A stretch of DNA of 64,000 bases. It comes from Escherichia coli. GTDB lineage: Bacteria; Pseudomonadota; Gammaproteobacteria; Enterobacterales; Enterobacteriaceae. The notes beneath the pieces are model-generated. The model had not been told where the DNA came from. It worked only from the letters and a program-made list of their open reading frames with translations, and did no database searches. The translations under genes were made by a program, and so were the position numbers. Positions 1 through 64,000 of this stretch are shown in pieces (the stretch's first letter is position 1; every line of letters begins with the position of its first letter). Where the stretch lies: assembly GCF_003991155.1 (NCBI RefSeq), contig NZ_CP031297.1. One strand, given 5' to 3'.

Positions 1-1101
1 ATGGACCACCAGCTAGAAAGTATCGACGGAACAATCATGAGCAAGAGAACCAAAGACAAAGACCTGGAGAAACTCGACGTAATCAAAGACTCACCGCAAA
101 TGAGCCTGTTTGAGATCATTGAATCTCCGGCCAAGAAAGACGACTACTCCAACACCATCGAGATCTACGATGCGCTGCCGAAGTACATTTGGGACCAAAA
201 GCGTGAGCATGAAGATTTATCCAACGCTGTAGTGACACGACAATGCACCATCAGAGGCCAGCATTTCACGGTGAAGGTGAAGCCAGCCATCATCGAGAAG
301 GATGACGGAAGAACCGTGCTGATCTACGCGGGACAGCGAGAGGAAATCCTTGAGGATGCTCTACGCAAGCTCGCAGTGAACGGGAAAGGCCATATCATCG
401 AGGGCAAGGCTGGAGTCATGTTCACTCTGTACGAACTCCAGAAAGAGCTCTCGAAGATGGGTCACGGTTACAACCTGAACGAAATCAAGGAAGCAATCCA
501 GGTTTGTCGTGGCGCAACACTCGAATGTATCAGTGATGACGGCGAAGCCTTCATCAGCTCCAGCTTCTTCCCGATGGTGGGACTTACCACCAGAGGTGAG
601 TTTCGCAAGAAAGGCGGGAACGCCAGGTGCTATGTGCAGTTCAACCCGCTGGTAAACGAATCGATCATGAATCTGTCGTTTCGTCAGTACAACTACAAAA
701 TCGGAATGCAAATCCGCTCCCCTCTTGCACGGTACATCTACAAGCGAATGAGCCACTACTGGACTCAAGCATCGCCAGATTCGCCGTACACGCCATCGCT
801 TATCAGCTTCCTGACACAGAGCCCTCGTGAATTGAGCCCACGGATGCCGGAGAACGTCAGAGCTATGAAGCTCGCTCTGGAGGCCCTCATCAAACAAGAG
901 GTCATAAGCGACTACGACGCGAACCAGATCAAGGATGGCCGCAGAGTCATCGACGTGCGGTACGTCATAAGGCCTCATGAGAACTTCGTGAAGCAGGTGA
1001 TGGCGTCCAACAAGCGTAAGCAGCAGACAGAGCTACGGGCCATCAAGCAAGGCATGATCGACCACGACATCATTGATGAACCCCAGCGTAAGGGGAGGTA
1101 G
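1..1101 (+). CDS. putative plasmid replication initiator (Rep); possibly 5'-truncated at window edge
   Basis: 366-aa ORF ending ~120 bp upstream of an iteron array with DnaA boxes and an AT-rich segment; assignment is contextual, no catalytic motif recognised. Confidence 0.4.
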   Translation: MDHQLESIDGTIMSKRTKDKDLEKLDVIKDSPQMSLFEIIESPAKKDDYSNTIEIYDALPKYIWDQKREHEDLSNAVVTRQCTIRGQHFTVKVKPAIIEKDDGRTVLIYAGQREEILEDALRKLAVNGKGHIIEGKAGVMFTLYELQKELSKMGHGYNLNEIKEAIQVCRGATLECISDDGEAFISSSFFPMVGLTTRGEFRKKGGNARCYVQFNPLVNESIMNLSFRQYNYKIGMQIRSPLARYIYKRMSHYWTQASPDSPYTPSLISFLTQSPRELSPRMPENVRAMKLALEALIKQEVISDYDANQIKDGRRVIDVRYVIRPHENFVKQVMASNKRKQQTELRAIKQGMIDHDIIDEPQRKGR

Positions 1102-1140
1102 CCACCAGAAGCTCCCAATACCCCAGGGAAAAGAAAGATA

Positions 1141-1161
1141 GGCGCGTCAGCGCCTTTTTTT
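1141..1161 (+). terminator. rho-independent terminator-like hairpin after Rep ORF
   Basis: GGCGC-GTCA-GCGCC stem-loop followed by T7 run. Confidence 0.55.
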
Positions 1162-1629
1162 ATGCCAGAAGAAAGCGCACAAGGTACGCCCACAAGGAAA
1201 GACCGGAAACGGAATGCCTCCGCATATGGGGGAGCTGCACGGATAGAGCGAACGTGACCCCAGATGCTTCGTGGGCTGAGGCTCGATATATGGGAACGTT
1301 GCACGGTAGTTGCAAGCCGAGTCTCAGTATCGTGCAAGCGTAAGCCACGACGAAGGATAAGTGCCATGCTGCTCCAGTGGTTCCCGTAGAGTGGTTCCCG
1401 TAAGGTATTGATAGTTAAAGGGTGAGGATGTGGGGGACCTGCACGTTATGAGATTTGATATGTGGGTACGTTGCACGAAAGCAGGTTCTGAACCTCTCGA
1501 TATATGGGAACTCTGCACGATTGACGAAGCAGAACAAAGATTGACAGATCAGGACAAACCTAAAAAGGCAGTCAAAATGACTCCAATAGTCCATAAAGTG
1601 ATCGTGCTCACATAAAAAGAGGCCAAAAG

Positions 1630-1638
1630 TTATCCACA
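1630..1638 (+). promoter_or_regulatory. DnaA box TTATCCACA
   Basis: Exact match to consensus DnaA box inside iteron region. Confidence 0.6.
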
Positions 1639-1888
1639 TTTCCTGTGCATAAACGGGGTTTTGGTATGTGGGAGCGCTGCACGATCACATGTGGGTACGC
1701 TGCACGGAGCAAAAAACGACCAAAATTGATATATGGGAACGTTGCACGTTAAGAAGAGAATATATGGGCTGACTGCACGTATAACCTTAGACATGTGGGA
1801 ACACTGCACGAACACCAGTTCTGATATGTGGGAACGCTGCACGAAAGCTCTGTTTTGTAAGGATTTTGTGGAAAAAAAAGGGGTTCCG

Positions 1889-1907
1889 TGTGGATAACAG
1901 TGGATAA
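1889..1907 (-). promoter_or_regulatory. two adjacent DnaA-box-like sites (TGTGGATAA, GTGGATAA)
   Basis: Reverse-complement matches to TTATCCACA, 11 bp apart, within iteron region. Confidence 0.55.
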
Positions 1908-2040
1908 GATCCAAGGGTATGTGGGGGCGTTGCACGGCAACCTATGGGTTCGCTGCACGGCAACCTATGGGTTCGTTGCACGGAATAAATATGAAAATGC
2001 CAGCAATATCAATGCGTTGAATGACAACTCAGAGCGCCTA

Positions 2041-2150
2041 ACCTGTTTTTAACCGCTTTTAATCCTTTATACAAAGATCTAAAGATCTTTATATTTATCC
2101 TTTTGATCGCTGAGCAAAAAATAATCAACACTGTTTTTTAGAGAAAAGTC
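2041..2150. other. AT-rich segment flanking iterons (candidate DNA-unwinding element)
   Basis: Visibly AT-rich with AAAGATCTAAAGATCTTT palindrome containing two GATC sites. Confidence 0.45.
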
Positions 2151-2593
2151 TCGTATGCAAGGCCGAACAGGACGAGTATCACTAACAAGATAAGCATCGA
2201 CAGCACAAAGTAACCAGACTCGTACACCACAGCTTTGATCACAGAAACGACGCTGATCGATCTTCCAGAGATCCTCCCGATGATCCAGTGAAACGCAACG
2301 AACGAACCAAGCCCACAGATCAGCACCACCGCTACGGAGACAAGTGCATGTTCCCTCAGGACAGACTCACTAAGGAAACCATACTGCATCCCCATCAATA
2401 CAAGCCTGCCAATGCCAAACCCCAGACCCAATGCAACAGCTCCACGAACCAGCACAACCTTCAACGACTGGAGCCATGTCAGTTCAAGATCCATCCCCTT
2501 ACGGGAAGACCGACGCACCAGCACCATAGATATGCCCAGCCCCAAAAACACCAAAAAAACAAAATCCAACATTACCACCTCTGCACAAATCAA
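2138..2593 (-). CDS. polytopic inner-membrane protein, unknown function
   Basis: 151-aa ORF with ~4 hydrophobic segments; 4-bp overlap with upstream PAPS-reductase-like gene (operon). Confidence 0.5.
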   Translation of the reverse strand: MICAEVVMLDFVFLVFLGLGISMVLVRRSSRKGMDLELTWLQSLKVVLVRGAVALGLGFGIGRLVLMGMQYGFLSESVLREHALVSVAVVLICGLGSFVAFHWIIGRISGRSISVVSVIKAVVYESGYFVLSMLILLVILVLFGLAYETFL

Positions 2594-3705
2594 TCAGAAC
2601 CACAGGCCTCTCGGCCAAATGCGCCACCAGGGAGAACCCACTTCTGCCCCTCCGGCACAAAAATCGGGAGCGTGTAATCCTCTCTGGATACCTGCTCCAA
2701 TGCCTCAACATCACTAATCTGTATCGGCGCAACAGCAGAACCTAAATCTATTACGTCGATTTTTTTTCTTGATACCGTCACACCAAAGGTTTGTTCATAC
2801 TGAGCAATCTTCCCAGCTCGTTCAGGCCAGTAGTGACGGATAGTGGACCAGATACGCTGTGAGTTGTAGATGCAGGTCATACACGAAGACCGGCTCCAAC
2901 CAAGGCGATAAGGGACTGGGGCCAGAATGCGGTGACGCTCGATTACTTCCCATACCTCTTCCTCAGTCCAATGAAGAACGGGCCTCCAGGCATCAACTAA
3001 CCGTGCAGTCTTCCCATATCTTCTGTCACAGGCATGAGCCTCAAGCTGGTTGTACTTGGATCTGTTTGCACTTTCCTCCCGGCGCTCACCAGTGATGAAA
3101 AGGATCTTCTTCCCCTTGAAGCGCTCCTGGTTATTAAGAGCTCTGCGGCCAACATCGATCTTCAAGGCTGATGAACACCACCTTGTTTGGAGTGATGGCG
3201 ATTGCTGAGGGAAACGAAGGCGTGTACCAGGCTTAGAGCGCTTATGGTCTCTAGGCAGCACCAGAAGCCCCTCAGGCGTCTCTACACGATGGGGGTGGCT
3301 ATAGGCATTGTCTTTGAGCATTTCGCCCTCAAAGCCGCCCTCAAGCCACGAGAAGTACATTGGGACACCCAGTTCTTCCCCGAGCTGACGACAGTAATCA
3401 CGCATGAAGGCCCAATCCATCAACGAACTACCTTCCTGACCATCAACATCATGGTGCCAGAACTCCACCTTTGACTTATCAACACCCATGTCCACCAGCC
3501 GCAAGTACGCAGCAATCGAGTCCTTGCCTCCAGACAGGCAAACAATGATGTGGTCGTACAAACTCAAGTCCACATCCGGCGCTGAGAAGTACGTTGTTCT
3601 ATCGTCACAACGCTGACTGGAAGATATACCGGTAAGAACCGACTCCAGTGATGGCAACACCACCTGGTCATCGAACAAATCTCCTTGGTTTTCTCGTCTC
3701 AACAT
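2590..3705 (-). CDS. PAPS reductase-family / PP-loop ATP pyrophosphatase-like protein
   Basis: 371 aa; PP-loop motif SGGKDS near N-terminus, ~120-aa C-terminal extension. Confidence 0.75.
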   Translation of the reverse strand: MLRRENQGDLFDDQVVLPSLESVLTGISSSQRCDDRTTYFSAPDVDLSLYDHIIVCLSGGKDSIAAYLRLVDMGVDKSKVEFWHHDVDGQEGSSLMDWAFMRDYCRQLGEELGVPMYFSWLEGGFEGEMLKDNAYSHPHRVETPEGLLVLPRDHKRSKPGTRLRFPQQSPSLQTRWCSSALKIDVGRRALNNQERFKGKKILFITGERREESANRSKYNQLEAHACDRRYGKTARLVDAWRPVLHWTEEEVWEVIERHRILAPVPYRLGWSRSSCMTCIYNSQRIWSTIRHYWPERAGKIAQYEQTFGVTVSRKKIDVIDLGSAVAPIQISDVEALEQVSREDYTLPIFVPEGQKWVLPGGAFGREACGSD

Positions 3706-3742
3706 AAGTCGCTCTTTTTTCTTTACTGGGTTGTTTTTATGA

Positions 3743-3772
3743 TTTACAGTATTATAAAATGATGCTGTGAAA
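3743..3772. promoter_or_regulatory. 28-bp palindrome family copy (TTTACAGTATTATAAAATGATGCTGTGAAA)
   Basis: Imperfect inverted repeat in divergent intergenic region; family recurs ~9x. Confidence 0.5.
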
Positions 3773-3935
3773 AGTAAAGTTTTCAGAACGACCAGTCACT
3801 CAGGAGAACTTGATAAGCACCAGAAAGCAATCTAAAGGTGGTTTTTCGGTGAGGTTAGTTCAGGGGCAACCTGTCTTGCTGATTGAAAATCATCAAGAAG
3901 TGGTTTTTTGGTGTGGTTACGGTTTGAGGGGGTGA

Positions 3936-3955
3936 GTATGTGGGAACGTTGCACG
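3936..3955. repeat. isolated iteron copy (TATGTGGGAACGTTGCACGG)
   Basis: Exact iteron consensus ~2 kb from main array, 18 bp upstream of ORF start 3973. Confidence 0.6.
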
Positions 3956-3972
3956 GTTAAAGGGGGCCGCAC

Positions 3973-4581
3973 ATGAAAACGATAAAGCGGTTCATCGTAT
4001 GGGTGAATTACGGTCTTGAGGGTTGGAGCATTTTCGGATCGAGCGATGACTGGGATGAAGCGGTATCCATCCGTTCGGAAGCGATAGACGAATGCAATAT
4101 TGATGAGGAAGACATCATCTTGGCAGAAAACAAAAACGAGCTGGTGGTAAAACCTGCGGCCAAGCAAATGACGGAGTGGCACCGGGAACTGGAAGCCGTC
4201 CTTATGACCTTGGATGACTGCCAGATGGAATGTGACGGCATGACATGGGCAGTAAGCCACCTACTCAATGACGCGGGTGTACCTCATGACTGCATGTATG
4301 GTTTTGTGCGAAACGAACAGACCAAGGACATCGTGACACCGCATTTCTGGGTTGTCCTGGATGATGGGTGGTTGGTGGATCTGAGGCTACGCATGTGGCT
4401 TGGCGATCACGACAACATTCCTCACGGGGTATTCCATCCCGATAACGAGCCAGGATTTTTCTACAAGGGAGACCCCGTTCAAAACCATAAAGGGATGAGA
4501 CTGGGCAAAGCCGTCCTGGACATCATGACCGACGGAAAAATTTCACATGTGAAAGTTCCTGAACGACAAGACGGAGAGTAA
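3973..4581 (+). CDS. hypothetical protein
   Basis: 202-aa ORF with RBS; no recognisable motif. Confidence 0.5.
   Translation: MKTIKRFIVWVNYGLEGWSIFGSSDDWDEAVSIRSEAIDECNIDEEDIILAENKNELVVKPAAKQMTEWHRELEAVLMTLDDCQMECDGMTWAVSHLLNDAGVPHDCMYGFVRNEQTKDIVTPHFWVVLDDGWLVDLRLRMWLGDHDNIPHGVFHPDNEPGFFYKGDPVQNHKGMRLGKAVLDIMTDGKISHVKVPERQDGE
4540..4555. promoter_or_regulatory. parS-like palindrome TTTCACATGTGAAA (family copy, imperfect flanks)
   Basis: Core palindrome inside 3' end of ORF 3973..4581. Confidence 0.5.
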
Positions 4582-4585
4582 TAGC

Positions 4586-5107
4586 GTGGAATTTGATTAC
4601 GACAAGTCAGTATCAAACGCACATCTTGAGGCCGCAGGCTGGGGTATGGATGCCTTTAATCACTCCAACCCATTTGAGAGCCATGTCATCTATGTGCGTG
4701 ACTACCGCAACGATCACATCCGCCTGTTCACCATCAAGAAGGCTGACTTCGACACGATAAAGCTGCCGCTTCACCTTACCTCCGACATGCTGGCTTCGGT
4801 GATCGCTGAGTTCGTATCGAAGGCAGCAAAAGGGAAGTTGAATACGAAGGAGTCCGATACGCTGGCTCCTGCCTTGGTTGGCTATGCCAAATCAACAGAA
4901 ACCTACCGGAGCTGGCGGAGAGTGTCTGGAACAACAGAGCGATTGCATATGGTCATCAATATCTACGCGGGTTCTGGATTGCTGAGACCTTTCATCGCTC
5001 GGGCTCCTGAGACCGTCCTGACGACCCAAGAGCTACTGGTCTTCTCATCACAGGTTAAGAACATGGATGTATCCAATCATCCAGAGTGGTTTAGGGGCCT
5101 GAGGTAG
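4586..5107 (+). CDS. hypothetical protein (GTG start)
   Basis: 173-aa ORF. Confidence 0.45.
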   Translation: MEFDYDKSVSNAHLEAAGWGMDAFNHSNPFESHVIYVRDYRNDHIRLFTIKKADFDTIKLPLHLTSDMLASVIAEFVSKAAKGKLNTKESDTLAPALVGYAKSTETYRSWRRVSGTTERLHMVINIYAGSGLLRPFIARAPETVLTTQELLVFSSQVKNMDVSNHPEWFRGLR

Positions 5108-5109
5108 TC

Positions 5110-5631
5110 ATGAAGGCAGTTCTCTGGATATTCGTCCTTATCATTGCACCTTTCGTCATTGCGAAAGTGGACCAGTGGCGCAAACGCGGCATTGGAGACA
5201 CCTGGGCGTGGTGGAAATCAGAGAACATGCCTTATGAGCTGCGCTCGGCCACTCTGTTTTTATCCGAACAGGACATATCAACCACACAGCCGGTGCCCAT
5301 GCACGGCAGGGTTGATCAGGTGTACAAAGCCAAGAATGGGGTTCTCATTCCCTTGGACACCAAGCTGCGCCAGGTAAACCACATCTATGAGTCGGACATT
5401 ATCCAGCTCTCGGTTTACCGGGTAATTCTGTCACACAAGTACAAGGCACCCGTTGCCAAGTACGGCTATGTCCGAACCGTTGTTGAGACAGCGGACGGGG
5501 ATAGAGTCCGTTACATCAAGACAAACCTTCTCAGCGAAAAAGAAGTGGTCAAGTTGTGGCACCGCTATCAATCCATCCGTTCTGGTCAGGTAAAAACCTC
5601 CTGTTCCTGTGGCGGAAAGTTTCACATGTGA
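5110..5631 (+). CDS. hypothetical protein with N-terminal TM helix
   Basis: 173-aa ORF, RBS GAGG upstream. Confidence 0.5.
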   Translation: MKAVLWIFVLIIAPFVIAKVDQWRKRGIGDTWAWWKSENMPYELRSATLFLSEQDISTTQPVPMHGRVDQVYKAKNGVLIPLDTKLRQVNHIYESDIIQLSVYRVILSHKYKAPVAKYGYVRTVVETADGDRVRYIKTNLLSEKEVVKLWHRYQSIRSGQVKTSCSCGGKFHM

Positions 5632-5635
5632 AAGT
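5618..5635. promoter_or_regulatory. parS-like 18-bp palindrome AGTTTCACATGTGAAAGT
   Basis: Overlaps stop codon of ORF 5110..5631. Confidence 0.5.
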
Positions 5636-5727
5636 TCTGGATTGAATTAGGGTTGCCCGAATTGGGCAGCTAGGCGGGGTTGCATTTTTGAAAAGTCCTG
5701 TACGCTGGTTGGTATAGGAGGTGAATA

Positions 5728-6201
5728 GTGGCCCAGCTTAAACATAACCGCTTCGTCATGTTGGGGTCCTTGGTAGCGACGGTCGTAGCTGCTGCGAATG
5801 GCTTGAGTTTTCTCACCCTTATGGCTGGTGGAATGACCCTTATCCAGTTCATGGCTTGGAAGCAACAAGATGCTGTCCGTAGCCGGTTTAAAGCTGCGAA
5901 GGATGCGTTTGAAGCGTTGAACGTTATTGCGTTCGACAAGCACTGGGTAGGTTCAACCGCGACGGTCGCCAAAGTGTCGAACATGATCACTCCGCCCGAA
6001 CGACTGGATAAGCCCTGGGCGGTGCAAGTTCTGGCCGTAACCAAAGGTGGGACGTGGTTCGCAGTGGATCTGCAAGTGACCGGCACTGACAAGGTTCAGA
6101 TGCTTAGCCTCCACCAGCTTAGTGAAAAGGCGGCAAAGACCATGCTGGCCTTCGACCTCGAAGTGTATGAAAAATTTTTCGGAAAACCTGATGTTGCATG
6201 A
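5728..6201 (+). CDS. hypothetical membrane protein (GTG start)
   Basis: 157 aa, hydrophobic N-terminal segments, RBS AGGAGG. Confidence 0.45.
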   Translation: MAQLKHNRFVMLGSLVATVVAAANGLSFLTLMAGGMTLIQFMAWKQQDAVRSRFKAAKDAFEALNVIAFDKHWVGSTATVAKVSNMITPPERLDKPWAVQVLAVTKGGTWFAVDLQVTGTDKVQMLSLHQLSEKAAKTMLAFDLEVYEKFFGKPDVA

Positions 6202-6505
6202 GGACAATGTGATGGAAAAAGTCAAAAGCGTAGATGCCGTGGAGTTCACGGCAGCAGATAAGAAGGCGATGACCCATGCGGCATACGCCCAGTGTTTCTT
6301 CATTCTGGCCCAAGTGATGGCATTCCCTTCCCTAGGGGTGGCTGGCGCTATGGTTGCTGCTCTGTGCGGCATGATGCCGTGGTTGACCAAGTTCGCCAAA
6401 GAGGCTCCATCGAAAGCCTTTGGCATGGTGATGGCTTCACTCTGCCTTGCTCCTGTGTACGGGAAACTCTGTGAGCTGGTGGTCCACGCGATTCAGGGAG
6501 CTTGA
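6191..6505 (+). CDS. hypothetical membrane protein
   Basis: ~104 aa from internal ATG of ORF 6122..6505; hydrophobic. Confidence 0.35.
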   Translation: MLHEDNVMEKVKSVDAVEFTAADKKAMTHAAYAQCFFILAQVMAFPSLGVAGAMVAALCGMMPWLTKFAKEAPSKAFGMVMASLCLAPVYGKLCELVVHAIQGA

Positions 6506-6509
6506 GCTT

Positions 6510-7364
6510 ATGGGGGTAGTACGAGTTCCCTACCTCTTGGCTGAGCTGAAAGAACGCGGATGTGCTGATGAATCTGCTCTGGCGCAGGTTATGCAGCCTG
6601 GATGCCGAATTGGAGAGGAAGACCTACGGAAGTTGGCCGCAAATTTAGGGCTTGAAGTTTCTGAGCTGGCACCAGCGCCAGAGAACGCGGCCAACACCCG
6701 GTTCAAAGCAAAGCTGAGAGGAGGTTTGGCCTCCTTTCTTTTTGAGTACGACGGCTGTTTCCGACATGCCGAAGGCTCCAGCCATGCAGAAATGTTGGGT
6801 ATCGAGCAAGAAGACGATATTGGTCTTCCGAGTCGAGCTGCTGACGCCATGCTCCTGGAAAAGATGCTTTACCAGGTAATCGCTCGGGCTAAGTACATGC
6901 TCGGCAAAATCGACAGCAAGTTTGTCAGGTCAGAACAAGCAATCGAGTTCCGTGAGCAACTTGCTCCTGGGATCTTCAGGCCAGGGTACAGAGGTTTCCG
7001 ATTCAAGGAGGCTGCCGCTGGTGATTTGCCTACAGTCATGATTGACGGTCGGAAGTTCAATTGCGTTGCCAGTATAGCCAGAGCGCATGGACTTGATCCG
7101 GTAACGGTGCGTAGGCGCATTGCGGACACAAGGAAGGCCGCAGACAAACTCTCCAATGATGAGTGGAAACTCATCCTCGCCAAGAAAAAAGGTAAAGGGA
7201 AACCCTTCACCTATCTGGACAGGACCTACAGCAACATTGCCCAGTTCTGTCGTGAGCATCAGCTCAACACCAACCTTGTTTACCAGAAAGTCAAAGACCG
7301 GGCTGATAGCGCTGATGAAGAGTTCTGGGGACAGATAATCGAAACATGCAAAAGGAAAGACTAA
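6510..7364 (+). CDS. hypothetical protein
   Basis: ~284 aa from ATG 6510 of ORF 6447..7364. Confidence 0.45.
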   Translation: MGVVRVPYLLAELKERGCADESALAQVMQPGCRIGEEDLRKLAANLGLEVSELAPAPENAANTRFKAKLRGGLASFLFEYDGCFRHAEGSSHAEMLGIEQEDDIGLPSRAADAMLLEKMLYQVIARAKYMLGKIDSKFVRSEQAIEFREQLAPGIFRPGYRGFRFKEAAAGDLPTVMIDGRKFNCVASIARAHGLDPVTVRRRIADTRKAADKLSNDEWKLILAKKKGKGKPFTYLDRTYSNIAQFCREHQLNTNLVYQKVKDRADSADEEFWGQIIETCKRKD

Positions 7365-8323
7365 TGGCAGAAAACAAAGAGATCCCCTGGGAGAAAGAGC
7401 TCATTGAGAAGTACATGTTCACCCTGCATAAAGAGCAGGTGAAAGACCGGCGCTGGCGGACCATGTTGCGTGTGCTTCGCGCATCAGGTTTCGTGCTTCT
7501 CATGATCGGCTTCATCATTTTGGCATCTAATCCGGGTGGGATGCCGTGGCAAAGCGCCAAGGCTGGAGCCCCTCACACCGCGTATATCAACATCCGTGGT
7601 GAAATTGCTGCTGGCACACTGGCCGATGCTGATCACCTTATCCCGTCCATCCAAGCAGCATTCGACAACCCGAATTCACAAGCTGTCGTGCTTCGCATAA
7701 ACAGCCCTGGCGGTAGCCCGGTTCAAGCAGGACGGATTTATGAAGAAGTGAAGGCGCAGCGAGCCCTTCATCCGGAGAAAAAGGTCTACGCCATCATTGA
7801 TGACATCGGTGCCTCTGGCGGTTATTACATCGCCTCTGCTGCGGATGAAATCTATGCTGACCGCGCCAGTCTTGTCGGTTCTATCGGCGTCATTAGCTCA
7901 GGGTTTGGATTCACCGGCTTGATGGACAGGCTCGGCATCGAGCGCCGGGCAATCACTTCCGGAGAGCACAAAGCGCTTCTCGACCCATTCTCCCCTCTTA
8001 CCTCTGATATGAAGAAATTCTGGGAGGGCGTTCTATCGAAAACCCACCAGCAGTTCATCGAACGAGTGAAGGCTGGGCGGGGTGATCGACTGAAAGACGC
8101 CCCAGAGGTGTTTTCTGGATTGCTCTGGAACGGGGAGCAGGCCAAAGAAATTGGGCTGATTGATGGCCTGGGGAGTTTGAACTCCGTGGCGCGAGACGTC
8201 ATCCACCAGAGCAACTTGGTGGACTACACACCAACCGAAGACATCATCCGGCGACTGACCCAACGAGCGAAGCTCGAAGCCAGTTCCTTCGTGCAAGAAC
8301 TCAGCGCTGTGAAAGTTTACTGA
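7346..8323 (+). CDS. S49-family peptidase (SppA-like, signal peptide peptidase)
   Basis: 325 aa; TM anchor then IDDIGASGGYYIASAAD serine-nucleophile region typical of SppA/ClpP-fold S49. Confidence 0.8.
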   Translation: MQKERLMAENKEIPWEKELIEKYMFTLHKEQVKDRRWRTMLRVLRASGFVLLMIGFIILASNPGGMPWQSAKAGAPHTAYINIRGEIAAGTLADADHLIPSIQAAFDNPNSQAVVLRINSPGGSPVQAGRIYEEVKAQRALHPEKKVYAIIDDIGASGGYYIASAADEIYADRASLVGSIGVISSGFGFTGLMDRLGIERRAITSGEHKALLDPFSPLTSDMKKFWEGVLSKTHQQFIERVKAGRGDRLKDAPEVFSGLLWNGEQAKEIGLIDGLGSLNSVARDVIHQSNLVDYTPTEDIIRRLTQRAKLEASSFVQELSAVKVY

Positions 8324-8338
8324 TAGGAGCAGTTTGAC

Positions 8339-9199
8339 ATGACAGAACAAAGTACCAAATCACTACGTCTCGGGGTTTTTGCCGCCATTATTTTGGGGCT
8401 CGTAGGAACCGGGTTCGGAATCTACCAGCTCGTGAAAGAGAAGGATCTGGCGCAAGAGATCGCCAACGTGAAGTCCACGGTCAACCAGGTGAAAGATGCC
8501 GAAGGCGTCACCTTCAAAAGCAAGGCAGAGTTTGAGGCTGCTGTGGCCGAAAGCATCAATAAGTTTGTCGCGCAGAAACAACAAGCCGACATCGATCAGA
8601 AGTATGCCCAGTTCGAGGCGGCACCTGAAAAGGTCGAAGACGGCAAACACATCTATGGGGACCTTGGTGCCCGATTCACGCTGGTGGAGTTCTCTGATAT
8701 GGAGTGCCCCTTCTGTAAGCAATTCCACGACACGCCCAAGCAAATTGTGGATGCCAGTAAAGGCAATGTGAATTGGCAGTGGAAGCACATGCCTCTCGAC
8801 TTCCATAACCCGGCAGCTCACAAGGAAGCGTTGGCCGCTGAATGTATTGCTGAACAGAAGGGCAACCGTGGCTTCTGGGTCTTCGTGAATGAGATTTTCC
8901 ATCACAGCAAAGGCAACGGTGCCGGTGTTTCTGACTTGGCCTCTGTTGTCACGGGTGTTGGTGCTGATCTGGATGCTTTCCGTGAGTGTCTCAGCTCTGG
9001 CAAGCACGAAGATAAAGTTCAAGCTGACATCCAGAAAGCCAAGAGTTACGGCGTTAATGGTACTCCAGCAACCTTTGTTGTAGACAACCAGACAGGCAAG
9101 AGTCAGCTACTCGGTGGTGCTCAACCGGCACAAGCCATCATGGCGGTGATGCGAAAAATGATGATTGAGTCGCAACAAGACGACTCAGCGAACCAATAA
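8339..9199 (+). CDS. DsbA-like thiol:disulfide oxidoreductase, membrane-anchored
   Basis: 286 aa; N-terminal TM, CPFC active-site motif in thioredoxin-like domain. Confidence 0.75.
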   Translation: MTEQSTKSLRLGVFAAIILGLVGTGFGIYQLVKEKDLAQEIANVKSTVNQVKDAEGVTFKSKAEFEAAVAESINKFVAQKQQADIDQKYAQFEAAPEKVEDGKHIYGDLGARFTLVEFSDMECPFCKQFHDTPKQIVDASKGNVNWQWKHMPLDFHNPAAHKEALAAECIAEQKGNRGFWVFVNEIFHHSKGNGAGVSDLASVVTGVGADLDAFRECLSSGKHEDKVQADIQKAKSYGVNGTPATFVVDNQTGKSQLLGGAQPAQAIMAVMRKMMIESQQDDSANQ

Positions 9200-9201
9200 A
9201 A

Positions 9202-9219
9202 ACTTTCACATGTGAAAGT
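9202..9219. promoter_or_regulatory. parS-like 18-bp perfect palindrome ACTTTCACATGTGAAAGT
   Basis: Exact; 14 bp upstream of ORF 9233. Confidence 0.6.
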
Positions 9220-9232
9220 GGAGTGAGAACTG

Positions 9233-9661
9233 ATGATCAAGATTACAACTAAATTGGGGTGCCTTCTGGCGGGGCTGCTTGTCCTGTCGGCTTGCTCAAG
9301 CGTCCCTCAGACAAGCAACGAATACACGAAAGCCCTGGATGATACCAAACAGGTATGTGCTGCCTGTGCTCTGGTTGGTAATGACCTGCTGGTTGCCCTC
9401 AACAAGTCATGCGACAAACCCATAACCCCGGAGACTCTAACCAGCGTCATGAACAGTAACTCGATGTTTGCCGCCATGATGGCAATTAACTCCATTGGTG
9501 GAACCGACCTTTATCAGGTTTACCGTGATGCGGCTATCGACACCCTGCGATGCAATGAGATGGACACTTGGCCTGAACGGACCAAGGTGCGTTTCCAGCA
9601 GCCCGACATGCAAAAGGCGCTGGCCTTGAGGGTTTCTGTCAGACAGCAGAATGCAAATTAA
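9233..9661 (+). CDS. putative lipoprotein
   Basis: 142 aa; signal peptide with lipobox LSAC. Confidence 0.55.
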   Translation: MIKITTKLGCLLAGLLVLSACSSVPQTSNEYTKALDDTKQVCAACALVGNDLLVALNKSCDKPITPETLTSVMNSNSMFAAMMAINSIGGTDLYQVYRDAAIDTLRCNEMDTWPERTKVRFQQPDMQKALALRVSVRQQNAN

Positions 9662-9678
9662 CTTTCACATGTGAAAGT
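9661..9678. promoter_or_regulatory. parS-like 18-bp perfect palindrome ACTTTCACATGTGAAAGT
   Basis: Exact; overlaps stop of ORF 9233..9661, upstream of 9719. Confidence 0.6.
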
Positions 9679-9718
9679 CAGGTCCCTCAGGGGCCTGATT
9701 TCACTATGAGGTGTACCA

Positions 9719-10078
9719 ATGGAGTTACAAGAAGCAAAAAATGCTCTCGATAGCCTTCACCCCCACAAGGCCTCAGCCCCTTTGAGGCTTGTCATCCACC
9801 AGCCTGGAGGGATTGGTGGAACCCCTACCGTAGGGGTGAAAGCAATTCATGCTGGGTTTGATTGGGACAGCAACACCATCCTGATCTACCCGGAAGAGCA
9901 GCTCACCCGGTTGACGCCGGATGAGGTCGCCGCCATCACGAAGTCAGTATCGAAGGGACAGTCCTGGCATTCATATCAGCAGTTCAAGAAGTATCGGGAG
10001 CAGTTGGCCGAAGCCACGGAGGAAATTAATAGGCTCAGGGCTGAGCTGGGCAGGTATCAGAATAACGGGAGGGGGTAA
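9719..10078 (+). CDS. hypothetical protein
   Basis: 119-aa ORF. Confidence 0.45.
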
Positions 10079-10524
10079 TGCTAAAACGCGGAATTATCAA
10101 TCTCGCTGCTAGTTACATCATTGTTGATGCCCTACTCCGGAATGCAGCAATTTGGATCTTTGGCTTGTCCTTCTCCATTGGTGGCACTTACGTCGCTGGC
10201 GAGGCCAGTACATGGGGCGTTTACCTAGCCACTTCTGGTGCAATGACACTCTGTTCTGTCGTAACAGCCTACCTGCTCGTGACCTATCACCGCTGGGGGC
10301 TGATGACGGCCAGGGTCTGGCTGCTATTGAGTGCCTGCCTAAACGGCTATGCCGTCTATTTGAGCAGCCACAACATCCAGTTGGTGGTGGCACTGCTTTC
10401 CAGCCTGTTTATTGCTTTGTGGATGCTCAAGACCCTTGAGCAACCAGCAGTGAAGGGGACGTACAAGGTAATCGCTGATCTTCACCGTCAGCTATGGGGA
10501 ATGTTGAAGGGACAAACACAATGA
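10078..10524 (+). CDS. hypothetical membrane protein
   Basis: 148 aa, ~4 hydrophobic segments. Confidence 0.5.
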
Positions 10525-11039
10525 CGACGAATACTCAAAACGCGAACGCCAACCAGGTTCGGTCTTTACGCGACATGCTTGTCCCCGCCCTGTTGTTCTA
10601 TGTGGTGATGACGGCCATGTTTGTGGGTCTTGACGCATTCATGGATAAACCCACCAGCATGAACCTGCCATTTATGCCGTTCCTTGTCTCGATGGTGAGT
10701 TTTACCAGTGACGCACGTCGAGCGTGGGACTGGCGGAACGGGACCAAGGTTGTGGCCGTATTGACTGCGGTAGCCATGCTGTTGGCATTCATCTATCAAC
10801 TCGCGGTCGGAGAGGTAAATCTCTTAGGGGTTGGTATATACCCGGCCACAGCCATCCTTCTGTTGGCAATCACCTGGGTGATTCGCGCTATCGGAAAGAC
10901 GGCTCCTTTCCAGTTCCTGGGGAGACACCTGGCGCGGTTTGGTGCATCGAAGTGGGTCCAGCGTACCGCCGCAGTCATTGTGCTCGCGGGTGGCCTTGCC
11001 ATCACTGTCTATGCCTACTGGCTTAACCACGGGAGCTGA
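10494..11039 (+). CDS. hypothetical membrane protein
   Basis: 181 aa, multiple hydrophobic segments. Confidence 0.5.
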
Positions 11040-11269
11040 TGATGATCATTGCAACGAAGAGCGGCTTGCTGGTGGCCGCAGAACTAATCAAGGAAGAGGC
11101 CGGGTACTGGCTACTACAGCCTCGTGACCAAAAGACGCCGGTCAGAGTGAATAAGCAAGATGACAATAAACGCGCTTTCACGCATATGGGAGACGCCCTT
11201 CGCTGGGCAGGTGATCCTGAGCTTGCAAAGCAGTTCGATGCCGAGGGGGAAGAACATGCAAATTCGTGA
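11039..11269 (+). CDS. small hypothetical protein
   Basis: 76-aa ORF, start overlaps previous stop. Confidence 0.3.
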   Translation: MMIIATKSGLLVAAELIKEEAGYWLLQPRDQKTPVRVNKQDDNKRAFTHMGDALRWAGDPELAKQFDAEGEEHANS

Positions 11270-12113
11270 CTACATGACAAAGTTGTTTGAAGCATTTGGT
11301 GATGTAGAAGAAGTCACCCGAGAAATGCTTCTGGAGCAGGCGGAGCTCATTCATACGATCAGCGATAAGTGTCAGAGCACAGGCCTGTTTCTGGATAGTC
11401 AGGTTCGTTTCAACCAGTTCGTTCAAGAGATTGAGGCTGACGACAATGTAGAGGATCGGTTGCTTCATGCTTGGTGCTGGGTAATGGACCGAATAGTGAA
11501 GGCACCAACATCCTTTCACATGGATGGGGCTGTGATTTTGACAATGCCTCTGGTCGCCAGATACCTGCCACCAGTTGAACGGGAGCCGGAAACCATCGTG
11601 GTGAATCTCGATGAGGACTACAAGGCTCCTGTAGGCAACCAAACACTCTGCGAGCTCATTATGGAACGGAGGCATTGGCCGCAAGGTGCAACGTGCGCGA
11701 CCCAAGAAGCGGATGGTGAAATCCTCTACTGGGACGCCCCGGTTCAGGTAGTAGAGGAAGGCAGAAAGGCCGCTGGCAAGCATGGCATGATGGCTGAAAT
11801 AGGATTAAAGCATCAAGTAGACTTTTGGTTTTCTGACATGGCCGAAACTCGGCTCGCAACCGATTGGAACACCGCCGTCATCACACCTCACTGCTTGCTA
11901 CTTTCCTATCTTGATGTGCTCCAAAAGAACAAAGTGCCGTTTGATGAGGGGGTGCGGCTCGCTGCCGAATGGGTAACGCAACTTGGTGGGGAGTCTCGTA
12001 AAGATACCGAGGAAGAGCCGGAAGCTGATGCTACGGTGCTTTCCCTTGGGCGAGCCACAGCTCATTGCTTTAAACCTTATCCGGACACACAAAATTTCTA
12101 TTACGAGGCCTAA
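11256..12113 (+). CDS. hypothetical protein
   Basis: ~286 aa from ATG 11256 (RBS GAGGGGGAA) within ORF 11160..12113. Confidence 0.45.
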   Translation: MQIRDYMTKLFEAFGDVEEVTREMLLEQAELIHTISDKCQSTGLFLDSQVRFNQFVQEIEADDNVEDRLLHAWCWVMDRIVKAPTSFHMDGAVILTMPLVARYLPPVEREPETIVVNLDEDYKAPVGNQTLCELIMERRHWPQGATCATQEADGEILYWDAPVQVVEEGRKAAGKHGMMAEIGLKHQVDFWFSDMAETRLATDWNTAVITPHCLLLSYLDVLQKNKVPFDEGVRLAAEWVTQLGGESRKDTEEEPEADATVLSLGRATAHCFKPYPDTQNFYYEA

Positions 12114-12138
12114 GCCTCACCCAAACAGGAGGATCAAC

Positions 12139-12330
12139 ATGCGATACCAGGTATTTAAAACGAAGGAAGGGGGCCTGCCGGTGTTTACTGCACCGTGGTA
12201 CTGGTTGGCCTCTGCCATTGCTCACTGGTCATCTCTTAACTGGGATGCCTGTCGAATCGTAGACAGCAAGGCGGATAAAACAATGCTCTGCTGGGCCAAG
12301 GCTCTACCGGCTGCAAAAAAGATGGAGTGA
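12139..12330 (+). CDS. small hypothetical protein
   Basis: 63 aa, RBS AGGAGG. Confidence 0.3.
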   Translation: MRYQVFKTKEGGLPVFTAPWYWLASAIAHWSSLNWDACRIVDSKADKTMLCWAKALPAAKKME

Positions 12331-12332
12331 TT

Positions 12333-12860
12333 ATGAGGTTCGGTTTTGCAAAAAAGACGGGGATTTCAGCGTTCCTATCAGCAATGCTGGTGCTGGCTCC
12401 TCATGTGTGGGCAGAGACCTTCACTGCAAAGGTTGTGGGGGTGTCTGATGGTGATACGGTCAAAGTGCTAACGGAACAAAGCTGCGATACCGGAAAAGAC
12501 TGCCGGAGTGGCAAGATCCAGTACCGAGTAAGGCTCGCGGAGATCGATACTCCAGAGAAAAAGCAGCCATACGGCTCAAAGGCGAAGCAGGCCTTATCAG
12601 ATCTGGTGTTTGGTCGAATGATCAAAGTGGAGCAAATCGACAAAGACCGTTATGGCCGCCTGGTTGCCAATCTCTATGTCGATGGCAAATGGGTCAATGC
12701 CGAAATGGTCCGTTCTGGGAGTGCGTGGGTGTACCGGCAGTACGCCAAAACACCGGAGCTGTTCAAGCTGGAGACCGAGGCCAAAGCCGATAAGCGAGGT
12801 CTCTGGGCATTACCGGAATCGGAGAGAACTCCCCCTTGGGAGTGGCGAAGAAAGCACTAA
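12333..12860 (+). CDS. secreted thermonuclease (staphylococcal nuclease-like, SNase fold)
   Basis: Signal peptide; AKVVGVSDGDTVKV ... RLAEIDTPE ... GRLVANLYVDG pattern typical of SNase homologues. Confidence 0.8.
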   Translation: MRFGFAKKTGISAFLSAMLVLAPHVWAETFTAKVVGVSDGDTVKVLTEQSCDTGKDCRSGKIQYRVRLAEIDTPEKKQPYGSKAKQALSDLVFGRMIKVEQIDKDRYGRLVANLYVDGKWVNAEMVRSGSAWVYRQYAKTPELFKLETEAKADKRGLWALPESERTPPWEWRRKH

Positions 12861-12917
12861 CCACACCCCAGAGTATGCAGGTGTAAACAGTAACCAAGAA
12901 AACAAACAGGAATAACG

Positions 12918-13190
12918 ATGAACAAAAGCGAACTGATTATGAAAGTGGCCGAAGACGCTGATATTAGCAAAGCAAAGGCCGAAGCTGCGGTAAATGCGCT
13001 GATCAACTCAGTGAAAGAGGTGCTTAAAGCGGGTGGGACAGTAGCGCTTACTGGGTTTGGTACTTTCCACGTTAAGGAACGCGCAGCGCGAACCGGACGG
13101 AATCCCCAGACTGGAGAGAACATCCAGATCGCGGCGGCCAACATTCCTGGGTTCAAAGCTGGTAAGGGGTTGAAAGACTCCGTGAACTAG
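12918..13190 (+). CDS. HU-family histone-like DNA-binding protein
   Basis: 90 aa; MNKSELI...GFGTF...R.ARTGRNP.TGE.I.I motif characteristic of HU/IHF. Confidence 0.85.
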
Positions 13191-13207
13191 ATCTTAATCA
13201 TGTGACA

Positions 13208-13255
13208 CATGAATAAGGTTTACATAAGGCTCCTTTCGTGGGAGCCTTATTCATA
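13208..13255 (+). terminator. hairpin/terminator-like structure after HU gene
   Basis: AAGGCTCC-TTTCGT-GGGAGCCTT stem-loop flanked by CATGAATAAGG direct repeat; weak T-run. Confidence 0.35.
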
Positions 13256-13278
13256 TCAGACATGAATAAGGGGGCGGA

Positions 13279-13572
13279 ATGAGGTTGTCGTCAACTCAAA
13301 AGGACGTTTTGTTCATTCTATACGCAATTGAGGCCGGTGGAAAAGCCGAGCCTGTACCAGGTGTAAAAATACTGGAGATGATCAACTCAGCTCGCCAGAG
13401 CGGTATTCATGGAACGAACTTCCGAACGTCATGCCACACGCTGGTGGAGAATGGCCTGTTGAACAAGTACCGGAATGCTTCTCTAAAGCTGGCCTTTAGG
13501 CTGACCGACGATGGCAGGGAACGTGCAGGAGAGATATACCGCAAACGGCTGGAGGAAGTGCAAGATAAGTAA
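13279..13572 (+). CDS. hypothetical protein
   Basis: 97-aa ORF. Confidence 0.4.
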   Translation: MRLSSTQKDVLFILYAIEAGGKAEPVPGVKILEMINSARQSGIHGTNFRTSCHTLVENGLLNKYRNASLKLAFRLTDDGRERAGEIYRKRLEEVQDK

Positions 13573-13598
13573 TACGCCCCATAACGGGGCGTATCGAG

Positions 13599-13901
13599 TT
13601 AAACGGCAAAGCCGTAGTGGGTGCCGTCCGGAAGTTCAACATCGAGGCGTAGCTTGCCACCGGAGGCCTCAACGTACCGCTTAATGGACGACAGCTTGAG
13701 ATCTCGTCCAGGTTTTTCCATCTCGGAGACTGTCGGCTGTCTCACACCCAGAGATGCAGCAATTTCCCCCTGGGTAAGGTTCATGCGATCACGAAGCTCT
13801 GCCAAGTGGATGTTCAGTAACATCTCAGTGGCCGCTTTCTGTGCTTTGGCAACAACCTCAGGCTTTTCTGTTGCCAGCATTTGGTCAAGAGTTCTTGCCA
13901 T
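13599..13901 (-). CDS. HTH XRE-family antitoxin (HigA-like)
   Basis: 100 aa; HTH MNLTQGEIAASLGVRQPTVSEME; 5-bp gap to upstream toxin gene. Confidence 0.75.
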   Translation of the reverse strand: MARTLDQMLATEKPEVVAKAQKAATEMLLNIHLAELRDRMNLTQGEIAASLGVRQPTVSEMEKPGRDLKLSSIKRYVEASGGKLRLDVELPDGTHYGFAV

Positions 13902-13905
13902 AACG

Positions 13906-14256
13906 TCACTCCTTCTTCAATTTATCCAAGTGCGCCGCAAACTCGCGGTCTGCAATTGGGATCATTACTTCATAAAACCTTTTCTCGTCCCCGGTCTTGT
14001 TACCGGCGCAGAGAAGAATCCCCTTACGCTTTGGATCGAACGCAAAGAATGCCCTGATAGGATCTCCTTTGCTTTGGACCCGCAGCTCTTTCATGTTGCT
14101 GTAGGATGAACCGTTAACAGTATCCGCGTATGGTCTCGACAGCATGGGACCTCTATCTCGCAGCACCATCATCGAAGCCAGCACGTTGGCTCTATCGGTA
14201 TCATCCAGTGCATCGAACCACTCATCAAAGGTGTCAGTTGTCTCGATGACCCACAT
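13906..14256 (-). CDS. RelE/ParE-superfamily toxin (HigB-like)
   Basis: 116 aa; toxin-first gene order with XRE antitoxin. Confidence 0.7.
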   Translation of the reverse strand: MWVIETTDTFDEWFDALDDTDRANVLASMMVLRDRGPMLSRPYADTVNGSSYSNMKELRVQSKGDPIRAFFAFDPKRKGILLCAGNKTGDEKRFYEVMIPIADREFAAHLDKLKKE

Positions 14257-14418
14257 GGTTTCTCCTTACTTAATATAGGTGCAATCCTATATAGATTCAA
14301 ACCTATAATCAAGAAAAATCGGCGGCTATGGGGGACGAAATGCCGGTAAGTAGTCATGTGACTAAAATAGGGGGTAGAATAGGCCTCAATATAGTCATGT
14401 GACTAAAAGGTGTACTGA

Positions 14419-14967
14419 ATGAACAACCTGCCCCTACTGCTCGACGCAAGAGAAGCCATTGACTACTACCACCAGCATCCAGACATGACTGATGCAGAAA
14501 AGGCCTATGTGGTCGCGTTCCTAAGCGGAGAGGGGCGCTCAAACAGTCAGATCAGAGAGGAACTGGGGATTGAGAAGGTATACACGGTTACACACCTGAA
14601 ACGCGCCGGTACGCTGTCGGAGGAAGAGCTCACACTCTGGCTCAGAAATCCACGCAAGATCACCCTGGGACATGTGAGAGCCGTGGCTAAGTTACCTATC
14701 AGCAAGAGAGAAAAGCTCCTGAGGGATCTCCTGCATACCAGGACACCGGTTCATACATATGAGGCGATAGCGAAGGGCAAAGAAGTGGATAGGGATGCTG
14801 ACATTAAGCGTCTGGAAACCCTGATGAGCGATGCGACGGGTAGGCCCATCAAAATTCGCTATAACCCCGCGAAGCGCTCCGGGGAGCTGACGCTGGGATT
14901 CTTCACGCTCGATGACCTGGATGACGTGTGCAAGGCTCTGGGGTTTGATCCAAGCGAGCAGATGTAA
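14419..14967 (+). CDS. hypothetical protein, possible HTH
   Basis: 182 aa; ITLGHVRAVAKLP segment reminiscent of ParB-type HTH (weak). Confidence 0.4.
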   Translation: MNNLPLLLDAREAIDYYHQHPDMTDAEKAYVVAFLSGEGRSNSQIREELGIEKVYTVTHLKRAGTLSEEELTLWLRNPRKITLGHVRAVAKLPISKREKLLRDLLHTRTPVHTYEAIAKGKEVDRDADIKRLETLMSDATGRPIKIRYNPAKRSGELTLGFFTLDDLDDVCKALGFDPSEQM

Positions 14968-14975
14968 ACCAGAAA

Positions 14976-14993
14976 ACTTTCACATGTGAAAGT
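14976..14993. promoter_or_regulatory. parS-like 18-bp perfect palindrome ACTTTCACATGTGAAAGT
   Basis: Exact; 9 bp after stop of ORF 14419..14967. Confidence 0.6.
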
Positions 14994-15015
14994 CTTGCAA
15001 GGTGTCTTTTTATTG

Positions 15016-15043
15016 TTTACAGTATCATAAAATGAATCTGTAA
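15016..15043. promoter_or_regulatory. 28-bp palindrome family copy (TTTACAGTATCATAAAATGAATCTGTAAA)
   Basis: Adjacent to parS-like site, upstream of ORF 15057. Confidence 0.5.
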
Positions 15044-15056
15044 AGGTGCGCGATGA

Positions 15057-15308
15057 ATGTGCTTCCAACGAAAAGCTGGCCTTGGGCGTTATAACTCAAC
15101 CAGACCTGAGTGGCTGGCGGCGTACCGAAACGCAAGATGTATGAGAAGCTCAGGTAAAGAACCTGATGCTTCTCTTTCCGGGATAGCTTGGAAGGCGCAA
15201 CTCATTGTTGCCCATGAAAGAGGCAGAATTGACAGCCTGGCTGTCCCTTTGGATGCCAGATTGATAGCAAAGAACCTCATCGACGAGATCCTTGCTGAGG
15301 AGAACTGA
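15057..15308 (+). CDS. hypothetical protein
   Basis: 83-aa ORF. Confidence 0.35.
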   Translation: MCFQRKAGLGRYNSTRPEWLAAYRNARCMRSSGKEPDASLSGIAWKAQLIVAHERGRIDSLAVPLDARLIAKNLIDEILAEEN

Positions 15309-15502
15309 TGGACGAAAAAATTACCTACGAAGAAATGCTTGAACAACTCGACCAGAAAGGCATCCGCGTCACCAACGGGGCGAGACGGCTTTATGTCGCG
15401 TTGAACAACGGAGTCAAAGCTGAGGTGCTGGGTAACTGCGGTCCCGCCACAATCAGCTTGGTTGACGGGATGATTGTTGTGGAAGAGCAGACTCTCCACT
15501 AA
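15308..15502 (+). CDS. hypothetical protein
   Basis: 64-aa ORF, start overlaps previous stop. Confidence 0.35.
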   Translation: MDEKITYEEMLEQLDQKGIRVTNGARRLYVALNNGVKAEVLGNCGPATISLVDGMIVVEEQTLH

Positions 15503-15512
15503 GGGCAGCAGC

Positions 15513-15884
15513 ATGGGCAAAAAAGTACACATCATTTGTGGAAAGTGCGGCAGTGACGAGATGAACTTTGTCATCAATGGACACTGTCCAGACGATCCCC
15601 AGAATGTTGCCAGTATGTCCTGCTCAAATTGTTGCGAACTGACAGGCATAGCCGAGTGGTCGGAATTTAATGGACGTGAGCTGAAAGGTGAAGCCGTCGC
15701 CCTATCAACACCGGCAAACGTGAATGCTCTTCTAGGATTGCTTCGCCAGGCGATGGACAGCGTTGAGTATCGCCTCTATGGCGGGGGCATGTCATTGAGC
15801 GGTAATGATGCTGCCGAACTCATAGACCTCCAGGAGCGAGCTGAGAAGGTCTTGTCTGTTCTTCGGAGTGATCAGCATGAGTGA
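15513..15884 (+). CDS. hypothetical protein with N-terminal CxxC zinc-ribbon-like motif
   Basis: ~123 aa from ATG 15513; ICGKCGSDEM. Confidence 0.4.
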   Translation: MGKKVHIICGKCGSDEMNFVINGHCPDDPQNVASMSCSNCCELTGIAEWSEFNGRELKGEAVALSTPANVNALLGLLRQAMDSVEYRLYGGGMSLSGNDAAELIDLQERAEKVLSVLRSDQHE

Positions 15885-16347
15885 TTTATACGAACCGCTT
15901 GAGTTTGTGTTCTGCGGCTTTAGGAAAGGGGACGCTGGGCTCTTTATCTCGGTAGCCACTTTGCGCGATGGTGTTTTAGGCCGTGAGATGTATTTCTCAA
16001 AGGGAAAAAGCAAAAGGCGCTGGGTTGTCGGTGGCATTTACTCAGGGGCCTCGTTTTCGGACAACGGAGCAAAAGGTCTGGATGATGCTCATTACGTTAA
16101 AGCATGGGAAGTGCAAGGCGACAAGATAGAGTGGCAAGCAAAAAGCGAGCAAGCCGAAGCCTTGGCGCGAAGCGAGAAACTTGAAGCCGACGATAGGAAG
16201 CGCAATGAACTCGAAGAGCTGATGCTACCCATCAGGAAGCAATATGGGGCATTAACAAAGCGACGTGATAGGGCAGGGGCCGCAGCTCTTGAAGAAGCTG
16301 TCCTGAGAGCGCTGAGAGCGCCCATCAGGAAGGCTGAGGAGAAATAA
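15868..16347 (+). CDS. hypothetical protein
   Basis: 159-aa ORF. Confidence 0.4.
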   Translation: MISMSDLYEPLEFVFCGFRKGDAGLFISVATLRDGVLGREMYFSKGKSKRRWVVGGIYSGASFSDNGAKGLDDAHYVKAWEVQGDKIEWQAKSEQAEALARSEKLEADDRKRNELEELMLPIRKQYGALTKRRDRAGAAALEEAVLRALRAPIRKAEEK

Positions 16348-16361
16348 CCGTGGAGCCAGTC

Positions 16362-16703
16362 TTAGCTAAAGCATTCGCCGGTTTTAAAGTCGTAGCTGTA
16401 AGTGCCCATCAGATTGGCTTTTCGGCTTTTTTTGCCATTGGTGTTTGCTGGCGCTTTAGGGGTCGCAAGTACGCCATAGAACAGGATACCAACAAGTGCC
16501 GCTTGCCACGCGAAAACAGCAACCAGAATCCAAAAAGCAGCAGCCAGAACCGGCAGTTTGTGCAGAAGGTTGAGCACCGGCTTGGCCCAAATCACTGCCG
16601 GGATAGCCAGCACTGCGTAACCCCAGTTGGTTGCCTCAAGCATAGCCAGGCCAAGAACAACAACAGCCATCAGCGCGATATTCAGTACATGTTTCATGGT
16701 CAT
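16362..16703 (-). CDS. small membrane protein
   Basis: 113 aa, 3-4 hydrophobic segments; convergent with upstream gene. Confidence 0.4.
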   Translation of the reverse strand: MTMKHVLNIALMAVVVLGLAMLEATNWGYAVLAIPAVIWAKPVLNLLHKLPVLAAAFWILVAVFAWQAALVGILFYGVLATPKAPANTNGKKSRKANLMGTYSYDFKTGECFS

Positions 16704-16793
16704 CTCTCCTTTTCAACTTACACTTTTATCCTATCACAGCATTAAAAAATGCAACTGTGAAAGGGCGTTTTTCATTCAAAAAGAGGTGACACT

Positions 16794-17282
16794 TTGAGTG
16801 CAATTATCAGCAAGTGCGGCATGTACAGATACCGTCTGGAAAGGGATGTGCAACCCGAAGGCCTTGTGTTCGGTTATTTTGGTGTAAACGGCTCTACGGC
16901 CACGGCCACCGAGGACGATCACACGGTCAGAAAGTGGATAGGGTTTACCAAGGTCAACGGAGGGAGGCGATTCATAGTCGGTAATGCTTTTGCTTTTCGG
17001 GCGACCGACGTTCGAGAGCTGGCTACGGCGGTTGATCCTGTCGGGCCTGAAAATGAAATCCACTTGGAAAGGATTATTCGGGATGCTGATGTCTTGGTGC
17101 CCTGCTGGGGGAGCCGAACTAAGCTGCCTAAGTCTTTGCATGTTCATTTGGACAGGCTTTTAGAGCAGCTCGTTGCATCTGGGAAGCCGGTATTGGCATT
17201 TGGCGTGACTGGTTCGGGGGACCCGAAGCACCCACTAATGCTTGGATATTCGACAAAACTTGTGCCCTGGGGAGGAAAATAA
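16794..17282 (+). CDS. DUF1643-like protein
   Basis: 162 aa; N-terminal CGMYRYRLER motif that I recall as the DUF1643 signature. Confidence 0.5.
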   Translation: MSAIISKCGMYRYRLERDVQPEGLVFGYFGVNGSTATATEDDHTVRKWIGFTKVNGGRRFIVGNAFAFRATDVRELATAVDPVGPENEIHLERIIRDADVLVPCWGSRTKLPKSLHVHLDRLLEQLVASGKPVLAFGVTGSGDPKHPLMLGYSTKLVPWGGK

Positions 17283-17284
17283 TT

Positions 17285-17782
17285 ATGTCGATGCTTGAAG
17301 CACGTTACTTCGTGGCAAAGATAAGCGATGCACAGGCCGTGCTCTGCGATGAGGAGCTGGCGACACTGGAAAGGCTGATCCGGAAGGTTGATGATGGCCG
17401 CAGAGCAAATGGCAAGAGCTCGCTTACTTGCGTTGTTGTCGAAGAAGATTGGCCGAACTGGCAGCAAACGGTTGACTCTGTACTTTCACTTGCTGACGGG
17501 AAAGACAACGATTGGACCAATGCCACACCAGAACAAATCAAGGCCTTTTGGGTCGATGACTCAGTTTGGAAAACTCTGGATGGCCGGGATAAATGGATTG
17601 AAGATCTCGACCTGCTGGTGGACGGTTCCCCGGTGGCTTCTGAGTGGGAACCTTTTGGCTTGGAATCAGGGCAGTCTGTCGTCATACGAGGCGGATGGAT
17701 AGAAGGGAATGCCTTGAGTGATGATGGCGTACCGCTAGTGCAGGCATTCGTCGCTTGGAAACAGGGCCAAGACAACCACTAA
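17285..17782 (+). CDS. hypothetical protein
   Basis: 165-aa ORF. Confidence 0.45.
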   Translation: MSMLEARYFVAKISDAQAVLCDEELATLERLIRKVDDGRRANGKSSLTCVVVEEDWPNWQQTVDSVLSLADGKDNDWTNATPEQIKAFWVDDSVWKTLDGRDKWIEDLDLLVDGSPVASEWEPFGLESGQSVVIRGGWIEGNALSDDGVPLVQAFVAWKQGQDNH

Positions 17783-17828
17783 AGGAAAATTACTTCGGAA
17801 GGGCGGCTATGGCCGCTTTCTTTTTAAT

Positions 17829-17856
17829 ATTTACAGTATCACATAATGATACTATG
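17829..17856. promoter_or_regulatory. 28-bp palindrome family copy (TTTACAGTATCACATAATGATACTATGA)
   Basis: Upstream of ORF 17886. Confidence 0.45.
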
Positions 17857-17885
17857 ATGTTGTTAATTTACTTGGGGAGGCGCTT

Positions 17886-18149
17886 ATGCTCACTGCTAAA
17901 TGTATAGGGTGCGGATGCACCGATGATCACGCTTGTGTTGAAAACGGTCAACCGTGTCACTGGCTTCGCGTGAATAGAGTGGAAGGTATCGGGGTCTGCT
18001 CTTCGTGCCCGGATGCTCTCAATCAATTCGCATCGACCAGCCAGGAACAAGCAACTGGACAGGATGACTACCGGAACAGTCCAGAATGGAAGGATTTTTC
18101 ATCACGCATTGGTAATGCACTATGCGGGGGCCGGAGCAAAGCAAAGTAA
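17886..18149 (+). CDS. Cys-rich small protein
   Basis: 87 aa; CIGCGC ... CSSC. Confidence 0.4.
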   Translation: MLTAKCIGCGCTDDHACVENGQPCHWLRVNRVEGIGVCSSCPDALNQFASTSQEQATGQDDYRNSPEWKDFSSRIGNALCGGRSKAK

Positions 18150-18154
18150 GGTAA

Positions 18155-18176
18155 AAACGGCTATGCCGTTTTTTAT
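18155..18176 (+). terminator. rho-independent terminator
   Basis: AACGGC-TAT-GCCGTT hairpin followed by T-run. Confidence 0.5.
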
Positions 18177-18183
18177 TTGTCTA

Positions 18184-18226
18184 TTACGGCATCACATTAT
18201 AAGCCTGTAAATGCTGAATCTGTAAT
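18184..18226. promoter_or_regulatory. degenerate 28-bp palindrome family copy
   Basis: TTACGGCATCACATTATAAGCCTGTAAATGCTGAATCTGTAA. Confidence 0.35.
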
Positions 18227-18241
18227 TGCCCAAAATGGGCG
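18227..18241. promoter_or_regulatory. TGCCCAAAATGGGCG motif (third cis-element family)
   Basis: GCCC-N5-GGGC inverted repeat. Confidence 0.4.
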
Positions 18242-18311
18242 TGAGCAGGGGCGGGGTGTGAGGTCGTTCTAAGGCAAAATACTTTGTACTGGCAGAACAA
18301 AGAAAGAATGA

Positions 18312-18329
18312 ACTTTCACATGTGAAAGT
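18312..18329. promoter_or_regulatory. parS-like 18-bp perfect palindrome ACTTTCACATGTGAAAGT
   Basis: Exact; 2 bp upstream of ORF 18332. Confidence 0.6.
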
Positions 18330-18331
18330 TT

Positions 18332-19276
18332 TTGGGGTACGGGATGGAACAAGCAATTCAAAGTTACTTGGCTGACGACCGGCAATATCAAGACAGGATT
18401 ACCGCAGCTCTCAGCCAGGTTGAAGAGAAAGGTGCAGAGTACGAAGCTCTTTGCCAACAGCGTGCTCAGTTGGGGATCTGGCAAAAAATTATAACGTTCT
18501 GGCAGTTTCGTCGAGACATCGCCGTTATACGTTCAGCACTAAAAGGCCATAACAGCGATTTGCGGTATTTGCGCCGTGGGAGAGACCAGCTCAAAGAGGG
18601 ATTGGTTTCTCGGGCCGTGAAGCAAGCGATTGACGGTAGCCAGATTCTGGAACGAATCACCCAAGCTCAAGATAGGCTTGACGCCGCATCTCGACTCCAC
18701 GAGAGCAACAAGCGACTGGTGGACATGGGGCAAAAAGCCTTACGTGAAATCAGTGAGGCCTCTTCCAGTATTTCATCAGCACAAACAATGGAGGTTCTCG
18801 ACCTTGTGACTGACAACAAGGGCATTTCCGTCATGTCGTCGATGTCAAACTCCTCGGCCAGCAGTGAAATAGACGATGCGAAGAGAGCTGTGAAAGCCTT
18901 CGCAAATGCGCTGGGGGATCATCGTGACATTGTGGGCTCACTGCACCACTCAATGGCAACTGAGTTTATCGATCTGGGTATGGACTTTGCCGGTTTGAAT
19001 GATGGTTTCGACTTTGGGAGCGTCTTCTCGCTGTTCAGCTTGTCGTCTGCCAGTTCCTCTCTGGACAAAGTAGAGTCTCGCGTTGAATCTCTGATGCCAG
19101 ATCTAAGACGAGCCGCCTCCAATTCGGCAGCAGAGTATGCCCGTGTTAACGAAGAGTTCTTTGGCCTAAAACAACAGGCCTGTTGCCAAGTGCATGAGTT
19201 GCTGGTGACAAATGGTATAGACGTGTCAGTCAAGCGCGTTGAGTCCGCCGTGAACAGCTACAGAGTTGGAAGGTGA
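18332..19276 (+). CDS. hypothetical protein (coiled-coil-rich)
   Basis: 314-aa ORF. Confidence 0.45.
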   Translation: MGYGMEQAIQSYLADDRQYQDRITAALSQVEEKGAEYEALCQQRAQLGIWQKIITFWQFRRDIAVIRSALKGHNSDLRYLRRGRDQLKEGLVSRAVKQAIDGSQILERITQAQDRLDAASRLHESNKRLVDMGQKALREISEASSSISSAQTMEVLDLVTDNKGISVMSSMSNSSASSEIDDAKRAVKAFANALGDHRDIVGSLHHSMATEFIDLGMDFAGLNDGFDFGSVFSLFSLSSASSSLDKVESRVESLMPDLRRAASNSAAEYARVNEEFFGLKQQACCQVHELLVTNGIDVSVKRVESAVNSYRVGR

Positions 19277-19277
19277 T

Positions 19278-19307
19278 ATTTACAGCATCATAAAATGAAC
19301 TTATGAT
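19278..19307. promoter_or_regulatory. 28-bp palindrome family copy (TTTACAGCATCATAAAATGAACTTATGATG)
   Basis: Upstream of AAA+ ATPase gene. Confidence 0.5.
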
Positions 19308-19349
19308 GTGAGGTGATCAACAAGTCGAAATTTATTTAAAGGATAAGCG

Positions 19350-20813
19350 ATGAGCGATATTACACAGCAAATGGACAAACTTGAGATTCCAATCAAGTTG
19401 TCCTTTCCAGTCATCAACGTTAGCACTTTTGAGCTGGGCCGTGCAGAGAGCGTTTTCTCTGACATTGCAAAGAAAGTCGGCAAGCACTTTATTGTGATGC
19501 CATTCAAGAAGCTGCCCGATCCAGGCACGATGAAGGCAATGGTGGACGAGTCCAAGAAGTCCTCCAAAAACGGTGTTGTCGTGTTCGACACTTTCTTTTT
19601 CGACCGACAACGTGCAAACCCGGAAACACTCCCAGCCCTCAAGTCATCACTGACCTATCTGGAGAATGAGGGGATCAACTACATCATCGCTGGCAAAGAC
19701 GTCTTCAATGAAGAGTTCGTTTATCACATCGATCTCCCGGCTATGAGCAATCAGGAAATCCTGAAACTGCTCCAGACCTGTGAAGATAACGTGAAAGATG
19801 GTGGAGTCTTCGAGAGCAACGAACGTGCTGTCATCGCAAACCACGCCCTGGGCTTGTCACACACCCAGATGAAGAACGTCTTCACCTATTCCGCTTACTT
19901 GAAATTCAAGGGTGAAGAATACCTGGGCGAGATCCGAAAAGAAAAAGCTCACATCTTGCGTGATGTCGGCCTCGATGTGCTTGAGGCCATTGATATTGGG
20001 AATGTCGGTGGGCTCGAAAACCTCAAGGAGTTTCTCCAGATACGTAAAGCCGGTTGGGACAAAGACCTTCCGGTAAAAGGTGTCCTTCTGGCCGGTGTAC
20101 CTGGTGGTGGTAAATCGCTGACGGCAAAAGCCGCTGCCGGTGTACTTGGCACTACCTTGGTTCGCCTGGATATGGGCCGTTTCTATAGTAAGTATCTCGG
20201 TGAAACCGAGCGCCAGTTCAATCGTGCATTGCAGACCATTGAGCAGATCGCACCCGTTGTTGTGTTGATTGACGAGATGGAGAAGTTTTTTGGTAATGCC
20301 GATGGCGAACACGAAGTATCCAAGCGCCTGCTGGGCTCTTTCCTCTACTGGCTTCAAGAGCGCAAGAAGAAGATCTTCATTGTGGCGACGGCCAACCGGG
20401 TTCAGTCGCTGCCTCCTGAATTGATGCGAGCTGGCCGCTGGGACCGAGCATTCTTCATTGATCTGCCAAGTGTGGCTGAGCGCCAGAAGATTTTCGAGAT
20501 CCACCTCGCCAAGCAGAAGGCCAACATCGCCGCGTTCGATATGCCTACGCTACTGCGTACCACCGAGGGATACACCGGGGCAGAGATTGAACAGGCCGTC
20601 ATTGACGCGATGTATCTGGCGAACGCTCAGGACAAAGAGCTCAACAATGAAGCGCTGGTGGATGCGGTCACTCGCATTACCCCGACCAGTGAAACTCGCC
20701 GAGAAGACATCAACCAGATTCGCAGTTTGCGGGATCAAGGCTTCTATCCGGCCAATAACTTCGATGTTCAAGAGCAGAATGGCTCTGGACGAAAACTCGC
20801 CATCGAGGACTAA
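19350..20813 (+). CDS. AAA+ ATPase, classic clade (Ycf46-like)
   Basis: 487 aa; Walker A GVPGGGKS, Walker B VVLIDEMEK, SRH ATANRVQSLPPELMRAGRWDRAFFIDLP; ~230-aa unassigned N-domain. Confidence 0.8.
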   Translation: MSDITQQMDKLEIPIKLSFPVINVSTFELGRAESVFSDIAKKVGKHFIVMPFKKLPDPGTMKAMVDESKKSSKNGVVVFDTFFFDRQRANPETLPALKSSLTYLENEGINYIIAGKDVFNEEFVYHIDLPAMSNQEILKLLQTCEDNVKDGGVFESNERAVIANHALGLSHTQMKNVFTYSAYLKFKGEEYLGEIRKEKAHILRDVGLDVLEAIDIGNVGGLENLKEFLQIRKAGWDKDLPVKGVLLAGVPGGGKSLTAKAAAGVLGTTLVRLDMGRFYSKYLGETERQFNRALQTIEQIAPVVVLIDEMEKFFGNADGEHEVSKRLLGSFLYWLQERKKKIFIVATANRVQSLPPELMRAGRWDRAFFIDLPSVAERQKIFEIHLAKQKANIAAFDMPTLLRTTEGYTGAEIEQAVIDAMYLANAQDKELNNEALVDAVTRITPTSETRREDINQIRSLRDQGFYPANNFDVQEQNGSGRKLAIED

Positions 20814-20874
20814 GCGATTAACTTTGTCATGCCGGAACACGGCATGACCCCCGAAACAACTCAGGAGTGATGAG

Positions 20875-21267
20875 ATGAGCCATATCGTAAAAGGCAAGGT
20901 GCAGGTCGCCTACAAAGACAAAGAGCTGCTGTTGAAGGCTCTGGAGGGAGTTGGCGTCGTTGTTGAAAACGAAAAGCTATACCGCGTGGGCGCTGGCTAC
21001 ACCTTCGAGAAATACCCGATTGTTCTGATCGACCAGAACAACAAGGAGCACCGGATTGGCTACAAGGAAAAAAACGGTGTTTGGGAGCAGTACCAGGAAA
21101 ACTACGGCTCTTATGGCCGCTGGACGCAGCAGGCAAGCAGCAAGGTGCAGGATCGCTACATTGCCTTCCACTACGAGCAGCAGTTGAAAGAGGAAGGTTT
21201 CAGCGTGACGGTGAAGCAGCATCACGATGGCACTTTGGAACTGGAAGCTGAGGAAGCTGTTTGGTAA
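20875..21267 (+). CDS. small conserved protein, DUF1257-like
   Basis: 130 aa; N-terminus MSHIVKGKV..LLLKALEGVG resembles DUF1257 as I recall it; own RBS. Confidence 0.5.
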   Translation: MSHIVKGKVQVAYKDKELLLKALEGVGVVVENEKLYRVGAGYTFEKYPIVLIDQNNKEHRIGYKEKNGVWEQYQENYGSYGRWTQQASSKVQDRYIAFHYEQQLKEEGFSVTVKQHHDGTLELEAEEAVW

Positions 21268-21315
21268 TAGCGCCAAGGCAATCAGATTAGTTGAACTTAA
21301 CGACGAGGTGACAAA

Positions 21316-21510
21316 GTGAAAAAGGTAAACATCAAGATCAAGGGCGGCAAGATTGCTGCCGATTTCACGGGGTTTCAGGGTAAGACCTGTGAAGCGCTGG
21401 AGCAGCGTATTCGCCCGGAAGAGCTCGAAGTCGAAGAAAAAGAGCTGAAACCCGAGTACCACTTCAATGCTGGTCAAACCCAGCACGAAACGGAACAGAA
21501 CGAATGGTGA
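21316..21510 (+). CDS. small conserved protein, DUF2997-like (GTG start)
   Basis: 64 aa; MKKVNIKIKGGKIAADFTGFQGKTC; RBS GAGGTG. Confidence 0.45.
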   Translation: MKKVNIKIKGGKIAADFTGFQGKTCEALEQRIRPEELEVEEKELKPEYHFNAGQTQHETEQNEW

Positions 21511-22688
21511 TGAGAAGGACAGGGCGCGTCCCCCTTCTTTTGCTGGTTGGTCTCATGGTCGCAGCTCCTGCGGCCTTTGCCAGTGACTTTGTGACTGGCG
21601 TAATGGTGGGGCAAATGCTCTCAGATGACTCAGGCAGCAAGAAGGTAGAGGACACTGGCCCGGAGAGCAAAACGGTCATTGATTACCATGACGGTCAGCC
21701 AGTTGTGACCAAAGTGGAGGCCTTCAAAAGCAATAAATGGCGCAAACTGGATGGCCCTCAGGGCGGCTATTTTGTTTGCCCAGGTGAATACCGTAGCTAT
21801 TCGGGAAGGCTGCGTTGTCGCGTCCATGATGACGGGCTCAATGGCTTTATGGGCGGTATGACTGATGCTCAGGAGCTACCGCTCCAAGAAGCTCTGACCA
21901 AGTTGGAAGGTAAACCCATCTCCCTGCAAACCATTGAAGTCCACGGGAACAACCTGGCAGTCAAATACCAGTTAGCACCACCAGCACAAACGCACGTCAA
22001 AACTCAGGACCTGGGGGTGGTTAAGCAAGATGGTGAAATGCAGAAGGTTGCCAGCCAACCACCAGCGCTATCCATAGAGACTGCACCAAAGAGTGAACCT
22101 CCCAAGCAGATTGGTGCTGCACAAGACACCGACCGCAATACCAGTGCGTTTCAAAGTCCGTTCGAGGAGGTAAGTGACTCCATGATCGGTCTAATGGATA
22201 GCTCTTTCGTCAAAGTCATAGCGGGGTTGATGCTGGTGTTTGGGGTTGCTAGTGGAATTATGAGGCAGAGCCCATCAGGAATTGTGATGGGGATAATGCC
22301 TGCAATTATGATCATGACCGCGCCAACGGTTATTCGTACCATGTTCGATACAGGCGCGGCCAGTACCAAGCCAGTGGAAGATAGCGGAAGCTCATTTCCT
22401 TTCTTCTTGGTGGCAATAGTGCCGGTGCTGATTTTCTTTGCCTATAGAGCTTTTATGAACAACCGGAGCGACTCCGAAATTGATGAGTTGTTAAGAGAAG
22501 CCCGACGTGCTGAAAGGGCTGAACGACCAAGCAATGAGCCTCCCTCAGTGGATGAACTCCGTGAGCGCCAGCAACAAAACCCAGAAAGAGAACCGGTGGT
22601 TGTCAGCTCATCAGCTCCGGCACCAAAGGTGCAAAAGGAAGAGCCAATCGAAGTACAGCCAGGCAAGCGCAAAATTATTTTGGATTAG
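21504..22688 (+). CDS. membrane protein with periplasmic N-domain and cytoplasmic tail ending PIEVQPGKRKIILD
   Basis: 394 aa; signal peptide, ~200-aa periplasmic region, hydrophobic segments, charged tail. Confidence 0.55.
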   Translation: MVMRRTGRVPLLLLVGLMVAAPAAFASDFVTGVMVGQMLSDDSGSKKVEDTGPESKTVIDYHDGQPVVTKVEAFKSNKWRKLDGPQGGYFVCPGEYRSYSGRLRCRVHDDGLNGFMGGMTDAQELPLQEALTKLEGKPISLQTIEVHGNNLAVKYQLAPPAQTHVKTQDLGVVKQDGEMQKVASQPPALSIETAPKSEPPKQIGAAQDTDRNTSAFQSPFEEVSDSMIGLMDSSFVKVIAGLMLVFGVASGIMRQSPSGIVMGIMPAIMIMTAPTVIRTMFDTGAASTKPVEDSGSSFPFFLVAIVPVLIFFAYRAFMNNRSDSEIDELLREARRAERAERPSNEPPSVDELRERQQQNPEREPVVVSSSAPAPKVQKEEPIEVQPGKRKIILD

Positions 22689-22699
22689 TGGGGTAGGTT

Positions 22700-23047
22700 A
22701 TGAGCAAAAAGCGCATCGTAATCAAAAATGGTGAGGTCTGCGGGTTTGCCGATGAGGTTTCCTTCAAAGGCCTTGAAGTGCAGGAATACAGTAAAACAAG
22801 GGTTTCGCGCATCGTGCCGACGAGCGGCATTCTAATGATTGCGTTCTATGTTATTCGCGGACTTTGTTCAGACGAGTCAAAGATTGCGGCATGGACTCGT
22901 GTTTGGCGTTGCCAGTGGAAGGTGCTGATCGACGGTAAAAGCTATGGACCATTCAGCAGTCGTGCGGATGCTATCTCGTTCGAGAAGGACGAGATCTACA
23001 AACAAGGCAAATTCTTTGCCGATGCCACTCACGAGGCGGCAGTATGA
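22700..23047 (+). CDS. hypothetical protein
   Basis: 115-aa ORF. Confidence 0.4.
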   Translation: MSKKRIVIKNGEVCGFADEVSFKGLEVQEYSKTRVSRIVPTSGILMIAFYVIRGLCSDESKIAAWTRVWRCQWKVLIDGKSYGPFSSRADAISFEKDEIYKQGKFFADATHEAAV

Positions 23048-23472
23048 TGACACGGGCGGCTATGGCCGCGCTGTTATCCGCGTTGGTAATAGGCCTTGTG
23101 TCTGATTTGTCCGCACAAGAGCTGGTGGTAAGCCAGGTGGCTATAGACAAGTCCACTGAGGTGGAGAAAGAAGCTACCTTCCACAACCGCAAGTGGGTGT
23201 TAAGGACGGGGCAGGTTAGTGGATTCTTCATCTGCCAAGGAGATAACAAAGACATTTACTACCGGCATGACAGGGTGGGCGCTCACTGCCAGAAGACATC
23301 GACTGGGTGGCGCAATGTACTGGGTCTCAGGGACGATGTTCCGGAAGTTGAGCTGAGCGTGTACCTGGGGACCGTTGAAGGTGTCCCCGTGAAAGTCCTT
23401 CATCAGGAAGTGGATGGTTACGATCTGAAAGTGCAGTACAAGGTTGCACGTAAAGGGTCAGCAAATGAGTGA
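23044..23472 (+). CDS. secreted hypothetical protein
   Basis: 142 aa; signal peptide MMTRAAMAALLSALVIGLVSDLSAQ. Confidence 0.45.
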   Translation: MMTRAAMAALLSALVIGLVSDLSAQELVVSQVAIDKSTEVEKEATFHNRKWVLRTGQVSGFFICQGDNKDIYYRHDRVGAHCQKTSTGWRNVLGLRDDVPEVELSVYLGTVEGVPVKVLHQEVDGYDLKVQYKVARKGSANE

Positions 23473-24028
23473 GAGTGTGCGTCGGTCAACGCCGATGGTA
23501 AAGATTAAAATCCTGCCGAGTTTCGTAGGGGTTCCCTTCCCGTCGGTGCTACTTATCGTTGCGGGGCTCCTTAATGGCCCTTTGTGGGGCTTTGCCGCAT
23601 TCGTCTTTCATATCGTCATCAAGCGGTACATCTACAGAGAATACCGGAGGTTGCCATATCCGATGCCAACCGGCTCAAGGCCTATGGATGAGTTGAGCGA
23701 GCTCCTTGTAAAGGGGATACCGGAGGAATTTTTCCGGCGGCTTGACGCAGCTTGCAGCTCTGATGCGTCAGTACAAATAACCTGCCCAAAGAAATACCGG
23801 CTGCTCAAAATGTCGTTGAATCGCTATGCCAACCGCGCTGGTTGTTACCCGCAGTTCCGGGAGGGGGATGAAATAGCGATTGAGGTAACAGAGCAGAGAC
23901 CAAGAAAAGCAGGAGCAGGGAAGGGCTTTCCAAGTATTCAAGTTCTGAAAGCGTCAGAGGGTGTTCTGAGTGAACCGGAGCAGCCTATCGAAATTCAGAA
24001 AGATAAGCGCAAGATTATCTTGGATTGA
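23465..24028 (+). CDS. membrane protein with C-terminal tail PIEIQKDKRKIILD
   Basis: ~187 aa from ATG 23465; N-terminal TM helices; tail paralogous to 21504..22688. Confidence 0.5.
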   Translation: MSESVRRSTPMVKIKILPSFVGVPFPSVLLIVAGLLNGPLWGFAAFVFHIVIKRYIYREYRRLPYPMPTGSRPMDELSELLVKGIPEEFFRRLDAACSSDASVQITCPKKYRLLKMSLNRYANRAGCYPQFREGDEIAIEVTEQRPRKAGAGKGFPSIQVLKASEGVLSEPEQPIEIQKDKRKIILD

Positions 24029-24039
24029 GGTGGGTTGGA

Positions 24040-24609
24040 ATGCGGTCATTTTTATACAGAATATTGCTTCTTTGCTTCGTCATTATCGTCCAGATAGGGC
24101 TAATCGCCATTGATGCGAGCCCGTTGGTTGTTGCTATGTTCCTCTCGCTAACAGCTTTAGTCGCTGGGGTCTGGATGGCGTACCTTCATTCCCGATTTTT
24201 GATGGCGGTGACTCCAGTAGTTATCTCTGTGCTAATGGCGACCCTCGCCATGAAAATGTTTGAGCCGAGACTCTTTGTTTCTGCCAGCGAAAAAGGCTGG
24301 TTCCCTTTGTCATTGTTCGTCTCGATACCGTTTTACTTCTACTTGAGTTACTTGCTTGAGATAGAGGAGAAGAGACGTACATTCCGGGCCAATGTGATTG
24401 GGTTTTTGCGTGGAGTTTCGGAAGAGATCCGTCGTTCAACCAGAGAGCATAGAGATCAAGGTGAGATAAGACACGGTGGAACAGAGCTGGGGAGTATTGA
24501 CGAACTACAAAGGGGCGAGGCCAAAGAGCCAGAAGTCATCAGCTCTACATCGGACCAGAAAGAACAAGGCACTCCCAAGCGAGACAAGAGAAAAATCATT
24601 CTGGACTGA
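24040..24609 (+). CDS. membrane protein with C-terminal tail KRDKRKIILD
   Basis: ~189 aa from ATG 24040 (RBS GAGGTG); several TM helices; same terminal motif. Confidence 0.5.
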   Translation: MRSFLYRILLLCFVIIVQIGLIAIDASPLVVAMFLSLTALVAGVWMAYLHSRFLMAVTPVVISVLMATLAMKMFEPRLFVSASEKGWFPLSLFVSIPFYFYLSYLLEIEEKRRTFRANVIGFLRGVSEEIRRSTREHRDQGEIRHGGTELGSIDELQRGEAKEPEVISSTSDQKEQGTPKRDKRKIILD

Positions 24610-24611
24610 AC

Positions 24612-25157
24612 ATGGAACAAATCAGAAAAGGCTTAACCCTCGAATACGCAAAAGAGAAGCGTGAGAAGCTCTTGGCGGAGCTCAAATCAGATGAACACTA
24701 CAGCCAGACTGAAACAGTAGCCTATGGGCACCACGACCCGCTCAGCGTTCCTGTGGCAGCCTGCGATAGTTGTCATGGCCGGGCGCAAATGCAGAAGGTT
24801 ATAGGTCCTCCTGTGCGCTGGAATATGGTCTGCCTGGGTTGTGGGAAGGCGATCCAACAAATCCAGAAACGACCGTGGCAAGCAGCAATGGCGTGGAACC
24901 AAATTAACTTGGGAACACAGGACTACAGACAACTGCCCCTCTTTGGACTTGGGAGTCTGTCTCCTGAATCAGCAAGACAGAGAATGGTGGGAATACGCAG
25001 GAACCTGGAGCTGAGAAAGAGCCTCGCCGGTATCGAGAGGACGATAGCCCACAAGGAAGGTCAACGCCCACCAGGGAAAGAGTACCAGCAACGACTGGAA
25101 GCATATCTGCAATGGGCCATGCTGGCGCTGAGGTTGCTCAAAGTCAAAGCAAGTTAG
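24612..25157 (+). CDS. hypothetical protein with Cys4 zinc-ribbon-like motif
   Basis: 181 aa; CDSCHG ... CLGCG. Confidence 0.45.
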   Translation: MEQIRKGLTLEYAKEKREKLLAELKSDEHYSQTETVAYGHHDPLSVPVAACDSCHGRAQMQKVIGPPVRWNMVCLGCGKAIQQIQKRPWQAAMAWNQINLGTQDYRQLPLFGLGSLSPESARQRMVGIRRNLELRKSLAGIERTIAHKEGQRPPGKEYQQRLEAYLQWAMLALRLLKVKAS

Positions 25158-25176
25158 TGGTGAGAAGGAAGAGAGA

Positions 25177-25206
25177 ACCCGGTACTGTAAAGCGCCGGGT
25201 TTTTTA
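25177..25206 (+). terminator. rho-independent terminator
   Basis: ACCCGG...CCGGGT stem followed by T6. Confidence 0.5.
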
Positions 25207-25216
25207 TGCCGCCCTG

Positions 25217-25244
25217 TTTACAGTATCAAAAAGTGATGCTATAA
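25217..25244. promoter_or_regulatory. 28-bp palindrome family copy (TTTACAGTATCAAAAAGTGATGCTATAAA)
   Basis: Upstream of ParB-like gene 25274. Confidence 0.5.
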
Positions 25245-25273
25245 AGTGAGCAAGTCACAAGGAGAACCAACGA

Positions 25274-26212
25274 ATGGCTGTTATCAACTCACTCCGCGCT
25301 CTCAAAGGCGTAACCGCCCCCGAAGAACTGAAAAAAGGGGATGGATTCACTATCTCTCCTCAGCTTCTGCTGGAGGAAGAAGGGTTTAACACCCGTGGCG
25401 CTTTCTGCGAGGACTACTACGAGCGCCCGGACATCAAAGCTGGTATTCGAGTGCTGGCCGATGCTTACAAGCGTGGCGACTATGTTCCGCCGATCATCGT
25501 CAAAGTTATCGACGGAAAGGTGTATGTCCGTGAAGGTCATCGCCGTCGCCGCGCCATCCTGCTTGCTATAGAGGAAGGTGCCGACATCCAGTTCGTGCAG
25601 GTCGTAGAGCACAAGGGCGATGAAGCCGAACAGAGCCTTCTGATCGCCACCAGCAACGATGGGCTCCCTCTTTCTCCACTTGAGCGAGCCGTGATCTACG
25701 CTCGGCTTGCAAACTGGGGGTGGAGCGACCAGATGATTGCCCAACGTGTTGGCCGCTCGGCTGAGCACGTTCGTATCGCCCGTGCCCTTTTGGAGATGCC
25801 TCTGGAACTGAAACGGATGATTCAGGAAGGCTCTGTGGCTGCCACCTACGCTCAGGAGCTCTACAACGAGCACGGCACCAACGCTGTTGAGATCCTGAAA
25901 AAGGCGCAGGAAGAACAGGCCAGTGGCAATGACGGCAAGAAGGCCCCGAAAAAACTGACCAAAAAGTCTGTCGAGAAAGGTCCCCGCCTGGGCAAAAAGG
26001 TGGTTGAAGCCATGCACCGAGGCGTGAGCTCTATTACCAGTCGTCTGGACAACATCAAGCCGAACGATGACGGTGAAACGTTCACCCTTACCCTGAGCCG
26101 GGAAGATGTTGATGCGTTTCAGGAGCTGAAAGCCAAGCTGGCGGAGCTGGAGCCCAAAACTGACGAGTCCAATGAAGACCAGCAAGAGCTGGATTTGGCG
26201 GGTAATCAGTAA
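25274..26212 (+). CDS. ParB/Srx-domain protein (second, orphan ParB-like; KorB-like candidate)
   Basis: 312 aa; ParB N-domain motif VREGHRRRRAIL, HTH region, Lys-rich C-terminus; no adjacent ParA. Confidence 0.7.
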   Translation: MAVINSLRALKGVTAPEELKKGDGFTISPQLLLEEEGFNTRGAFCEDYYERPDIKAGIRVLADAYKRGDYVPPIIVKVIDGKVYVREGHRRRRAILLAIEEGADIQFVQVVEHKGDEAEQSLLIATSNDGLPLSPLERAVIYARLANWGWSDQMIAQRVGRSAEHVRIARALLEMPLELKRMIQEGSVAATYAQELYNEHGTNAVEILKKAQEEQASGNDGKKAPKKLTKKSVEKGPRLGKKVVEAMHRGVSSITSRLDNIKPNDDGETFTLTLSREDVDAFQELKAKLAELEPKTDESNEDQQELDLAGNQ

Positions 26213-26368
26213 TGGGGCGCTGTACTGTTGAGGATGCCATCCAGTTGCTGGAAGGGGGAACCATTGTTGCGGTCGTACCGGCGTCATCCGGACCAGATAC
26301 GCTGGTGGTTTCCTCTATCAGGCTTGAATCCGGACTGACAGTACAGTTTTCCCCTCCAGCGGCAGCCA

Positions 26369-26647
26369 GTGTCAGTGTTCAGCTCGCGGAGCTCGATGAT
26401 GAACAGTGACAAGAAATCGTCTGAACTAGCCAGACTGAGGCGTCAGCATCAGCTAGTTTGCTCTGTCATCGCAGCCTTGCTCATCTGTGCAGGTATATAT
26501 GGGACCGTTGCACGTTTGGGCTTCATCCTGATGGCGCCATTGTTTGTTATCGCCTTAGGTGTGTTAGTCGATGCGTTCCTGCCAAGGGTAAGTTGGTTCT
26601 TCTGTGTGCGGGACGTGAGAGACATATTTGGGTGGAGAAAACGATAG
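26369..26647 (+). CDS. small membrane protein
   Basis: 92 aa, hydrophobic; contains an isolated iteron copy. Confidence 0.3.
   Translation: MSVFSSRSSMMNSDKKSSELARLRRQHQLVCSVIAALLICAGIYGTVARLGFILMAPLFVIALGVLVDAFLPRVSWFFCVRDVRDIFGWRKR
26495..26514. repeat. isolated iteron copy (ATATATGGGACCGTTGCACG)
   Basis: Near-consensus iteron ~24.5 kb from main array. Confidence 0.5.
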
Positions 26648-26889
26648 TGGCGAAGTTGAAGGTTTATGGCGGGATCACTTATGGGGCCGAGGGGCAGTTC
26701 AGAACTGTCGTTGCGGCCACAAGTAAGAGCAAGGCTGCTTCAATTCTGAATATCACGATTTACCAGATGAATAGCTGGTGGACGGAGACTTTTAACAAGT
26801 ACGAGGTCGAGGCGGCGATGTCTGAGCCGGGGGCTATTTTTTCAAAGCCTCTCGATGGCAGAGACCCATTTGTAAAGCAGGAAGGATAA
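26647..26889 (+). CDS. hypothetical protein (GTG start)
   Basis: ~80 aa; GTG overlaps previous stop. Confidence 0.3.
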   Translation: MAKLKVYGGITYGAEGQFRTVVAATSKSKAASILNITIYQMNSWWTETFNKYEVEAAMSEPGAIFSKPLDGRDPFVKQEG

Positions 26890-26891
26890 TT

Positions 26892-27254
26892 GTGAGAAGT
26901 GTTTTTGTATGGTTGAAGGCCGGGGCAATACTGGCTTTCCTATTCTTCGGTATTGCTGGTGCTGTCAACCGGGTCTATTGGGTTAACAGCCAAGGTTTGA
27001 GCCAGGGGTCGATGTCATCCACATTGGTTAAAGAAAAGTTTGGCCTAGACCTTGGTGCAATGTGCCGTTATGACAAACCCCAGCATGTCGAGTTCAAAGT
27101 CCTTCCTGATCAGACAATCCAGTTCCGCTGCTCATGGTTTGAAGGTGGCGGATTAACCTGGTGGCCTTTCTACACCGAGCATGATGTAAAGAGCGCCGAG
27201 GCGACCTCTGTGCTCAATGACATATTCCAGGGTACGGAGGGGCATGATGAGTAG
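26892..27254 (+). CDS. hypothetical membrane/secreted protein
   Basis: 120 aa with N-terminal hydrophobic segment. Confidence 0.4.
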   Translation: MRSVFVWLKAGAILAFLFFGIAGAVNRVYWVNSQGLSQGSMSSTLVKEKFGLDLGAMCRYDKPQHVEFKVLPDQTIQFRCSWFEGGGLTWWPFYTEHDVKSAEATSVLNDIFQGTEGHDE

Positions 27255-28491
27255 CCAGCTAGAACTCTTTCATGTCCAAGAGGCGTATGCCAAGGCCGAT
27301 AAGCCGTTATCGAATGAGGAGCTCTACGATTCGGTGGCAGAGCTCGCTGGAATCCCGAAAAGCGCTCTGAATGAACAAAGTGAAATTGGCAAGGCAAAGG
27401 TCAAGCGGAGCAAGCTGAAAAGACAGATACGCTGGTATCAGCAAACCCTCAAGTCGATGAACCTTCTCCAGAAGGTGGACGGCGAGCGGGGTGTCTGGGA
27501 GCTCTCAAGCAAAACCAAGAAGGGCCTGCATGAAGCGCTAGGTGGCGTTCGACTGGTCGCTTATTCAACAAATCTTGGGCTGGCGGTGTGGTCAAACAAC
27601 AAGAGCTTTTTCTCTGACCTCGATGAGCCGGTGCATCTGTGTGTGACATCTCCGCCGTTCCCGCTCCGTATACAGCGTGGCTATGGAAACGTTGATGAAG
27701 CCAAATGGGTGGATTTCATTACTCAGGCACTCGAACCGATAGTCAAGAACCTGGTGCCAGGAGGAAGCGTTGTCCTGAATGTCAGCAATGACATATTCGA
27801 GGCCAAGAGCCCCTCCAGATCTCTCTACGTTGAGCGAATGGTGCTGGCGCTCCATGATCGGCTTGGGCTCTCTCTCATGGATAGATGGCCGTGGATCAAC
27901 CTGTCAAAACCACCAAGTCCGACCCACTGGGCTTGTGTGAACCGTTACCAGTTGTGTGCCGGGTGGGAGCCTGTTTATTGGTTCACCAACGACCCTGACA
28001 GGGTGCGTTCTGACAACAGAAGGGTCCTGATCCCTCATACAGAGAAACATCAGAAGCTGATGGCCCAAGGCGGTGATAACAGAGTGGTCAGTTATGGTGA
28101 CGGGGCATATCGACTGAGAGGGAACGCATTCTCTAACGTCACGGAAGGACGGATACCGAAAAACGTTATCCAGCGCGGCCACCGTTGTGCGGATACTCTG
28201 GAGCTTCGGAGAATCGCTAGAGAACTGGGGTTGCCACCGCACCCGGCAATGTTCCCAACAGACATACCTGAAATGGCTATCCGCTTTCTGACGGAAGAGG
28301 GCGACCTTGTTGTTGATCCGTTCAGTGGGTCGAATAAGAGCGGGTTGGCCGCAGAAAGGAATAACCGGCGCTGGATCGCCTGTGACATCATTCTTGAGTA
28401 CATTCGCACCCAGGCGGAAATGTTCACCGGCTTTGATGGATTTTGGATGAACCCGGCCATAGCAGCAGTGGGCGGGGGAGCGTTGAATTAA
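27244..28491 (+). CDS. DNA methyltransferase, beta-class N6-adenine or N4-cytosine (orphan)
   Basis: Motif IV TSPPF precedes motif I VVDPFSGSNKSG; RBS GGAGG before ATG 27244; no adjacent endonuclease. Confidence 0.8.
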   Translation: MMSSQLELFHVQEAYAKADKPLSNEELYDSVAELAGIPKSALNEQSEIGKAKVKRSKLKRQIRWYQQTLKSMNLLQKVDGERGVWELSSKTKKGLHEALGGVRLVAYSTNLGLAVWSNNKSFFSDLDEPVHLCVTSPPFPLRIQRGYGNVDEAKWVDFITQALEPIVKNLVPGGSVVLNVSNDIFEAKSPSRSLYVERMVLALHDRLGLSLMDRWPWINLSKPPSPTHWACVNRYQLCAGWEPVYWFTNDPDRVRSDNRRVLIPHTEKHQKLMAQGGDNRVVSYGDGAYRLRGNAFSNVTEGRIPKNVIQRGHRCADTLELRRIARELGLPPHPAMFPTDIPEMAIRFLTEEGDLVVDPFSGSNKSGLAAERNNRRWIACDIILEYIRTQAEMFTGFDGFWMNPAIAAVGGGALN

Positions 28492-28498
28492 GAGAACA

Positions 28499-28954
28499 AT
28501 GCCCATGAATTTAAGTATTATCGCAAGAGTCTTGCGCCAATTGGCAATTATTTTTGTCCTCTCCGTGCTTCTTGTGGCCGGATATATCTACTATGCCGGT
28601 AAACAACATCAGCAGGCAGCAATCAACTTTTGGGGTGAGCAATACCAGCCTGATGCCATCTCGACGCAAATTGATTGGGGGTTTATCGGTAATTGGGTTA
28701 TTCCTCGCGGGGGGCCAATTATTTCTCCGGGCATTGCTGGAGTGTGTCCCAATACACCACTTCCCGTTGTGCCTCTTAAAACTGGTCCTGATGGCCGGGG
28801 TTATGTTCTCTGTGGCATTGGAAGTGAGGCTGTCGCTACCAGCTTTGATGTCAATGACATCCAGGATGAAGAGATACGAAACACATTAAAAACGATGTTT
28901 GAGGAAGAATTTGAAAAAACTGTTAAGGGGGATAAATGGACACTCAAGAACTGA
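28499..28954 (+). CDS. hypothetical membrane protein
   Basis: 151 aa, N-terminal TM helix. Confidence 0.4.
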   Translation: MPMNLSIIARVLRQLAIIFVLSVLLVAGYIYYAGKQHQQAAINFWGEQYQPDAISTQIDWGFIGNWVIPRGGPIISPGIAGVCPNTPLPVVPLKTGPDGRGYVLCGIGSEAVATSFDVNDIQDEEIRNTLKTMFEEEFEKTVKGDKWTLKN

Positions 28955-29247
28955 ACCACATGATAGCTGAGGCCTACAGCCGGGATTTGCAAAAGCCTGA
29001 GCTGGTATCGTTCAAAGAGGTGAGTCGCTGGGGGCGTAAGTACGGTTTCCCCGTCGTATGCACTCTGGCCGATGAAAGTGAAGAAAAGCAGATTCACTGG
29101 GCTGCCAGTTTGCTCATTCAAGTAGCCGGTACTTGGCCGCGAGAAGATATGCCGGAATTGCTCACACCGGAACGGGGCTCCGCGCTGTTCAACGATGCGA
29201 TGCAGTTATTGGCGAATGGGCTTGGAGCAGCAAATCAATTGCGCTGA
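28936..29247 (+). CDS. hypothetical protein
   Basis: 103-aa ORF. Confidence 0.4.
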   Translation: MDTQELNHMIAEAYSRDLQKPELVSFKEVSRWGRKYGFPVVCTLADESEEKQIHWAASLLIQVAGTWPREDMPELLTPERGSALFNDAMQLLANGLGAANQLR

Positions 29248-29267
29248 CAGCACAAACCTTGTCAATA

Positions 29268-29292
29268 AGCGGCCTTCATGGCCGTTTTTTTG
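29268..29292 (+). terminator. rho-independent terminator
   Basis: GCGGCC-TTCAT-GGCCG hairpin followed by T8. Confidence 0.6.
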
Positions 29293-29326
29293 TTTAAAGT
29301 TTGTTTTAACAGAACCATAATTAGAT

Positions 29327-29354
29327 ATTGCAGTATCATTTTATGATCGCTACA
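29327..29354. promoter_or_regulatory. 28-bp palindrome family copy (ATTGCAGTATCATTTTATGATCGCTACAA)
   Basis: Upstream of parA, abutting parS-like site. Confidence 0.5.
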
Positions 29355-29355
29355 A

Positions 29356-29373
29356 TCTTTCACATGTGAAAGT
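29356..29373. promoter_or_regulatory. parS-like palindrome TCTTTCACATGTGAAAGT
   Basis: 17/18 match; 42 bp upstream of parA start. Confidence 0.6.
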
Positions 29374-29414
29374 TTGGGGGTGGTCTTGATCACCTGCGAG
29401 AAACCAAAATAGAG

Positions 29415-30206
29415 GTGGGTATGGCAAAAGTAATCAGCTTCGCCAACCAGAAAGGCGGAGTGGGTAAGAGTACCCTCTGTATCCAGCAGGCCTTTTATCT
29501 GGCGTTACAGAAGAAAAAGAAAGTGCTGGTCTTGGATATGGATGGTCAGGGGAACACGTCCTCTCGACTGGCCCCCAGACGAGAGCTTGAGGATGGTGAC
29601 TACGAGCCCATCCTCACTGGAACCAAAACCGCAGAGCTGTTCGCTTACGAGCTGGACGGCATTGAGGTCATGCACTGCCCTTGCGGTGCAGACCTCATTC
29701 ATACGCCGAAGAATGACCCGGATCTGTTTGAGATGGAGGCTGTGCCTCTTGACCAAGCCATGAATCCGGCTCGCCATTTGGCTGAGCTGTTTGAGAACTA
29801 CGACTACGTGCTGATTGATTGTCCGCCTAGCCTCGGCAGAAAGCTGGTGGCAGCGTTGGTGATGTCTACCCATGTGGCATGTCCGGTAAAGCTCTCTGGC
29901 TTCGCTGTGGACGGCGTAGAAGGTCTCCTGAACACGATTATTGGTGTGCGCGAGGCATACAACCAAAATTTGGAGATCCTGGGCATCGTGATCAACGACA
30001 TGGACCGCTCTGTCAATCACGACAAAGCCCTCAAGTCGCTGGAGAACACAGTTCCGGATCTGCTGTTTGAGAACAAAATTATGCACCGGCCTCCGCTCGA
30101 TACGGCGACGACTGATGGCATCCCTGTCTGGGAGCTTCGCTATGGACATGTCGCGGCCAAAGAGGTTGAGGCGGTGTTGGAAGAACTATTAGAGAAGGTG
30201 GGCTAA
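29415..30206 (+). CDS. parA: ParA partition ATPase (Soj/MinD superfamily)
   Basis: 263 aa; deviant Walker A FANQKGGVGKSTL. Confidence 0.9.
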   Translation: MGMAKVISFANQKGGVGKSTLCIQQAFYLALQKKKKVLVLDMDGQGNTSSRLAPRRELEDGDYEPILTGTKTAELFAYELDGIEVMHCPCGADLIHTPKNDPDLFEMEAVPLDQAMNPARHLAELFENYDYVLIDCPPSLGRKLVAALVMSTHVACPVKLSGFAVDGVEGLLNTIIGVREAYNQNLEILGIVINDMDRSVNHDKALKSLENTVPDLLFENKIMHRPPLDTATTDGIPVWELRYGHVAAKEVEAVLEELLEKVG

Positions 30207-30209
30207 GCG

Positions 30210-31391
30210 ATGGCATTGAACAATTTAAAAGGCCTGTCCGAACTTGCTAAAGCCGCCAAAGGCAAGAAAGGCAAAGAGGTTCTTACCGTACCTGTTGACG
30301 ACGTTGTATCCAAGGTCCAGGTTCGTAAGCGCTTCCGTAACATTGAAGAGCTGGCGGCAACCTTGCTGACCGAAGGGCAGCAATCTCCGATCATCGTGTT
30401 CCCGAAGAATGAAGAAGGCAAGTTCGTCATCCAAAAAGGGGAGCGGCGTTGGAGAGCGTGTAAACACGCTGGTATCGAGACCATTGACCTGGTGGTGAAT
30501 GATAAGGTCCAGAACAATTTGGACGAGACTGCTGGTGAGCTGATCGAAAACATCCAGCGGGATGACTTGACTCCGGTAGAGATTGCCGAGGCGTTAAACC
30601 TGTTTATTGAAGAAGGTTGGAAGCAAAAGGATATTGCTGATCGGCTCGGTAAGAATATCACTTTCGTATCTACGCATCTGTCGTTGCTCAAGCTACCTGA
30701 CTGTGTGCGTGAGTTATACGATAATGAAGTATGTTCTGATACAGAGACCTTGAATAACCTTCGTCTCTTGTTCGATCTGAATGAAGAAAGATGTCGCGCC
30801 GTCTGCGCGGTGGCTATGTCTGACGGGATTACTCGTAAACAAAGCCGTGAGCTGCTGAATGATGCCAAACGTATCAAAGACGAAATGGAAAAAGGCCCAC
30901 TGACTGGCTCCCACCAGAATGATGAGCTTGGCGCTGGCAACACCGACGAGCAATCCCTCAACTCGGGTGGGGATGGTACGTCGGAACAAACCGGGAATGA
31001 CGACCTGAACCTTGCCCAGGAGGAACTGGAAGGGGGTAAAAATTCCAATGGTCAGGACGATGATGACGAAGACCCTTTGCGTGATGAAGAGGGTGAGCAC
31101 AAAGATCCTGTCAAGCAGCCAGATAACAGCGGCAAGGACAAAGATGAAGAAGGCGGTGATGCTCTTCCTCCTCTGCCGAAGGACAAGGAATGGAAGAACG
31201 TCCGGGCTGACAGTTTGATTTTTGCTGTCAACGTTAACCTGGATGGCGAGACCAAACGTGGAGTCATCATGACCGACCGTGTTGCTCTGGTTCCGTCTAC
31301 TGTCTGGGTTAAAACGCTCGATGGCGAAGGCAAGGAAAAGCATGTTCATGTGCCTGTGTCAGACATTGAACTCCTGAGTGTCGAAGGCTAA
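30210..31391 (+). CDS. parB: ParB partition protein with acidic C-terminal extension
   Basis: 393 aa; ParB motif KGERRWRA, HTH; immediately downstream of parA. Confidence 0.85.
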   Translation: MALNNLKGLSELAKAAKGKKGKEVLTVPVDDVVSKVQVRKRFRNIEELAATLLTEGQQSPIIVFPKNEEGKFVIQKGERRWRACKHAGIETIDLVVNDKVQNNLDETAGELIENIQRDDLTPVEIAEALNLFIEEGWKQKDIADRLGKNITFVSTHLSLLKLPDCVRELYDNEVCSDTETLNNLRLLFDLNEERCRAVCAVAMSDGITRKQSRELLNDAKRIKDEMEKGPLTGSHQNDELGAGNTDEQSLNSGGDGTSEQTGNDDLNLAQEELEGGKNSNGQDDDDEDPLRDEEGEHKDPVKQPDNSGKDKDEEGGDALPPLPKDKEWKNVRADSLIFAVNVNLDGETKRGVIMTDRVALVPSTVWVKTLDGEGKEKHVHVPVSDIELLSVEG

Positions 31392-31433
31392 TAAAGGAGG
31401 CCCAGCCAAAGAGGTTGGGCCTGTCAAGAACAG

Positions 31434-31712
31434 GTGAATATGAAGATCTCACAGGACATGAAAAGAAAATTTGCTTTGGTGAATGCCCTGTCTAAAACGG
31501 AGAAGCCAAGTCTCCAAGACCTTCACAAGGCAACAAATATTCCTGAATCAACGATCAAGAGACAGTTGTCTGCCCTGCGTGATGAGTTCGGAATGAATAT
31601 CTTGTTCGTCAGGGAGTCTACCGGCGAACGAGGTGCCACCGGCTACTACATGCTGACAGACTGGGGGATCTTAGACAGGTCTTCGTTCTTGAACCGGTAC
31701 GGAAAACTGTAA
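31434..31712 (+). CDS. small protein, possible winged-helix regulator
   Basis: 92 aa; PSLQDLHKATNIPESTIKRQLSALRD. Confidence 0.4.
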   Translation: MNMKISQDMKRKFALVNALSKTEKPSLQDLHKATNIPESTIKRQLSALRDEFGMNILFVRESTGERGATGYYMLTDWGILDRSSFLNRYGKL

Positions 31713-31740
31713 GGTGCCATAGAGCAGCGCATTGAATGCA

Positions 31741-31767
31741 AAACCCGCCAATCGGCGGGTTTTTTTA
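31741..31767. terminator. bidirectional rho-independent terminator
   Basis: CCCGCC-AATC-GGCGGG hairpin with A-run upstream and T7 downstream, between convergent genes. Confidence 0.65.
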
Positions 31768-32433
31768 TGCTGCCACGGTAGCGGCGGTTGCTGGAGGTTT
31801 TTCGGCGTAGTAGGCGATGTTCTTGGTTCGTCTGCTAAGGGTGTCTATGCCGACGATACTCAGCGTTTTGGGAGTGGTATTGCGGGACTCGAAATAATGG
31901 AATAGCTGGATCATGCAGCACTTCACCATCAACGGATCGATGTCTTCCAGGTAGATTGAGGCTTCTCTCAATGCTTCGGGACCGTGGTTCTCGATCAGGT
32001 TTTCCATCCAGTGAATGGCGTTGATGCCAGAACCACAGCAGGGCTCATAAAAGTCTGCCGAAGACTGTGAGCCAACAATGAGTGACATCAAGCGGCCAAT
32101 CTCTGGAGGAGTGGGGAAGTAATTGGTGCCCTTCTTGTGGAAGCCAGACATGCTTAGGACGTAACCCAAAACATCGCTGGTGGGGTCGCGCTTAATGGCG
32201 GCAGACAGGACGTGAGAGAGCTCGAAGGCGACCGGCTGAAGTTCTTCCGGGATCTCCTCCTTGGCTGGGTATAGGCCAGTCTGCAAGTATGCCCACTGGT
32301 CAATAAAGGCCTCAACAAACCGAGATGTGCCCATTCTGTATCGGGACTGCTCGATGAGAGATAAAGCCTTGGATGTAAGTTGCTGTGTTTCTGGTGACAT
32401 AAGCGCTCCAGTTTGTTCTGACGAAACATTCAA
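31765..32433 (-). CDS. N6-methyltransferase-like protein lacking catalytic motif IV (possibly truncated)
   Basis: 222 aa; motif X NYFPTPPEI and motif I FYEPCCGSG present, no (N/D/S)PP(Y/F/W) motif. Confidence 0.4.
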   Translation of the reverse strand: MNVSSEQTGALMSPETQQLTSKALSLIEQSRYRMGTSRFVEAFIDQWAYLQTGLYPAKEEIPEELQPVAFELSHVLSAAIKRDPTSDVLGYVLSMSGFHKKGTNYFPTPPEIGRLMSLIVGSQSSADFYEPCCGSGINAIHWMENLIENHGPEALREASIYLEDIDPLMVKCCMIQLFHYFESRNTTPKTLSIVGIDTLSRRTKNIAYYAEKPPATAATVAA

Positions 32434-32704
32434 GAGGTAGAAACGAAGAACCCCGCCGAAGCGAGGTTCTTTGCTTTCCTGCCTGATCGCCTTAATGCCG
32501 AAGCAAAGACGTCTTGATAAAGTCGGGGCAACCGGACATTTCCCGGTCGATGAAGTCCTGACGTTTCGCCAGCGGCCATTTCATGAACGCCGCGAGCGGG
32601 ATGCGCTTATTCGTGTTAGTATTGCCTTGCAGCATAACAAAGCTCCTTAATTGCTTGATTGTGTTGTAAGGGCTGCAACGAAGGTCGAAGAGCGATGCGG
32701 CCCT

Positions 32705-32740
32705 TATTTATGATTATTACAGCATCATAAAATAATATCA
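32705..32740. promoter_or_regulatory. 28-bp palindrome family copy (TTACAGCATCATAAAATAAT core)
   Basis: Divergent intergenic region 32434..32952. Confidence 0.45.
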
Positions 32741-32770
32741 AGAGACAATAAAACGATACCAAGAAACAAA

Positions 32771-32788
32771 ACTTTCACATGTGAAAGT
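32771..32788. promoter_or_regulatory. parS-like 18-bp perfect palindrome ACTTTCACATGTGAAAGT
   Basis: Exact; divergent intergenic region. Confidence 0.6.
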
Positions 32789-32847
32789 CTCCCCGCTGTC
32801 CACCTCGCACACTCCAAACGCCCAAACGCCCAAATAACTTGTCTATC

Positions 32848-32862
32848 TGCCCAAAATGGGCG
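32848..32862. promoter_or_regulatory. TGCCCAAAATGGGCG motif
   Basis: Identical to copy at 18227. Confidence 0.4.
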
Positions 32863-32921
32863 CGTAAGCGTCCGATAGAAAGTAATTGTTAGTGAGATAT
32901 TGACTACACGGAATATGGCTA

Positions 32922-32952
32922 TATCATAGAATCATAAAATGATGCTGTAAAA
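32922..32952. promoter_or_regulatory. 28-bp palindrome family copy (ATCATAGAATCATAAAATGATGCTGTAAAAG)
   Basis: Immediately upstream of ORF 32953. Confidence 0.5.
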
Positions 32953-33339
32953 GTGATATGTATGCCAAAGCAAGCAAATCATCTCCGTTTGAAGAAACCT
33001 TGCGCCAACTGTCCATTCCGGAAGGAGGGCGCTATCGAGCTGGCCCCTGGGCGATTAGAAGGCATCATCAACGACATCGTTGAAAACGACATGACGACGT
33101 TTCATTGCCACAAGACCGTGCACTCAAAGTCAGGTGGTGAATGGGATGAAGAGGGTAACTATGCACCTTCGGGACAAGAGTCGATGTGTGCCGGTGCTGC
33201 GGCTTACTTGATGAAAATAGGCAGGCCGACAGTGGCTATGCGAATTGCCTTTGCGTTTGGTGATGCAAAGGTGTCCGACTGGGACGAAGCTCAAGAGCTG
33301 GTTGTCGAGCCTTTGGTACAAGGGGACCGAAATGAGTAA
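32953..33339 (+). CDS. Cys-rich hypothetical protein
   Basis: 128 aa; CANCPF ... CH. Confidence 0.4.
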   Translation: MICMPKQANHLRLKKPCANCPFRKEGAIELAPGRLEGIINDIVENDMTTFHCHKTVHSKSGGEWDEEGNYAPSGQESMCAGAAAYLMKIGRPTVAMRIAFAFGDAKVSDWDEAQELVVEPLVQGDRNE

Positions 33340-33613
33340 GCGATATGCGGTAGTGCCGCATCCGAAACTGAAACGAGAGTACAAAGGTCGGCTGGTCAGA
33401 ACTACTCGGGTACTAAAAAACGGCTGGGGGTTGATCCCTCTAGGGGCTGTGGCAACGGTCACGCATCAGTCTCCCAAGGGATCAGAACTGACCTTTGAAC
33501 CATGCGACTGCTGCGGCCTGAAAGCCATTATCAGTCATGTAAGCATGGACTCCATTGAATTTATCGAACCGATTACTGAGGAAGAAGATGGACGAGAACA
33601 AGCTCAACATTGA
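33332..33613 (+). CDS. hypothetical protein
   Basis: ~93 aa from ATG 33332; contains CDCCG. Confidence 0.35.
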   Translation: MSKRYAVVPHPKLKREYKGRLVRTTRVLKNGWGLIPLGAVATVTHQSPKGSELTFEPCDCCGLKAIISHVSMDSIEFIEPITEEEDGREQAQH

Positions 33614-34262
33614 AACGGTCGATGGGCACAACGAGCTGGTAGTCAGCTTTTTGTCCAGAATGGTAAGCCTGAGTGACGAGGAAAAGCAGACAGTATTGTC
33701 CTGCCTTCCGGACACCGGCAAACAAACAATCACCCAGCTCTATGAGGCGCTGCGTTCTCAAGGGCACCAGGATCTTGCAGAGAAAGTCGAACCATACCTC
33801 CAGCAGGGGGTGTTTGGGCCGATCTTCGATAACGCCAAGTCCAAGGTGTTCGTTCGGGACGAAGCGCCTTTTTTCCTCATGGATGAAAATCCTTTGAACT
33901 GGGATGACGCTAAAGCATTCAATCGCCTACGTATGAGTACGACCTGTGTTCTTGGCCGTGGCGGCTGGACTATCGGTGAGCGCTTTGATGACCGCTTTGA
34001 TACCGAGGTGGGCGGAACACAGCTTATCGTCACTCAGTCACTCAACGAAAAAGGTGAGATTGAAGGAGGACTTCCTACCTCGATGTCGCTGAATGACTTT
34101 GCTGAGTTCCCTAAACAGCCAAGGCCTCCTCAAATAGTCGATTACCAGGAAGACAAGCGATACACGCTTGAGGAAGCGGAAGCTATCCCTGAGCTCGCAC
34201 CAGTGGTTCAGCGTCTGAAAGAGCGCATCGAAGAGTATGAGGAGAGAAGAGCCCATGATTGA
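33588..34262 (+). CDS. hypothetical protein
   Basis: ~224 aa from ATG 33588. Confidence 0.4.
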   Translation: MDENKLNIETVDGHNELVVSFLSRMVSLSDEEKQTVLSCLPDTGKQTITQLYEALRSQGHQDLAEKVEPYLQQGVFGPIFDNAKSKVFVRDEAPFFLMDENPLNWDDAKAFNRLRMSTTCVLGRGGWTIGERFDDRFDTEVGGTQLIVTQSLNEKGEIEGGLPTSMSLNDFAEFPKQPRPPQIVDYQEDKRYTLEEAEAIPELAPVVQRLKERIEEYEERRAHD

Positions 34263-34761
34263 CCTGACATGCCGCCTTTGTGCTGGTTCCGGTGTTTATG
34301 ACTTTTCCCCTTCCAAAGAAACCTGCGGTATGTGCCAAGGGCATGGGAAATTTGTTGACGCCAAAGCAATGCTGGTGGCTGCCATCGAGCTGGCAAAGAA
34401 GCAACGCGAGCCTGTCATTGAAGTGGTAATGGGGTTGGTGCTCCAGGGTGTGGATGTTAGAGGGAAGGAGCCTGGAGAGCGGTTCAAGGCTGCTCAGGCC
34501 TTTAACGCCCCAGGGCACAACCTATTACGATACGGGTGGGATGCTTGGGAGCTCTATGCCCTCCATGAGGGTGTAAGTCCAGAACTTGCATCGCTTGGCC
34601 GAAGTGTGATGCGCGAGTGGCATAGCCATTCATGGGGCCGGTTCAGTGGAGAGGTAGGCTTTAACGCCGCCGAGATCATGATCAAACAGGCCAAAGACAA
34701 CCCAGAAAAAGCAGAAGAGCGCTGGGCGTTCCTGCTTAGTGAAGAATGGATGGTGGAGTAA
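34255..34761 (+). CDS. hypothetical protein with two CxxCxGxG (DnaJ-type) zinc-finger motifs
   Basis: CRLCAGSG and CGMCQGHG near N-terminus. Confidence 0.4.
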   Translation: MIDLTCRLCAGSGVYDFSPSKETCGMCQGHGKFVDAKAMLVAAIELAKKQREPVIEVVMGLVLQGVDVRGKEPGERFKAAQAFNAPGHNLLRYGWDAWELYALHEGVSPELASLGRSVMREWHSHSWGRFSGEVGFNAAEIMIKQAKDNPEKAEERWAFLLSEEWMVE

Positions 34762-35078
34762 TTGTCGTGACAGAACAAACCAATAAGAAATTGATGCTGG
34801 ATGAGTCTCCAGATATGCCCCTGCAATTCAAGTGGAGAAAGTTTGGTGGTGCGATTTTTACTGCCACGCAAACAATGGAGCACGTCAAGGAAGGACGTAA
34901 GCTCGGGCCGACTCCAGCAGGGATGCTACCTCAAGAAGTGTGGCTGAACCGCCTGATCGCTATGGAAGAAACCCTGCCACGAGGGAAGTTTTTTGACAGA
35001 TTCCGCCGCCGCGACAAAAACGAGCAGTATGACTTGGCCGCCGATCATCTCCGTCTTGTCGGACAGAAAAAGCGATAG
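34746..35078 (+). CDS. hypothetical protein
   Basis: 110-aa ORF. Confidence 0.4.
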   Translation: MDGGVIVVTEQTNKKLMLDESPDMPLQFKWRKFGGAIFTATQTMEHVKEGRKLGPTPAGMLPQEVWLNRLIAMEETLPRGKFFDRFRRRDKNEQYDLAADHLRLVGQKKR

Positions 35079-35086
35079 GGGGATAG

Positions 35087-35587
35087 ATGAAAGCCCAGGC
35101 ATACCCACCATCAGTCATTCGTAAAGGCGCTGTGTTGTACGCAGCCCTTTATTACATCTCTGATGATGATAAAGCAAAGGTCGAGGTTACAGAGTGGATA
35201 GTTCGCTCTATTCAGAAACGACGCAACTCAACCAGCGATCAACGCTATGTCAATCTTGCCCAAAAGTTAGATGGGATTACGTGGGGGAAAAGGTCACGGA
35301 AGAATGGGGACTTTGGTTGGTTGCCATCTATACCGAGCTGGTGCTTGAAGCAGTTCCGGGAAGGTGGCGAATTGCCTTTTGGCGTTTATACGACGCGACT
35401 GGCCGCTCTCAAGTTTGCGAAAGTCAGCTTGCAGGAAGAGGTCCAATATTGCGAGGCCGAGCTGAAAAAGGCTCAGACAGAAGAGGATACTCAGGAACTC
35501 CAAGAGGAGCTGGCGGAGAACCAGAGACTTCTGAAAGCTGCTGGAGCAATGGTGAAGCGCGAGCAAAACAAGAAGAAAAGAGGTTGA
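35087..35587 (+). CDS. hypothetical protein with coiled-coil C-terminus
   Basis: 166-aa ORF. Confidence 0.4.
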   Translation: MKAQAYPPSVIRKGAVLYAALYYISDDDKAKVEVTEWIVRSIQKRRNSTSDQRYVNLAQKLDGITWGKRSRKNGDFGWLPSIPSWCLKQFREGGELPFGVYTTRLAALKFAKVSLQEEVQYCEAELKKAQTEEDTQELQEELAENQRLLKAAGAMVKREQNKKKRG

Positions 35588-35590
35588 CCA

Positions 35591-37018
35591 ATGTTACCGA
35601 TCGTCTCCCCCTCCGTAGTAACCAAACAACTTGCGTTCAATCGAGTAGGCGATAAACGCAAGGTTAGGGTTTCGTCCAACTTTTTGGATGTTATGGGGTT
35701 CAAGCCAGGTATGGGCATCGCCGTTGAGCCAGGGGAGGGGATGGGCGGTTTTTCGGTGATCCCAGCGACCGATGAACTACAGACACACCAGGTTTATCAG
35801 CGCCGGTATCAACCAAAGAGTCGCTCCAACAACCCGCTGGAAACCGTTATTGAGTTTTCTGGACAAGGGCTCATAGATAAGTGCTTCCCTCGCTATACAG
35901 AGCGTTTCCACGTCGAAATGCGAAAAGGTCGAGTAGTCTTCACTCCCGTCGCAAACAGAGCCTTTGCCATTGCTGATCGGTTCAGAAAAACCAGCCCTTT
36001 CCGTGCCTTTGTGGCATTGACTGGCGGGGTAGACATTCATGTTATGGAATCGCTTGGCTGGAAGGCTGAGATTGTTTTGGAACATCGTCCAGTTGAAGCC
36101 AGAGACAGAGCATCCGGGCGGAACCTGAGTGAAGTACATGCGCTCAATACGCTGGTGAACAGCTCCCCGCGTATCCTGCTGAATGAAGACATTCATCACC
36201 TGGAGCTGGATCGCCTTGGAGCCTTGCTGGCGGAGTGCCCACCAATTGGTTTGGCCCATTACTCGTTGGGGTGTGATGACCACTCAAACGCCAAAAGTCC
36301 AAGGGACAAAGAGCGTTCTCTTGAAGATCTCTCCACCATGCTCGACATGGTTTACCCGGCACTAAAACAGATCGAGGTCGTGAACCCTGCCGTCGTGCTG
36401 GTGGAAAACGTCCCGAACTTCAAAGCATCCGGAGCCGGGGCGATGATGGGAACGACACTGCGGCGGATGGGGTACTTCCTCACTGAGATGGTCTTGAACG
36501 GTCTGGATTTCGGCGCGTACCAGGGGCGAGAACGCTATTACATGGTGGCGTCGGTCTTCCCTGGGTTCGTTCCACCGAAACCTGAGCAGAGAGCTGGTGG
36601 ACGATTGTGGCCGGTGATCGAGAAGCACCTCGGGGATTGTGCAGACGTCACAGCGTTGAAGTCAATTCAGGCCAGAGAGTCAACTTCTCGCAGGATGCCT
36701 GCGTTCTTGACGAGAGAAAGCACCAGTTGCCCGACCATCCTCAAGTCTCAGGATCGTGGGGTAAAGGATGCAGTGTACATCCAAGACGGTGGCCGCATTT
36801 ACAAGCCATCGGTCGATCTGGTTCAGGAGTTGATGTCGATACCTGATAGCTTTGATATTTCGTGGATGGCAAAAGAACAAGCGACAGAAACACTTGGGCA
36901 GAGTGTGGATTACAGATTGCATTCAGCGGTCATGGCCGCAGTTCGGGATCACCTGAATGTGAATTGCGGTCGCCATACCGTGGTGCAGCACGGTATCAGA
37001 AGTAAGGAAGGTAAATAA
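35591..37018 (+). CDS. DNA cytosine-5 methyltransferase-like protein with N-terminal AbrB/SpoVT-like domain
   Basis: 475 aa; C5-MTase-like ENV motif (VLVENVPNF) and QxRxR motif (QGRERYYMVAS); candidate motif I EFSGQG; atypical Cys context SLGCDD; N-terminus resembles swapped-hairpin DNA-binding domain. Confidence 0.5.
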   Translation: MLPIVSPSVVTKQLAFNRVGDKRKVRVSSNFLDVMGFKPGMGIAVEPGEGMGGFSVIPATDELQTHQVYQRRYQPKSRSNNPLETVIEFSGQGLIDKCFPRYTERFHVEMRKGRVVFTPVANRAFAIADRFRKTSPFRAFVALTGGVDIHVMESLGWKAEIVLEHRPVEARDRASGRNLSEVHALNTLVNSSPRILLNEDIHHLELDRLGALLAECPPIGLAHYSLGCDDHSNAKSPRDKERSLEDLSTMLDMVYPALKQIEVVNPAVVLVENVPNFKASGAGAMMGTTLRRMGYFLTEMVLNGLDFGAYQGRERYYMVASVFPGFVPPKPEQRAGGRLWPVIEKHLGDCADVTALKSIQARESTSRRMPAFLTRESTSCPTILKSQDRGVKDAVYIQDGGRIYKPSVDLVQELMSIPDSFDISWMAKEQATETLGQSVDYRLHSAVMAAVRDHLNVNCGRHTVVQHGIRSKEGK

Positions 37019-37674
37019 TGGCAGTCATTTACTACGGCGAGGGAACCCATGACGCCGGTTTCGTCGGGTTCCGTGTCGCACGAACAGTTGGGGTGGCGGA
37101 TGATTACCGGCAGGAATACTTCTCCTTGAGAGAGTATTCCTACGCAACAGCTCACCGGCTGGCCTACAGCTTGGACCGAAAGTGGGAAGCTGAGGCAGAA
37201 GAGGTGAAGCGTCAGAATAAGACTTGTAAGCGGCGACGCAACTCCGGGCCAAATATCATTGCTGAGGGGCTGAGGGCTTATATCAGTATCGAGAACCGGA
37301 GCCGGATGGGGGTGAAGAGAACCTACTTCGCACCTTGTTTTCTCGTCACAAAGCCAGGCTACGGCAATGGGGATATTGTTTTCAGGATTTCCACTCATGG
37401 CTACGCAGAAGCCTACGAAAAGGCGGTGGAAAAATATTGTGAGATCCATGATTTGACGGATGAGCAGTATGTTGAGTTGCTTGACCGTATGCCGAGTACA
37501 GAGGTGTTCACTGGATACCTGCTGAATGCTCTTTTAATACGCGGTCATCGCGCCACAAAAGCTGAAATACTGAGTAAGCTGGGGGCTGCGAAGAATGAAG
37601 ATGACATCACCAATAGCAAAGGGAAAAGCGGCCACAACAGAGTGCGTTGCCCAGAGTATCGGTGGGCGCAATAA
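37018..37674 (+). CDS. hypothetical protein
   Basis: 218-aa ORF, start overlaps previous stop. Confidence 0.4.
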   Translation: MAVIYYGEGTHDAGFVGFRVARTVGVADDYRQEYFSLREYSYATAHRLAYSLDRKWEAEAEEVKRQNKTCKRRRNSGPNIIAEGLRAYISIENRSRMGVKRTYFAPCFLVTKPGYGNGDIVFRISTHGYAEAYEKAVEKYCEIHDLTDEQYVELLDRMPSTEVFTGYLLNALLIRGHRATKAEILSKLGAAKNEDDITNSKGKSGHNRVRCPEYRWAQ

Positions 37675-37729
37675 CAGCGCCAGATGTTCAAACCATGTTT
37701 TATAGCAACACCTCTTTGGGGGCGGAATT

Positions 37730-38347
37730 ATGTTTTTTGATAACAAAGTAGAATCTCACTCGCTCGTAATGGGAGCCAGCGGGAAGGGCAAATCGGTCTT
37801 GTCCGAACAAGTGCGGAAAAACGCGAGGCTGCGCGGTGATCTGCTGGTGGATACTGAGATGTACCGTGAAGGTCGAGGGTTGAAACCATACGAGCATGAG
37901 TACGCTCGTCGCTTAGTTCTGGGGCTAAGTGGACCGTTGCCGCGTGAACTGCGTGGGAAGCCGGTGACGGTTATCTCTGATGTGTCCAGACCAAAAAAGG
38001 TAAAGCGTCAGCCAAAGCAATTTGTTAAGACCGTAAATGGCGTCACCCTTGAACGCCAATTGGTGGCAGATGCAAGAGACCAGTTGGAAATGCAAACAGG
38101 CGTCTGGCTCAAACAACCTCAGCTCATCGAGCTGATGGAAGAGTCGGGCATAGACGAAACTCTAGCCGATTTTGGTGAGGCTGAAACACAGATCCGAGAA
38201 ATGCTGGCGGATGCGTTGGCGATGAAACTGGTAGGGCGCTCATGGCCCAAGTGTGGAGCCCTCTATAACGCGGCAGAAAAGTCCGACGTTAACTTTTCCT
38301 CCGAGCTTGATGCTGCGGCAAAAGAAGCTGGATACATGGTTCGCTGA
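37730..38347 (+). CDS. hypothetical protein
   Basis: 205-aa ORF. Confidence 0.4.
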   Translation: MFFDNKVESHSLVMGASGKGKSVLSEQVRKNARLRGDLLVDTEMYREGRGLKPYEHEYARRLVLGLSGPLPRELRGKPVTVISDVSRPKKVKRQPKQFVKTVNGVTLERQLVADARDQLEMQTGVWLKQPQLIELMEESGIDETLADFGEAETQIREMLADALAMKLVGRSWPKCGALYNAAEKSDVNFSSELDAAAKEAGYMVR

Positions 38348-38554
38348 ATGGGATTTGGTGTGGACAAGATAGATCGGCAAAGTTGGCTCGTTAAATTCAG
38401 GCGAGCGAAGTGTCAGGACACTTTAGACACGATGCGGGATGCGGCCATTCGCAACTATGAAGGGAATATTCGTGTTATCGCGGATATTGTATTGGCCCAT
38501 GAGGCGAGAGAGACAGAAATTGAAAAAGGGATGTTTTGTCTAATAGTTAGATAG
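38348..38554 (+). CDS. small hypothetical protein
   Basis: 68-aa ORF contiguous with previous stop. Confidence 0.3.
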   Translation: MGFGVDKIDRQSWLVKFRRAKCQDTLDTMRDAAIRNYEGNIRVIADIVLAHEARETEIEKGMFCLIVR

Positions 38555-38558
38555 TCTG

Positions 38559-38858
38559 ATGAGCTATCAGGTGGTGATTATGAAAAAGAGAATACTTCAT
38601 CTGCCCGTAAAAAAGATTTACTTCGATCAGATCAAATCTGGAGAAAAACCAGATGAATATCGCCTCGTCACAGACTACTGGATAAAAAGACTAGAGGGGC
38701 GCGAGTATGATGAAGTCCATGTTAAGTGTGGCTACCCAAAGGCTGGAGATATGTCCAGGATAGAGATTCGTCCTTGGCGTGGCTTCTCAAGGAACGTCAT
38801 AACGCACCCGCACTTTGGAGATTATCCGGTTGAAGTATTCGCCATCCATGTGAATTGA
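38559..38858 (+). CDS. ASCH-domain-like protein
   Basis: 99 aa; GxKxxExR-type motif (SGEKPDEYR); AT-rich relative to surroundings. Confidence 0.45.
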   Translation: MSYQVVIMKKRILHLPVKKIYFDQIKSGEKPDEYRLVTDYWIKRLEGREYDEVHVKCGYPKAGDMSRIEIRPWRGFSRNVITHPHFGDYPVEVFAIHVN

Positions 38859-38921
38859 TTTTGGTATTCTGATTTAAAACTATTGTAGCTCAGGTATCAA
38901 AAGAACTTGGGTAATTAAAGA

Positions 38922-38950
38922 TAAGGGGCCGACGGCCCCTTAATTGTTTT
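38922..38950. terminator. bidirectional terminator-like hairpin
   Basis: AGGGGCC-GAC-GGCCCCT stem-loop between convergent genes. Confidence 0.5.
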
Positions 38951-39437
38951 AGTTTGTGAATATTGAACAATCGAGGTGGGATAGCGCTTGTTCGTAGCTA
39001 CCTTTGTTGTTCGTCTTACGCAGTGCCACCAGCTCAACAATCAATTGGCTTAAAGCCAGTGATTGAGGCTCCCAGACGCGCTTGCATTTGTCAGCCATGT
39101 TGGCATTTACGTCTGTAATGACGTAGAGGAAATCAGGGACGTCTTTCAAGGTCCCCAGGCCTTTTGCCATATCAACAGCCTCAGGGTTTTGATAGCTTCG
39201 AGTGGCGCTCAGGTCATCGTGGGAAATATAGCTGGCAGATGTCTCAGCGAAACCTAACACCATGCCTTTTCCTGCGCTTTTTGCAATGGCCGAGCCGATA
39301 GCTAGAGTTGGCATGATGGCCTGACCTATTTGGCGGGTAGATGCAGTTGCCAAGCCTGAGGCGATGTTCTTCCCGGCATCTTCGGCAGTGGCAGAGCTGG
39401 TTGTGAGCATCGCAGTTAAAATGATTTTTCCAAACAT
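38949..39437 (-). CDS. secreted hypothetical protein
   Basis: ~162 aa from ATG 39437 (RBS AGAGGA); signal peptide MFGKIILTAMLTTSSATA. Confidence 0.45.
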   Translation of the reverse strand: MFGKIILTAMLTTSSATAEDAGKNIASGLATASTRQIGQAIMPTLAIGSAIAKSAGKGMVLGFAETSASYISHDDLSATRSYQNPEAVDMAKGLGTLKDVPDFLYVITDVNANMADKCKRVWEPQSLALSQLIVELVALRKTNNKGSYEQALSHLDCSIFTN

Positions 39438-39451
39438 ACTTAATTCCTCTA

Positions 39452-41644
39452 TCAATCCATAAAGTCCGACTTTTTGAAGGGCATAGTGCCTTTGCAATCG
39501 GGATACGCTGTGCAGCCCCAGAACTTAGAGGCTCGTTTCTTGCCAGGGGCTTTTCCTTTCCTGAGACGCATCGGGCTACCGCAATCTGGGCAGTCTGGAC
39601 AATCCTCCGCCGCGATACGTTTCTCGGGTTTCCCTCGGTTGTCTGGGAACGTCTTCTTGCAAGCCTCGTTCTGGCAGCCCCAGAAAAAACCGTTCTTCCC
39701 TTTGATCCGGTGCATCTCTCCACCGCAGTTGAAGCATTCGTGTGAAGGAGGCTTCGCGCCCTCGAAGGCTTTAGCCATCGCGCCACCTTCTTTGGTCAGA
39801 ACCGGTGCGGCCACTTTGAGCTGCTCAACCATTTGGCAGATCCAGGTGGAAATCTGCTTCATGAAGACAGACATGTTCCCGGAGCCGGAGGCAACTTTCT
39901 CAAGCTCCTGCTCCCAAGCCGCAGTCATGCCGGGTGATTTGATGGCTGGTGGAAGCACTGCTATAAGCGCATGAGCCTTATCAGTTGCAAGCAGTACCTT
40001 TTTCTGACGCTTGAAGTAGCCTTTATCAACAGCGCCCTGGATGATGCTTGCGCGTGTTGCTGGAGTGCCTAAACCGGCTGTGTCTTTGAGGATTTGTTTG
40101 AACTTCTCCTCAGTCACGAACCGGGCAATGTTCTCCATCGCGGCAAGCAATGTGGCTTCGGTGAAGTGCGGTGCTGGCCGCGTCATTTTGTTTGCCAGCT
40201 CGGCCCCATTCAGCAAGGCAGGTTCGCCCTGGCTAACCCTGGGGAGCTTCTCTTGTTCAACCGGCGCGTCGGTGTCTTCCCCCTCGTCCTTGGGACTGCT
40301 TTCACTATCAGAAGCAAACAAAACCTTCCAGCCTTGTTTGGTAGGTGTCTTACCAGCGGACGCAAAGAGGTGACGCCCACACTGCACCTCGATGGAGGTT
40401 TTGGTGAACTCGAACTCGCTGTAGAACTGCGCGATGTAGAAACGACGGATGGCGTCGTAAAGATTGAACTCGATCTCAGACATGGCACTGATGTCTGTTC
40501 TGGCCGGTGTTGGAATGATCGCGTGGTGCGCGGTCACTTTGGCGTCATTGAATACCCTGGCCTTGCGATGAGGATCTGCGCCAGCCACCAGCCCAGAGAC
40601 GTTCTGATCGGACAAAATGAGCGCCTGGAGAATGTCCGGAATGTCTTCCTTTTGGCTCTCGGGTAGATAACGACTGTCAGTACGAGGGTAGGTGGTCGCT
40701 TTGTGCGTCTCGTACAGAGCTTGAGCTGCATCCAGTACCTGCTGAGCTGTGTATCCCCATCGTTTGCTCGCGTATTGTTGCAGCGACGTTAGATCGAAGG
40801 GGAGGGGGGCTGACTCTTTACCTGGTTTGGTTTCTGCTTTGCTGATAACAGCATTGGCACCATTGACCTGGGAGGCTACCTGCTCGGCATAGGCCTTATT
40901 GACGCACCGGCCTTGCTCGTCACTGCACTCTTCTGGTGGTATCCATTGGGCGGCAAACTGTCCATTCTGTACGGACACGTTCACACCCAGAGTCCAGTAT
41001 GGTGAGGGGGTGAAACCGGCGATCTCTCGGTCCCGTTGACAAACAAGAGCGACGGTTGGGGTGATAACCCTGCCAACGTGAAGAGTGTGGTTGAAGCCGA
41101 CATCTCGGGCCAGCACTGTGTAGAGGCGGCTCACGTTCATGCCTACCAACCAGTCAGCGCGTTGCCGTGCCAATGCGGCGTAGTAGAGTGAGACCGTATC
41201 CTTGCCATCCTTTACGTTGTTCAGCGCTTTCTTGATGCTTGACTCATCGAGAGCCGTCAAACAAACTCGGCGAATAGGGCCAGAGTAGCGGAATCGATCC
41301 AGAAGCGAACGGGCGATAGCCTCACCTTCTCGGTCGTAGTCCGTTGAGATGTAGATGGTGCTCGCCTTTTTGACCAGTCCCTCAACAATTTTGTACTGTT
41401 TGAACGCACTCTTGCGAACGTTGTACCGCCATGACTCTGGTGCAATAGGGAGGGTCTCCAGTGACCATGACTTGTAGCGTTCGTCATAATCGTCTGGCAT
41501 ATACAATTCCAGCAGGTGGCCGAACGCCCACGTAATAACGCGGTTTCCTCCATCATGGAGAAATCCATCACCTCGTTGGGAGGCCTTCATTACGCCAGCC
41601 AAATCTTTTGCCTGAGAAGGCTTCTCGCAGATATAAAGGTCCAT
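39452..41644 (-). CDS. topB: DNA topoisomerase III
   Basis: 730 aa; TOPRIM N-terminus MDLYICEKPSQAKD, type IA topoisomerase core, C-terminal Cys4 zinc ribbons. Confidence 0.9.
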   Translation of the reverse strand: MDLYICEKPSQAKDLAGVMKASQRGDGFLHDGGNRVITWAFGHLLELYMPDDYDERYKSWSLETLPIAPESWRYNVRKSAFKQYKIVEGLVKKASTIYISTDYDREGEAIARSLLDRFRYSGPIRRVCLTALDESSIKKALNNVKDGKDTVSLYYAALARQRADWLVGMNVSRLYTVLARDVGFNHTLHVGRVITPTVALVCQRDREIAGFTPSPYWTLGVNVSVQNGQFAAQWIPPEECSDEQGRCVNKAYAEQVASQVNGANAVISKAETKPGKESAPLPFDLTSLQQYASKRWGYTAQQVLDAAQALYETHKATTYPRTDSRYLPESQKEDIPDILQALILSDQNVSGLVAGADPHRKARVFNDAKVTAHHAIIPTPARTDISAMSEIEFNLYDAIRRFYIAQFYSEFEFTKTSIEVQCGRHLFASAGKTPTKQGWKVLFASDSESSPKDEGEDTDAPVEQEKLPRVSQGEPALLNGAELANKMTRPAPHFTEATLLAAMENIARFVTEEKFKQILKDTAGLGTPATRASIIQGAVDKGYFKRQKKVLLATDKAHALIAVLPPAIKSPGMTAAWEQELEKVASGSGNMSVFMKQISTWICQMVEQLKVAAPVLTKEGGAMAKAFEGAKPPSHECFNCGGEMHRIKGKNGFFWGCQNEACKKTFPDNRGKPEKRIAAEDCPDCPDCGSPMRLRKGKAPGKKRASKFWGCTAYPDCKGTMPFKKSDFMD

Positions 41645-41877
41645 TAAGCAGCTCCTCTCATCTTTGATTCCAGATTCGCCAGCTCAGTCCAGCTTTGAGC
41701 CAGACCTTTGACTTCGGGGTAGTCTCTGGAGAGGTTTTCGAGGACTCCAGAAATGACATAGGCCGCTTCGCTGGAATTACCCCTCGAACCGGCCTCCTGG
41801 AGCATGATTAATAAAGCGTCGAAGAGCTCAGCCTTACGGCCTAGCTCTGTCTGGTTTCTTATTTCAGAGCTTTGCAT
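41644..41877 (-). CDS. small hypothetical protein
   Basis: 77-aa ORF overlapping topB start codon. Confidence 0.3.
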   Translation of the reverse strand: MQSSEIRNQTELGRKAELFDALLIMLQEAGSRGNSSEAAYVISGVLENLSRDYPEVKGLAQSWTELANLESKMRGAA

Positions 41878-42476
41878 GGGTTCACCACTGAATAGGGACG
41901 CACGGACTCGCGCACAATGCGGCGATCTGCGTCAGTTACAGCCTGACTGGTGCAAAAGTGCGTCCAGGCATTCAGATAATCTTTATAGGTGTGGGTAGGT
42001 GGTATGCAGCCGGTTACAACGTCCTTGGGGATGTTTGTGGTTCCCTCGGCTTCCACAAAGCGCCAATCGTGCTCGTCCATACCTTTGCCACCATCGCAAT
42101 AGCGTTCCCAGCGTGACAACTCGTACAGCGAGTAGCCTTTGCCTTTATTCATGGACTTGAAGGTATTGATGGCTTCGTTGACATCCCCGTGCTGTTTGAT
42201 CCCTGCTGGAGTTTTATCTGAACCAGCGGAGTCATCTTTGACCTTGTTCATCGTTGCGCTGACATTACCGTCGCCCAGCACATGGATATAACCAGGTTGA
42301 CGTAATGCAGCACCACCGCGCCCCATGTTGTCCCATGCCATCGACAGTTCCCGGCTAACTCGGGCAGGTTTGTCATTTTCGGCAGGGGCAGTCTGGGGCT
42401 GAGGCTTTTGCTCGGGGGCGTTAGAGGCACACCCGGCCAGAATTGCCACTCCCAGAATTGCTATCAGTTGTCTCAT
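41859..42476 (-). CDS. putative lipoprotein
   Basis: ~206 aa from ATG 42476 (RBS GAGGA); lipobox LAGC. Confidence 0.5.
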   Translation of the reverse strand: MRQLIAILGVAILAGCASNAPEQKPQPQTAPAENDKPARVSRELSMAWDNMGRGGAALRQPGYIHVLGDGNVSATMNKVKDDSAGSDKTPAGIKQHGDVNEAINTFKSMNKGKGYSLYELSRWERYCDGGKGMDEHDWRFVEAEGTTNIPKDVVTGCIPPTHTYKDYLNAWTHFCTSQAVTDADRRIVRESVRPYSVVNPCKALK

Positions 42477-42550
42477 CGTGTCGTTCCTCATAAAAAATTG
42501 TCGATGAGCCCATTCTAAAAGGGGGGGGATGGAAAGCTGGTTTCTCAAAC

Positions 42551-42564
42551 TGCCCAAATTGGAC
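42551..42564. promoter_or_regulatory. TGCCCAAATTGGAC motif (third family variant) in traI upstream region
   Basis: Divergent region between lipoprotein gene and traI. Confidence 0.35.
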
Positions 42565-42643
42565 AGATAGGCGTGTGTGCGATCTAAAGGTGTTTTGAGA
42601 GCATGTAGCGACGAGAAATACGATAGGAATATGGTCAACCTAC

Positions 42644-45616
42644 ATGCTGAAAGCCCTTAACAAGTTATTTGGTGGGCGAAGTGGAGTGATCGAGACCGCG
42701 CCGAGCGTCAGAGTGTTGCCGCTTAAAGACGTGGAAGATGAAGAAATCCCTCGATACCCACCTTTTGCCAAGGGCCTGCCAGTGGCCCCACTAGACAAGA
42801 TACTGGCAACCCAAGCTGAACTGATTGAGAAAGTGCGGAACTCTCTCGGTTTCACTGTGGACGACTTCAACCGGCTTGTTTTGCCGGTGATCCAGCGGTA
42901 TGCCGCGTTTGTTCACCTGTTGCCAGCTTCCGAATCACACCACCACCGTGGCGCTGGTGGTCTGTTCCGACATGGGCTTGAAGTGGCCTTCTGGGCAGCT
43001 CAGGCATCTGAGTCAGTTATCTTTTCCATCGAGGGGACGCCTCGTGAACGCCGTGACAATGAGCCGCGTTGGAGACTGGCGAGCTGTTTCTCCGGGCTGC
43101 TGCATGATGTGGGTAAACCGCTCTCGGATGTGTCCATTACGGACAAAGACGGGTCAATCACATGGAACCCGTATTCGGAGTCACTTCATGACTGGGCACA
43201 CCGTCACGAAATCGACCGTTACTTTATCCGGTGGCGCGACAAGCGACACAAAAGACATGAGCAATTCTCGCTGCTGGCGGTGGATCGAATTATTCCGGCT
43301 GAGACTCGGGAGTTTCTGTCCAAGTCTGGCCCGTCCATCATGGAAGCGATGCTGGAAGCTATCTCAGGAACCAGCGTCAATCAGCCTGTGACCAAGCTGA
43401 TGCTTCGCGCTGACCAAGAGAGCGTCTCACGGGACCTTCGCCAGAGTCGTCTCGATGTGGACGAGTTCTCCTATGGTGTGCCTGTCGAGCGGTACGTGTT
43501 CGATGCCATCCGCCGCCTGGTTAAAACCGGAAAATGGAAGGTCAATGAGCCAGGCGCGAAAGTCTGGCACCTCAACCAAGGTGTATTCATTGCCTGGAAA
43601 CAGCTTGGGGACCTTTATGACTTGATCAGCCACGACAAGATCCCCGGTATTCCACGAGACCCTGACACACTGGCCGACATTCTCATCGAACGTGGTTTTG
43701 CTGTACCAAACACGGTGCAGGAGAAGGGTGAACGTGCGTACTACCGCTACTGGGAAGTTTTGCCTGAGATGCTCCAGGAGGCGGCGGGATCGGTGAAGAT
43801 CTTGATGCTCCGACTCGAATCAAACGACCTGGTGTTTACGACTGAGCCTCCTGCGGCTGTTGCTGCGGAAGTTGTTGGTGATGTTGAGGACGCTGAGATT
43901 GAGTTCGTTGATCCTGAGGAAGTCGATGACGACCAAGAGGAAGATGTGTCAGCTCTGAACGATGACATGTTGGCCGCAGAGCAGGAAGCAGAGAAAGCTC
44001 TAGCTGGTCTTGGCTTTGGTGATGCGATGGAGATGCTGAAAAGCACCTCAGATGCTGTCGAGGAGAAACCAGAGCAAAAAGATGCTGGATCAACGGAATC
44101 ATCTAAGCCTGACGCTGGCAAGAAGGGTAAGCCGCAGAGCAAACCGGGCAAAGCAAAACCGAAGAGTGATACAGAGAAACAACCCCACAAACCAGAGGCA
44201 AAAGAGGATTTGTCCCCTCAGGACATTGCCAAAAACGCACCACCTTTGGCAAACGACAATCCGTTACAAGCACTCAAGGATGTTGGGGGTGGACTGGGGG
44301 ACATCGACTTTCCGTTTGACGCATTCAGCGCATCGGCAGAGACAGCCAGCACTGACGCAACAAACTCAGAAATCCCAGATGTGGCAATGCCCGGAAAGCA
44401 AGAGAAGCAGCCAAAACAGGACTTCGTTCCACAAGAACAAAACTCCCTGCAGGGCGATGACTTTCCAATGTTCGGTAGTTCTGATGAACCGCCATCATGG
44501 GCGATTGAGCCGCTCCCTATGCTGACTGACGCACCAGAACAAACAACACCAGCGCCAGCAATGCCACCTACGGACAAACCTAATCTGCATGAGAAAGACG
44601 CAAAGACCTTACTCGTTGAGATGTTAGCCGGGTACGGAGAAGCATCGGCGTTGCTTGAACAAGCGATCATGCCTGTTTTGGAAGGTAAAACGACGCTGGG
44701 CGAAGTCCTATGCCTGATGAAGGGTCAAGCCGTCATTTTGTACCCGGATGGCGCTCGGTCGCTGGGTGCGCCGTCAGAGGTTCTCTCGAAGCTGTCCCAC
44801 GCCAACGCGATTGTTCCAGACCCGATTATGCCAGGTCGCAAAGTTCGTGATTTCAGCGGAGTGAAGGCAATTGTACTGGCGGAGCAGCTTTCAGATGCAG
44901 TCGTAGCGGCCATTAAGGATGCCGAGGCGTCAATGGGGGGATACCAGGATGCCTTTGAGCTCGTCTCTCCCCCTGGCTTGGATGCAAGCAAGAATAAGTC
45001 TGCACCGAAACAACAAAGCCGAAAAAAGGCGCAGCAGCAGAAGCCTGAGGTTAACGCCGGTAAACCCTCGCCTGAACAAAAGGCGAAAGGTAAGGACTCC
45101 CAGCCACAGCAGAAGGAGAAGAAGGTCGATGTTACTTCTCCGGTTGAAGAGCCGCAGCGCCAGCCGGTCCAAGAAAAACAGAACGTGGCTCGCCTTCCTA
45201 AGCGGGAGGTTCAACCAGTGGCTCCTGAGCCCAAAGTTGAGCGTGAGAAGGAATTGGGACACGTCGAGGTGCGAGAAAGGGAAGAGCCAGAGGTTAGGGA
45301 GTTTGAGCCGCCTAAGGCGAAAACAAACCCGAAAGACATCAACGCGGAAGATTTCTTGCCGTCTGGTGTTACGCCTCAGAAAGCACTCCAGATGCTCAAG
45401 GACATGATCCAAAAACGCTCGGGCAGATGGCTCGTGACACCTGTCCTGGAAGAGGATGGCTGCTTAGTAACCAGTGACAAAGCCTTCGACATGATTGCCG
45501 GTGAAAACATCGGCATCAGCAAACACATCCTCTGCGGGATGCTGAGCCGGGCACAGAGACGGCCTTTGCTCAAGAAACGTCAGGGAAAACTGTATTTAGA
45601 GGTAAATGAAACATGA
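42644..45616 (+). CDS. traI: MOB_H-family conjugative relaxase (TraI, HD-domain type)
   Basis: 990 aa; HD-type metal motif HHHRGAGGLFRHGLEV near N-terminus; long acidic/Lys-rich linker; stop overlaps traD start. Confidence 0.8.
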   Translation: MLKALNKLFGGRSGVIETAPSVRVLPLKDVEDEEIPRYPPFAKGLPVAPLDKILATQAELIEKVRNSLGFTVDDFNRLVLPVIQRYAAFVHLLPASESHHHRGAGGLFRHGLEVAFWAAQASESVIFSIEGTPRERRDNEPRWRLASCFSGLLHDVGKPLSDVSITDKDGSITWNPYSESLHDWAHRHEIDRYFIRWRDKRHKRHEQFSLLAVDRIIPAETREFLSKSGPSIMEAMLEAISGTSVNQPVTKLMLRADQESVSRDLRQSRLDVDEFSYGVPVERYVFDAIRRLVKTGKWKVNEPGAKVWHLNQGVFIAWKQLGDLYDLISHDKIPGIPRDPDTLADILIERGFAVPNTVQEKGERAYYRYWEVLPEMLQEAAGSVKILMLRLESNDLVFTTEPPAAVAAEVVGDVEDAEIEFVDPEEVDDDQEEDVSALNDDMLAAEQEAEKALAGLGFGDAMEMLKSTSDAVEEKPEQKDAGSTESSKPDAGKKGKPQSKPGKAKPKSDTEKQPHKPEAKEDLSPQDIAKNAPPLANDNPLQALKDVGGGLGDIDFPFDAFSASAETASTDATNSEIPDVAMPGKQEKQPKQDFVPQEQNSLQGDDFPMFGSSDEPPSWAIEPLPMLTDAPEQTTPAPAMPPTDKPNLHEKDAKTLLVEMLAGYGEASALLEQAIMPVLEGKTTLGEVLCLMKGQAVILYPDGARSLGAPSEVLSKLSHANAIVPDPIMPGRKVRDFSGVKAIVLAEQLSDAVVAAIKDAEASMGGYQDAFELVSPPGLDASKNKSAPKQQSRKKAQQQKPEVNAGKPSPEQKAKGKDSQPQQKEKKVDVTSPVEEPQRQPVQEKQNVARLPKREVQPVAPEPKVEREKELGHVEVREREEPEVREFEPPKAKTNPKDINAEDFLPSGVTPQKALQMLKDMIQKRSGRWLVTPVLEEDGCLVTSDKAFDMIAGENIGISKHILCGMLSRAQRRPLLKKRQGKLYLEVNET

Positions 45617-47478
45617 CAATGAGTTATGACCCGCTCGCCTACGAGATGCCGTGGCGGCCCAACTATGAAAAAAATGCTGTAGCAGGCTGGCTTGCCGCCT
45701 CCGGCGCGGCTTTGGCCGTAGAGCAAGTCAGCACGATGCCTCCGGAGCCCTTCTATTGGATGACGGGGATCTGTGGCGTGATGGCGATGGCTCGTTTGCC
45801 AAAGGCTATCAAACTTCACCTGCTCCAAAAGCATTTGAAGGGGCGTGATCTGGAGTTTATTTCTATTGCGGAGCTCCAAAAGTACATCAAGGACACGCCG
45901 GACGATATGTGGCTTGGTAGTGGGTTCCTGTGGGAAAACCGCCATGCCCAGCGCGTGTTTGAGATCCTGAAACGCGACTGGACTTCCATCGTAGGGAGAG
46001 AGTCCACGGTCAAAAAGGTTGTCCGGAAGATACAGGGTAAGAAAAAGGAGCTGCCAATCGGCCAGCCCTGGATTCACGGGGTAGAACCCAAAGAAGAGAA
46101 GCTGATGCAGCCACTCAAGCACACTGAGGGGCATTCGCTGATCGTTGGGACCACCGGCTCGGGCAAGACCCGTATGTTCGACATCCTGATTTCACAGGCC
46201 ATTCTGCGTGGGGAAGCCGTGATCATCATAGACCCGAAAGGGGATAAGGAGATGCGGGACAATGCACGACGTGCCTGTGAAGCTATGGGGCAGCCGGAAA
46301 GATTCGTCTCATTTCATCCAGCATTCCCGGAAGAGTCGGTGCGTATCGACCCTCTGCGTAACTTCACCCGCGTGACTGAAATTGCAAGTCGTTTGGCAGC
46401 GTTGATCCCGTCCGAAGCAGGGGCCGACCCGTTCAAATCATTTGGATGGCAGGCACTGAACAACATCGCTCAGGGCTTGGTCATCACTCATGATCGTCCC
46501 AACCTGACAAAGCTCCGCCGATTCCTTGAAGGTGGCGCTGCTGGCTTGGTCATCAAGGCCGTTCAGGCTTACTCAGAGCGAGTTATGCCCGACTGGGAGG
46601 CAGAAGCAGCGGCTTATTTGGAGAAAGTCAAAAACGGTTCGCGTGAGAAGATCGCTTTCGCGTTGATGAAGTTCTACTACGACATCATCCAACCTGAGCA
46701 CCCAAACTCTGATCTGGAAGGCTTGCTGTCGATGTTCCAGCACGACCAAACCCACTTCTCCAAGATGGTGGCGAACCTCCTGCCGATCATGAATATGCTG
46801 ACGTCCGGGGAGCTAGGCCCTCTGCTGTCTCCAGACTCATCTGATCTGAGCGACGAACGCCAGATCACTGATTCCGCAAAAATCATCAACAACGCTCAAG
46901 TTGCTTATCTGGGGCTCGACTCCCTGACCGACAACATGGTTGGTAGTGCTATGGGGTCCATCTTCCTGTCAGACCTGACAGCGGTTGCCGGTGACAGATA
47001 CAACTACGGCGTCAACAACAGACCCGTAAATATCTTTGTTGATGAGGCTGCTGAGGTGATCAACGACCCGTTCATCCAGCTCCTGAACAAAGGTCGCGGT
47101 GCGAAACTTCGTCTTTTCGTTGCAACTCAGACTTTTGCTGACTTCGCAGCTCGACTGGGTAGCAAAGACAAAGCGCTCCAAGTGTTGGGGAACATCAACA
47201 ACACGTTTGCTCTGCGTATCGTCGATGGTGAAACACAGGAGTATATCGCAGATAACTTGCCGAAGACCCGGCTCAAGTACGTCATGCGGACTCAAGGCCA
47301 GAACTCGGATGGCAAGGAGCCCATTATGCACGGAGGCAACCAAGGCGAGCGTTTGATGGAGGAGGAAGCTGATCTGTTCCCAGCCCAGTTATTGGGAATG
47401 CTTCCGAACCTGGAATACATAGCCAAAATTTCAGGCGGAACAATCGTAAAAGGCCGTCTGCCCATATTGACCCAGTAA
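45613..47478 (+). CDS. traD: type IV coupling protein (TraD/VirD4-like)
   Basis: 621 aa; two N-terminal TM helices, Walker A GTTGSGKTR, Walker B IFVDEAAE. Confidence 0.85.
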   Translation: MTMSYDPLAYEMPWRPNYEKNAVAGWLAASGAALAVEQVSTMPPEPFYWMTGICGVMAMARLPKAIKLHLLQKHLKGRDLEFISIAELQKYIKDTPDDMWLGSGFLWENRHAQRVFEILKRDWTSIVGRESTVKKVVRKIQGKKKELPIGQPWIHGVEPKEEKLMQPLKHTEGHSLIVGTTGSGKTRMFDILISQAILRGEAVIIIDPKGDKEMRDNARRACEAMGQPERFVSFHPAFPEESVRIDPLRNFTRVTEIASRLAALIPSEAGADPFKSFGWQALNNIAQGLVITHDRPNLTKLRRFLEGGAAGLVIKAVQAYSERVMPDWEAEAAAYLEKVKNGSREKIAFALMKFYYDIIQPEHPNSDLEGLLSMFQHDQTHFSKMVANLLPIMNMLTSGELGPLLSPDSSDLSDERQITDSAKIINNAQVAYLGLDSLTDNMVGSAMGSIFLSDLTAVAGDRYNYGVNNRPVNIFVDEAAEVINDPFIQLLNKGRGAKLRLFVATQTFADFAARLGSKDKALQVLGNINNTFALRIVDGETQEYIADNLPKTRLKYVMRTQGQNSDGKEPIMHGGNQGERLMEEEADLFPAQLLGMLPNLEYIAKISGGTIVKGRLPILTQ

Positions 47479-47488
47479 GAGCAGAGCT

Positions 47489-48073
47489 ATGTGTGACAAG
47501 AAGTATAGAAATTACGAGGTAGCCATCATGGTCGATGTGAACCCTTTCGACAGGGTTATGAATGAATTGAAAAGTCGTGGCCGCAAGAACGCTCACATCC
47601 TGAGCATCCTCCAATTCGACTGGCCTGCATCGGAGGCCATCATCGAGAAGCTGAGCTGCTACATCACAGACGGGATTAAGGCTAATCAGGAGCCTGTGAT
47701 TTACCCGATCATTGAAGAAGCTCTGCATCGCTACAGCCAGCTCGTGTTTCATGAGCAGAGAGAGAAATATGAAGACCCGGCCAGAATTGGGGCATTTCTG
47801 GAAACCCTGATCACCGAAACCTGCCGGGCGTTGGAAGTGCAAATTGTCGATAGTGGCGGTGATTCATGGTCTGTCGATTCAGGAGAGTCGTTCTCACTGT
47901 GGCTTTCTTCCCATCCAGGAGAACTATCCATTAACCCGCAGCCCCATGAGGATGAGACCTCTTTGCGTGGCTTGCTGTATGAGCTCATCACCTGTGAGAG
48001 CGTGAAAACTGTTTTAAGGAGAACCGACTATGAAGAAGCCGTGGTTGCTGGTCGCATGGCTGCTGGTTATTGA
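47489..48073 (+). CDS. hypothetical protein in transfer region
   Basis: 194-aa ORF. Confidence 0.4.
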   Translation: MCDKKYRNYEVAIMVDVNPFDRVMNELKSRGRKNAHILSILQFDWPASEAIIEKLSCYITDGIKANQEPVIYPIIEEALHRYSQLVFHEQREKYEDPARIGAFLETLITETCRALEVQIVDSGGDSWSVDSGESFSLWLSSHPGELSINPQPHEDETSLRGLLYELITCESVKTVLRRTDYEEAVVAGRMAAGY

Positions 48074-48659
48074 GTTGCTGGCAATATTGCTGCTGATCCC
48101 TGGCGACTGGACAGACAGAGCCATCAAAAGGGAATCCGAGCTGGTGGAACAGAGTCTTGGTGTCGAAGCAAGAGACTGGATACAGAACAAAGCATCTACC
48201 TGGTTCAGGTCGAGCGTTATTGATTCAGGATTCTATGAGGGGATGTACCAAACGCTGATCCCATCAGAAGAGGAGCGCCAGAAGTCCAAGGGGATGCAGG
48301 ACATGGGCAAGGGCTGGTTTGTGTGGGTCAAAGGCCGCATGGAAGCCTTTGTCAACGTCATTTACCAGTTCTACACAAGGTTGGCACTGTTAGCCGCGTG
48401 GGCTCCCTATATGCTGATCCTGTTCGTACCTGCGGTATATGACGGGATGATGACATGGCGAATTAAGCGGACCAACTTCGATTATGCGAGTCCGGTTCTC
48501 CATCGTTACAGCGTTCGCGGAACGATGTACCTGATGGCCGGATTGTTCATCGCGTTCTTCATCCCCATAGCGCTCGATCCGGTTGTCATCCCGATGACAA
48601 TGATGACGTGCTGTGTCCTGGTTGGCCTGACGTTCGGCAACCTCCAGAAACGGGTATAG
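48030..48659 (+). CDS. T4SS-associated inner-membrane protein
   Basis: 209 aa, multiple TM helices, RBS GGAG. Confidence 0.45.
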   Translation: MKKPWLLVAWLLVIELLAILLLIPGDWTDRAIKRESELVEQSLGVEARDWIQNKASTWFRSSVIDSGFYEGMYQTLIPSEEERQKSKGMQDMGKGWFVWVKGRMEAFVNVIYQFYTRLALLAAWAPYMLILFVPAVYDGMMTWRIKRTNFDYASPVLHRYSVRGTMYLMAGLFIAFFIPIALDPVVIPMTMMTCCVLVGLTFGNLQKRV

Positions 48660-48668
48660 GGAGGGAGG

Positions 48669-49115
48669 ATGAGCTACTCCGTTATAAATCAAGATGGGGT
48701 GCATCTGTGCGACATCCCATTGAACGTCTACCAGGTGATACGTCGCCAATCCTTGTCTGCGTTGTGGCTTTACTGGGCGCAGAGCTTGAATTTGGTGAAG
48801 GTGCTCATTGCTTGCGTCGGAAAGATGATCTTTGTGATGCCGGTAATGTGGTTCTGGGTGCTGGTGGTGTGCCGCTTGGTTGAACCAGAACGTATCTCAG
48901 ACGTGTCAGGACTTATCTCTCCGGACGTGATCGGGTGGGCCGCTGGTGCGGCCATCACCCTCATTATCTTTTCCGTATTTACACGCCCAGCGTTGTACGG
49001 ATACCACAACTTTTTCAAGCAGCATATTTGCTCAAGAGTAAAGCAAGTAACGCCGGAACTCAGAACAGTCACTGGGCCACTGTTCTTTTACCGAAACGAA
49101 ATTGGAACGATATAG
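48669..49115 (+). CDS. T4SS-associated membrane protein
   Basis: 148 aa, hydrophobic. Confidence 0.45.
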   Translation: MSYSVINQDGVHLCDIPLNVYQVIRRQSLSALWLYWAQSLNLVKVLIACVGKMIFVMPVMWFWVLVVCRLVEPERISDVSGLISPDVIGWAAGAAITLIIFSVFTRPALYGYHNFFKQHICSRVKQVTPELRTVTGPLFFYRNEIGTI

Positions 49116-49124
49116 AGAGGAACC

Positions 49125-49502
49125 ATGAAAGTAACTAATAGACTCCAACTGCTGGCACTGGGGCTGTGTATAGCCGGTACTGCCATCGCGGCTCCTGATG
49201 TGCTCAATGACGACGCAAAGCTCAAGAACCTTGAGAAGGTGTGTCCCGACTGTCAGATGGTGGCAAAAGATGTACTCAATCTGCGGGTTGAAAACTGCCA
49301 GCTCAAAGACACTTCCAGTGCAATGATGATTGGCACCATGCAAAATGACCCTATGTTTTCGTTTATGCTGGCTGTACACACAGCGGCAGGCTCGGAGGCA
49401 TACAAAACGGTAGTTGGTGCCGCTGGCAACCATGTTGACTGTGAAAACCCGTTGAACTGGATCAAGCTGACCCAGCAAGCGATTAAAGGTGGCAAAGTCT
49501 AA
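49125..49502 (+). CDS. secreted Cys-containing protein in transfer region
   Basis: 125 aa; signal peptide MKVTNRLQLLALGLCIAGTAIA. Confidence 0.45.
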   Translation: MKVTNRLQLLALGLCIAGTAIAAPDVLNDDAKLKNLEKVCPDCQMVAKDVLNLRVENCQLKDTSSAMMIGTMQNDPMFSFMLAVHTAAGSEAYKTVVGAAGNHVDCENPLNWIKLTQQAIKGGKV

Positions 49503-50164
49503 TGCGTAAGAGAGATTTCTTTTTTGGAGAGGTGTATGAGGGGAGTGGAGGAGCCACTCTACGACTGAGTGATATGGAACCATTGGCAAGAAAAGTGTCG
49601 GCAGAGTTCTTCACTGCACAACTGAACCGTATACTGAAAGAGCATGACGGTCAGTTGACGCTCAGCGATGGAACGTCGTACCCCAGCTTTTGGAGCTTCA
49701 TCGACAAGGTTGATCCAGAGCAGGTTGGTTTCGTGGAGATCTACGCTCGGCAGGATGTTAACGATAATGTTGAAGCGACACTGGCGTGTGACATCGTTTT
49801 GGTAAATGGTGTGATCACCGTTAAACCTCACTGGTGTGCTTACAAAGACATCAGGGCTGACGAAGTGATTTCCACCTTACTGGTGCCTTTGCATTTGAAG
49901 GCTCTCCAGGGTAAGGCTTACATTCGCTGGGATGATGGTGAAACCGAACCTCTGTTACAAAACGACGACTATCAGGCTGAACTTGAAAATGTGTTTAGTG
50001 TTTCCAAGTACCCATCAGCCATGAGCTGGGGCGATACAGCAGACCAGAAGGTTAAGCAGTACAAGATGGACCTTGAGTGCGCCACAGATGTTGGTCGTCG
50101 AGGTGTCTCATCAGAGCAAGCATGGGATGCTTATCGAGAACTCCGTTACAATAGAACAGTGTGA
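49502..50164 (+). CDS. hypothetical protein
   Basis: 220-aa ORF. Confidence 0.4.
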   Translation: MRKRDFFFGEVYEGSGGATLRLSDMEPLARKVSAEFFTAQLNRILKEHDGQLTLSDGTSYPSFWSFIDKVDPEQVGFVEIYARQDVNDNVEATLACDIVLVNGVITVKPHWCAYKDIRADEVISTLLVPLHLKALQGKAYIRWDDGETEPLLQNDDYQAELENVFSVSKYPSAMSWGDTADQKVKQYKMDLECATDVGRRGVSSEQAWDAYRELRYNRTV

Positions 50165-50189
50165 AACAAGCGGCCATCGGCCGCTTTGA

Positions 50190-50207
50190 ACTTTCACATG
50201 TGAAAGT
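50190..50207. promoter_or_regulatory. parS-like 18-bp perfect palindrome ACTTTCACATGTGAAAGT
   Basis: Exact; intergenic ahead of T4SS operon. Confidence 0.6.
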
Positions 50208-50254
50208 TTTTCGCCTCCCGCTCTTATCATCTCCTCGAATAAACCTCCATAAAG

Positions 50255-50269
50255 TGCCCAAAATGGGCC
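50255..50269. promoter_or_regulatory. TGCCCAAAATGGGCC motif
   Basis: Third family copy upstream of T4SS genes. Confidence 0.4.
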
Positions 50270-50499
50270 GTAACAGCACTGTTCCTAGATTGATCAATTA
50301 AGAGACGATTACTCCGTGATGACGACAAGTTATTTGGAGGGTCTATGTCCGCACAAGCTCACGTCAGAGAAAGCGAAAGCTCATCTGGTTCATTCATCTC
50401 CTGGCAGTTCCTTGTCTGGCAGGTGATGTTCGTTATAGGTGTTGTTGCAGGGATGAACCTGGAACACGCATTCAATTTTCTAGGTTAATGGGAGGAAGT

Positions 50500-50865
50500 G
50501 TGAACCTTAATAAACAATTTTTCTGGTTTTTGATGAACGCGGTGCTGATGTGCATCTTCATCGTTCCAGTGGCCGTCGCGTTTTGGCTGTCTGCTTTTGC
50601 GGCAGGTTTTGACTGGAGTCAGTGGGTTAAGTTGGCTGCTGATACGGCCAACAGAGCTGCAAGTGACCCGGCCAAGGCTCTGGGCACGGTTCAGACCTAC
50701 TGGGGCATTCTCAGCTTCTTCCTGCTGGCGGCGTACAGTCTGATGTTCAAGTTTAAAGCCAATGCTAACAAGGAAGTGAAAACTCTGGAGGTGGCCCGAC
50801 CAGCCAATGAAGTTAGCGTTGCGGCTTCGGAAAAACATTCGGAAGCGGTTCCTCAAAATCAATAA
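50500..50865 (+). CDS. membrane protein (GTG start)
   Basis: ~121 aa; RBS GGAGG; 2-3 TM helices. Confidence 0.4.
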   Translation: MNLNKQFFWFLMNAVLMCIFIVPVAVAFWLSAFAAGFDWSQWVKLAADTANRAASDPAKALGTVQTYWGILSFFLLAAYSLMFKFKANANKEVKTLEVARPANEVSVAASEKHSEAVPQNQ

Positions 50866-50881
50866 CCGATCCAGTAAACGC

Positions 50882-50911
50882 AAAAAAGGCGGCTTAGGCC
50901 GCCTTTTTTTA
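50882..50911 (+). terminator. rho-independent terminator
   Basis: GGCGGC-TTAG-GCCGCC hairpin followed by T7. Confidence 0.65.
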
Positions 50912-50924
50912 TTTGTCGCTGGAA

Positions 50925-50940
50925 GTGCCCGAAAAGGGCG
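50925..50940. promoter_or_regulatory. GTGCCCGAAAAGGGCG motif (third family variant)
   Basis: Upstream of ORF 51010. Confidence 0.35.
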
Positions 50941-51009
50941 CGAAGCCGTGGCAGAAAATCAGTGACCCTGAATGAGAATACAGGCCACTAGGAAAAGAAG
51001 AGGGTTGCT

Positions 51010-51291
51010 ATGAAGCCTGTAAAGATACCGCGCCGGGTCGATGAGCCCCCGCATCTGCTGTTGTGGAGCGCAGATGAGTTGGCCCCGATGCTTTTGGGGC
51101 TAACGATAGGGGTCATCATCGGTAAGGCTCTGATCTGCTTTCTGGGGGGGTTACTTGTAACCAACCTTTATCGCCGATTCAGGGATAACCATCCGGATGG
51201 ATACCTGCTCCACATGATCTACTGGGCCGGGTTCATCATGACCAAGGCCAAATCTCTCAAGAACCCGTTTGTCCGGAGGTATTTGCCTTGA
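51010..51291 (+). CDS. small T4SS membrane protein (GI-type T4SS component)
   Basis: 93 aa; conserved position at head of MPF_G gene block. Confidence 0.5.
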   Translation: MKPVKIPRRVDEPPHLLLWSADELAPMLLGLTIGVIIGKALICFLGGLLVTNLYRRFRDNHPDGYLLHMIYWAGFIMTKAKSLKNPFVRRYLP

Positions 51292-51914
51292 ACCTGAAAA
51301 AGTATCTCAAGACCTGGGAAGGGACCCAAACAGAAAATAAGTGGGGGCGAATCTTCCAGGGTGGTCTTATTGCTATCGTTTTCCTGCTGGTGGTCCAAGT
51401 ATTCAGCAAGGAAACCATCGTCACTATCCAGCCTTTCACGCTCACGGAAGAAGCCTGGGTGACGAAAAGTAACGCCTCTCAGTCCTATAAAGAGGCTTGG
51501 GGTTTCGCTTTTGCTCAGCTCCTTGGCAATGTGACGCCAGGAACCGTTGACTTTGTGAAAGAACGGATCACCCCGCTTCTCTCCCCGAGCATCTATCAGG
51601 ACGTGATTGATGCCATCGAAATTCAAGCTCAACAGATCAAGAACGACCGCGTAACCATGCGGTTTGAGCCGCGTTTTGTTGAGTACGAGCCCAAGAGCGA
51701 CAAGGTGTTTGTCTACGGATATTCCTACGTCAAAGGGGCTTCTTCTAACGAAGAGCGTAGCGAACGCTCCTACGAGTTCGCCATCAAGATTTCAAACTAC
51801 GCGCCCGTGCTGGACTACATCGACACCTATGTAGGAAAGCCACGCACCAAAACTGTTTTGGAGCAACTCCAGCGCAAAGAAGAAAACCGGAGAAAGCATG
51901 AAGAACAACGCTAA
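51288..51914 (+). CDS. T4SS protein with N-terminal TM anchor (VirB8-position)
   Basis: 208 aa; translationally coupled. Confidence 0.5.
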   Translation: MNLKKYLKTWEGTQTENKWGRIFQGGLIAIVFLLVVQVFSKETIVTIQPFTLTEEAWVTKSNASQSYKEAWGFAFAQLLGNVTPGTVDFVKERITPLLSPSIYQDVIDAIEIQAQQIKNDRVTMRFEPRFVEYEPKSDKVFVYGYSYVKGASSNEERSERSYEFAIKISNYAPVLDYIDTYVGKPRTKTVLEQLQRKEENRRKHEEQR

Positions 51915-52815
51915 ACTTTCGCTCCTGGCGCTGTCCTTGGCGCTTGGAACTTCAATGGCCTATGCCTCGGATGACATTCCTGTTGTCCCGGCCAGTGTTA
52001 TGAAAAAGGATGTTCCTGCCCCTGTGACGTCAGGACAAAGCTCCCATGAGGTTGTGGGCAGCATGAATGAAAACCCCTTACTGACGATGAAGCCGGGGGT
52101 TAACCAGATCATCCCGATAGCCGTTGGTCATCCGAACCGAATCGTCACGCCTTTCAGCAATCCTGAGATCGTTTCAACATCTCTGACCGGGGCGACGGAT
52201 AACGGCCAGTGTGGTGAGGTCTGCATCAAAGAGAATGTGGTCTATGTCGCCACGGATAAGCAGTATCCGGTGACTATGTTCATTACTGAAAAAGGCTCGG
52301 AAGCCCAAGCTCTCAGCCTGACGATGGTTCCCCGTCGTATTCCGCCCAGAGAAGTCTTTCTCAAGCTCGATGGTGGTGTAGGTATCACTGGTGCTTTTGC
52401 CAATACCAAGGCTGAGACCTGGGAACAGAGCCAGCCTTATGTCGAAACCATCCGGTCGGTATTCCGCAAGATTGCTCTTGGTGAAGTCCCTCAAGGTTAC
52501 ACGTTGAACCGCATCCCTGCTGGTGCTGCGGTGCCGAGCTGCGCTCATCCTGGGGTAAAGGTGGATTTCAGCAAGGGGCAATACATGATGGGCCACCACC
52601 TTAACGTGTTCATCGGTGTCGCCCTGAACGTCTCTGATCAGCCTATTGAGTTCAAAGAGGCGTTGTGTGGGAGCTGGGATGTGGCTGCGGTGACTACGTG
52701 GCCGCTTAACGTGCTTGAGCCCGGCCAGAAGACGGAGATCTATGTGGCGAAGAAGCAGAAGCGTGGTCTCGCACCAACGTCTAAGCGTCCATCGCTGCTG
52801 GGAGGTGCCCAATGA
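51898..52815 (+). CDS. T4SS periplasmic protein with signal peptide (VirB9/TraK-position)
   Basis: 305 aa; signal peptide MKNNAKLSLLALSLALGTSMAYA. Confidence 0.5.
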   Translation: MKNNAKLSLLALSLALGTSMAYASDDIPVVPASVMKKDVPAPVTSGQSSHEVVGSMNENPLLTMKPGVNQIIPIAVGHPNRIVTPFSNPEIVSTSLTGATDNGQCGEVCIKENVVYVATDKQYPVTMFITEKGSEAQALSLTMVPRRIPPREVFLKLDGGVGITGAFANTKAETWEQSQPYVETIRSVFRKIALGEVPQGYTLNRIPAGAAVPSCAHPGVKVDFSKGQYMMGHHLNVFIGVALNVSDQPIEFKEALCGSWDVAAVTTWPLNVLEPGQKTEIYVAKKQKRGLAPTSKRPSLLGGAQ

Positions 52816-61642: not shown

Positions 61643-64000
61643 TCGTAACCATCAAAAAGAAACTCGAAGAAACGTTGATCCCGGAGCACTTGCGAGCTGC
61701 CGGGATTATTCCTGTCCTGGCCTATGACGAAGACGATCATGTCTTCCTTATGGATGATCACAGTGCAGGCTTTGGTTTCATGTGTGAGCCCCTGTGTGGT
61801 GCCGATGAAAAAGTTCAGGAGCGAATGAACGGTTTCCTGAATCAGGAGTTCCCGTCGAAGACTACGCTCCAGTTTGTCCTGTTCCGCTCCCCGGACATCA
61901 ATCAGGAGATGTACCGGATGATGGGTTTGCGTGATGGCTTCCGTCACGAGCTGCTGACATCTGTTATCAAGGAACGGATTAACTTCCTCCAGCACCACAC
62001 GACAGATCGCATATTTGCCAAGACCAACAAAGGTATCTACGACAATGGCTTGATCCAAGACCTCAAGCTGTTCGTTACGTGCAAAGTCCCCATCAAGAAC
62101 AATAACCCGACTGAAAGCGAACTCCAGCAGCTCGCACAGCTTCGCACGAAGGTCGAATCATCGCTTCAAACCGTTGGTCTGCGTCCTCGCACAATGACGG
62201 CGGTGAACTACATCCGGATCATGAGCACCATCCTGAATTGGGGGCCAGATGCTTCATGGCGACATGACTCTGTGGATTGGGAGATGGATAAGCCCATCTG
62301 CGAGCAAATCTTCGATTACGGCACCGACGTGGAAGTCAGCAAGAATGGCATCAGGCTGGGTGACTACCACGCGAAAGTCATGTCAGCGAAAAAGCTGCCT
62401 GACGTTTTCTACTTTGGTGATGCGTTGACCTATGCCGGGGATCTCAGCGGCGGCAATTCCAGCATCAAAGAAAACTACATGGTCGTGACCAATGTTTTTT
62501 TCCCTGAGGCAGAAAGCACGAAAAACACTCTGGAGCGCAAACGCCAGTTCACTGTAAACCAAGCCTACGGGCCGATGCTCAAATTCGTGCCGGTGCTGGC
62601 GGACAAGAAGGAGAGCTTCGACACTCTCTATGAGTCCATGAAAGAGGGGGCTAAGCCAGTCAAGATCACCTACTCGGTGGTTTTATTTGCTCCAACCAAA
62701 GAACGTGTTGAAGCGGCGGCGATGGCCGCACGAAACATCTGGCGTGAATCTCGGTTCGAGCTGATGGAGGACAAGTTCGTTGCTCTGCCGATGTTCCTCA
62801 ACTGCCTGCCATTCTGTACCGACCGGGATGCAGTGCGAGACCTATTCCGCTACAAGACCATGACAACCGAGCAGGCTGCTGTGGTCCTGCCGGTGTTTGG
62901 GGAATGGAAGGGGACCGGGACCTATCATGCAGCGCTGATTTCCCGCAACGGCCAGCTCATGAGTCTGTCTCTTCACGACAGTAATACCAACAAGAACCTG
63001 GTGATCGCAGCCGAATCCGGCTCGGGTAAATCGTTCCTTACCAACGAACTGATTTTTTCCTACTTGTCCGAGGGGGCTCAGGTCTGGGTTATTGATGCCG
63101 GTAAGTCCTACCAGAAGTTGTCGGAAATGCTCAATGGCGACTTCGTTCACTTTGAAGAAGGAACGCACGTCTGCCTCAACCCGTTTGAGCTCATACAGAA
63201 CTACGAGGACGAAGAAGACGCGATAGTCAGCCTCGTTTGTGCGATGGCTTCGGCTAAGGGCTTGCTGGATGAATGGCAAATCTCTGCGTTGAAACAGGTC
63301 CTTTCTCGCCTGTGGGAAGAGAAAGGTAAAGAGATGAAGGTTGACGACATCGCTGAGCGCTGCCTGGAAGAAGAAAATGACCAGCGCCTCAAGGATATTG
63401 GTCAGCAGCTCTACGCCTTTACGTCGCAGGGCAGCTACGGGAAATACTTCTCTCGCAAGAACAACGTCAGCTTCCAGAACCAGTTCACTGTACTGGAGCT
63501 CGATGAACTGCAAGGGCGTAAGCACTTGCGTCAGGTTGTACTACTCCAGCTTATTTACCAGATCCAGCAAGAAGTATTCCTGGGTGAACGTAACCGCAAG
63601 AAAGTCGTCATCGTGGATGAGGCCTGGGACCTGCTCAAAGAGGGCGAGGTCTCGGTCTTCATGGAACATGCCTACCGCAAATTCCGTAAGTACGGTGGCT
63701 CCGTTGTCATTGCAACGCAGTCCATCAACGACCTCTATGAGAACGCAGTGGGCCGCGCCATCGCGGAGAACTCGGCCAGCATGTACTTGCTCGGCCAAAC
63801 CGAAGAAACCGTGGAATCTGTTAAACGTAGCGGTCGTCTGACCCTTTCAGAGGGCGGGTTCCACACCCTCAAAACGGTACACACCATCCAAGGCGTGTAC
63901 TCAGAAATCTTTATCAAATCGAAGAGCGGTATGGGCGTCGGTCGCTTGATAGTGGGCGACTTCCAGAAGCTACTTTATTCGACCGATCCGGTGGACGTTA
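61639..64000 (+). CDS. conjugative transfer ATPase (TraC/VirB4-like), 3'-partial
   Basis: No stop before window end (absent from ORF track); my translation shows Walker A AAESGSGKS and Walker B VVIVDEAWD. Confidence 0.85.
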   Translation, partial: MIVTIKKKLEETLIPEHLRAAGIIPVLAYDEDDHVFLMDDHSAGFGFMCEPLCGADEKVQERMNGFLNQEFPSKTTLQFVLFRSPDINQEMYRMMGLRDGFRHELLTSVIKERINFLQHHTTDRIFAKTNKGIYDNGLIQDLKLFVTCKVPIKNNNPTESELQQLAQLRTKVESSLQTVGLRPRTMTAVNYIRIMSTILNWGPDASWRHDSVDWEMDKPICEQIFDYGTDVEVSKNGIRLGDYHAKVMSAKKLPDVFYFGDALTYAGDLSGGNSSIKENYMVVTNVFFPEAESTKNTLERKRQFTVNQAYGPMLKFVPVLADKKESFDTLYESMKEGAKPVKITYSVVLFAPTKERVEAAAMAARNIWRESRFELMEDKFVALPMFLNCLPFCTDRDAVRDLFRYKTMTTEQAAVVLPVFGEWKGTGTYHAALISRNGQLMSLSLHDSNTNKNLVIAAESGSGKSFLTNELIFSYLSEGAQVWVIDAGKSYQKLSEMLNGDFVHFEEGTHVCLNPFELIQNYEDEEDAIVSLVCAMASAKGLLDEWQISALKQVLSRLWEEKGKEMKVDDIAERCLEEENDQRLKDIGQQLYAFTSQGSYGKYFSRKNNVSFQNQFTVLELDELQGRKHLRQVVLLQLIYQIQQEVFLGERNRKKVVIVDEAWDLLKEGEVSVFMEHAYRKFRKYGGSVVIATQSINDLYENAVGRAIAENSASMYLLGQTEETVESVKRSGRLTLSEGGFHTLKTVHTIQGVYSEIFIKSKSGMGVGRLIVGDFQKLLYSTDPVDV

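Follow-up and report, generated by a model that had tools for sequence, protein, structure and literature searches.

The 64,000-nt stretch analyzed here (hereafter, the window) is identical in sequence to bases 1-64000 of the IncC plasmid pR148 (NC_019380.1). An earlier note on this DNA had recognized two ParB homologues, only one of them coupled to parA, and both are confirmed, as ORFs at 25274..26212 (312 aa) and 30210..31391 (393 aa); for pR148, RefSeq names the former 'chromosome partitioning protein ParB' and the latter 'KorB domain-containing protein'. The motifs claimed for them, VREGHRRRRAILLA in the orphan protein and KGERRWRACKHAG in the parA-linked one, are present, and a ParA gene (29415/29421..30206) precedes the latter alone. 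The two proteins, designated ParB2 (orphan) and ParB1 (parA-linked), are homologous, with 26% identity over 181 aa (E 4e-9). The interval holds two real ParB-family genes of different kinds; parA-parB-053 is already known as the IncC partition operon, and ParB2 is encoded by a second, ParA-less ParB-like gene beside it. The features of the region, preceded by a third ParB-like gene found elsewhere in the window, are as follows:

[quoted passage not shown]
25175..25202, + strand: terminator-like hairpin at the end of the upstream operon, before the ParB2 promoter (AACCCGG, 12-nt loop, CCGGGTT, T6 run)
25217..25245, + strand: 29-bp imperfect palindrome, a sigma-70-like promoter of the ParB2 operon (TTTACA-17 nt-TATAAA)
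25274..26212, + strand: orphan parB-like gene (ParB2, 312 aa), encoding an N-domain of ParB/Srx type, a ParB HTH, a Lys-rich linker and, at the C-terminus, a domain resembling ParB_C
26212..26409, + strand: 65-aa ORF whose ATG overlaps the ParB2 TAA stop (TAATG), conserved in IncA
26647..29247, + strand: rest of the ParB2 operon, comprising small ORFs without known function and the methyltransferase of the next entry
27247..28491, + strand: the orphan N6/N4 DNA methyltransferase, with an Mrr_N domain, in the ParB2 operon
29267..29287, + strand: intrinsic-terminator-like hairpin (8-bp stem, then a T run) closing the ParB2 operon before PparA
29329..29357, + strand: PparA promoter, with the same palindromic core as the ParB2 promoter (core TTGCAGTATCATTTTATGATCGCTACAAT; position according to PMC10954446)
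29353..29376, no strand: IncC ParABS parS site that overlaps the PparA -10 (ParB binding by EMSA in PMC10954446)
29415..30206, + strand: parA, Walker-type ParA ATPase (RefSeq start 29421; AAA_31 1e-33, CbiA 3e-18)
30210..31391, + strand: parB (ParB1), encoding a centromere-binding protein and autorepressor of the KorB type whose CTP motifs are canonical (function from PMC10954446)
31440..31712, + strand: gene 053, small winged-helix protein (HTH_43), encoded third in the par operon, with a terminator downstream at 31740..31763

The IncC ParB, i.e., ParB1, binds parS in EMSA (Muranyi et al. 2024, PMC10954446); ParB1 and ParA jointly stabilise a replicon that carries parS, repression of PparA by ParB1 has been inferred, and full repression of PparA requires a backbone factor encoded outside parAB053 (PMC10954446). 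The segment 29415..31712 has the hallmarks of a ParABS system, with the domains and parS found here, and binding and stabilisation taken from that study. ParB1 matches the Pfam KorB domain (1.7e-38), and its best relative of solved structure is KorB of RK2 (8qa8, 8.8e-21). The long acidic tail ascribed to ParB1 is indeed acidic, but it is a linker preceding a structured, beta-rich C-terminal domain rather than a tail. The parS core, TTTCACATGTGAAA, occurs nine times in the window (0.34 expected) and 14 times in pR148, mostly in promoter regions and in some cases beside promoters other than PparA. With the KorB domain, the many promoter-near parS sites and the reported repression of PparA, ParB1 has the attributes of a KorB-like repressor; ParB2, which lacks the domain and is similar to KorB only in its general structure, does not. 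The division of labour suggested before, with one of the two proteins a KorB-like regulator and the other the partition protein, does not fit these findings: ParB1 is itself KorB-like and alone appears to combine both roles, like KorB in RK2. ParB1 loads at the 22-bp parS palindromes scattered across backbone promoter regions, acts with ParA in partitioning the plasmid and is reported to repress its own promoter; its Box I, II and III, all intact and canonical, point to CTP-dependent clamping.

That the orphan protein might lack the ParB fold was a concern not borne out. Its central HTH matches Pfam HTH_ParB (2e-8, exceeding the curated cut-off), residues 57-201 align to Spo0J 1vz0 (phmmer, 1e-7), a TIGR00180 match is found (3e-9, below the cut-off), and the AF2 model (pLDDT 90.3) has a full-length ParB fold. 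The best Foldseek matches of this model are Spo0J, KorB (8qa9, 8qa8), Myxococcus xanthus ParB and Noc (E about 1e-7), and the matched structures include the N-domain. The Pfam models ParB_N, ParB_C and KorB gave no match in ParB2, but the C-terminus can be matched column for column to the ParB_C of a canonical ParB and is predicted to form a helix-strand-strand-helix unit (AF2, pLDDT 81-88). ParB2 is a candidate for a complete, three-domain ParB homodimer. The Lys-rich stretch reported as its tail exists, but forms a linker at about residues 218-240, preceding this C-terminal unit; the true tail is acidic.

Inspection of the CTPase motifs set the two proteins apart, in that ParB2 keeps the arginines seen in ParB1 but lacks the Glu of Box II and the Glu-Asn of Box III. 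The pocket is under selection, in that neither N39 and R41 of Box I nor, in Box II, G88, R91 and R93 vary among 56 family members with 36-72% identity to ParB2. Box I reads NxR in ParB2, versus QxR in canonical proteins; the Glu of the Box II motif GERRxRA is replaced by His, and by H/Y/A in the aligned plasmid and ICE relatives, whereas gp81 of phage 9NA retains it; and Box III has TSNDG in place of ENxQR, so that the full set of canonical CTP-box residues is not present. As judged from the alignment, the pocket retains the phosphate-binding arginines and has lost the usual catalytic and Mg-binding acidic residues, and hydrolysis of any NTP that ParB2 might bind would probably be slow, if it occurs.

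Could ParB2 be a second centromere-binding protein, using the single ParA of the plasmid or that of the host on a centromere of its own, as a back-up partition system? Its full ParB architecture, a putative dimerisation domain included, would favour this; a conserved N-terminal NSLxxL peptide aligns with the N-termini of ParB1 and of a canonical ParB, and the gene lies near parAB053 in four A/C-like elements. A separate parA-parB-053 operon is found 1.5-3 kb from the ParB2 homologue in three of the 11 loci of relatives. However, the ParB2 operon contains no parA and none lies directly beside the homologue in the 11 other loci. The canonical N-terminal ParA-binding and -activating motif, LG[KR]GL as defined by Kaljevic et al., is absent from ParB2, whose N-terminus is MAVINSLRALKGV (family consensus NSLKxLN); homologues are often found in lytic phages and in settings without ParA. 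The only recurrent palindromes in the window are the ParB1-bound parS and the promoter palindromes. Moreover, the roughly 64% of A/C plasmids that lack ParB2 still persist. We consider a back-up partition role very unlikely, and infer from these sequence features that ParB2 does not partition DNA.

The ParB2 gene heads a predicted operon of its own, with putative terminators at both bounds. The upstream hairpin (25175..25202) was recognized by reading the sequence and from its inverted repeat, the automatic scan having missed it as the loop exceeds 8 nt; the orthologous site in IncA retains a hairpin. The 65-aa ORF coupled to ParB2 had no family match in Pfam or PHROG, and IncA carries other small ORFs instead of the methyltransferase. 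The 28-bp palindrome noted before the orphan gene does exist, as the 29-bp element TTTACAGTATCA-AAAAG-TGATGCTATAAA, with 12-nt arms complementary at 10 of 12 positions, but it is not parS-like. It forms the -35 and -10 of the ParB2 promoter and is not the IncC parS; the parS cores nearest to the gene are at 18314 upstream and 29358 downstream, none being closer than 4 kb. The palindrome is an element embedded in eight backbone promoters, PparA among them, which are tied together as a common palindromic promoter class (3743, 15016, 17830, 19279, 25217, 29329, 32716 and 32951). The pattern was counted seven times against none expected, and a looser version 15 times against 1.2 expected. It is conserved nearly base for base upstream of the ParB2 orthologues of IncA and of loci L017 and L007 (proteins 94-69% identical), and in the latter two a parS lies 45-55 bp upstream of the promoter palindrome. 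More distant ParB2 relatives share no operator with the IncC promoter.

In PLSDB, ParB2 was found in 387 records and parB1 in 1080, most of the latter typed as conjugative; ParB2 is missing from about two thirds of the sequenced A/C plasmids, and on the strength of these counts neither replication nor inheritance nor transfer requires the gene. In pVC1374, for example, a sul2 island takes the place of the backbone up to window coordinate 28926. Absence from most A/C plasmids, along with the loss of the canonical catalytic residues, could suggest that ParB2 is a remnant without function, left by an old parB duplication and now disappearing. We regard this as extremely improbable: of the 387 records, 384 have an intact ORF and 352 show an identity of at least 99%; the family comprises 112 clusters, with identities as low as 34% but invariant residues in the pocket; conservation extends to the promoter and to the partner ORF that is translationally coupled; and the fold is predicted with high confidence. 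The strongest family match of ParB2 is phrog_1033 (1.7e-54), and homologues occur in 311 phage records, including those of the lytic phages 9NA and fEV-1, where they sit inside replication or methylase modules. By sequence, ParB2 falls in a ParA-less clade separate from ParB1 and carried by conjugative elements and lytic phages; it is an accessory gene of this phage- and ICE-borne clade.

The reading we favour, tentatively and at somewhat less than an even chance, is that of the known ParABS system with a KorB-like ParB1, plus a non-partition ParB2 serving as an accessory DNA-binding regulator; sequence-specific DNA binding in a regulatory capacity would be the most likely activity of ParB2. 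The most probable target would be the palindromic operator within its own promoter, resulting in autoregulation, and ParB2 may also act at the other seven promoters of this class, in the backbone arm from repA to par and including PparA, as a second layer over the ParB1/parS circuit comparable to the cooperation of KorA and KorB in RK2. This reading is favoured by the promoter palindrome of the ParB2 operon and its recurrence in the backbone, by the pairing of a ParB2-type gene with an 053 homologue in Comamonas, and by the backbone factor from outside parAB053 that full PparA repression was found to need. The literature searched contained no report of binding, expression or phenotype for ParB2. 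In plasmids lacking ParB2, such as pVC1374, the palindromic promoters are still intact, and ParB2 cannot therefore be their sole or essential ligand. The 053 protein and the small ParB-like protein encoded at 14419..14967 are equally good or better candidate ligands. The latter, named 'R55_24/parB-like regulator' in PMC10954446 and found in 985 records, matches Pfam ParB_C (1.3e-8); its AF2 model (pLDDT 89.6) matches the DNA-binding domains of ParB and Noc and the ParB CTD 5noc (Foldseek), and a parS core lies at 14978, 11 bp past the stop of the gene.

The replication and modification modules that house the phage homologues suggest a role in DNA transactions rather than in transcription control. 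ParB2 could be an establishment or DNA-transaction factor that loads on incoming plasmid or host DNA, either to reprogram the host, as for HerB/YfjB, or to recruit or activate a DNA-modifying or replication enzyme, the methyltransferase of its operon being one candidate partner. The lytic-phage members of the clade lie among polymerase, helicase, primase and methyltransferase genes, an Mrr_N-N6/N4 methyltransferase is part of the IncC operon, phages often encode a ParB fold fused to an N6_N4 methyltransferase (Kaljevic et al.), HerB and the phage ParB-like activators of 5mYOX dioxygenases provide precedents, and dispensability in the laboratory would fit a host-range or establishment function. 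Yet in IncA and the other relatives ParB2 occurs with no methyltransferase, the HTH domain of ParB2 is missing from the 5mYOX-associated ParBs, HerB has an extra dimerisation module absent from ParB2, and PADLOC returned no match; we deem a role of this kind possible but rather unlikely.

A more elaborate form of regulation, which we consider speculative and quite unlikely, is a circuit of three ParB proteins in IncC- and A/C-type elements: ParB1 on parS, the ParB-like protein lacking the N-domain, and ParB2 as a hydrolysis-deficient clamp on the 29-bp promoter palindromes, acting with a 053-type winged-helix partner. The partner is proposed from a gene pair in Comamonas, where a ParB2-type gene is directly followed by a true homologue of 053 (48% identity, 1e-28) and overlaps its start. 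ParB2 would then be the backbone factor required for full repression of PparA and the target of Sci of SGI1, and its frequent loss by insertion of a resistance island would retune par expression and the incompatibility between the helper plasmid and SGI1. IncC plasmids are major carriers of multidrug resistance whose parABS system is exploited by SGI1, and our findings offer concrete sites and proteins to test, which narrows the hunt for the par regulator reported as missing in 2024.

Both IncC proteins can be compared with KorB of the IncP-1 plasmid RK2, which works with KorA and the ParA protein IncC. ParB1 shares with it the KorB domain, the acidic linker, many operator/parS sites in promoter regions, the dual function in partition and repression, and an operon that also encodes a small HTH protein (PMC10954446; PMC11790492). 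ParB2 has only the general ParB fold in common with KorB, whose structures 8qa9 and 8qa8 are among its best structural matches, and differs in the absence of the KorB domain and of an adjacent ParA and in the degenerate Box II and III. The closest non-plasmid relatives of ParB2 are the phrog_1033 phage proteins (Salmonella 9NA gp81, Yersinia fEV-1 g41c), 40-51% identical over the full length, including the C-terminal domain, but set in a replication/modification context rather than in a plasmid backbone; they are uncharacterised, and hence lend no function to ParB2, and the literature searched yielded no characterised member of the clade formed by phrog_1033 and the A/C-like elements. HerB (YfjB), from the leading region of the F plasmid, is likewise an orphan in the ParB-like group that is encoded by a conjugative plasmid; it combines a CTP-fold domain with an HTH and has no part in partition. 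However, HerB is about twice the size, with a novel dimerisation module (D4) and an intact Mg-binding Glu in Box III, whereas ParB2 has a ParB_C-like CTD and lacks that Glu. VirB of Shigella pINV and BisD of ICEclc, ParA-less and CTP-dependent ParB homologues that regulate the transcription of mobile-element genes after loading at specific sites, are precedents for ParB2, although they are activators or anti-silencers and not closely related to it in sequence. ParB2 resembles the orphan proteins with a ParB-CTPase fold (Kaljevic et al. 2025) in lying away from parA, lacking the ParA-binding motif, being plasmid-borne and having phage relatives, and its predicted NTD-HTH-CTD layout is the canonical one; it is a further example of the well-documented spread of orphan ParB folds on mobile elements.

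Over its entire length the window agrees exactly with bases 1-64000 of the Aeromonas hydrophila plasmid pR148 (NC_019380.1; IncC, MOBH, MPF_F), and its bases 24500-32500 have matches in more than 1000 A/C-type plasmids; the ParB genes thus sit on conserved IncC backbone, with repA on one side and the transfer genes on the other. An oriT beside traI/mobH at ~42.6 kb was considered and rejected, since mobI lies at ~165 kb, just before repA, which places oriT there too; a leading-region argument for the ParB2 locus was dropped. Both ParB-family genes are present as an earlier note had described them, the orphan, ParB2, at 25274..26212 (motif GHRRRRA) and the parA-linked ParB1 at 30210..31391 (motif GERRWRA), and homology between their products is detectable (26% identity over 181 aa, E 4e-9). 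Only ParB1 is coupled to parA, again as claimed: a Walker-type parA directly precedes it, and 053, a winged-helix gene (31440..31712; HTH_43, 7.8e-10), lies behind. Both genes carry ParB-family annotations in RefSeq, the parABS system has been published, and mobile elements are already recognised to carry a class of orphan ParB-fold proteins. In the searched literature we found no function for the ParB2 gene and no description of the phage-shared clade, the frequent loss or the common palindromic promoter class of the IncC orphan.

ParB2 is matched by Pfam HTH_ParB (2e-8), by Spo0J (1vz0) at the sequence level over residues 57-201 (1e-7) and, under that model's cut-off, by TIGR00180 (3e-9). 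Its AlphaFold2 model (mean pLDDT 90.3) has Spo0J, RK2 KorB, M. xanthus ParB and Noc as best Foldseek matches (E about 1e-7), so that the lack of a ParB fold, raised earlier as a possibility for the orphan, can be set aside. The Lys-rich stretch, previously read as a tail, is better described as a linker, because the last 60 residues, which lie beyond it, can be aligned with the ParB_C dimerisation domain of a canonical ParB, their predicted fold being a helix-strand-strand-helix. ParB2 is thus predicted, from sequence and model, to be a complete three-domain ParB.

N39 and R41 in Box I, and G88, R91 and R93 in Box II, do not vary across 56 family members. The Box II Glu position is occupied by His in ParB2 and by His, Tyr or Ala in aligned plasmid and ICE relatives; the Salmonella phage 9NA protein gp81 retains the Glu. 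The Box III sequence Glu-Asn-x-Gln-Arg is replaced in ParB2 by a conserved Thr-Ser-Asn-Asp-Gly. Invariant arginines together with replaced Box II and Box III residues suggest that the phosphate-binding arginines of a putative nucleotide pocket are under selection and that the Mg and hydrolysis residues are missing, their Mg-coordinating and hydrolytic roles being those of studied ParBs (literature summaries). A complete ParB architecture would suit a back-up centromere-binding protein; the ParA-binding motif LG[KR]GL is absent from ParB2, and we regard such a role as improbable. No parS lies ahead of the ParB2 gene in this plasmid (nearest cores at 18314 and 29358).

When 5.8 billion proteins were searched with ParB2, 112 clusters were recovered at 34-100% identity, beyond which there is an abrupt fall to canonical ParBs (E about 3e-4). 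Among family models, phrog_1033 matches best (1.7e-54), and homologues were found by tblastn in 311 phage records. Yersinia phage fEV-1 g41c (50% identity), flanked by a helicase and a dCTP deaminase, and 9NA gp81, with a methyltransferase and an HNH gene alongside, both align with ParB2 over the full length, including the C-terminal domain. No parA directly adjoins the ParB2 homologue in any bacterial locus examined. These comparisons point to a separate ParA-less clade, phages included, to which ParB2 belongs. Neighbours such as those in the phages would fit an establishment or DNA-transaction factor of the type of HerB or of phage ParB activators; we hold this role to be less probable than the regulatory one set out below.

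In the A/C-like marine elements L007, L016 and L017, the ParB2 gene lies 1.5-3 kb downstream of parA-parB(KorB)-053, and in IncA and IncC it precedes parA-parB-053 by 3-4 kb. In two Comamonas elements (L002, 10001..11286; L015, 10001..11277) the stop of an orphan-type ParB overlaps the start of a genuine 053 homologue (48% identity, 1e-28) and parA is absent for 10 kb around, which suggests that 053-type winged-helix proteins partner ParB-type proteins generally. The 65-aa ORF downstream of ParB2 is related neither to 053 nor to the ORFs that follow the gene in other loci.

A 28-bp palindrome had been placed before the orphan gene by the earlier note. A promoter palindrome does stand there, 29 bp long and imperfect; it is not a parS, and no perfect 28-bp palindrome occurs anywhere in the window. 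The neighbouring hairpin was rejected as the element meant, k-mer analysis favouring the promoter palindrome. The features are as follows:

25175..25202: terminator-like hairpin, just before the ParB2 promoter palindrome
25217..25245: ParB2 promoter palindrome, TTTACAGTATCA-AAAAG-TGATGCTATAAA, 29 bp, imperfect
3743, 15016, 17830, 19279, 25217, 29329, 32716 and 32951 (minus strand): palindrome family, ~29 bp each

The ends of the ParB2 element are a TTTACA -35 and a TATAAA -10 at 17-bp spacing. The family follows the pattern TTTACAGYATCAT-AAA-ATGATRCTGTAAA and stands ahead of eight backbone promoters, including the parA promoter, PparA (the 29329 copy), where parS comes immediately after. At <=3 mismatches there are 7 matches versus 0 expected, and a looser pattern gives 15 versus 1.2 expected, most of them matching on both strands; in pR148 the copies are confined to the first 33 kb. 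The element of the ParB2 promoter is kept near base-for-base in IncA, in L017 (Marinobacterium) and in L007 (a MAG), the ParB2 proteins of the last two being only 69-70% identical, and in both of these a parS lies 45-55 bp upstream of the palindrome. The kept palindrome and nearby parS suggest that the ParB2 gene is wired into the ParB1/parS regulatory network, with a promoter-operator common to it and parA. No shared operator resembling the IncC palindrome was seen at the Comamonas, Halomonas and metagenome homologue loci, and the literature searched yielded no report of the motif.

We tentatively favour a reading in which ParB2 would be a dimeric DNA-binding protein without a partition role, serving as an accessory regulator of its own promoter, through the palindromic operator there, and perhaps of the sister promoters. 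The element persists in plasmids without ParB2, which therefore cannot be its sole ligand. Full repression of PparA needs an extra backbone factor (PMC10954446), of which ParB2 may be a part.

In PLSDB, 1080 records have parB1, 985 have the small ParB-like gene, a third ParB-like ORF, and 387 have ParB2. In pVC1374 the sul2 island lies directly against parA, and homology to the backbone starts again at window coordinate 28926, so that the orphan gene is gone there; similar loss is implied in about 64% of A/C plasmids. From the Burrus-lab gene numbering alone (vcrx028, the toxin; vcrx029, sul2; vcrx036, the 32962 ORF; vcrx042, dcm2) we infer that pVCR94 is deleted likewise and is without ParB2. 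Should the deletion in pVC1374 cover the full stretch from about 15 kb (15000..28925), which the pVCR94 numbering would suggest, four members of the set of eight palindromic promoters are lost too. ParB2 is evidently not needed for replication, inheritance or conjugation. Loss on this scale could be taken to mark a decaying relic; set beside the invariant arginines and the conserved promoter element, this is a very improbable account.

The small ParB-like gene, listed as a 'parB-like regulator' by Muranyi et al. (PMC10954446), is the following:

14419..14967: small ParB-like ORF, 182 aa, ParB_C (1.3e-8) and, weakly, HTH_ParB

The AlphaFold2 model of its product (pLDDT 89.6) has structural matches to the DNA-binding domains of ParB and Noc as well as to the C-terminal domain of ParB; the N-terminal nucleotide-binding (CTPase-fold) domain is missing. 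A parS core lies at 14978, 11 bp past the stop, the gene stands between the par operon and ParB2 in L007, and its relatives form about 87 protein clusters, mostly marine. The protein may compete for parS or act as a co-regulator. Immediately upstream are two exact 17-bp direct repeats (14351..14367 and 14392..14408; TAGTCATGTGACTAAAA), each containing a small palindrome and with no other copy in the window, which could be an operator of this gene or of a divergent RelE/XRE toxin-antitoxin pair. PADLOC gave no defence-system match for the three ParB-like proteins or 053.

Several other features were observed. In L007 a CRISPR-like array (~1380..2450; ~18 repeats of GTGTTTCCCGCGTAGCGGGGGTGAACCG, spacers ~32 nt), resolved by find_repeats, lies upstream of parAB053 and is separated by ~150 bp from the first in a pair of nearby parS cores (2593, 2681); its repeat is type I-E-like. 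The operon of ParB2 also contains an orphan N6/N4 DNA methyltransferase (27247..28491) with an N-terminal Mrr_N winged-helix domain, in place of which IncA has small ORFs. Upstream of ParB2, one operon encodes three predicted, mostly membrane-like proteins (21504..22688, 23444..24028 and 24025..24609) that share a C-terminal peptide, (G/D)KRKIILD, which may be a sorting or interaction tag. The 12-mer CCCAAAATGGGC occurs at 18229, 32850 and 50257, each ~65-85 bp from a parS core (18314, 32773 and 50192), and probably corresponds to the AcaCD boxes noted beside parS by Muranyi et al. (PMC10954446).

ParB1 has KorB (1.7e-38), ParB_N and HTH_ParB domains and canonical Boxes I, II and III, and its closest solved relative is KorB (8qa8, 8.8e-21). 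According to Muranyi et al. 2024 (PMC10954446), IncC plasmids have 14 parS sites, inverted repeats of 22 bp whose core reads TTTCACATGTGAAA; exact cores number 9 in the window, versus 0.34 expected, and 14 in pR148, and one overlaps the -10 of PparA. The same study reported that ParB1 binds parS in EMSA, that a replicon bearing parS is stabilised when both ParA and ParB are supplied, and that ParB1 represses PparA (PMC10954446). In the scheme drawn from this literature, ParB1 binds parS, partitions the plasmid with ParA and represses PparA. A division of labour had been proposed earlier, with one ParB as a KorB-like regulator and the other as the partition protein; it is not borne out by these data, in which the KorB domain, parS binding, partition and PparA repression all fall to ParB1. 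ParB1 appears to be both the partition protein and a multi-site repressor, a combination in one protein that is also seen in RK2 KorB.

Follow-up and report, generated by a model that had tools for sequence, protein, structure and literature searches.

Six short open reading frames (ORFs) precede a C5-methyltransferase-like gene in the plasmid DNA analysed here, and we were interested in what these small genes do and whether they belong together. The window, by which we mean the whole stretch of 64,000 nucleotides, is the first 64 kb of an IncC (IncA/C2) plasmid (typed as replicon IncC, MOBH and MPF_F), and its gene map agrees with pNDM-1_Dok01 and with the numbering of pVCR94. The six ORFs are vcrx036-vcrx041, genes from the backbone of IncC multidrug-resistance plasmids, directly 5' of dcm2 (vcrx042), in a block that lies between parAB-053 and topB and directly downstream of parA-parB-053. 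A first-pass annotation made from the letters of the DNA had described six consecutive ORFs at this place, and all of them were found on the + strand; it began the first of them at 32953, with a GTG that lies three codons 5' of the annotated vcrx036 ATG. The genes of the locus, with coordinates from the RefSeq gene calls, are:

31765..32400, - strand: vcrx034, a short N6_Mtase-like gene downstream of vcrx035
32492..32635, - strand: vcrx035, 47 aa, divergent partner gene of vcrx036
32962..33339, + strand: ORF1 (vcrx036), 125 aa, alternative GTG start at 32953
33332..33613, + strand: ORF2 (vcrx037), 93 aa, with CDCCG
33588..34262, + strand: ORF3 (vcrx038), 224 aa, pI 4.6, net charge -18
34255..34761, + strand: ORF4 (vcrx039), 168 aa, two N-terminal CxxCxGxG motifs
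34767..35078, + strand: ORF5 (vcrx040), 103 aa, GTG start, basic, zero Cys
35087..35587, + strand: ORF6 (vcrx041), 166 aa, basic
35591..37018, + strand: dcm2 (vcrx042), 475 aa, divergent orphan C5-cytosine methyltransferase (MTase)-like gene
37018..37674, + strand: ORF8, distal gene, probably in the same transcription unit as ORF1-dcm2
37730..38347, + strand: ORF9, distal gene, probably in that unit
38348..38554, + strand: ORF10, distal gene, probably in that unit
38559..38858, + strand: ORF11, distal gene, probably in that unit

From ORF1 to dcm2 the successive junctions measure -8, -26, -8, +5, +8 and +3 nt, with Shine-Dalgarno-like sequences ahead of ORF2-ORF6 and dcm2, and from dcm2 through ORF11 they measure -1, +55, 0 and +4 nt. 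No RNA family was found by an Rfam search of 31-40 kb. The signals around the transcription unit, for which published pVCR94dX positions were carried to the window by an offset of +12461 taken from the vcrx036 coordinates, are:

32769..32790, no strand assigned: IncC parS site, 14-bp core TTTCACATGTGAAA at 32773-32786, flanks AAAC and GTCT
32843..32871, + strand: AcaCD-binding motif of the vcrx036 promoter, CTATCTGCCCAAAATGGGCGCGTAAGCGT, ChIP-exo-supported
32900..32927, + strand: sigma-70-like hexamers TTGACT-16-TATCAT, 10/12 match in a consensus scan
32906..32908, + strand: transcription start site (TSS) of the vcrx036 operon by 5'-RACE (20445-20447 in Table S3 of Carraro et al., 2014), offset-mapped
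38922..38942, no strand assigned: bidirectional intrinsic-terminator-like hairpin, 9-bp stem with 6 GC pairs

An operon common to the small ORFs and the MTase-like gene had been proposed, and this holds. Coupling is tight, no convincing terminator was found 5' of the hairpin at 38922-38942, which separates the + strand operon from the convergent topB operon, and an operon vcrx036-vcrx044 with one TSS was predicted before (Carraro et al., 2014). vcrx036-041 followed by dcm2 thus form an operon of ~6 kb that runs on to the terminator at ~38.94 kb. Its parS core TTTCACATGTGAAA is an exact match upstream of the vcrx036 promoter, one of nine copies in the window, and stands ~50 bp upstream of the AcaCD box; both parS and the AcaCD core CTGCCCAAAATGGG are kept in IncA. 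ParB binds such sites, and the parS beside the AcaCD box of R55_55/vcrx036 has been listed together with the proposal of ParB (KorB-like) as a global regulator at this promoter (Szabo et al., 2024). The AcaCD motif itself (20382-20410 of pVCR94dX, P 5.3e-10) lies beneath a ChIP-exo peak, and vcrx036 expression by RNA-seq was 0 without and 320 with acaCD (Carraro et al., 2014, Table S3 for the motif). The divergent vcrx035-036 promoters in the shared intergenic region are AcaCD-bound. Box, TSS and the 0 versus 320 response all map to the window, as expected for the AcaCD regulon; nonetheless, single-copy lacZ fusions of the vcrx036 promoter were constitutive, so that RNA-seq and reporters disagree on whether it is AcaCD-dependent or constitutive. 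The hexamers at 32900-32927 may form a second, constitutive promoter, for which they are a weak candidate; sigma-70-like matches of such quality are no commoner than in shuffled sequence. After the +12461 shift, gene lengths and order are identical to vcrx036-vcrx044 of pVCR94 (R55_55 onward in R55), with AcaCD box, TSS and parS at the published positions and no structural difference. The locus is therefore the same, the operon has been published before, and the first-pass finding as worded is a rediscovery. Functional studies of vcrx036-041 were not found in our literature search, where the genes are listed as of 'unknown function'.

The block was found in 1,067 plasmid records, compared with 1,051 records carrying an IncA/C repA; at least 80% of the query is covered in 1,013 records, and identity reaches 99% or more in 993. 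Its IncA orthologues are syntenic, and by this near-identity and synteny vcrx036-041 and dcm2 belong to the conserved IncC/IncA backbone. Relative to IncA, ORF1, ORF3, ORF4, ORF5 and ORF6 are under purifying selection, with dN/dS of 0.10-0.20 (ORF3 0.20, ORF4 0.10, ORF5 0.11 and ORF6 0.11). The idea that the ORFs are not conserved or not expressed is contradicted by these records, by the dN/dS values and by the published transcripts. ORF2 is the least conserved of the six: a 168-nt in-frame deletion in IncA takes most of it, including the CDCCG segment, and in the pKHM-1 lineage a frameshift fuses it to ORF3. ORF2 is dispensable.

The six proteins had been introduced as a run of small Cys-rich or zinc-ribbon proteins. 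The quoted motifs are present, with CANCPF...HCH in ORF1, CDCCG in ORF2 and CRLCAGSG plus CGMCQGHG in ORF4, and Cys clusters are thereby found in three of the six; ORF3, ORF5 and ORF6 are not Cys-rich (4, 3, 2, 4, 0 and 2 Cys for ORF1-ORF6, against a background of 1.2% in the long ORFs of the window), and no sign of a zinc ribbon was seen. Only in ORF1 and ORF4 are the motifs also kept in distant homologues. The six ORFs were all searched against Pfam, NCBIfam, PHROGs and PADLOC; nothing passed a curated threshold, and the strong matches were two PHROGs of unknown function only. A PDB sequence search (single sequences for ORF3-ORF6, family profiles for ORF1 and ORF4) returned nothing, and fold searches yielded no functional lead.

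ORF1 is small and acidic and resembles two uncharacterised families, Pfam DUF6283 (PF19800) and PHROG 5443. The match to phrog_5443 is strong (E 3e-23), whereas DUF6283 is reached with 17 bits against a gathering cutoff of 27 and over the N-terminal 45 residues only. Among 115 sequences of the ORF1 family, 45 touch DUF6283 weakly via the N-terminal CxxCP...HCH part, the best of these relatives with E 6.7e-5, still below the cutoff; no paper mentioning DUF6283 was found in a literature search. C14, C17, C49, H50 and C76 are invariant in all 115. The confident model of ORF1 has no fold match in the PDB. Plasmid records with an ORF1 relative total 1,715 (IncP-7, IncFIB/HI1B, Pseudomonas megaplasmids), and further relatives were met in phages and at 21 IMG/VR loci, with neighbours that differ from setting to setting; in another element one relative stands among anti-TRAP/DnaJ-type zinc-finger mini-proteins.

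The DnaJ-type CxxCxGxG motifs reported for ORF4 are real, two repeats 14 residues apart that are both retained in a 45%-identical homologue; membership in a DnaJ family is not borne out by the Pfam and NCBIfam thresholds. The DnaJ central domain PF00684 scores 19.6 bits (E 0.0011; cutoff 32.7), and the anti-TRAP family RtpA (NF058604 / PF15777) 15.9 bits (E 0.011; cutoff 65). DnaJ has four repeats and two Zn centres, whereas ORF4 has two repeats, enough for one centre, as in the small protein inhibitor anti-TRAP with its one Zn(Cys)4 centre. The N-terminus of ORF4 is thus a putative single DnaJ/anti-TRAP-type zinc knuckle. Anti-TRAP has ~53 aa, ORF4 168 aa, and the RtpA match is limited to residues 8-38; the rest of ORF4 is a Trp-rich helical domain unrelated to DnaJ or anti-TRAP (residues 92-163, YPWDxW...LGRxVMRE..H.W), which belongs to no Pfam or PHROG family and is joined to many different N-termini in relatives. 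This C-terminal domain is an undescribed domain family. In addition, 18 matches of ORF4 to P0158, a 1,310-aa repeat protein, were judged a low-complexity artefact. From the conserved residues, ORF1 and ORF4 most likely each hold a structural metal ion, ORF1 probably through its four invariant Cys (plus a His) and ORF4 probably through its one CxxCxGxG pair, which would present the Trp-rich helical domain.

ORF3 has a conserved core at about residues 103-221. Its label 'thymidylate kinase' in some RefSeq records was rejected, as neither a Pfam or NCBIfam hit at E ≤ 0.1 nor a Walker A motif nor a PDB relative was found. An AcrVA2-like gene was seen two genes away from one ORF3-like gene. ORF5 gave a single family hit, the sub-threshold DUF6504. 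Both ORF5 and ORF6 are basic (pI 9.5-9.9); the N-terminal domain of ORF6 has phage relatives (phrog_18599), and its C-terminus looks like a charged coiled coil. Relatives of ORF6 occur in Colwellia, Rhizobium and Vibrio phages, within long arrays of small hypothetical genes.

Next to these proteins, dcm2 encodes a divergent MTase-like protein. It matches Pfam PF00145 with 38.5 bits (cutoff 22) over residues 228-320 and profile positions 71-160 only, and TIGR00675 with 38.3 bits against a cutoff of 100.65; its ~200 N-terminal residues match no family. ENV and QGRER (QxRxR) align to HhaI; on inspection by eye, motif IV has 'GC' in place of the usual 'PC', and motif I is 'ALTGG'. vcrx034 matches PF02384 with 22.9 bits (cutoff 20.4), covering the N-terminal third of the profile alone. 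Transfer of pVC211 was abolished by a triple dcm1-3 deletion, dcm2 included, and orphan MTases on plasmids are known to cluster with anti-defence genes.

How, then, do the six genes fit together? As the sets of these genes in relatives are shuffled and partial, one machine of six proteins plus dcm2 was rejected as the main reading: relatives of ORF1, ORF3, the ORF4 C-terminal domain and ORF6 are separate and shuffled in other plasmids and phages, and a distant IncA/C-like contig carries ORF6-, ORF9-, ORF3- and ORF1-like genes in changed order, without ORF2, ORF4, ORF5 and dcm2. We favour a mosaic in which independent genes, accessory or for establishment, are expressed together with the transfer regulon, also as the best explanation of the cluster as a whole, and put its probability at roughly one half. 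The genes would be independently mobile small accessory genes, of the kind collected in arrays by large conjugative plasmids and phages, and members of the vcrx036-041 families do recur in phage small-gene arrays. Since AcaCD, which is the master activator of conjugation, binds at the promoter, with a ParB-binding parS nearby, the proteins would be made alongside the transfer machinery, and presumably also transiently in new transconjugants before plasmid repressors accumulate. Each of these small proteins might then work alone, binding some macromolecule of the host or the plasmid, and in this way aid establishment in the new cell, and part of the role may be to counter host defences, beside protective methylation by dcm2. 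In favour of an anti-defence role stand the promoter behaviour shared with the hde operon (see below), the clustering of orphan MTases with anti-defence genes, the loss of pVC211 transfer in the triple dcm deletion and the AcrVA2-like gene near an ORF3-like one. Such an establishment or anti-defence role has against it that none of the six ORFs matches a known anti-defence family and that the fold searches gave no lead; the company kept in small-gene arrays is in itself a weak argument.

An anti-restriction or leading-region-like module, as suggested in the first-pass annotation, found little backing. No anti-restriction or anti-CRISPR family (ArdA, ArdB/KlcA, ArdC, Ocr, PsiB, Acr) was detected in the six ORFs with Pfam and NCBIfam at E ≤ 0.1, and no PADLOC defence family either, a coiled-coil JetC match of ORF6 being an artefact. 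The stricter form, an anti-defence island that enters first and is expressed from the incoming single strand (Samuel et al., 2024), is very improbable. The small co-oriented hypothetical genes, joined by an orphan MTase and carried by a conjugative plasmid of broad host range, do resemble leading-region arrays (ArdA, KlcA, PsiB, Acr, orphan MTases), and every gene from repA to 38.9 kb points the same way. However, the cluster has no known anti-defence gene, a Pfam search found no ssb, psiB, ardA or klcA relative, and oriT lies upstream of mobI, ~1 kb before position 1 of the window, so that ~34 kb, including repA, two par loci and about 40 genes, separate it from the cluster. In the leading region of the F plasmid, genes that are read off the incoming strand run toward oriT; if the + strand side of the present plasmid enters first, the cluster genes point away from it. 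A determination of the IncA/C nic site or transfer polarity was not found in the literature. The proven counterpart on IncC is the hde operon (vcrx087-vcrx093), with anti-restriction, Bet/Exo repair of CRISPR cuts and a recipient phenotype. Both operons are backbone, AcaCD-bound yet constitutive in reporters (for hde this was reported of vcrx087, its first gene), and hold genes without a prior family; they share no sequence relationship, and in the accessible part of the TnSeq report (Roy et al., 2020) depletion is described at hde only, vcrx089-093 alone, and not vcrx036-041, being singled out as needed to enter V. cholerae with type I R-M and CRISPR-Cas; the dcm genes were dispensable for this entry.

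Other readings keep the genes within the plasmid's own affairs. We consider it improbable that they serve housekeeping and not host interaction, be it in partition, in the control of copy number or transcription, or in DNA processing on the donor side. The position directly 3' of parA-parB-053, the parS with its proposed ParB control, and basic ORF5 and ORF6, which could bind nucleic acid, would fit, and expression with the AcaCD regulon suits a donor-side transfer role. However, some natural IncC plasmids carry IS insertions inside the block (H1, H2), others have lost dcm2 through ARI-B-associated deletions and yet persist, the transfer and maintenance genes named in the accessible part of the TnSeq work are tra, repA and parAB rather than vcrx036-041, and homologues in lytic-type phage genomes are ill-suited to a plasmid-specific role. 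About equally unlikely are DNA-methylation accessory factors, ORF1 above all, acting as specificity, targeting or regulatory partners of dcm2 and the neighbouring MTase-like genes. Here the operon is shared with dcm2, the divergent N6_Mtase-like gene is 0.5 kb off, an N-6 DNA methylase follows the ORF1 homologue of IncP-7 after ~60 nt, the stop of a SAM-MTase gene (PF08241, 25.4 bits) overlaps the ORF1-like start in nine related ~90 kb IMG/VR contigs, and MTases lie 3-4 kb from the ORF1 homologue of pNDM-MAR-type plasmids. Against this, the associated MTases come from different families and are in any case frequent in the accessory regions of plasmids, ORF1-, ORF3- and ORF6-like genes are retained without dcm2 in the distant IncA/C-like relative, dcm2 has no phage relatives, unlike ORF1 and ORF6, and many ORF1 contexts have no MTase in the flanks examined (precomputed Pfam for loci L002 and L005; selected neighbours only for L024, L026, L028, L033, L043 and L044). 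That some or all ORFs are non-functional remnants or annotation artefacts is hardly credible and would concern ORF2 at most: its loss in IncA, its fusion in the pKHM-1 lineage and the failure of all six to pass a curated family threshold are outweighed by low dN/dS in five ORFs, distant homologues (45-80% identity) of ORF1, ORF3, ORF4 and ORF6, confident models of ORF1 and the ORF4 C-terminal domain, and detected transcripts (Carraro et al., 2014). A bolder reading, somewhat less remote than these rivals but still doubtful, would make ORF1 a very widespread metal-binding family restricted to mobile elements and repeatedly beside orphan MTases of various families, which could act in a new way as an accessory factor of anti-restriction or epigenetic control. 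ORF4 would then be a zinc-knuckle inhibitor of a new, anti-TRAP-like kind, and vcrx036-046 a second IncC defence-evasion operon.

Across Enterobacterales and Vibrio, IncC plasmids rank with the chief vehicles of blaNDM and blaCMY, and the hde operon accounts for only part of their very broad host range. Some 40 kb of the IncC backbone, the vcrx036 operon included, still bears the label 'hypothetical'. To learn what vcrx036-041 do could bring to light more roles in establishment or anti-defence, and perhaps points at which spread might be limited. To the published operon the present analysis adds as leads that its genes are independent modules and not one machine, that the ORF1 family of mobile elements is large, with MTases as recurrent neighbours and a predicted fold that has no match, that the domain family of the ORF4 C-terminus is undescribed, that ORF2 can be lost and that the kinase label of ORF3 is unfounded.

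Finally, some observations concern the distal genes. ORF11, which we took to be an ASCH-domain protein and whose Pseudomonas homologue bears this label in RefSeq, is confirmed as such by neither Pfam nor NCBIfam. A homologue of ORF11 adjoins the ORF1 homologue in pCAR1, and the ORF9 homologue in the distant IncA/C-like relative is 67% identical.

The run of six short genes ahead of dcm2, the C5-methyltransferase-like gene, is an operon already known from the literature, where it is listed as of unknown function.

Features of the operon region (genes as RefSeq gene calls)
32900-32927, sigma-70-like element TTGACT-16-TATCAT; such matches are no commoner than in shuffled sequence
32962-33339, + strand, ORF1 (vcrx036)
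33332-33613, + strand, ORF2 (vcrx037)
33588-34262, + strand, ORF3 (vcrx038)
34255-34761, + strand, ORF4 (vcrx039)
34767-35078, + strand, ORF5 (vcrx040)
35087-35587, + strand, ORF6 (vcrx041)
35591-37018, + strand, dcm2 (vcrx042), RefSeq 'DNA cytosine methyltransferase'
38922-38942, strong bidirectional hairpin from the terminator scan, past the last + strand gene

On pVCR94, where parAB is vcrx031/032 and dcm2 is vcrx042 (1428 bp), the supplementary data of Carraro et al. (2014) place vcrx036 at 20501-20878, 037 at 20871-21152, 038 at 21127-21801, 039 at 21794-22300, 040 at 22306-22617, 041 at 22626-23126 and 042 at 23130-24557. Lengths and overlaps of ORF1-ORF6 and dcm2 are exactly equal to these at an offset of +12461, which identifies the six ORFs as vcrx036-vcrx041. 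In the library searched by full text for the gene names, no functional study of vcrx036-vcrx041 was found; the papers retrieved name vcrx036 alone, and only as a promoter. On the 5' side of the cluster, the + strand carries parA, parB (KorB-like) and the HTH gene '053', and the - strand a 47-aa ORF and a short gene resembling N-6 methylases; dcm2 is followed by four + strand genes, the convergent topB operon and traI. Hundreds of typed IncC plasmids carry the block at 32800-37100 with 100% identity, and in the plasmid record search the block matched 1,067 records (993 at 99% identity or more), with Klebsiella, Salmonella, Escherichia, Citrobacter, Providencia and Vibrio as the main hosts. The IncA/C-type repA (1-1101) was found in 1,051 records, so that the block is as common as the replicon itself. 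IncC records starting at repA, such as NZ_CP048797.1, share the window's coordinates. Two natural IncC plasmids, NC_022652.1 and NZ_CP106914.1, have IS insertions (ISApu2, ISKpn18) within the block, and at least one of its genes is thus dispensable for plasmid survival. In the phage collection, AB571791.1 (Salmonella, 127.7 kb), CAKLQH020000066.1 and CAKLQF020000041.1 (contigs labelled 'Acinetobacter phage MD-2021a') turned out to be IncC plasmid sequence, giving false 'phage' matches at 99-100% identity.

The tight packing read from the sequence in the first-pass annotation was borne out, with junctions of -8, -26, -8, +5, +8 and +3 nt and purine-rich Shine-Dalgarno sequences before ORF2-6 and dcm2, and the ORFs make up a real operon, conserved and expressed. 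The description as a Cys-rich run was overstated: the quoted Cys motifs are present, but ORF1-6 hold 4, 3, 2, 4, 0 and 2 Cys respectively, against a background of 1.2%. Comparison with the IncA plasmid pA18-1 indicated purifying selection, with dN/dS of 0.17 for ORF1, 0.20 for ORF3, 0.10 for ORF4, 0.11 for both ORF5 and ORF6 and 0.09 for dcm2. In the same comparison (32962-37018) dS was uneven, at 0.22-0.41 in ORF1 and ORF3-ORF6 and only 0.09 in dcm2 and 0.07 in vcrx035, a pattern that suggests recombination between IncA and IncC backbones inside the operon.

No convincing internal terminator was detected by sequence scan between 32.9 and 38.9 kb, and no Rfam family across the operon region. 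Carraro et al. (2014) predicted vcrx036-044 as an operon and reported an AcaCD ChIP-exo peak with motif, corresponding to 32843-32871, a 5'-RACE start site corresponding to 32906-32908, and vcrx036 RNA that rose from 0 in the absence of acaCD to 320 upon acaDC induction, AcaCD being the master activator of conjugation. Durand et al., by contrast, observed constitutive activity when vcrx035, vcrx036 and vcrx087 were fused to lacZ in single copy; the sigma-70-like element might be the source of such activity at vcrx036. A 22-nt repeat occurs once at each of the divergent vcrx035 and vcrx036 promoters, as TATTACAGCATCATAAAATAAT (32715-32736) and TATCATAGAATCATAAAATGAT (32922-32943), and may be an operator common to both; its first copy is kept even in a distant IncA/C-like contig (L013). 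IncC parS sites are bound by ParB, and one adjoins the AcaCD box of R55_55/vcrx036 (Szabo et al., 2024). The corresponding parS core TTTCACATGTGAAA lies at 32773-32786, and site and AcaCD core are both kept in IncA. The window holds nine exact copies of this 14-bp core, starting at 4541, 5620, 9204, 9663, 14978, 18314, 29358, 32773 and 50192, several of them directly 5' of gene blocks on the + strand, as at the promoters of parA (29358) and vcrx036 (32773); this placement fits a KorB-like global regulatory role of ParB.

None of ORF1-ORF6 reached the curated threshold of a Pfam or NCBIfam family, and PADLOC gave no meaningful match. ORF1 was related to phrog_5443 (E 3e-23) and weakly to DUF6283, and an alignment of 115 relatives revealed Cys14, Cys17, Cys49, His50 and Cys76 as invariant. 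In bacteria such as Pseudomonas, Achromobacter and Paraburkholderia we found 286 relatives, with identities of 50-81%. The family is present in 1,715 plasmid records (1,553 predicted conjugative), among them IncP-7 pCAR1 and about 400 K. pneumoniae IncFIB/IncHI1B plasmids, as well as in phages of Pseudomonas, Gordonia, Bacillus and Erythrobacter and at 21 IMG/VR loci. ORF6 matched phrog_18599 (E 1.5e-30), with relatives in phages of Colwellia, Sinorhizobium, Rhizobium, Vibrio and Agrobacterium, and family and homologue searches gave no leads for ORF5.

For ORF4, a word-index search retrieved relatives at the IncA/C level only, and an exhaustive HMMER search led to 134 cluster representatives, nearly all matching residues 92-163 only. 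This domain, with conserved W95, D96, W98, G115, R116, R120, E121, H125 and W127, has no Pfam or PHROG family, and the N-termini to which it is joined are unrelated, CsrA being the partner in one fusion. It was modelled as a confident helical bundle (pLDDT 94-98), for which the fold search returned generic or designed bundles only and BFVD no match. Both CxxCxGxG motifs are kept in a chromosomal homologue of 45% identity; the predicted N-terminal zinc knuckle scores under the DnaJ and anti-TRAP cutoffs. The CDCCG segment of ORF2 is lost in IncA through a 168-nt in-frame deletion that leaves a mini-ORF (L017, pA18-1, 4288-4359), and in the pKHM-1 lineage (L019, 1491-1790) a 1-nt deletion places ORF2 and ORF3 in a single reading frame, whose 309-aa product (P0288) is represented by 40 database sequences. 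ORF3 is acidic (pI 4.6), and its conserved core, residues 103-221, recurs in a few plasmid-like contigs. RefSeq gives the name 'thymidylate kinase' to some ORF3 alleles (e.g. WP_000344151) and 'hypothetical protein' to others; the sequence lacks a P-loop, and neither a family nor a PDB match was found, so that the kinase label appears to be an annotation error passed on between records. An AcrVA2-like gene (PF26125) is located at a distance of two genes from an ORF3-core homologue on contigs of up to 127 kb (L015/L016, 8001-8762 and 10431-11549).

The genomic contexts argue against the six ORFs being one module. Neighbours of ORF1 relatives differ among Achromobacter, Paraburkholderia, IncP-7, IncFIB/HI1B and viral contigs, and in phages the homologues of ORF1 and ORF6 are embedded in long series of small hypothetical genes that include none of the other five ORFs. 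The distant contig L013 retains the frame parB-053-(vcrx034/035)...topB and carries, in this altered order, genes like ORF6, ORF9, ORF3 and ORF1, without ORF2, ORF4, ORF5 or dcm2. The sole internal link is ORF2-ORF3, with their 26-nt overlap here and their fusion in one lineage. In our view the cluster is most likely a mosaic, made up of accessory or establishment genes that are independent of one another and are expressed together with the conjugation regulon and dcm2 (probability roughly 0.5). A role as methylation cofactor is less likely. A lead in its favour is that relatives of ORF1 stand directly beside methyltransferases of differing families in three independent settings, namely the IncC operon (with dcm2 and the divergent N6_Mtase-like gene), IncP-7 plasmids (ORF11-like, ORF1-like, N-6 methylase) and viral contigs of ~90 kb (SAM-methyltransferase stop overlapping the ORF1-like start), and 3-4 kb from methyltransferases in pNDM-MAR-type plasmids. 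In many other contexts this neighbour is absent. A housekeeping function is likewise less probable than the mosaic.

The same holds for a leading-region module in the strict sense; a leading-region-like one had been considered initially. As oriT lies immediately upstream of mobI, found at 150869-151408 of a 151,684-bp IncC record sharing the window's coordinates, it is located ~1 kb before position 1, and the cluster is ~34 kb away. Attempts at mapping the nic site failed (Hegyi et al., 2017), and no later determination for IncA/C was found in the literature. An anti-defence role, suggested at the outset as possible anti-restriction, is plausible by analogy, including the regulatory parallel with hde (vcrx087-vcrx093), the proven anti-defence operon of IncC plasmids; on plasmids in general, orphan methylases cluster with anti-defence genes. 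By TnSeq in a V. cholerae recipient with Cas and type I R-M, only vcrx089-093 were depleted and no dcm gene was essential (Roy et al., 2020); pVC211 transfer was abolished by triple deletion of dcm1-3 (Wang et al., 2019). In one viral contig anti-TRAP/DnaJ-type zinc-finger mini-proteins surround the ORF1 relative, an echo of the IncC pairing of ORF1 and ORF4. An unlikely, tentative proposal is that ORF1, and possibly ORF4 as well, found new families of accessory proteins with an anti-defence or epigenetic role.

Several observations concern the neighbouring genes. dcm2 aligned to the C5-methyltransferase family over motifs IV-VIII only, with 'GC' in place of the expected catalytic 'PC' and an N-terminal region of roughly 200 aa without family match; no phage relatives were found at E below 1e-6. 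vcrx034 (31765-32400, - strand), a 211-aa 'N-6 DNA methylase' whose match to the N6_Mtase profile is limited to the initial third, is a methylase-like protein of either truncated or minimal form; L013 retains a homologue of 55% identity. For ORF11 (38559-38858), the last gene of the operon, a 52%-identical homologue lies directly 5' of the ORF1 homologue of IncP-7 pCAR1 (L021, 8713-8988); another, on a related P. shirazica plasmid (L022, 4714-5004), is 'ASCH domain-containing' in RefSeq, an assignment unconfirmed by Pfam and NCBIfam. For ORF9 (37730-38347), PADLOC gave a weak match to mad8 (E 1.2e-4), and a further, very weak match was to the FtsK/SpoIIIE P-loop; the sequence begins with a GxxGxGKS-like motif (GASGKGKS). 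At 67% identity in L013, ORF9 is better conserved than any other gene of the operon.

Follow-up and report, generated by a model that had tools for sequence, protein, structure and literature searches.

dcm2 (vcrx042) of IncC plasmids: a C5-cytosine methyltransferase-like protein with an altered active site and a basic, predicted barrel domain at its N terminus

Introduction

The type II C5-cytosine methyltransferases (PF00145; M.HhaI, M.HaeIII and Dcm) are the closest described relatives of the protein analyzed here, which shares with them a two-lobed fold and the order of motifs IV, VI and VIII, target-recognition region, and motifs IX and X, and which keeps the Cys, the Glu of ENV, and the Arg-x-Arg pair. 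Unlike these enzymes, it has no Pro before the Cys and carries Asp, not Gln, after it, reads [T/S]GG[V/I]D in motif I where they have FxGxG and GQS in motif X where they have GNS, and has motifs II and III set about 16 residues further apart, in a stretch with Arg and Asp that are invariant and specific to the clade. It also differs from them in a 125-residue N-terminal domain.

A second point of comparison is provided by the MraZ (PF02381) and AbrB/SpoVT/MazE (PF04014) proteins. Their barrel consists of two β-α-β-β units, which are contributed by two chains in AbrB and by one chain in MraZ. The N-terminal domain resembles them in its basic surface, which would suit a DNA binder, and departs from them in having no detectable sequence similarity or internal repeat, in the missing DxxGR, in extra strands at aa 10-19 and aa 69-72, and in being fused to an enzyme instead of acting as a free transcription factor. 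Moreover, the 64-kb window (the whole stretch of DNA analyzed) holds a second orphan methyltransferase, an Mrr_N + N6_N4_Mtase protein at 27217-28491 with an N-terminal DNA-binding add-on. Both proteins are orphan methyltransferases of a conjugative element with an N-terminal domain of DNA-binding type; dcm2 combines a C5-methyltransferase with a swapped-hairpin barrel and its counterpart an amino-methyltransferase with a winged helix. Both architectures are also found together in one distant contig from soil (L003).

The window is the backbone of a conjugative plasmid, IncC (IncA/C2), and the gene under study is dcm2 (vcrx042), an already-named backbone gene of the IncC multidrug-resistance plasmids that is present in more than 1000 sequenced plasmid records. 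Since dcm2 is already known and annotated, the gain reported here is a refinement of its annotation and not the discovery of a new kind of system. The literature open to search credits dcm2 with no methylation motif. In the only methylome study there, bisulfite and SMRT sequencing of Vibrio cholerae that carried or lacked an IncC plasmid yielded no new motif (PMC6555945); it covered the whole IncC plasmid, not dcm2 alone or under induction. Triple deletion of dcm1-3 led to loss of transfer in one study (PMC6555945), deletion of dcm2 left stability unaffected (PMC6555945), and single dcm deletions gave no phenotype and left restriction escape unaffected (PMC7498323). The one clear case of protection by an IncC cytosine methylase is that of pKAZ3 against EcoRII, with a 2700-fold change. 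Crediting dcm2 with this protection, published for an IncC "dcm" against EcoRII (CCWGG), was considered and rejected: the primer arm of the pKAZ3 knockout is absent from the 64-kb window, and the knockout therefore hit another dcm gene.

Results

The C-terminal two-thirds of dcm2 has a C5-cytosine methyltransferase fold

The dcm2 coding sequence (35591..37018, plus strand, as are all features below) is a real open reading frame of 475 aa with an ATG start. By Pfam, HHalign, and predicted structure, its C-terminal two-thirds (aa ~138-460; 36002..36970) is a C5-cytosine methyltransferase, presumably an active one. PF00145 matched the protein with an E-value of 1.2e-9 (38.5 bits against a cut-off of 22), covering only aa 228-320, and phrog_116 matched the domain with an E-value of 2.5e-20. 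A profile of the dcm2 family aligned with M.HhaI by HHalign at a probability of 97.5% (E 5.5e-12), pairing Cys228 with Cys81, Glu272 with Glu119, Arg313/315 with Arg163/165, and Gln437 with Asn304. These alignments were accompanied by an AlphaFold model of high confidence (pLDDT 91.7, pTM 0.83), which Foldseek superposed on M.HhaI with an E-value of 3e-17 and a target TM of 0.70-0.73 over about 350 aligned columns. The likeness to C5 methyltransferases is thus far beyond chance, and the enzyme class proposed in the first-pass annotation was recovered by all three approaches. The divergence is equally visible: NCBIfam TIGR00675 (dcm) scored 38.3 bits on the protein, far under its cut-off of 100.65, and the N-lobe (aa 138-217) gave no HHalign alignment with M.HhaI, being too diverged.

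Motif residues are conserved across the clade in an altered setting

Conservation was counted over 39 relatives of dcm2, down to 33% identity. No substitution was seen at C228, E272, V274, R313, R315, G146, D148, E199, or G436-Q437-S438, and E164, N198, and D200 are kept in >=90%; on this alignment, the motif residues appear to be kept under purifying selection. Motif IV, SLGCDDHS (36263..36286, with SLGCDD at aa 225-230), was placed by family alignment and HHalign and contains the putative catalytic Cys228. Across the family it reads [G/Q]-C-D-[D/E]-[F/H]-S, so that Pro-Cys-Gln has become [G/Q]-Cys-Asp, and the residue before the Cys is Gly or Gln (or another) and is Pro in 0 of the 39 relatives; the atypical context noted on first inspection of this one gene is therefore a property of the whole family. 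The ENV of VLVENVPNF (motif VI, aa 272-274; 36404..36412) and the QxRxR of QGRERYYMVAS (motif VIII, QGRER, aa 311-315; 36521..36535), both picked out in the first-pass annotation, were confirmed by HHalign, and their key residues (Glu272 and Val274; Arg313 and Arg315) are invariant. The interval between motifs VIII and IX holds the target-recognition region (36554..36796), in which R367, T382, K385, S386, and D393 are conserved in the family and the mean identity (43%) is similar to that of the remainder of the protein. Motif IX (RIYKPSVDLVQELMSIPDSF) to motif X (GQSV) spans 36794..36907, and here Gln437 replaces Asn304 of M.HhaI.

The cofactor side of the pocket is more altered. A variant of motif I was assigned to LTGGVD (aa 143-148; 36017..36034), a loop that follows the first Rossmann strand (aa 138-142), with the family pattern [T/S]-[G/S/A]-G-[V/I]-D, in which only Gly146 and Asp148 are invariant. 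The earlier suggestion that EFSGQG (aa 88-93) is motif I was rejected, since this stretch lies inside the second β-α-β-β unit of the N-terminal domain, in its strand 84-89 and helix 92-98. In the motif II region, LEHRPVEARD (36077..36106), Glu164 stands at the end of strand β2, followed by the clade-specific invariant residues Arg166, Arg171, and Asp172, and from its topology we infer that Glu164 is the counterpart of the ribose-binding Glu40 of M.HhaI. Motif III, NEDI (36182..36193), contains Asn198, Glu199, and Asp200, all invariant or nearly so, and both Glu164 and Asp200 are placed at the expected strand ends.

These clade-invariant pocket changes (Gln437 for Asn in motif X, Asp229 for Gln in motif IV, and the extra Arg166/Arg171/Asp172) could also belong to an enzyme that is active on an unusual substrate, such as transferred DNA in single-stranded form or a DNA structure picked out by the N-terminal domain, or to one that transfers a group other than methyl, a reading that we regard as unlikely. 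Its precedent is CmoX, a phage DNA cytosine C5-carboxymethyltransferase (PDB 8yf3) that is likewise a C5-methyltransferase homologue with an altered motif X residue and has changed its chemistry; a motif X change (Asn304 to Arg350) switches its cofactor (PMC12783734). Dnmt2 and CmoX are both among the Foldseek neighbors of the dcm2 model, with scores similar to that of M.HhaI, and standard bisulfite sequencing without a new motif would fit this reading as well. Against it, carboxy-SAM needs Arg or Lys (PMC12783734) and Gln437 is uncharged, no cmoA-like gene was found among the annotated neighbors or in the inspected gene neighborhoods, and action on single-stranded DNA is without direct support. 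Motif X is variable in ordinary methyltransferases too. In DNMT3, it reads GRS. CmoX has SPPC, Arg at the Asn304 position of M.HhaI, and a cmoA companion (PMC12783734), whereas dcm2 has [G/Q]C and Gln437; a CmoX-like carboxymethyltransferase was accordingly rejected on Gln437, the SLGC of motif IV, and the lack of cmoA in the annotated neighborhood.

The N-terminal domain is predicted to be a basic, single-chain barrel

The enzyme is preceded by a basic domain (aa ~10-132; 35618..35986) that is predicted to form a single-chain, tandem swapped-hairpin-like barrel of the MraZ/AbrB fold class. Its AbrB-type topology, two β-α-β-β units in one chain, is partly confirmed, in the predicted structure. 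The first unit (aa 23-58, RKVRVSSNFLDVMGFKPGMGIAVEP...GGFSVIP; 35657..35764) comprises E22-29, H30-34, E42-47, and E54-58, with S28, N30, L32, and G53 invariant, and the second (aa 83-120; 35837..35950), which includes EFSGQG, comprises E84-89, H92-98, E105-111, and E114-119, with E84 invariant. The structural neighbors of the domain are MraZ, AbrB, MazE, and VapB. The fusion of an AbrB-class domain to a methyltransferase, as first proposed, thus agrees with the predicted structure; the AbrB/MazE-type topology was borne out in part, and the size had to be revised from about 60 to about 125 residues.

Searches for sequence-level evidence of homology to AbrB or MraZ were all negative or below threshold. 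Pfam gave no match on the N-terminal domain of the window protein, with AbrB PF04014 (the profile named in the first-pass annotation) and MraZ PF02381 included, and on 33 aligned N-terminal domains it gave scattered matches below the cut-offs (E >=0.04, one member each; SymE_toxin E 0.15). SymE_toxin also matched a more remote homologue with an E-value of 4.8e-4. A PDB profile search with the domain found nothing, HHalign returned a probability of 0.5% against E. coli MraZ and 0.1% against AbrB, and PHROGs and PADLOC gave no sequence support for AbrB/MraZ homology. Foldseek of the domain against the PDB gave nothing significant, the top TM scores being MraZ entries at up to 0.44; the pseudobarrels of B3, EcoRII-N, and BfiI-C scored far below MraZ, with partial topology and no sequence link. 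An internal duplication was sought by half-against-half HHalign with a negative result.

The domain is strongly basic. Its mean pI is about 10.5 against about 5.9 for the enzyme part, Lys/Arg are conserved at positions 12, 23, 24, 26, 71, and 78, and its conservation (45%) is about equal to that of the target-recognition region. This very basic predicted barrel, the previously unannotated part of dcm2, is therefore probably an additional DNA-binding module, and site targeting by a domain so basic and conserved is plausible.

The N-terminal domain is restricted to one methyltransferase clade

An exhaustive profile search with the N-terminal domain across 1.84 billion representatives matched 121 proteins. 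All long bacterial matches that were checked consist of this domain and the same methyltransferase clade, in two sizes of about 475 aa and about 600 aa, the latter with an insert of about 100 aa between the N-terminal domain and the enzyme. Among full-length proteins, the domain occurs only on the dcm2 methyltransferase clade, and at least 100 protein clusters preserve the complete architecture; together with the more than 1000 plasmid records, this does not support the initial impression that the architecture is uncommon. Several other matches were set aside. Short matches, which might have been free-standing N-terminal domain proteins, proved to be contig-end or frameshift fragments continuing into motif I, a 196-aa Neptuniibacter open reading frame looks like a truncated remnant, the only matches in a phage collection were mis-filed IncC records, and a 3045-aa protein (P0240) was a false positive, a eukaryotic Ig/FN3 protein. 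The dcm2 clade is a divergent one that travels on plasmids and other mobile elements.

dcm2 is an orphan gene inside an AcaCD-activated operon

The gene is the seventh of 11 in a tight same-strand operon of small genes of unknown function (equivalent to vcrx036-044; 32962..38858), as drawn from the list of open reading frames and from the annotation that RefSeq gives for an identical IncC plasmid. A Shine-Dalgarno sequence, AAGAGG (35578..35583), was read directly from the sequence 7 nt 5' of the dcm2 ATG, and the dcm2 stop codon shares one base with the ATG of the next open reading frame (TAATG at 37016-37020). The upstream open reading frame stops at 35585-35587 and dcm2 starts 3 nt later, which leaves no room for a dedicated dcm2 promoter. 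A pattern search located an AcaCD-box-like sequence, TGCCCAAAATGGGCG (32848..32862), about 100 bp before the operon's first gene; this intergenic match is one of 14 for the pattern, where chance would give 3.75. Upstream of vcrx036, a ChIP-exo peak for AcaCD, its motif, and a transcription start site have been reported, with a predicted operon vcrx036-vcrx044 (Carraro 2014 Table S3). On AcaCD induction, vcrx036 rose from 0 to 320, and vcrx042 RNA was 48 in the wild type, 31 in ΔacaCD, and 113 under induction, noisy values in which AcaCD-dependence is not significant (Carraro 2014).

Pfam found nothing above curated cut-offs in the neighbor genes of dcm2. No nuclease partner was seen beside the gene here or in four distant loci (L002, L003, L005, and L006), in keeping with the orphan status that had been proposed, and a conserved partner gene or nuclease was rejected as the upstream and downstream neighbors are not conserved in the distant loci. 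The adjacent cognate endonuclease that defines type II restriction-modification has no equivalent here, the neighbors of dcm2 having no nuclease domain.

This arrangement bears on the first-pass proposal of a self-regulating methylase. The AbrB/MraZ-like domain would then be an operator-binding repressor that sets the expression of its own enzyme, comparable to C-proteins and to the N-terminal regulatory regions of some methyltransferases. MraZ, AbrB, MazE, and VapB, the structural neighbors of the domain, are transcription factors. In distant loci, moreover, the gene has an intergenic gap of its own upstream, which measures about 120 bp in both L002 and L003 and about 200 bp in L006. However, a repressor role leaves unexplained that, in 1.84 billion representatives, the domain is never found alone or on another enzyme, and we consider it quite improbable overall. 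In this plasmid in particular, self-regulation is unlikely because dcm2 has no promoter of its own and is internal to an operon that is under AcaCD control (Carraro 2014 Table S3 and Dataset S1).

Discussion

We favor, at a probability of roughly 0.6, the reading that dcm2 is an orphan DNA cytosine-C5 methyltransferase that is active, depends on SAM, and has a DNA-binding N-terminal domain and a role in marking the plasmid. The analysis shows the fold, the conserved motifs, the orphan status, the place in the operon, and the confinement of the N-terminal domain to the clade, and from these the catalysis, the DNA binding by that domain, and the biological role are inferred. The chemistry would be carried out by the C-terminal ~325 residues, with Cys228 attacking C6 of a flipped cytosine, the base held by Glu272 and Arg313/Arg315, and the adenosyl part of the cofactor held by Glu164 and Asp200. 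The N-terminal ~125 residues, predicted to fold in one chain as a double swapped-hairpin barrel like that of MraZ, may use their basic charge to anchor the otherwise acidic enzyme on DNA or to direct it there. In IncC plasmids, dcm2 would be co-transcribed, from an internal position, with the other genes of the AcaCD-activated vcrx036-044 operon, so its expression should rise as the plasmid becomes transfer-competent, and such a rise would fit a protective (anti-restriction) or epigenetic mark placed on the plasmid DNA at about the time of conjugation.

Counted for this reading, besides the fold, the motif conservation, the charge and clade restriction of the N-terminal domain, the orphan status, and the operon, were the parallel Mrr_N + N6_N4_Mtase protein on the same plasmid and the loss of transfer in the dcm1-3 triple deletion. 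Counted against it were the altered state of the canonical Pro-Cys, FxGxG, and motif X GN, the TIGR00675 score below cut-off, the lack of a dcm2 motif, the phenotype-free single deletions, the EcoRII protection that lies elsewhere, and the noisy vcrx042 RNA. A catalytically silent, methyltransferase-like DNA binder, flipping bases without methyl transfer and shielding sites or organizing plasmid DNA, could draw on the lost Pro-Cys, the altered motifs I and X, the lack of an attributable 5mC motif in the literature, and the phenotype-free single knockouts, but it is very improbable, as all mappable catalytic and cofactor residues (C228, E272, R313, R315, E164, and D200) are invariant or nearly so from 33% to 100% identity, which is not expected of a dead enzyme.

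A further view of the clade, which is conceivable though doubtful, is that dcm2 is not an ordinary sequence-specific double-strand 5mC methylase, owing to delivery by the MraZ-like domain to one specific form of DNA or one kind of site, a remodeled pocket, or both. Delivery could be to the incoming or outgoing transferred strand or to repeated plasmid sites, and the remodeled pocket ([G/Q]-C-D, GQS, and Arg166/Arg171/Asp172) could change what is transferred or when. If true, special delivery or a remodeled pocket would explain why bisulfite methylomes and single knockouts saw nothing.

IncC plasmids rank among the major vehicles of multidrug resistance, their host range is unusually broad, and five orphan methyltransferase genes are found on them. 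Among these, dcm2 defines a distinct clade, marked by a dedicated domain of DNA-binding type, a remodeled active site, and a place in the transfer-activated (AcaCD) operon, and this view of the gene bears on what it may modify and on whether it helps the plasmid to cross restriction barriers.

Identity and genomic context of dcm2

The ORF under study (35591-37018, + strand) is real, encoding 475 aa from an ATG that follows a Shine-Dalgarno sequence (AAGAGG) by 7 nt, lies only 3 nt past the stop codon of the upstream ORF, and is matched at the other end by a stop codon overlapped by the ATG of the next ORF. Hundreds of IncC (IncA/C2) conjugative plasmids, from hosts including Klebsiella, Salmonella, E. 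coli, and Vibrio, share the surrounding 2.7 kb at 100% identity, and 1048 plasmid records match in total. The gene has already been described and annotated: RefSeq names its product 'DNA cytosine methyltransferase,' the IncC literature lists it as dcm2 (1428 bp), among three conserved 'dcm' backbone genes (PMC6555945; PMC7498323), and it corresponds to vcrx042 of pVCR94 (coordinates 23130-24557; Carraro 2014 Dataset S1). New here is the model-based view that its N-terminal 125 residues form a MraZ/AbrB-like barrel confined to this clade, along with a description of the non-canonical motifs of the clade.

No restriction enzyme gene was found next to dcm2 in the window, and the homologue again stands alone in four of four distant loci (a Ralstonia 349-kb replicon, a 358-kb soil contig, and contigs of 185 kb and 296 kb), amid small genes of unknown function, apparently on large mobile elements. 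Further orphan methyltransferases frequently occur close by in these loci, and the neighboring genes are not conserved. A shared neighbor is hinted at only by DUF6283: the gene that opens the dcm2 operon (32953-33339, +) matches it weakly (E 0.007), and a DUF6283 gene (5445-5894 of the Ralstonia locus) lies 2 kb upstream of the homologue there. Directly downstream of the soil-contig homologue, a gene (9521-10363) matches DUF559 and MTES_1575; we take DUF559 to be a Vsr-like endonuclease-fold family, and a Vsr-like neighbor, if true, would fit a genuine 5mC-producing enzyme in that locus.

The window also holds a second gene (27217-28491, +) that, like dcm2, encodes an orphan methyltransferase with an N-terminal DNA-binding-type add-on, here Mrr_N (aa 28-104) joined to N6_N4_Mtase, and this architecture recurs in the soil contig (13447-14670), where the dcm2 homologue is 4 kb away. 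Divergent from the dcm2 operon is a 222-aa N6_Mtase-like ORF (31765-32433, −) that matches the first third of the Pfam profile only and whose equivalent, vcrx034, showed essentially no expression (Carraro 2014 Dataset S1). In the transfer region, an 1840-aa ORF (55264-60786, +) with DUF4165, Big_3_2, Big_3_3, and PKD domains encodes a large surface or adhesin-like protein.

The methyltransferase part and its departures from canonical enzymes

The first-pass annotation had described the C-terminal two-thirds as C5-methyltransferase-like, and this was borne out by several methods. Pfam PF00145 scored above its curated threshold, limited to aa 228-320, and the NCBIfam dcm model scored far under its cut-off. 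A family profile built from 39 full-length relatives (33-100% identity) matched M.HhaI with 97.5% probability across aa 218-440 by HHalign, pairing Cys228 with Cys81, ENV with ENV, Arg313/315 with Arg163/165, motif IX with motif IX, and GQS with GNS. The AlphaFold model computed from the same alignment was confident (pLDDT 91.7, pTM 0.83), and its top PDB matches were M.HhaI (E 3e-17), Dnmt2, M.HaeIII, and other C5 methyltransferases.

The catalytic Cys context, already flagged as atypical, is indeed a property of the clade: canonical enzymes carry Pro-Cys, whereas none of the 39 relatives does, and motif IV reads S-[L/P]-[G/Q]-C-D-[D/E]-[F/H]-S. The motif I loop occupies aa 143-148, past strand 138-142, and has the pattern [T/S]-[G/S/A]-G-[V/I]-D; the 'EFSGQG' proposed earlier for this role (aa 88-93) was misplaced and falls within the N-terminal domain. 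In motif X, the canonical Asn is replaced by Gln, and the stretch spanning motifs II-III is longer, with the clade-specific invariant residues Arg166, Arg171, and Asp172. That such departures point to an unusual substrate or an unusual chemistry is unlikely. The analogy with CmoX was rejected because the cofactor-switch position, where CmoX-type enzymes have Arg or Lys, is Gln437 in Dcm2, and because cmoA, the companion gene of CmoX, is absent from the gene neighborhoods inspected.

A basic N-terminal domain restricted to the dcm2 clade

Residues ~10-132 came out with high confidence in the full model and again when modeled separately (pLDDT 89). Strands 10-15 and 17-19 are followed by a first β-α-β-β unit (strand 22-29, helix 30-34, strands 42-47 and 54-58), a strand at 69-72, a second such unit (strand 84-89, helix 92-98, strands 105-111 and 114-119), and a closing helix (122-133). 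Because this order places two β-α-β-β units in one chain, the earlier guess of an AbrB-type fold was reasonable in class, while its extent of ~60 residues was not; the model instead predicts a complete MraZ-like tandem barrel of ~125 residues rather than a half needing dimerization. Foldseek returned nothing significant (best TM score 0.44, to MraZ entries), and the fold found no support in Pfam searches of 33 members, a PDB profile search, PHROGs, or PADLOC. HHalign was negative against E. coli MraZ and AbrB and between the two halves of the domain, and the only sequence hints were weak matches to SymE_toxin (E 0.15; E 4.8e-4 in a distant homologue).

The domain is strongly basic (mean pI 10.5, range 9.6-11.5, versus a mean of 5.9 for the methyltransferase part in the 39 relatives), with conserved Lys/Arg at positions 12, 23, 24, 26, 71, and 78, and in mean identity to the window protein it is on a par with the target-recognition region (45% versus 43%). 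When 1.84 billion representative proteins were searched exhaustively with an HMM, 121 matched. All long bacterial matches checked carry the dcm2-clade methyltransferase (QCDDFS, ENV, GQSV, xG[V/I]D), being either ~475 aa or ~560-685 aa, and the short ones are fragments continuing into motif I. The longer form, in which ~100 residues are inserted between domain and enzyme, defines a sister group (P0178, P0183, P0187, P0195, P0201, and others). The sole free-standing candidate, a 196-aa ORF on a Neptuniibacter halophilus plasmid (NZ_AP027293; locus positions 4959-5549; 47% identity to aa 7-137), stops at the domain boundary, overlaps a convergent WYL-domain gene at its end, and is probably a truncated remnant. 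Given this distribution, the domain is a dedicated accessory of the enzyme clade and not a shuffled regulator.

Position of dcm2 within a predicted AcaCD operon

dcm2 is gene 7 of 11 in a tightly packed set (32962-38858) whose first gene is preceded at ~100 bp by a match to the AcaCD box (TGCCCAAAATGGGCG, 32848-32862). The window contains 14 sites resembling the box (TGCCCAAAWAGGGCA, at most 3 mismatches), versus 3.75 expected by chance. Their positions include 5654, 18227, 32848, 42551, 50255, 50926, and 55204, most just upstream of same-strand gene blocks, and the one at 42551 corresponds to the divergent traI/vcrx059 promoter already published. In pVCR94, an AcaCD ChIP-exo peak, a motif, and a transcription start were located upstream of vcrx036, vcrx036-vcrx044 were predicted as an operon, and vcrx036 expression rose from 0 to 320 upon AcaCD induction (Carraro et al. 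2014). Values for vcrx042 itself were noisy and not significant (48 in wild type, 31 in ΔacaCD, 113 induced; Carraro et al. 2014). Lying inside this operon, dcm2 lacks a dedicated promoter in the present plasmid, which counts against the self-regulating methylase suggested by the first-pass annotation; though homologues in other loci do have upstream gaps, Dcm2 acting as an autoregulator is improbable.

Conservation, published experiments, and proposed role

Cys228, Glu272, Val274, Arg313, Arg315, Gly146, Asp148, Glu199, and Gly436-Gln437-Ser438 are invariant among the 39 relatives, and Glu164, Asn198, and Asp200 are nearly so (at least 90%). Judged from the alignment, this is the pattern expected under selection for catalysis and not decay, making a catalytically silent DNA binder a poor explanation.

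SMRT and bisulfite sequencing of V. cholerae carrying or lacking an IncC plasmid revealed only small methylation changes without a motif; deletion of dcm2 alone left stability unaffected, and transfer was lost in the triple dcm deletion (Wang et al. 2019, PMC6555945). Escape from restriction was likewise unchanged when dcm genes were deleted singly (PMC7498323). One cytosine methylase of IncC plasmid pKAZ3 gave ~2700-fold protection against EcoRII (Dimitriu et al. 2024), but its knockout primer arm is absent from the window, so this protection belongs to a different dcm gene. The searchable literature attributes no activity or target to dcm2.

Overall, the reading we favor, with a probability of about 60%, is that Dcm2 is an active orphan enzyme carrying out SAM-dependent C5-cytosine methylation, that the basic MraZ-like barrel tethers its acidic catalytic body to DNA, and that it is expressed along with the transfer regulon and marks plasmid DNA, either for protection or epigenetically.

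Follow-up and report, generated by a model that had tools for sequence, protein, structure and literature searches.

The window, the 64,000-nucleotide stretch of Escherichia coli DNA analysed here (NZ_CP031297.1), is the backbone of an IncC type-1 plasmid, and the locus of interest lies where two of its gene arrays converge. A rightward array of tightly packed or overlapping backbone genes, whose later members are dcm, orf218, orf205 and orf68 (a 68-aa ORF, 38348 to 38554, plus strand), closes with a gene for a 92-aa protein of the PHROG 625 family with a predicted ASCH fold (38580 to 38858, plus strand). Beyond its stop codon lie an AT-rich variable spacer (38859 to 38921) and a hairpin (38922 to 38942) at which gene orientation flips, and there the rightward array meets a leftward one made up of orf162 (162 aa, with a signal-peptide-like N-terminus; 38949 to 39437, minus strand) and topB, which encodes DNA topoisomerase III (39452 to 41644, minus strand).

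The locus is not new to sequencing: the gene has been sequenced and annotated before as a backbone gene of a well-known plasmid group, and its sequence is identical to that in hundreds of deposited IncC plasmids. A megablast search of PLSDB with positions 37700 to 39500 returned 966 plasmid records, 535 of them at 99% identity or higher; the matching records are typed IncC, MOBH and MPF_F and come from Klebsiella, Salmonella, Escherichia, Providencia, Vibrio and other genera. Over positions 1 to 50000 the window differs from NZ_CP114330.1 at 8 positions, with coincident coordinates. A second allele at about 93.9% identity accounts for 394 records, pTC2 among them, and has an additional 462 bases between window positions 37682 and 37683. 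We take these to be the known small segment that separates type-2 from type-1 IncC backbones, and because the window does not have them we assign it to type 1. Pfam and NCBIfam scans of the ASCH-like protein and four of its neighbours gave nothing usable. In pKHM-1 and Vibrio rumoiensis plasmid 1, where orf68 is unannotated, its product is nonetheless 84% conserved at the amino acid level with a dN/dS of 0.13; it has no match in Pfam, PHROG or NCBIfam, is confined to the IncA/C clade and never accompanies the ASCH gene elsewhere. As for orf162, which is hypervariable among IncA/C plasmids, we considered it as an exclusion factor and rejected this, as the published surface-exclusion gene sfx sits elsewhere, between traN and acaB (PMC11493245).

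The original prediction had described a 99-aa ASCH-like protein. An open reading frame of that length does exist (38559 to 38858), but the true product is probably the 92-aa protein that starts at the internal ATG at 38580. We favor this start because each of the 53 homologues in the alignment starts where Met8 of the 99-aa reading lies, because RefSeq places the start at the same ATG on this and related plasmids (38580 to 38858), because a Shine-Dalgarno-like AGGTGG (38569 to 38574) stands 5 nt upstream of it, and because the seven-codon extension (38559 to 38579, plus strand), itself probably untranslated, is not conserved in relatives, with the region from 38510 to 38598 only 58% identical. 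The GxKxxExR-type signature that had been predicted is present as GEKPDEYR, an ASCH octapeptide of the 'GKER' type at residues 21 to 28 (38640 to 38663, plus strand). In the AlphaFold2 model it follows a predicted helix (residues 12 to 20) and leads into a strand (25 to 29). Among 53 diverse homologues, with a mean column identity of 54%, G21 is at least 90% conserved and the other motif residues K23, E26 and R28 are invariant, as are W34, R37, G51, Y52, P53, D57, W66, G68, H76 and F79.

A bidirectional hairpin had also been predicted at the point where orientation flips, before topB; the hairpin is confirmed, but orf162 intervenes between it and topB. It has a 9-bp stem with 6 G-C pairs and a 3-nt loop (TAAGGGGCC-GAC-GGCCCCTTA), lies 64 nt after the ASCH stop codon and 7 nt after that of orf162, and folds with an energy of -15.8 kcal/mol (z = -3.55), a value that none of 200 shuffled sequences matched. 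A terminator pattern scores it on both strands, with modest T-tracts (5 T in 8), and it resembles an intrinsic terminator. pTC2, pKHM-1 and the V. rumoiensis plasmid all keep its core, GGGGCC-N3/4-GGCCCC, while the loop varies. Taken together these features suggest that the hairpin would terminate transcription in both directions.

What drew attention to the locus was its base composition, and here the prediction of an AT-rich segment held: GC content is 42.1% over positions 38559 to 38950, whereas the window averages 51.4% (z = -3.2, computed on 392-nt windows with a standard deviation of 2.8 to 2.9%), and only 0.44% of windows of the same size are as low. The segment is one of four such islets in the 64 kb, the others lying at 1711 to 2264, 3534 to 3927 and 32571 to 33095. 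Its predicted borders were slightly too narrow, as a maximal-scoring segment computation extends the tract to about 38453 to 38971, with 40.7% GC, so that it takes in the 3' half of orf68. With 44.1% GC, the ASCH coding sequence (38580 to 38858) is the lowest of the 72 RefSeq-annotated coding sequences in positions 1 to 50000 (mean 51.4, standard deviation 2.2), and orf68, at 44.9%, is the second lowest in those first 50 kb. GC3 is 0.46 in each of the two genes against a mean of 0.58. The 90-nt stretch between the ASCH and orf162 stop codons (38859 to 38948) is lower still at 36.7%, but intergenic DNA in the window ranges from 30 to 53%, and the AT-richness of the spacer appears to be ordinary intergenic composition. 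Because both genes are lowest in GC and low in GC3 while the spacer is ordinary for intergenic DNA, the dip is mainly a property of the two coding sequences.

The original prediction read this shift as a recent small insertion and named the lack of a significant GC difference as what would count against it. The GC difference is real, but a real compositional shift does not show recency. The GC content of the ASCH gene is 43 to 44% in every IncA/C-clade lineage, and the anomaly therefore predates the divergence of these lineages. If a foreign AT-rich ASCH cassette had landed lately at the convergent junction before topB, one might expect to find relatives with an empty site, and among the plasmid records searched there were none. 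Instead, orf205, on the left flank, is found in 990 PLSDB records, and the ASCH gene occupies the same place at 80% amino acid identity or higher in about 979 of them. IncC type 1, IncC type 2, pKHM-1 and V. rumoiensis plasmid 1 share the gene order orf205-orf68-ASCH ... orf162-topB, with the same 232 nt from orf205 to the ASCH gene in all four lineages. The protein is 97.8% identical in IncC type 2 and 86 to 87% identical in pKHM-1 and the V. rumoiensis plasmid (about 85% at the DNA level), its dS to relatives is at least that of the flanking genes, and its dN/dS of 0.05 to 0.10 indicates strong purifying selection. Around the tract there are no flanking terminal repeats or target duplications beyond chance, and no integrase, transposase or recombinase gene flanks the ASCH gene. 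A 16-nt direct pair with 81% identity that brackets the tract (38319 to 38334 and 38898 to 38913) was considered as an insertion scar and rejected as chance, because its 8-nt exact core is expected several times per 800 nt and because both copies differ in type 2. Although no gene of the first 50 kb has a stronger GC dip, the family spreads promiscuously through mobile elements and the junction does collect insertion sequences in other IncC plasmids (IS256, IS26 and ISVsa5) and extra genes in relatives, the low-GC tract also spans orf68, which is specific to the clade, and we regard a recent insertion as very improbable. Throughout the IncA/C clade the ASCH gene is a conserved resident that selection maintains although it is dispensable.

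Why, then, has a long-resident gene remained so poor in GC? The protein does not itself force low GC, because a homologue on a Pseudomonas megaplasmid has 56% GC, like its host element. A second comparison is with pVPS43, a MOBH, MPF_F plasmid of Vibrio with 43% GC, whose homologue has 44% GC and directly follows parA, korB and an HTH gene. The IncC counterparts of parA-korB-HTH lie at 29421 to 31712, and the ASCH proteins of the two plasmids share 70% of their amino acids, compared with 77, 57 and 76% for parA, korB and HTH, respectively. This pattern appears to fit long residence of an ancestral gene at least as well as acquisition, and it suggests that the 6.9 kb of methylase-rich genes now separating the HTH gene from the ASCH gene may be a later addition. 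We infer that the low GC of orf68 and the ASCH gene reflects an old acquisition from, or the retention of, a Vibrionaceae-type plasmid background of about 43 to 44% GC, with little amelioration since. IncC parA, at 54% GC, complicates the simplest version of retention: with the ASCH gene still at 44%, uniform amelioration and simple vertical inheritance do not together explain the contrast between the two. One could propose that orf68 and the ASCH gene, or the ASCH gene alone, were acquired or replaced as alleles from an element of that Vibrionaceae type before the clade diverged, and may have been refreshed by homologous recombination without amelioration. Both the agreement between the clade GC and that of pVPS43 and its homologue and the GC3 deficit relative to the backbone speak for such an event, as do the freedom of the Pseudomonas homologue to match its own element and the recombination breakpoints inside or beside the gene. 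But outside the clade no homologue is closer than about 70% identity, so that no donor can be named, the ASCH gene has diverged from its pVPS43 counterpart as far as parA, korB and HTH have, which fits vertical descent equally, and orf68 does not travel with the ASCH gene elsewhere. We consider this ancient acquisition or replacement possible but unlikely.

It could also be that the AT-richness is itself functional, kept by selection as a target for a nucleoid protein such as an H-NS-like repressor or as a regulatory or terminator zone. Proteins of the H-NS family prefer AT-rich DNA, and Acr2, which is presumably H-NS-like, would be a natural candidate. This protein is encoded by IncC plasmids and is a transcriptional repressor of conjugative transfer (PMC11493245). 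Low GC is stable here across lineages that have otherwise diverged, and the tract sits at an operon end with a promoter-like site (38520 to 38547) and a predicted terminator. However, that site is the 1 promoter-like match found where 2.2 are expected in shuffled sequence, the tract is mostly coding with synonymous sites that have diverged freely (dS of about 1 across the clade), and Rfam finds no structured RNA, with only sub-threshold chance matches over 37500 to 39600. We therefore think it improbable that function explains the composition.

Residence has not meant stability of the surroundings. The junction appears to be NEVERTHELESS unstable, and the stretch from the 3' half of the ASCH gene to orf162 looks like a mosaic that is prone to insertion. 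IncC types 1 and 2 differ by 1 to 2% over most of the region, but by 10 to 15% from about 38790 to about 39400, a stretch that takes in the final 70 nt of the ASCH gene, orf162 and, between them, a spacer that indels have rearranged. Similarly, pKHM-1 and the V. rumoiensis plasmid show virtually no difference as far as about 38680, in the middle of the gene, after which identity falls to 82% and then to 55%. Between the ASCH stop codon and the hairpin, these two relatives each carry one extra plus-strand gene, a different one in each case: the product in pKHM-1 is an unknown protein of 255 aa, and that in the V. rumoiensis plasmid, of 343 aa, matches Toprim weakly. Other IncC plasmids bear insertion sequences at this junction: ISVsa5 (IS10) lies within the ASCH gene at 38720 to 38728, with a 9-bp duplication, in 8 or more complete plasmids that span five genera; IS26 is found at 38835, and IS26 truncates the gene in p15E434; IS256 is found at 38941 to 38948 and IS1203 at 39461 to 39465. 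It would seem that relatives have swapped alleles here, acquired or shed a gene, and accumulated IS elements. Because the ASCH gene is interrupted in those complete plasmids and truncated in p15E434, it is dispensable for natural maintenance and spread, while selection normally keeps it.

Outside the IncA/C clade, the family is widespread on mobile elements. A profile search found 3010 clusters at 50% identity with E <= 1e-3, of which 659 have E <= 1e-10, and homologues that are 57 to 70% identical occur in Vibrio, Shewanella, Burkholderia, Ralstonia, Cupriavidus, roseobacters and metagenomes. By tblastn there are 338 phage records, including Stx-converting and lambdoid phages, phage 21, Salmonella phages of about 42 kb and the Ralstonia phage RSA1, and the plasmid carriers include IncA/C plasmids, pVPS43-like Vibrio plasmids and Pseudomonas megaplasmids. 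The surroundings vary: in an E. coli phage-plasmid the homologue sits beside ead/Ea22-like and DUF551 genes, in a contig resembling a plasmid or integrative element it comes after parA and an integrase in a run of small ORFs, in a temperate phage it is near the integrase, and in a P2-like prophage it directly precedes the GPA replication gene. Across these contexts no partner gene is conserved, and what the settings mostly have in common is an array of early or accessory genes on a mobile element. Fusions are rare, with one joining a Dam-type D12 methyltransferase to the domain and another joining a phrog_1423 fragment to it; most longer proteins that contain the domain have no partner domain that can be recognised, and some of them may be artefacts of gene calling. 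There are hints, no more, of a link to DNA methylation, with dcm in the same array as the IncC gene, the Dam-type methyltransferase in one fusion, and PUA-like domains elsewhere that read modified bases; a further hint, towards restriction, is a remote relative in BFVD named 'restriction alleviation protein'. A placement of the gene in the leading region, with a role in anti-defence, was also considered. In IncA/C plasmids oriT is found upstream of mobI (PMC5587640), and because it could not be placed beside the ASCH locus we dropped the argument. Nothing specific to the family, and no experiment, was found in the literature searched on plasmids and on anti-defence work.

By its predicted structure, the 92-aa protein belongs, as a divergent member, to the ASCH/PUA-like superfamily, and its octapeptide is of the 'GKER' type. 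We assign it because of fold and motif together, as the sequence score is below the Pfam threshold. The AlphaFold2 model (pLDDT 95, pTM 0.83) is a single-domain PUA-like beta-barrel with flanking helices, and two independent methods, one of them Foldseek, both find its closest matches of solved structure among ASCH proteins. The best Foldseek matches among solved structures were 1xne, 5guq/5y6c (ZmASCH), 3iuw, 2z0t, 9kyh (YqfB) and 2dp9; the first ten have probabilities of 0.96 to 0.99, but E-values of only 0.04 to 0.3 and TM-scores of 0.5 to 0.63. In BFVD, beyond close family members, remote matches are named DUF3850, ASCH and activating signal cointegrator. The family lies at the edge of what sequence profiles detect. 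Weak Pfam matches to ASCH occur in 16 of 53 family members (best E = 0.006) and to DUF3850 in 9 of 53, while the protein itself has no match in Pfam at E <= 1 and likewise none in NCBIfam, does not reach the Pfam ASCH gathering score, and at E <= 10 has as its sole Pfam match a spurious Ribosomal_L2_C. The precomputed Pfam field was empty for all homologues listed. PHROG 625, whose function is unknown, matches at E = 1.8e-31, with residues 4 to 92 aligned to profile positions 2 to 90 of 98. A search with the family profile against PDB sequences found no solved structure, only a spurious ribosomal L15 match, and hhalign of the family against YqfB aligned just the motif (14 columns, E = 0.3, not significant). 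Existing GenBank and RefSeq labels read hypothetical, 'ASCH domain-containing protein' or 'RNA-binding protein'.

What might such a protein do? It is plausible that a base of a nucleic acid, or a nucleoside, is bound in the pocket that the Lys-Glu(-Arg) octapeptide forms. YqfB hydrolyses N4-acetylcytidine (ac4C) via Lys21, Thr24 and Glu74, with Arg26 forming the oxyanion hole (PMC6972931). A recent bioRxiv preprint reports that 19 ASCH proteins, the GKER type included, strip ac4C from tRNA, and that in TthASCH Lys23 and Glu26 are essential while Tyr14, Arg28 and Tyr81 contribute (10.64898/2026.02.27.708502). By analogy with the GKER-type proteins that act on tRNA ac4C, the ASCH-like protein may hydrolyse an N4-acyl-type group. 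The same preprint finds that ZmASCH and TRIP4, both of the GKER type, do not hydrolyse free ac4C (10.64898/2026.02.27.708502), and because they leave it uncleaved the motif does not fix the activity. Transfer of function to our protein is weak for that reason, and because the equivalence of residues rests on motif and numbering. An N4-acyl or nucleoside-binding mechanism is thus a tentative proposal that we think somewhat more apt to fail than to hold. Were it right, the target could be host RNA or DNA, or that of an incoming element, and acting on it would aid the establishment of the mobile element. It is tempting to go further and imagine the PHROG-625 mini-ASCH protein as an entry enzyme of mobile elements that erases an N4-acyl or related cytosine mark from host tRNA or from DNA, or as one that reads or covers modified bases against restriction, although we regard so specific a role as a long shot.

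Taking the evidence as a whole, the locus is likely best explained by a long-resident backbone gene for an ASCH-fold protein at the end of its array, followed by a hairpin at a convergent junction, whose product may bind or hydrolyse a nucleic acid or nucleoside. For the reading of plasmid sequences more generally, a dip in composition does not by itself point reliably to recency, since here the lowest-GC gene of the first 50 kb turns out to be a constant resident of its clade. The mini-ASCH family to which it belongs is very large, strongly conserved, and shared by clinically important resistance plasmids and Stx phages, and if the ac4C-eraser activity reported for other ASCH proteins extends to it, mobile elements would be manipulating their hosts in a new way.

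How does the locus compare with systems that are already known? The hairpin has what bidirectional Rho-independent terminators have, namely a G+C-rich perfect palindrome between A-rich and T-rich runs, with a stem and a T-tract on both strands, but the T-tracts of the predicted hairpin are short and interrupted. The DUF3850/ASCH proteins of phages, in the PUA clan, are likewise small phage-borne PUA-like domains; PHROG 625 is nevertheless a separate cluster, much more conserved, whose scores to those families are below threshold. ZmASCH from Zymomonas mobilis (PDB 5GUQ) shares the GKER octapeptide and gives the best Foldseek TM-score (0.63, probability 0.99), but it is a longer protein of about 145 aa with extra elements, and it is 11% identical to ours; it has been reported as an ssRNA nuclease, an activity that should not be assumed here. 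E. coli YqfB (1TE7 / 9KYF) is an N4-acetylcytidine amidohydrolase with Thr24 as its nucleophile (the GKTR type) and is a chromosomal housekeeping gene, whereas our family rides on mobile elements and has an invariant Glu26 in place of the Thr/Ser nucleophile (GK[T/S]R) that YqfB-type enzymes combine with Glu74, His70 and Tyr89. The nearest likeness may be to TthASCH from Thermus thermophilus (TTHA0113, PDB 2DP9) and the Enterococcus faecalis 'activating signal cointegrator' (PDB 3IUW), both of them structural matches, which share the same small single-domain beta-barrel/alpha build and carry the octapeptide G-x-K-x-x-E-x-R early in the chain, as does the 92-aa protein. The residues important in TthASCH, Tyr14, Lys23, Glu26 and Arg28, would correspond, by motif and numbering only, to Y14, K23, E26 and R28 here, and these four are conserved or invariant throughout the family.

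The placement of parA-korB-HTH relative to the ASCH gene differs between IncC plasmids and the more distant Vibrio plasmid pVPS43. In pVPS43 (L004 2598-5273), parA-korB-HTH is followed directly by the ASCH homologue, whereas in IncC the same three genes (window 29421-31712) lie 6.9 kb upstream of the ASCH gene, separated from it by an opposite-strand N6-methylase, small ORFs, a thymidylate-kinase-like gene and dcm. The comparison hints that the addition was the block between the HTH gene and ASCH, and not the ASCH gene itself. The gene orf205 (window 37730-38347, plus strand) is restricted to the IncA/C clade, and several GenBank records name it a 'phage head-tail adapter protein'. It carries a Walker-A-like GASGKGKS close to its N-terminus, its FtsK/AAA matches are only weak, and a PHROG search returned nothing, so that the name is probably an annotation artefact. 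In type-2 IncC plasmids, pTC2 among them, 462 additional bases with two small ORFs lie at window 37682|37683 (L002 2522-2983); we take them to be the known small segment that separates type-2 from type-1 IncC. The window lacks this segment and is therefore of the type-1 backbone. The window has four other low-GC patches. Three of them, at 1711-2264, 3534-3927 and 32571-33095, are largely intergenic or divergent-promoter regions; the fourth is the CDS at 28505-28954, whose GC3 (0.42) is the lowest in the first 50 kb.

Downstream of the ASCH gene, divergent plasmids of the IncA/C clade carry one additional gene between its stop codon and the conserved hairpin. In Vibrio rumoiensis plasmid 1 this gene (L003 7230-8261) encodes a 343-aa protein with a weak, below-cut-off match to Toprim (E = 3.6e-4), and in pKHM-1 (L007 5398-6165) a 255-aa protein for which a family search gave no match. 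Other IncC plasmids carry insertion sequences here: ISVsa5/IS10 at window 38720-38728, interrupting the ASCH gene in at least eight complete plasmids; IS26 at 38835 in p15E434, where it truncates the last ASCH codons and adjoins the anti-phage gene ppl; IS256 at 38941-38948, on the edge of the hairpin; and IS1203 at 39461-39465, in the 3' end of topB. Adjoining topB is a minus-strand 162-aa ORF (window 38949-39437) with a signal-peptide-like N-terminus and no match in a family search. No other gene in the neighbourhood varies nearly as much: its amino acid identity is 81% between IncC types 1 and 2 (97-99.5% for the flanking genes), and the versions in pKHM-1 and the V. rumoiensis plasmid are 84% and 46% identical to it, with a dN/dS of 0.3-0.4.

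Multidomain relatives of the PHROG-625 domain, to whose family the ASCH protein belongs, are rare. The profile search yielded two fusion proteins (P0266 and P0188): in one relative the domain is joined to a Dam-type D12 N6-adenine methyltransferase, and in another to a fragment matching phrog_1423, a 'reverse transcriptase' family profile. A third relative, BFVD A0A8S5UN54, is a 168-aa viral protein with 27% identity that is named 'restriction alleviation protein'.

Follow-up and report, generated by a model that had tools for sequence, protein, structure and literature searches.

Does the short stretch of DNA upstream of the relaxase gene traI of an IncC plasmid hold the origin of transfer (oriT), or is it a promoter region, or does it serve as both? 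The question is raised by a 64,000-nucleotide stretch of an Escherichia coli contig, referred to throughout as the window, in which the 167 bp at 42477-42643 separate a minus-strand lipoprotein gene from traI. The original prediction had delimited this gap correctly and had proposed it as a candidate oriT/promoter region. We regard it as very nearly certain that the locus consists of two back-to-back promoters which share one operator and one activator, AcaCD, and that these are the already characterised Pvcrx059 and PtraI. The binding of AcaCD, both transcription start sites and the dependence on AcaCD are experimental results obtained on pVCR94deltaX, and the present plasmid would be expected to behave in the same way; the identity of the locus, the score of its box, its geometry and its phylogenetic footprint were established in the present analysis.

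The window carries the backbone of an IncC (IncA/C2) resistance plasmid and starts at repA, its position 1 corresponding to position 817, the start of repA, in pVCR94deltaX (NC_023291.1). A 1.6-kb query around the locus matched 972 plasmid records, 901 of them at no less than 99% identity, and hundreds of conjugative IncC plasmids, from hosts that include Klebsiella, Salmonella and Escherichia, are 100% identical to it. The intergenic region itself, with a GC content of 45.5%, aligns base for base with pVCR94deltaX 34946-35112 (offset +7531) and is identical to it at 165 of 167 positions, the two substitutions being at 42492 (C to A) and, within the spacer of Pvcrx059, at 42529 (G to A, which makes the G9 of pVCR94 into G8A). 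To its left lies the vcrx059 homologue (41859-42476, minus strand), a gene for a 205-aa lipoprotein recognised by the lipobox ILAGC in its translation and by the annotation of identical plasmids; the N-terminus of the product, MRQLIAILGVAILAGC, is the lipobox signal, and a Shine-Dalgarno sequence, GAGGAA, can be read at 42484-42489 on the minus strand, 7 nt from the ATG. A longer, TTG-initiated version of this reading frame (41859-42638) was considered and excluded, since the minus-strand start site at 42504-42506 is downstream of that TTG. The lipoprotein gene is followed by a 77-aa ORF and topoisomerase III (39452-41644, Pfam hits), the latter included in the AcaCD-induced vcrx059-vcrx056 operon of which vcrx059 is the first gene (PMC4207636, Table S3). 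To the right, traI (42644-45616, plus strand) encodes a 990-aa MOBH relaxase (Pfam TraI_2, 297 bits; NCBIfam MobH, 427 bits against a cut-off of 200) and is followed by the coupling protein gene traD. A scan of 41500-43500 against Rfam for structured RNA returned only a noise-level miRNA match (E = 0.73). Farther along the window, the BLAST match to pVCR94deltaX is interrupted for ~1.36 kb at 55730-57087, inside the vcrx076 homologue, a very large gene with Ig-like domains; this surface protein gene would thus seem to have a divergent or recombined internal segment.

The equivalent locus of pVCR94deltaX has been dissected by ChIP-exo, 5'-RACE, RNA-seq and lacZ fusions and found to contain two AcaCD-dependent divergent promoters (Carraro 2014, PMC4207636); the vcrx059-traI pair is one of three divergent AcaCD-dependent promoter pairs (Durand 2021, PMC8373056). 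The AcaCD ChIP-exo peak on pVCR94deltaX has its summit at 35025, a height of 8308 and motifs on both strands, published as 35010-35038 (minus) and 35015-35043 (plus) (PMC4207636, Table S3). In the window these motifs become two overlapping 29-nt AcaCD boxes, one directed toward vcrx059 (42542-42570, minus strand; MAST p = 3.6e-7) and one toward traI (42546-42574, plus strand; MAST p = 9.9e-10); the minus-strand register of Table S3 translates to 42541-42569 and was shifted by 1 here to align the cores. Both boxes contain, on either strand, the core near-palindrome GCCCAAATTGGAC (42552-42564), which matches the consensus GCCCNDWWWGGGC (PMC8373056) at 12 of 13 positions, one half-site deviating from GGGC (GGAC/GTCC). 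The slightly longer segment CTGCCCAAATTGGACAG (42550-42566), within which this core lies, is almost its own reverse complement. A core of the same kind has been footprinted in Pxis of SGI1 (PMC4605294), and the box is identical in pVCR94deltaX.

To score the box independently of its own published description, we took the 19 published pVCR94deltaX boxes, left out those of traI and vcrx059, and built a position weight matrix (PWM) from the remaining 17. The matrix gives 24.9 bits on the minus strand and 23.0 bits on the plus strand, values that fall among the 20.4-32.2 bits of the training sites; the maxima of 200 shuffled windows average 13.2 bits, which puts the box of the locus far above chance. 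The motif variant noted at 42551 by the original prediction is thus real, and it is the AcaCD operator at 42550-42566. The same scan of the window returned seven further boxes, at 5649-5677, 32839-32871, 50250-50278, 50917-50949, 54139-54167, 55199-55227 and 60836-60868, which are the published promoters of vcrx012, vcrx035/036, vcrx068, traL, traV, vcrx076 and dsbC (PMC4207636) and probably make up the rest of the motif family to which the variant at 42551 had been assigned. Another strong AcaCD-type box, GTAATTGCCCAAAATGGGCGTGAGCAGGG, is found at 18218-18250 on both strands (20.3 bits on the plus strand, 22.4 bits on the minus strand), ~95 bp upstream of a same-strand block of genes that begins at 18344 and encodes hypothetical proteins, an AAA ATPase, a ParB-like protein and a DNA methyltransferase. 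This box is missing from the pVCR94deltaX ChIP-exo list because it sits within a 14.5-kb backbone segment (14411-28925) that pVCR94deltaX does not have, and its sequence predicts an additional AcaCD-controlled operon, starting from 18344, in the plasmids that keep the segment.

The arrangement of the two promoters around the box follows the fixed geometry of AcaCD promoters. Transferred from 5'-RACE on pVCR94deltaX (PMC4207636, Table S3), the start site of Pvcrx059 falls at 42504-42506 on the minus strand (pVCR94deltaX 34973-34975) and that of PtraI at 42609-42611 on the plus strand (pVCR94deltaX 35078-35080), both ~52 bp from the centre of the box dyad at 42558. By sequence, Pvcrx059 has the -10 element TAGAAT (42512-42517, minus strand) and PtraI the extended -10 element TG-a-GAGCAT (42596-42604, plus strand), and the two are in register with their counterparts in the other 15 AcaCD promoters. 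Neither promoter has a credible -35 element (the position reads GTGTGC at PtraI), as would be expected because the promoters are activator-dependent. The distance from the end of the box to the start site is 35-37 nt in all mapped promoters (n=17) and 36 nt for both Pvcrx059 and PtraI. Protection by RNA polymerase begins at -42, 4 bp beyond the consensus palindrome (PMC8373056), and this rule, applied to the core at 42552-42564, predicts starts at 42610 and 42506, which match both mapped sites.

PtraI drives the traI(vcrx060)-vcrx069 operon (PMC4207636). In RNA-seq, the value for vcrx059 goes from 0 in the delta-acaCD strain to 297 once AcaCD is provided, and that for traI from 9 to 964 (PMC4207636, Table S3). 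A PtraI-lacZ fusion is inactive without acaCD and is not activated by SetCD (PMC4207636); the primers used for it map to 42489-42507 and 42606-42626, so that the tested fragment lies wholly inside 42477-42643.

The leader of traI has features of its own. A purine-rich Shine-Dalgarno sequence at the normal distance is missing, the nearest AGGA (42625-42628) being 15 nt from the ATG at 42644, and an out-of-frame mini-ORF of 9 codons (ATG at 42631, MVNLHAESP, stop at 42658-42660) overlaps the start of traI. The mini-ORF sequence ATGGTCAA is kept in six of the eight lineages compared below and reads ATGGTTAA in pAhD4-1; its ATG is kept in 7/8, and its stop codon is not kept. The relaxase may be weakly translated or its translation coupled, or these features may have no meaning; judged from the sequence, the poor Shine-Dalgarno may point to additional translational control of traI.

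The box, the two -10 blocks and the start codons are what evolution has preserved. We aligned the region from eight lineages (IncC, pVCR94, IncA, Shewanella baltica, Xenorhabdus, pAsa4-type Aeromonas, pAhD4-1 and Edwardsiella ictaluri), among which overall identity falls to 72-79%, with a mean column identity of 61%. Three blocks of at least 9 nt show no change at all: CCCATTCTA (42509-42517), which includes the -10 element of Pvcrx059, TCAAACTGCCCAAATTGGACAG (42545-42566, 22 nt), which encloses the core of the box, and TGAGAGCATGTA (42596-42607), which includes the extended -10 element of PtraI. Elsewhere, invariance is limited to short runs (e.g., TACATG at the start codon of traI) and isolated columns. 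From the box to the leftward -10 element there are 27 nt in every lineage except Xenorhabdus, which has 1 nt fewer. Across the eight lineages, the operator and the two -10 blocks are kept while their flanks diverge, the footprint of purifying selection on the operator.

Three other explanations of the locus have to be weighed against this arrangement, of which oriT is the one that its position next to a relaxase gene invites. As a general expectation, oriT is often found beside the relaxosome genes, a position first predicted for IncA/C plasmids as well (Hegyi 2017, PMC5587640); on this explanation 42477-42643 would be, or contain, an oriT with a nic site for the adjacent MOBH relaxase TraI. 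Mobilisation in trans, the very check put forward in the original prediction, has been published for a sister plasmid: R16a failed to mobilise an 11.5-kb fragment with the equivalent intergenic region (pJKI854), transfer being <1.1e-7 while that of the helper was 3.5e-4 (PMC5587640). The intergenic region is retained in pJKI854, as the homology arm of the knockout primer begins at the ATG of traI, and HpaI sites at window positions 38288 and 49757 bracket 11.5 kb, in agreement with the published "ca. 11.6 kb". Screens of R55 fragment libraries yielded nothing but Mob1, which lies upstream of mobI, and the recombination site Mob2 (PMC5587640). The true IncA/C oriT occupies R55 positions 139-323, directly upstream of mobI (PMC5587640), and MobI recruits TraI to it (reviews and later work); because its deletion abolishes transfer (<6.9e-8) even with MobI in trans (PMC5587640), there is a single oriT and no second one. 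Nor does the locus resemble an oriT of the MOBH12 family by any of the features compared here. Its neighbours are vcrx059 and traI, mobI being located just before repA and outside the window, and it has neither the AT-richness (GC 45.5%, against 35% in the AT-rich oriT) nor the IR1-IR6 array and 14-bp direct repeats of the family. When the second proposed check, comparison with a mapped MOBH oriT, is carried out, the 498-bp intergenic region upstream of mobI in pVCR94deltaX aligns with the locus only over its AcaCD promoter part (Pvcrx152) and not over the oriT core, leaving a single chance-level 9-mer. That 9-mer, GATAGGAAT (42622-42630, in the 5' leader of traI), is also the core of the two essential, overlapping 14-bp direct repeats of the true oriT, and the idea that MobI might bind it was considered; chance alone would give ~0.6 common 9-mers, the pAsa4-type, pAhD4-1 and Edwardsiella plasmids do not conserve it, and the changed oriT repeat of the pAsa4-type plasmids has no matching change in their traI leader, so that it was set aside as a coincidence. 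A search of 42477-42643 for 12- to 14-mers of the oriT core found none, the sole exact 12-mer in the window being a chance match inside traI at 43799. The short inverted repeats mentioned in the original prediction are present (TCTCAAA/TTTGAGA and TTTCTC/GAGAAA, with arms 44-66 nt apart), but their number is at chance level relative to shuffles (P = 0.88 for 6-mers and 0.65 for 7-mers), and the single-stranded DNA folds no better than shuffles (z = +0.49), which leaves the locus with no hairpin or unusual structure of the kind sought in an oriT. The literature cited on the MOBH12 oriT family gives no nic position. The promoter half of the original proposal thus stands as the mapped Pvcrx059 and PtraI, and its oriT half falls with the unmobilised fragment: for the sister plasmids an oriT upstream of traI is refuted, and for the present one we give it next to no credence.

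The remaining two explanations concern how the promoters work. Just as little probability attaches, in our judgement, to the idea that traI and the lipoprotein gene are served by ordinary constitutive sigma-70 promoters and that the palindrome is there by accident or binds a repressor. The -10 element of Pvcrx059 is near consensus and a consensus scan finds one sigma-70-like site, TTGAGA-18-TACGAT, at 42595-42624, but one match against 0.4 expected is not significant, and the mapped traI start (42609-42611) is inside this site rather than downstream of it. Neither promoter has a usable -35, the palindrome fits the activator box family at 23-25 bits, and both the inactivity of PtraI-lacZ and the RNA-seq values of 0 and 9 in the delta-acaCD background (PMC4207636) are at odds with constitutive expression. 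Somewhat less remote, and still very unlikely, is a slippage-prone rheostat in the G8 run at 42521-42528, in which the gain or loss of 1 bp would shift the phasing of box and -10 element and uncouple the lipoprotein/topoisomerase III operon from traI despite the shared operator. The run, which the original prediction had rightly noticed, reads C8 on the sense strand of Pvcrx059 and falls exactly within the spacer that separates TAGAAT from the AcaCD box (~-16 to -23); the spacer of Xenorhabdus is 1 nt shorter, and length variants occur in plasmids from unrelated hosts. Four short-query BLAST counts over 971 PLSDB records gave G8A in 881, G7A in 16 (several genera), G9A in 4 and G9 in 1, with the IncA-type G7AG in about 50; the exact 67-nt sequence around the run and half of the box is found in 881/971, so that the G8A of the window is the common version and the G9 of pVCR94deltaX is unique in the collection. 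Against the rheostat, exactly G8A is found in those 881 records, the ~2% of variants by one base in either direction is the level produced by homopolymer errors in long-read assembly, and the homopolymer is interrupted in IncA (G7AG), Shewanella (G6AGA), the pAsa4-type plasmids (GGGGGAGG), pAhD4-1 (GATGGAG) and Edwardsiella (GGGTGGGG) while the spacer stays 27 nt. The run is the sole G or C run of at least 8 in the window, but base-shuffled windows have ~2, and it is therefore not statistically remarkable. The length variants, though they fall in a promoter spacer, are probably homopolymer sequencing errors, and there is no good evidence of programmed slippage at the G8 tract.

A separate observation on spacer composition can be placed here. 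Approximately 7 of the 17 mapped AcaCD promoters (vcrx059, vcrx076, dsbC, traF, vcrx128, vcrx152 and traN) have a C-rich, CTCCC-like stretch on the sense strand just upstream of the -10 element, with the G8 run as the most extreme case. The idea that AcaCD promoters in general have C-rich spacers was rejected, the mean composition being barely skewed (C 0.27 vs 0.24).

We found no evidence that contradicts the divergent AcaCD promoters, and the following mechanism can be proposed for them. AcaCD, the master activator of the plasmid and a heteromeric member of the FlhDC family, would be supplied from elsewhere on the IncC plasmid, near traFHG (acaDC is at about 117-118 kb in pVCR94deltaX, beyond the 64-kb window), and would bind the near-palindrome whose centre is at 42558. 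Since this box is acceptable in both orientations, it could recruit RNA polymerase on either side, presumably in a class II manner in which the activator abuts the missing -35 element; this contact mechanism is inferred from footprints. Rightward transcription would start at ~42610 from the TGnGAGCAT extended -10 element and run into traI-traD-traJ and the genes downstream, and leftward transcription would start at ~42505 from the TAGAAT -10 element and run into the lipoprotein/topoisomerase III operon. Both promoters would be silent without AcaCD, and relaxase synthesis would therefore be tied to the switch to transfer competence. The G8 run would be a mere spacer of the leftward promoter, and 42477-42643 would have no cis-acting role in DNA transfer.

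Pvcrx059 and PtraI are already known, and the window adds nothing new on their biology; the practical value of the result is one of correct annotation, in that what precedes the relaxase gene in IncC plasmids is a regulatory switch and not a transfer origin. It also advises caution in predicting oriT from proximity to a relaxase gene, as the MOBH12 oriT travels with mobI, ~40 kb from traI, and this is relevant to software for the detection of mobilisable DNA. The AcaCD box is, in turn, a useful tag, since genomic islands which hijack IncC plasmids (SGI1, MGIVmi1 and others) can be recognised by the same motif.

Among known systems, the closest is Pvcrx059/PtraI of pVCR94deltaX itself (PMC4207636, Fig. 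3E, Table S3), which is the same locus with the same genes, the same 167-bp gap and identical box, -10 elements and spacing, and which differs from the window only at 42492 and 42529. The other AcaCD/SgaCD promoters, such as PtraL, PtraN and Pxis of SGI1 (PMC4605294, PMC8373056), have in common with it the 29-nt motif with a core of the same consensus type, a box that ends 35-37 nt before the start, a -35 element that is weak or missing, and a class II-type architecture; the locus differs from them in that one box serves two productive start sites, an arrangement found in only three divergent pairs on the plasmid, vcrx035/036, vcrx059/traI and acaB(vcrx086)/vcrx087 (PMC8373056). More distant parallels are SetCD of the SXT/R391 ICEs and the class II flagellar promoters of FlhDC, which likewise involve a heteromeric activator of the FlhDC family and sites that abut the -35 position, and SXT/R391 has a syntenic traI-traD-traJ gene order; AcaCD and SetCD are nevertheless not interchangeable, recognise unrelated motifs, and PtraI does not respond to SetCD (PMC4207636). 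The oriT of IncA/C plasmids (PMC5587640) and that of SXT/R391 (Ceccarelli 2008, in PMC4542580) resemble the locus in that they, too, lie between divergent genes and overlap promoters. The true oriT has a high AT content, combines the IR1-IR6 array with overlapping 14-bp direct repeats and stands beside mobI, whereas the region upstream of traI has none of these; the intergenic region that contains oriT also holds an AcaCD promoter, Pvcrx152.
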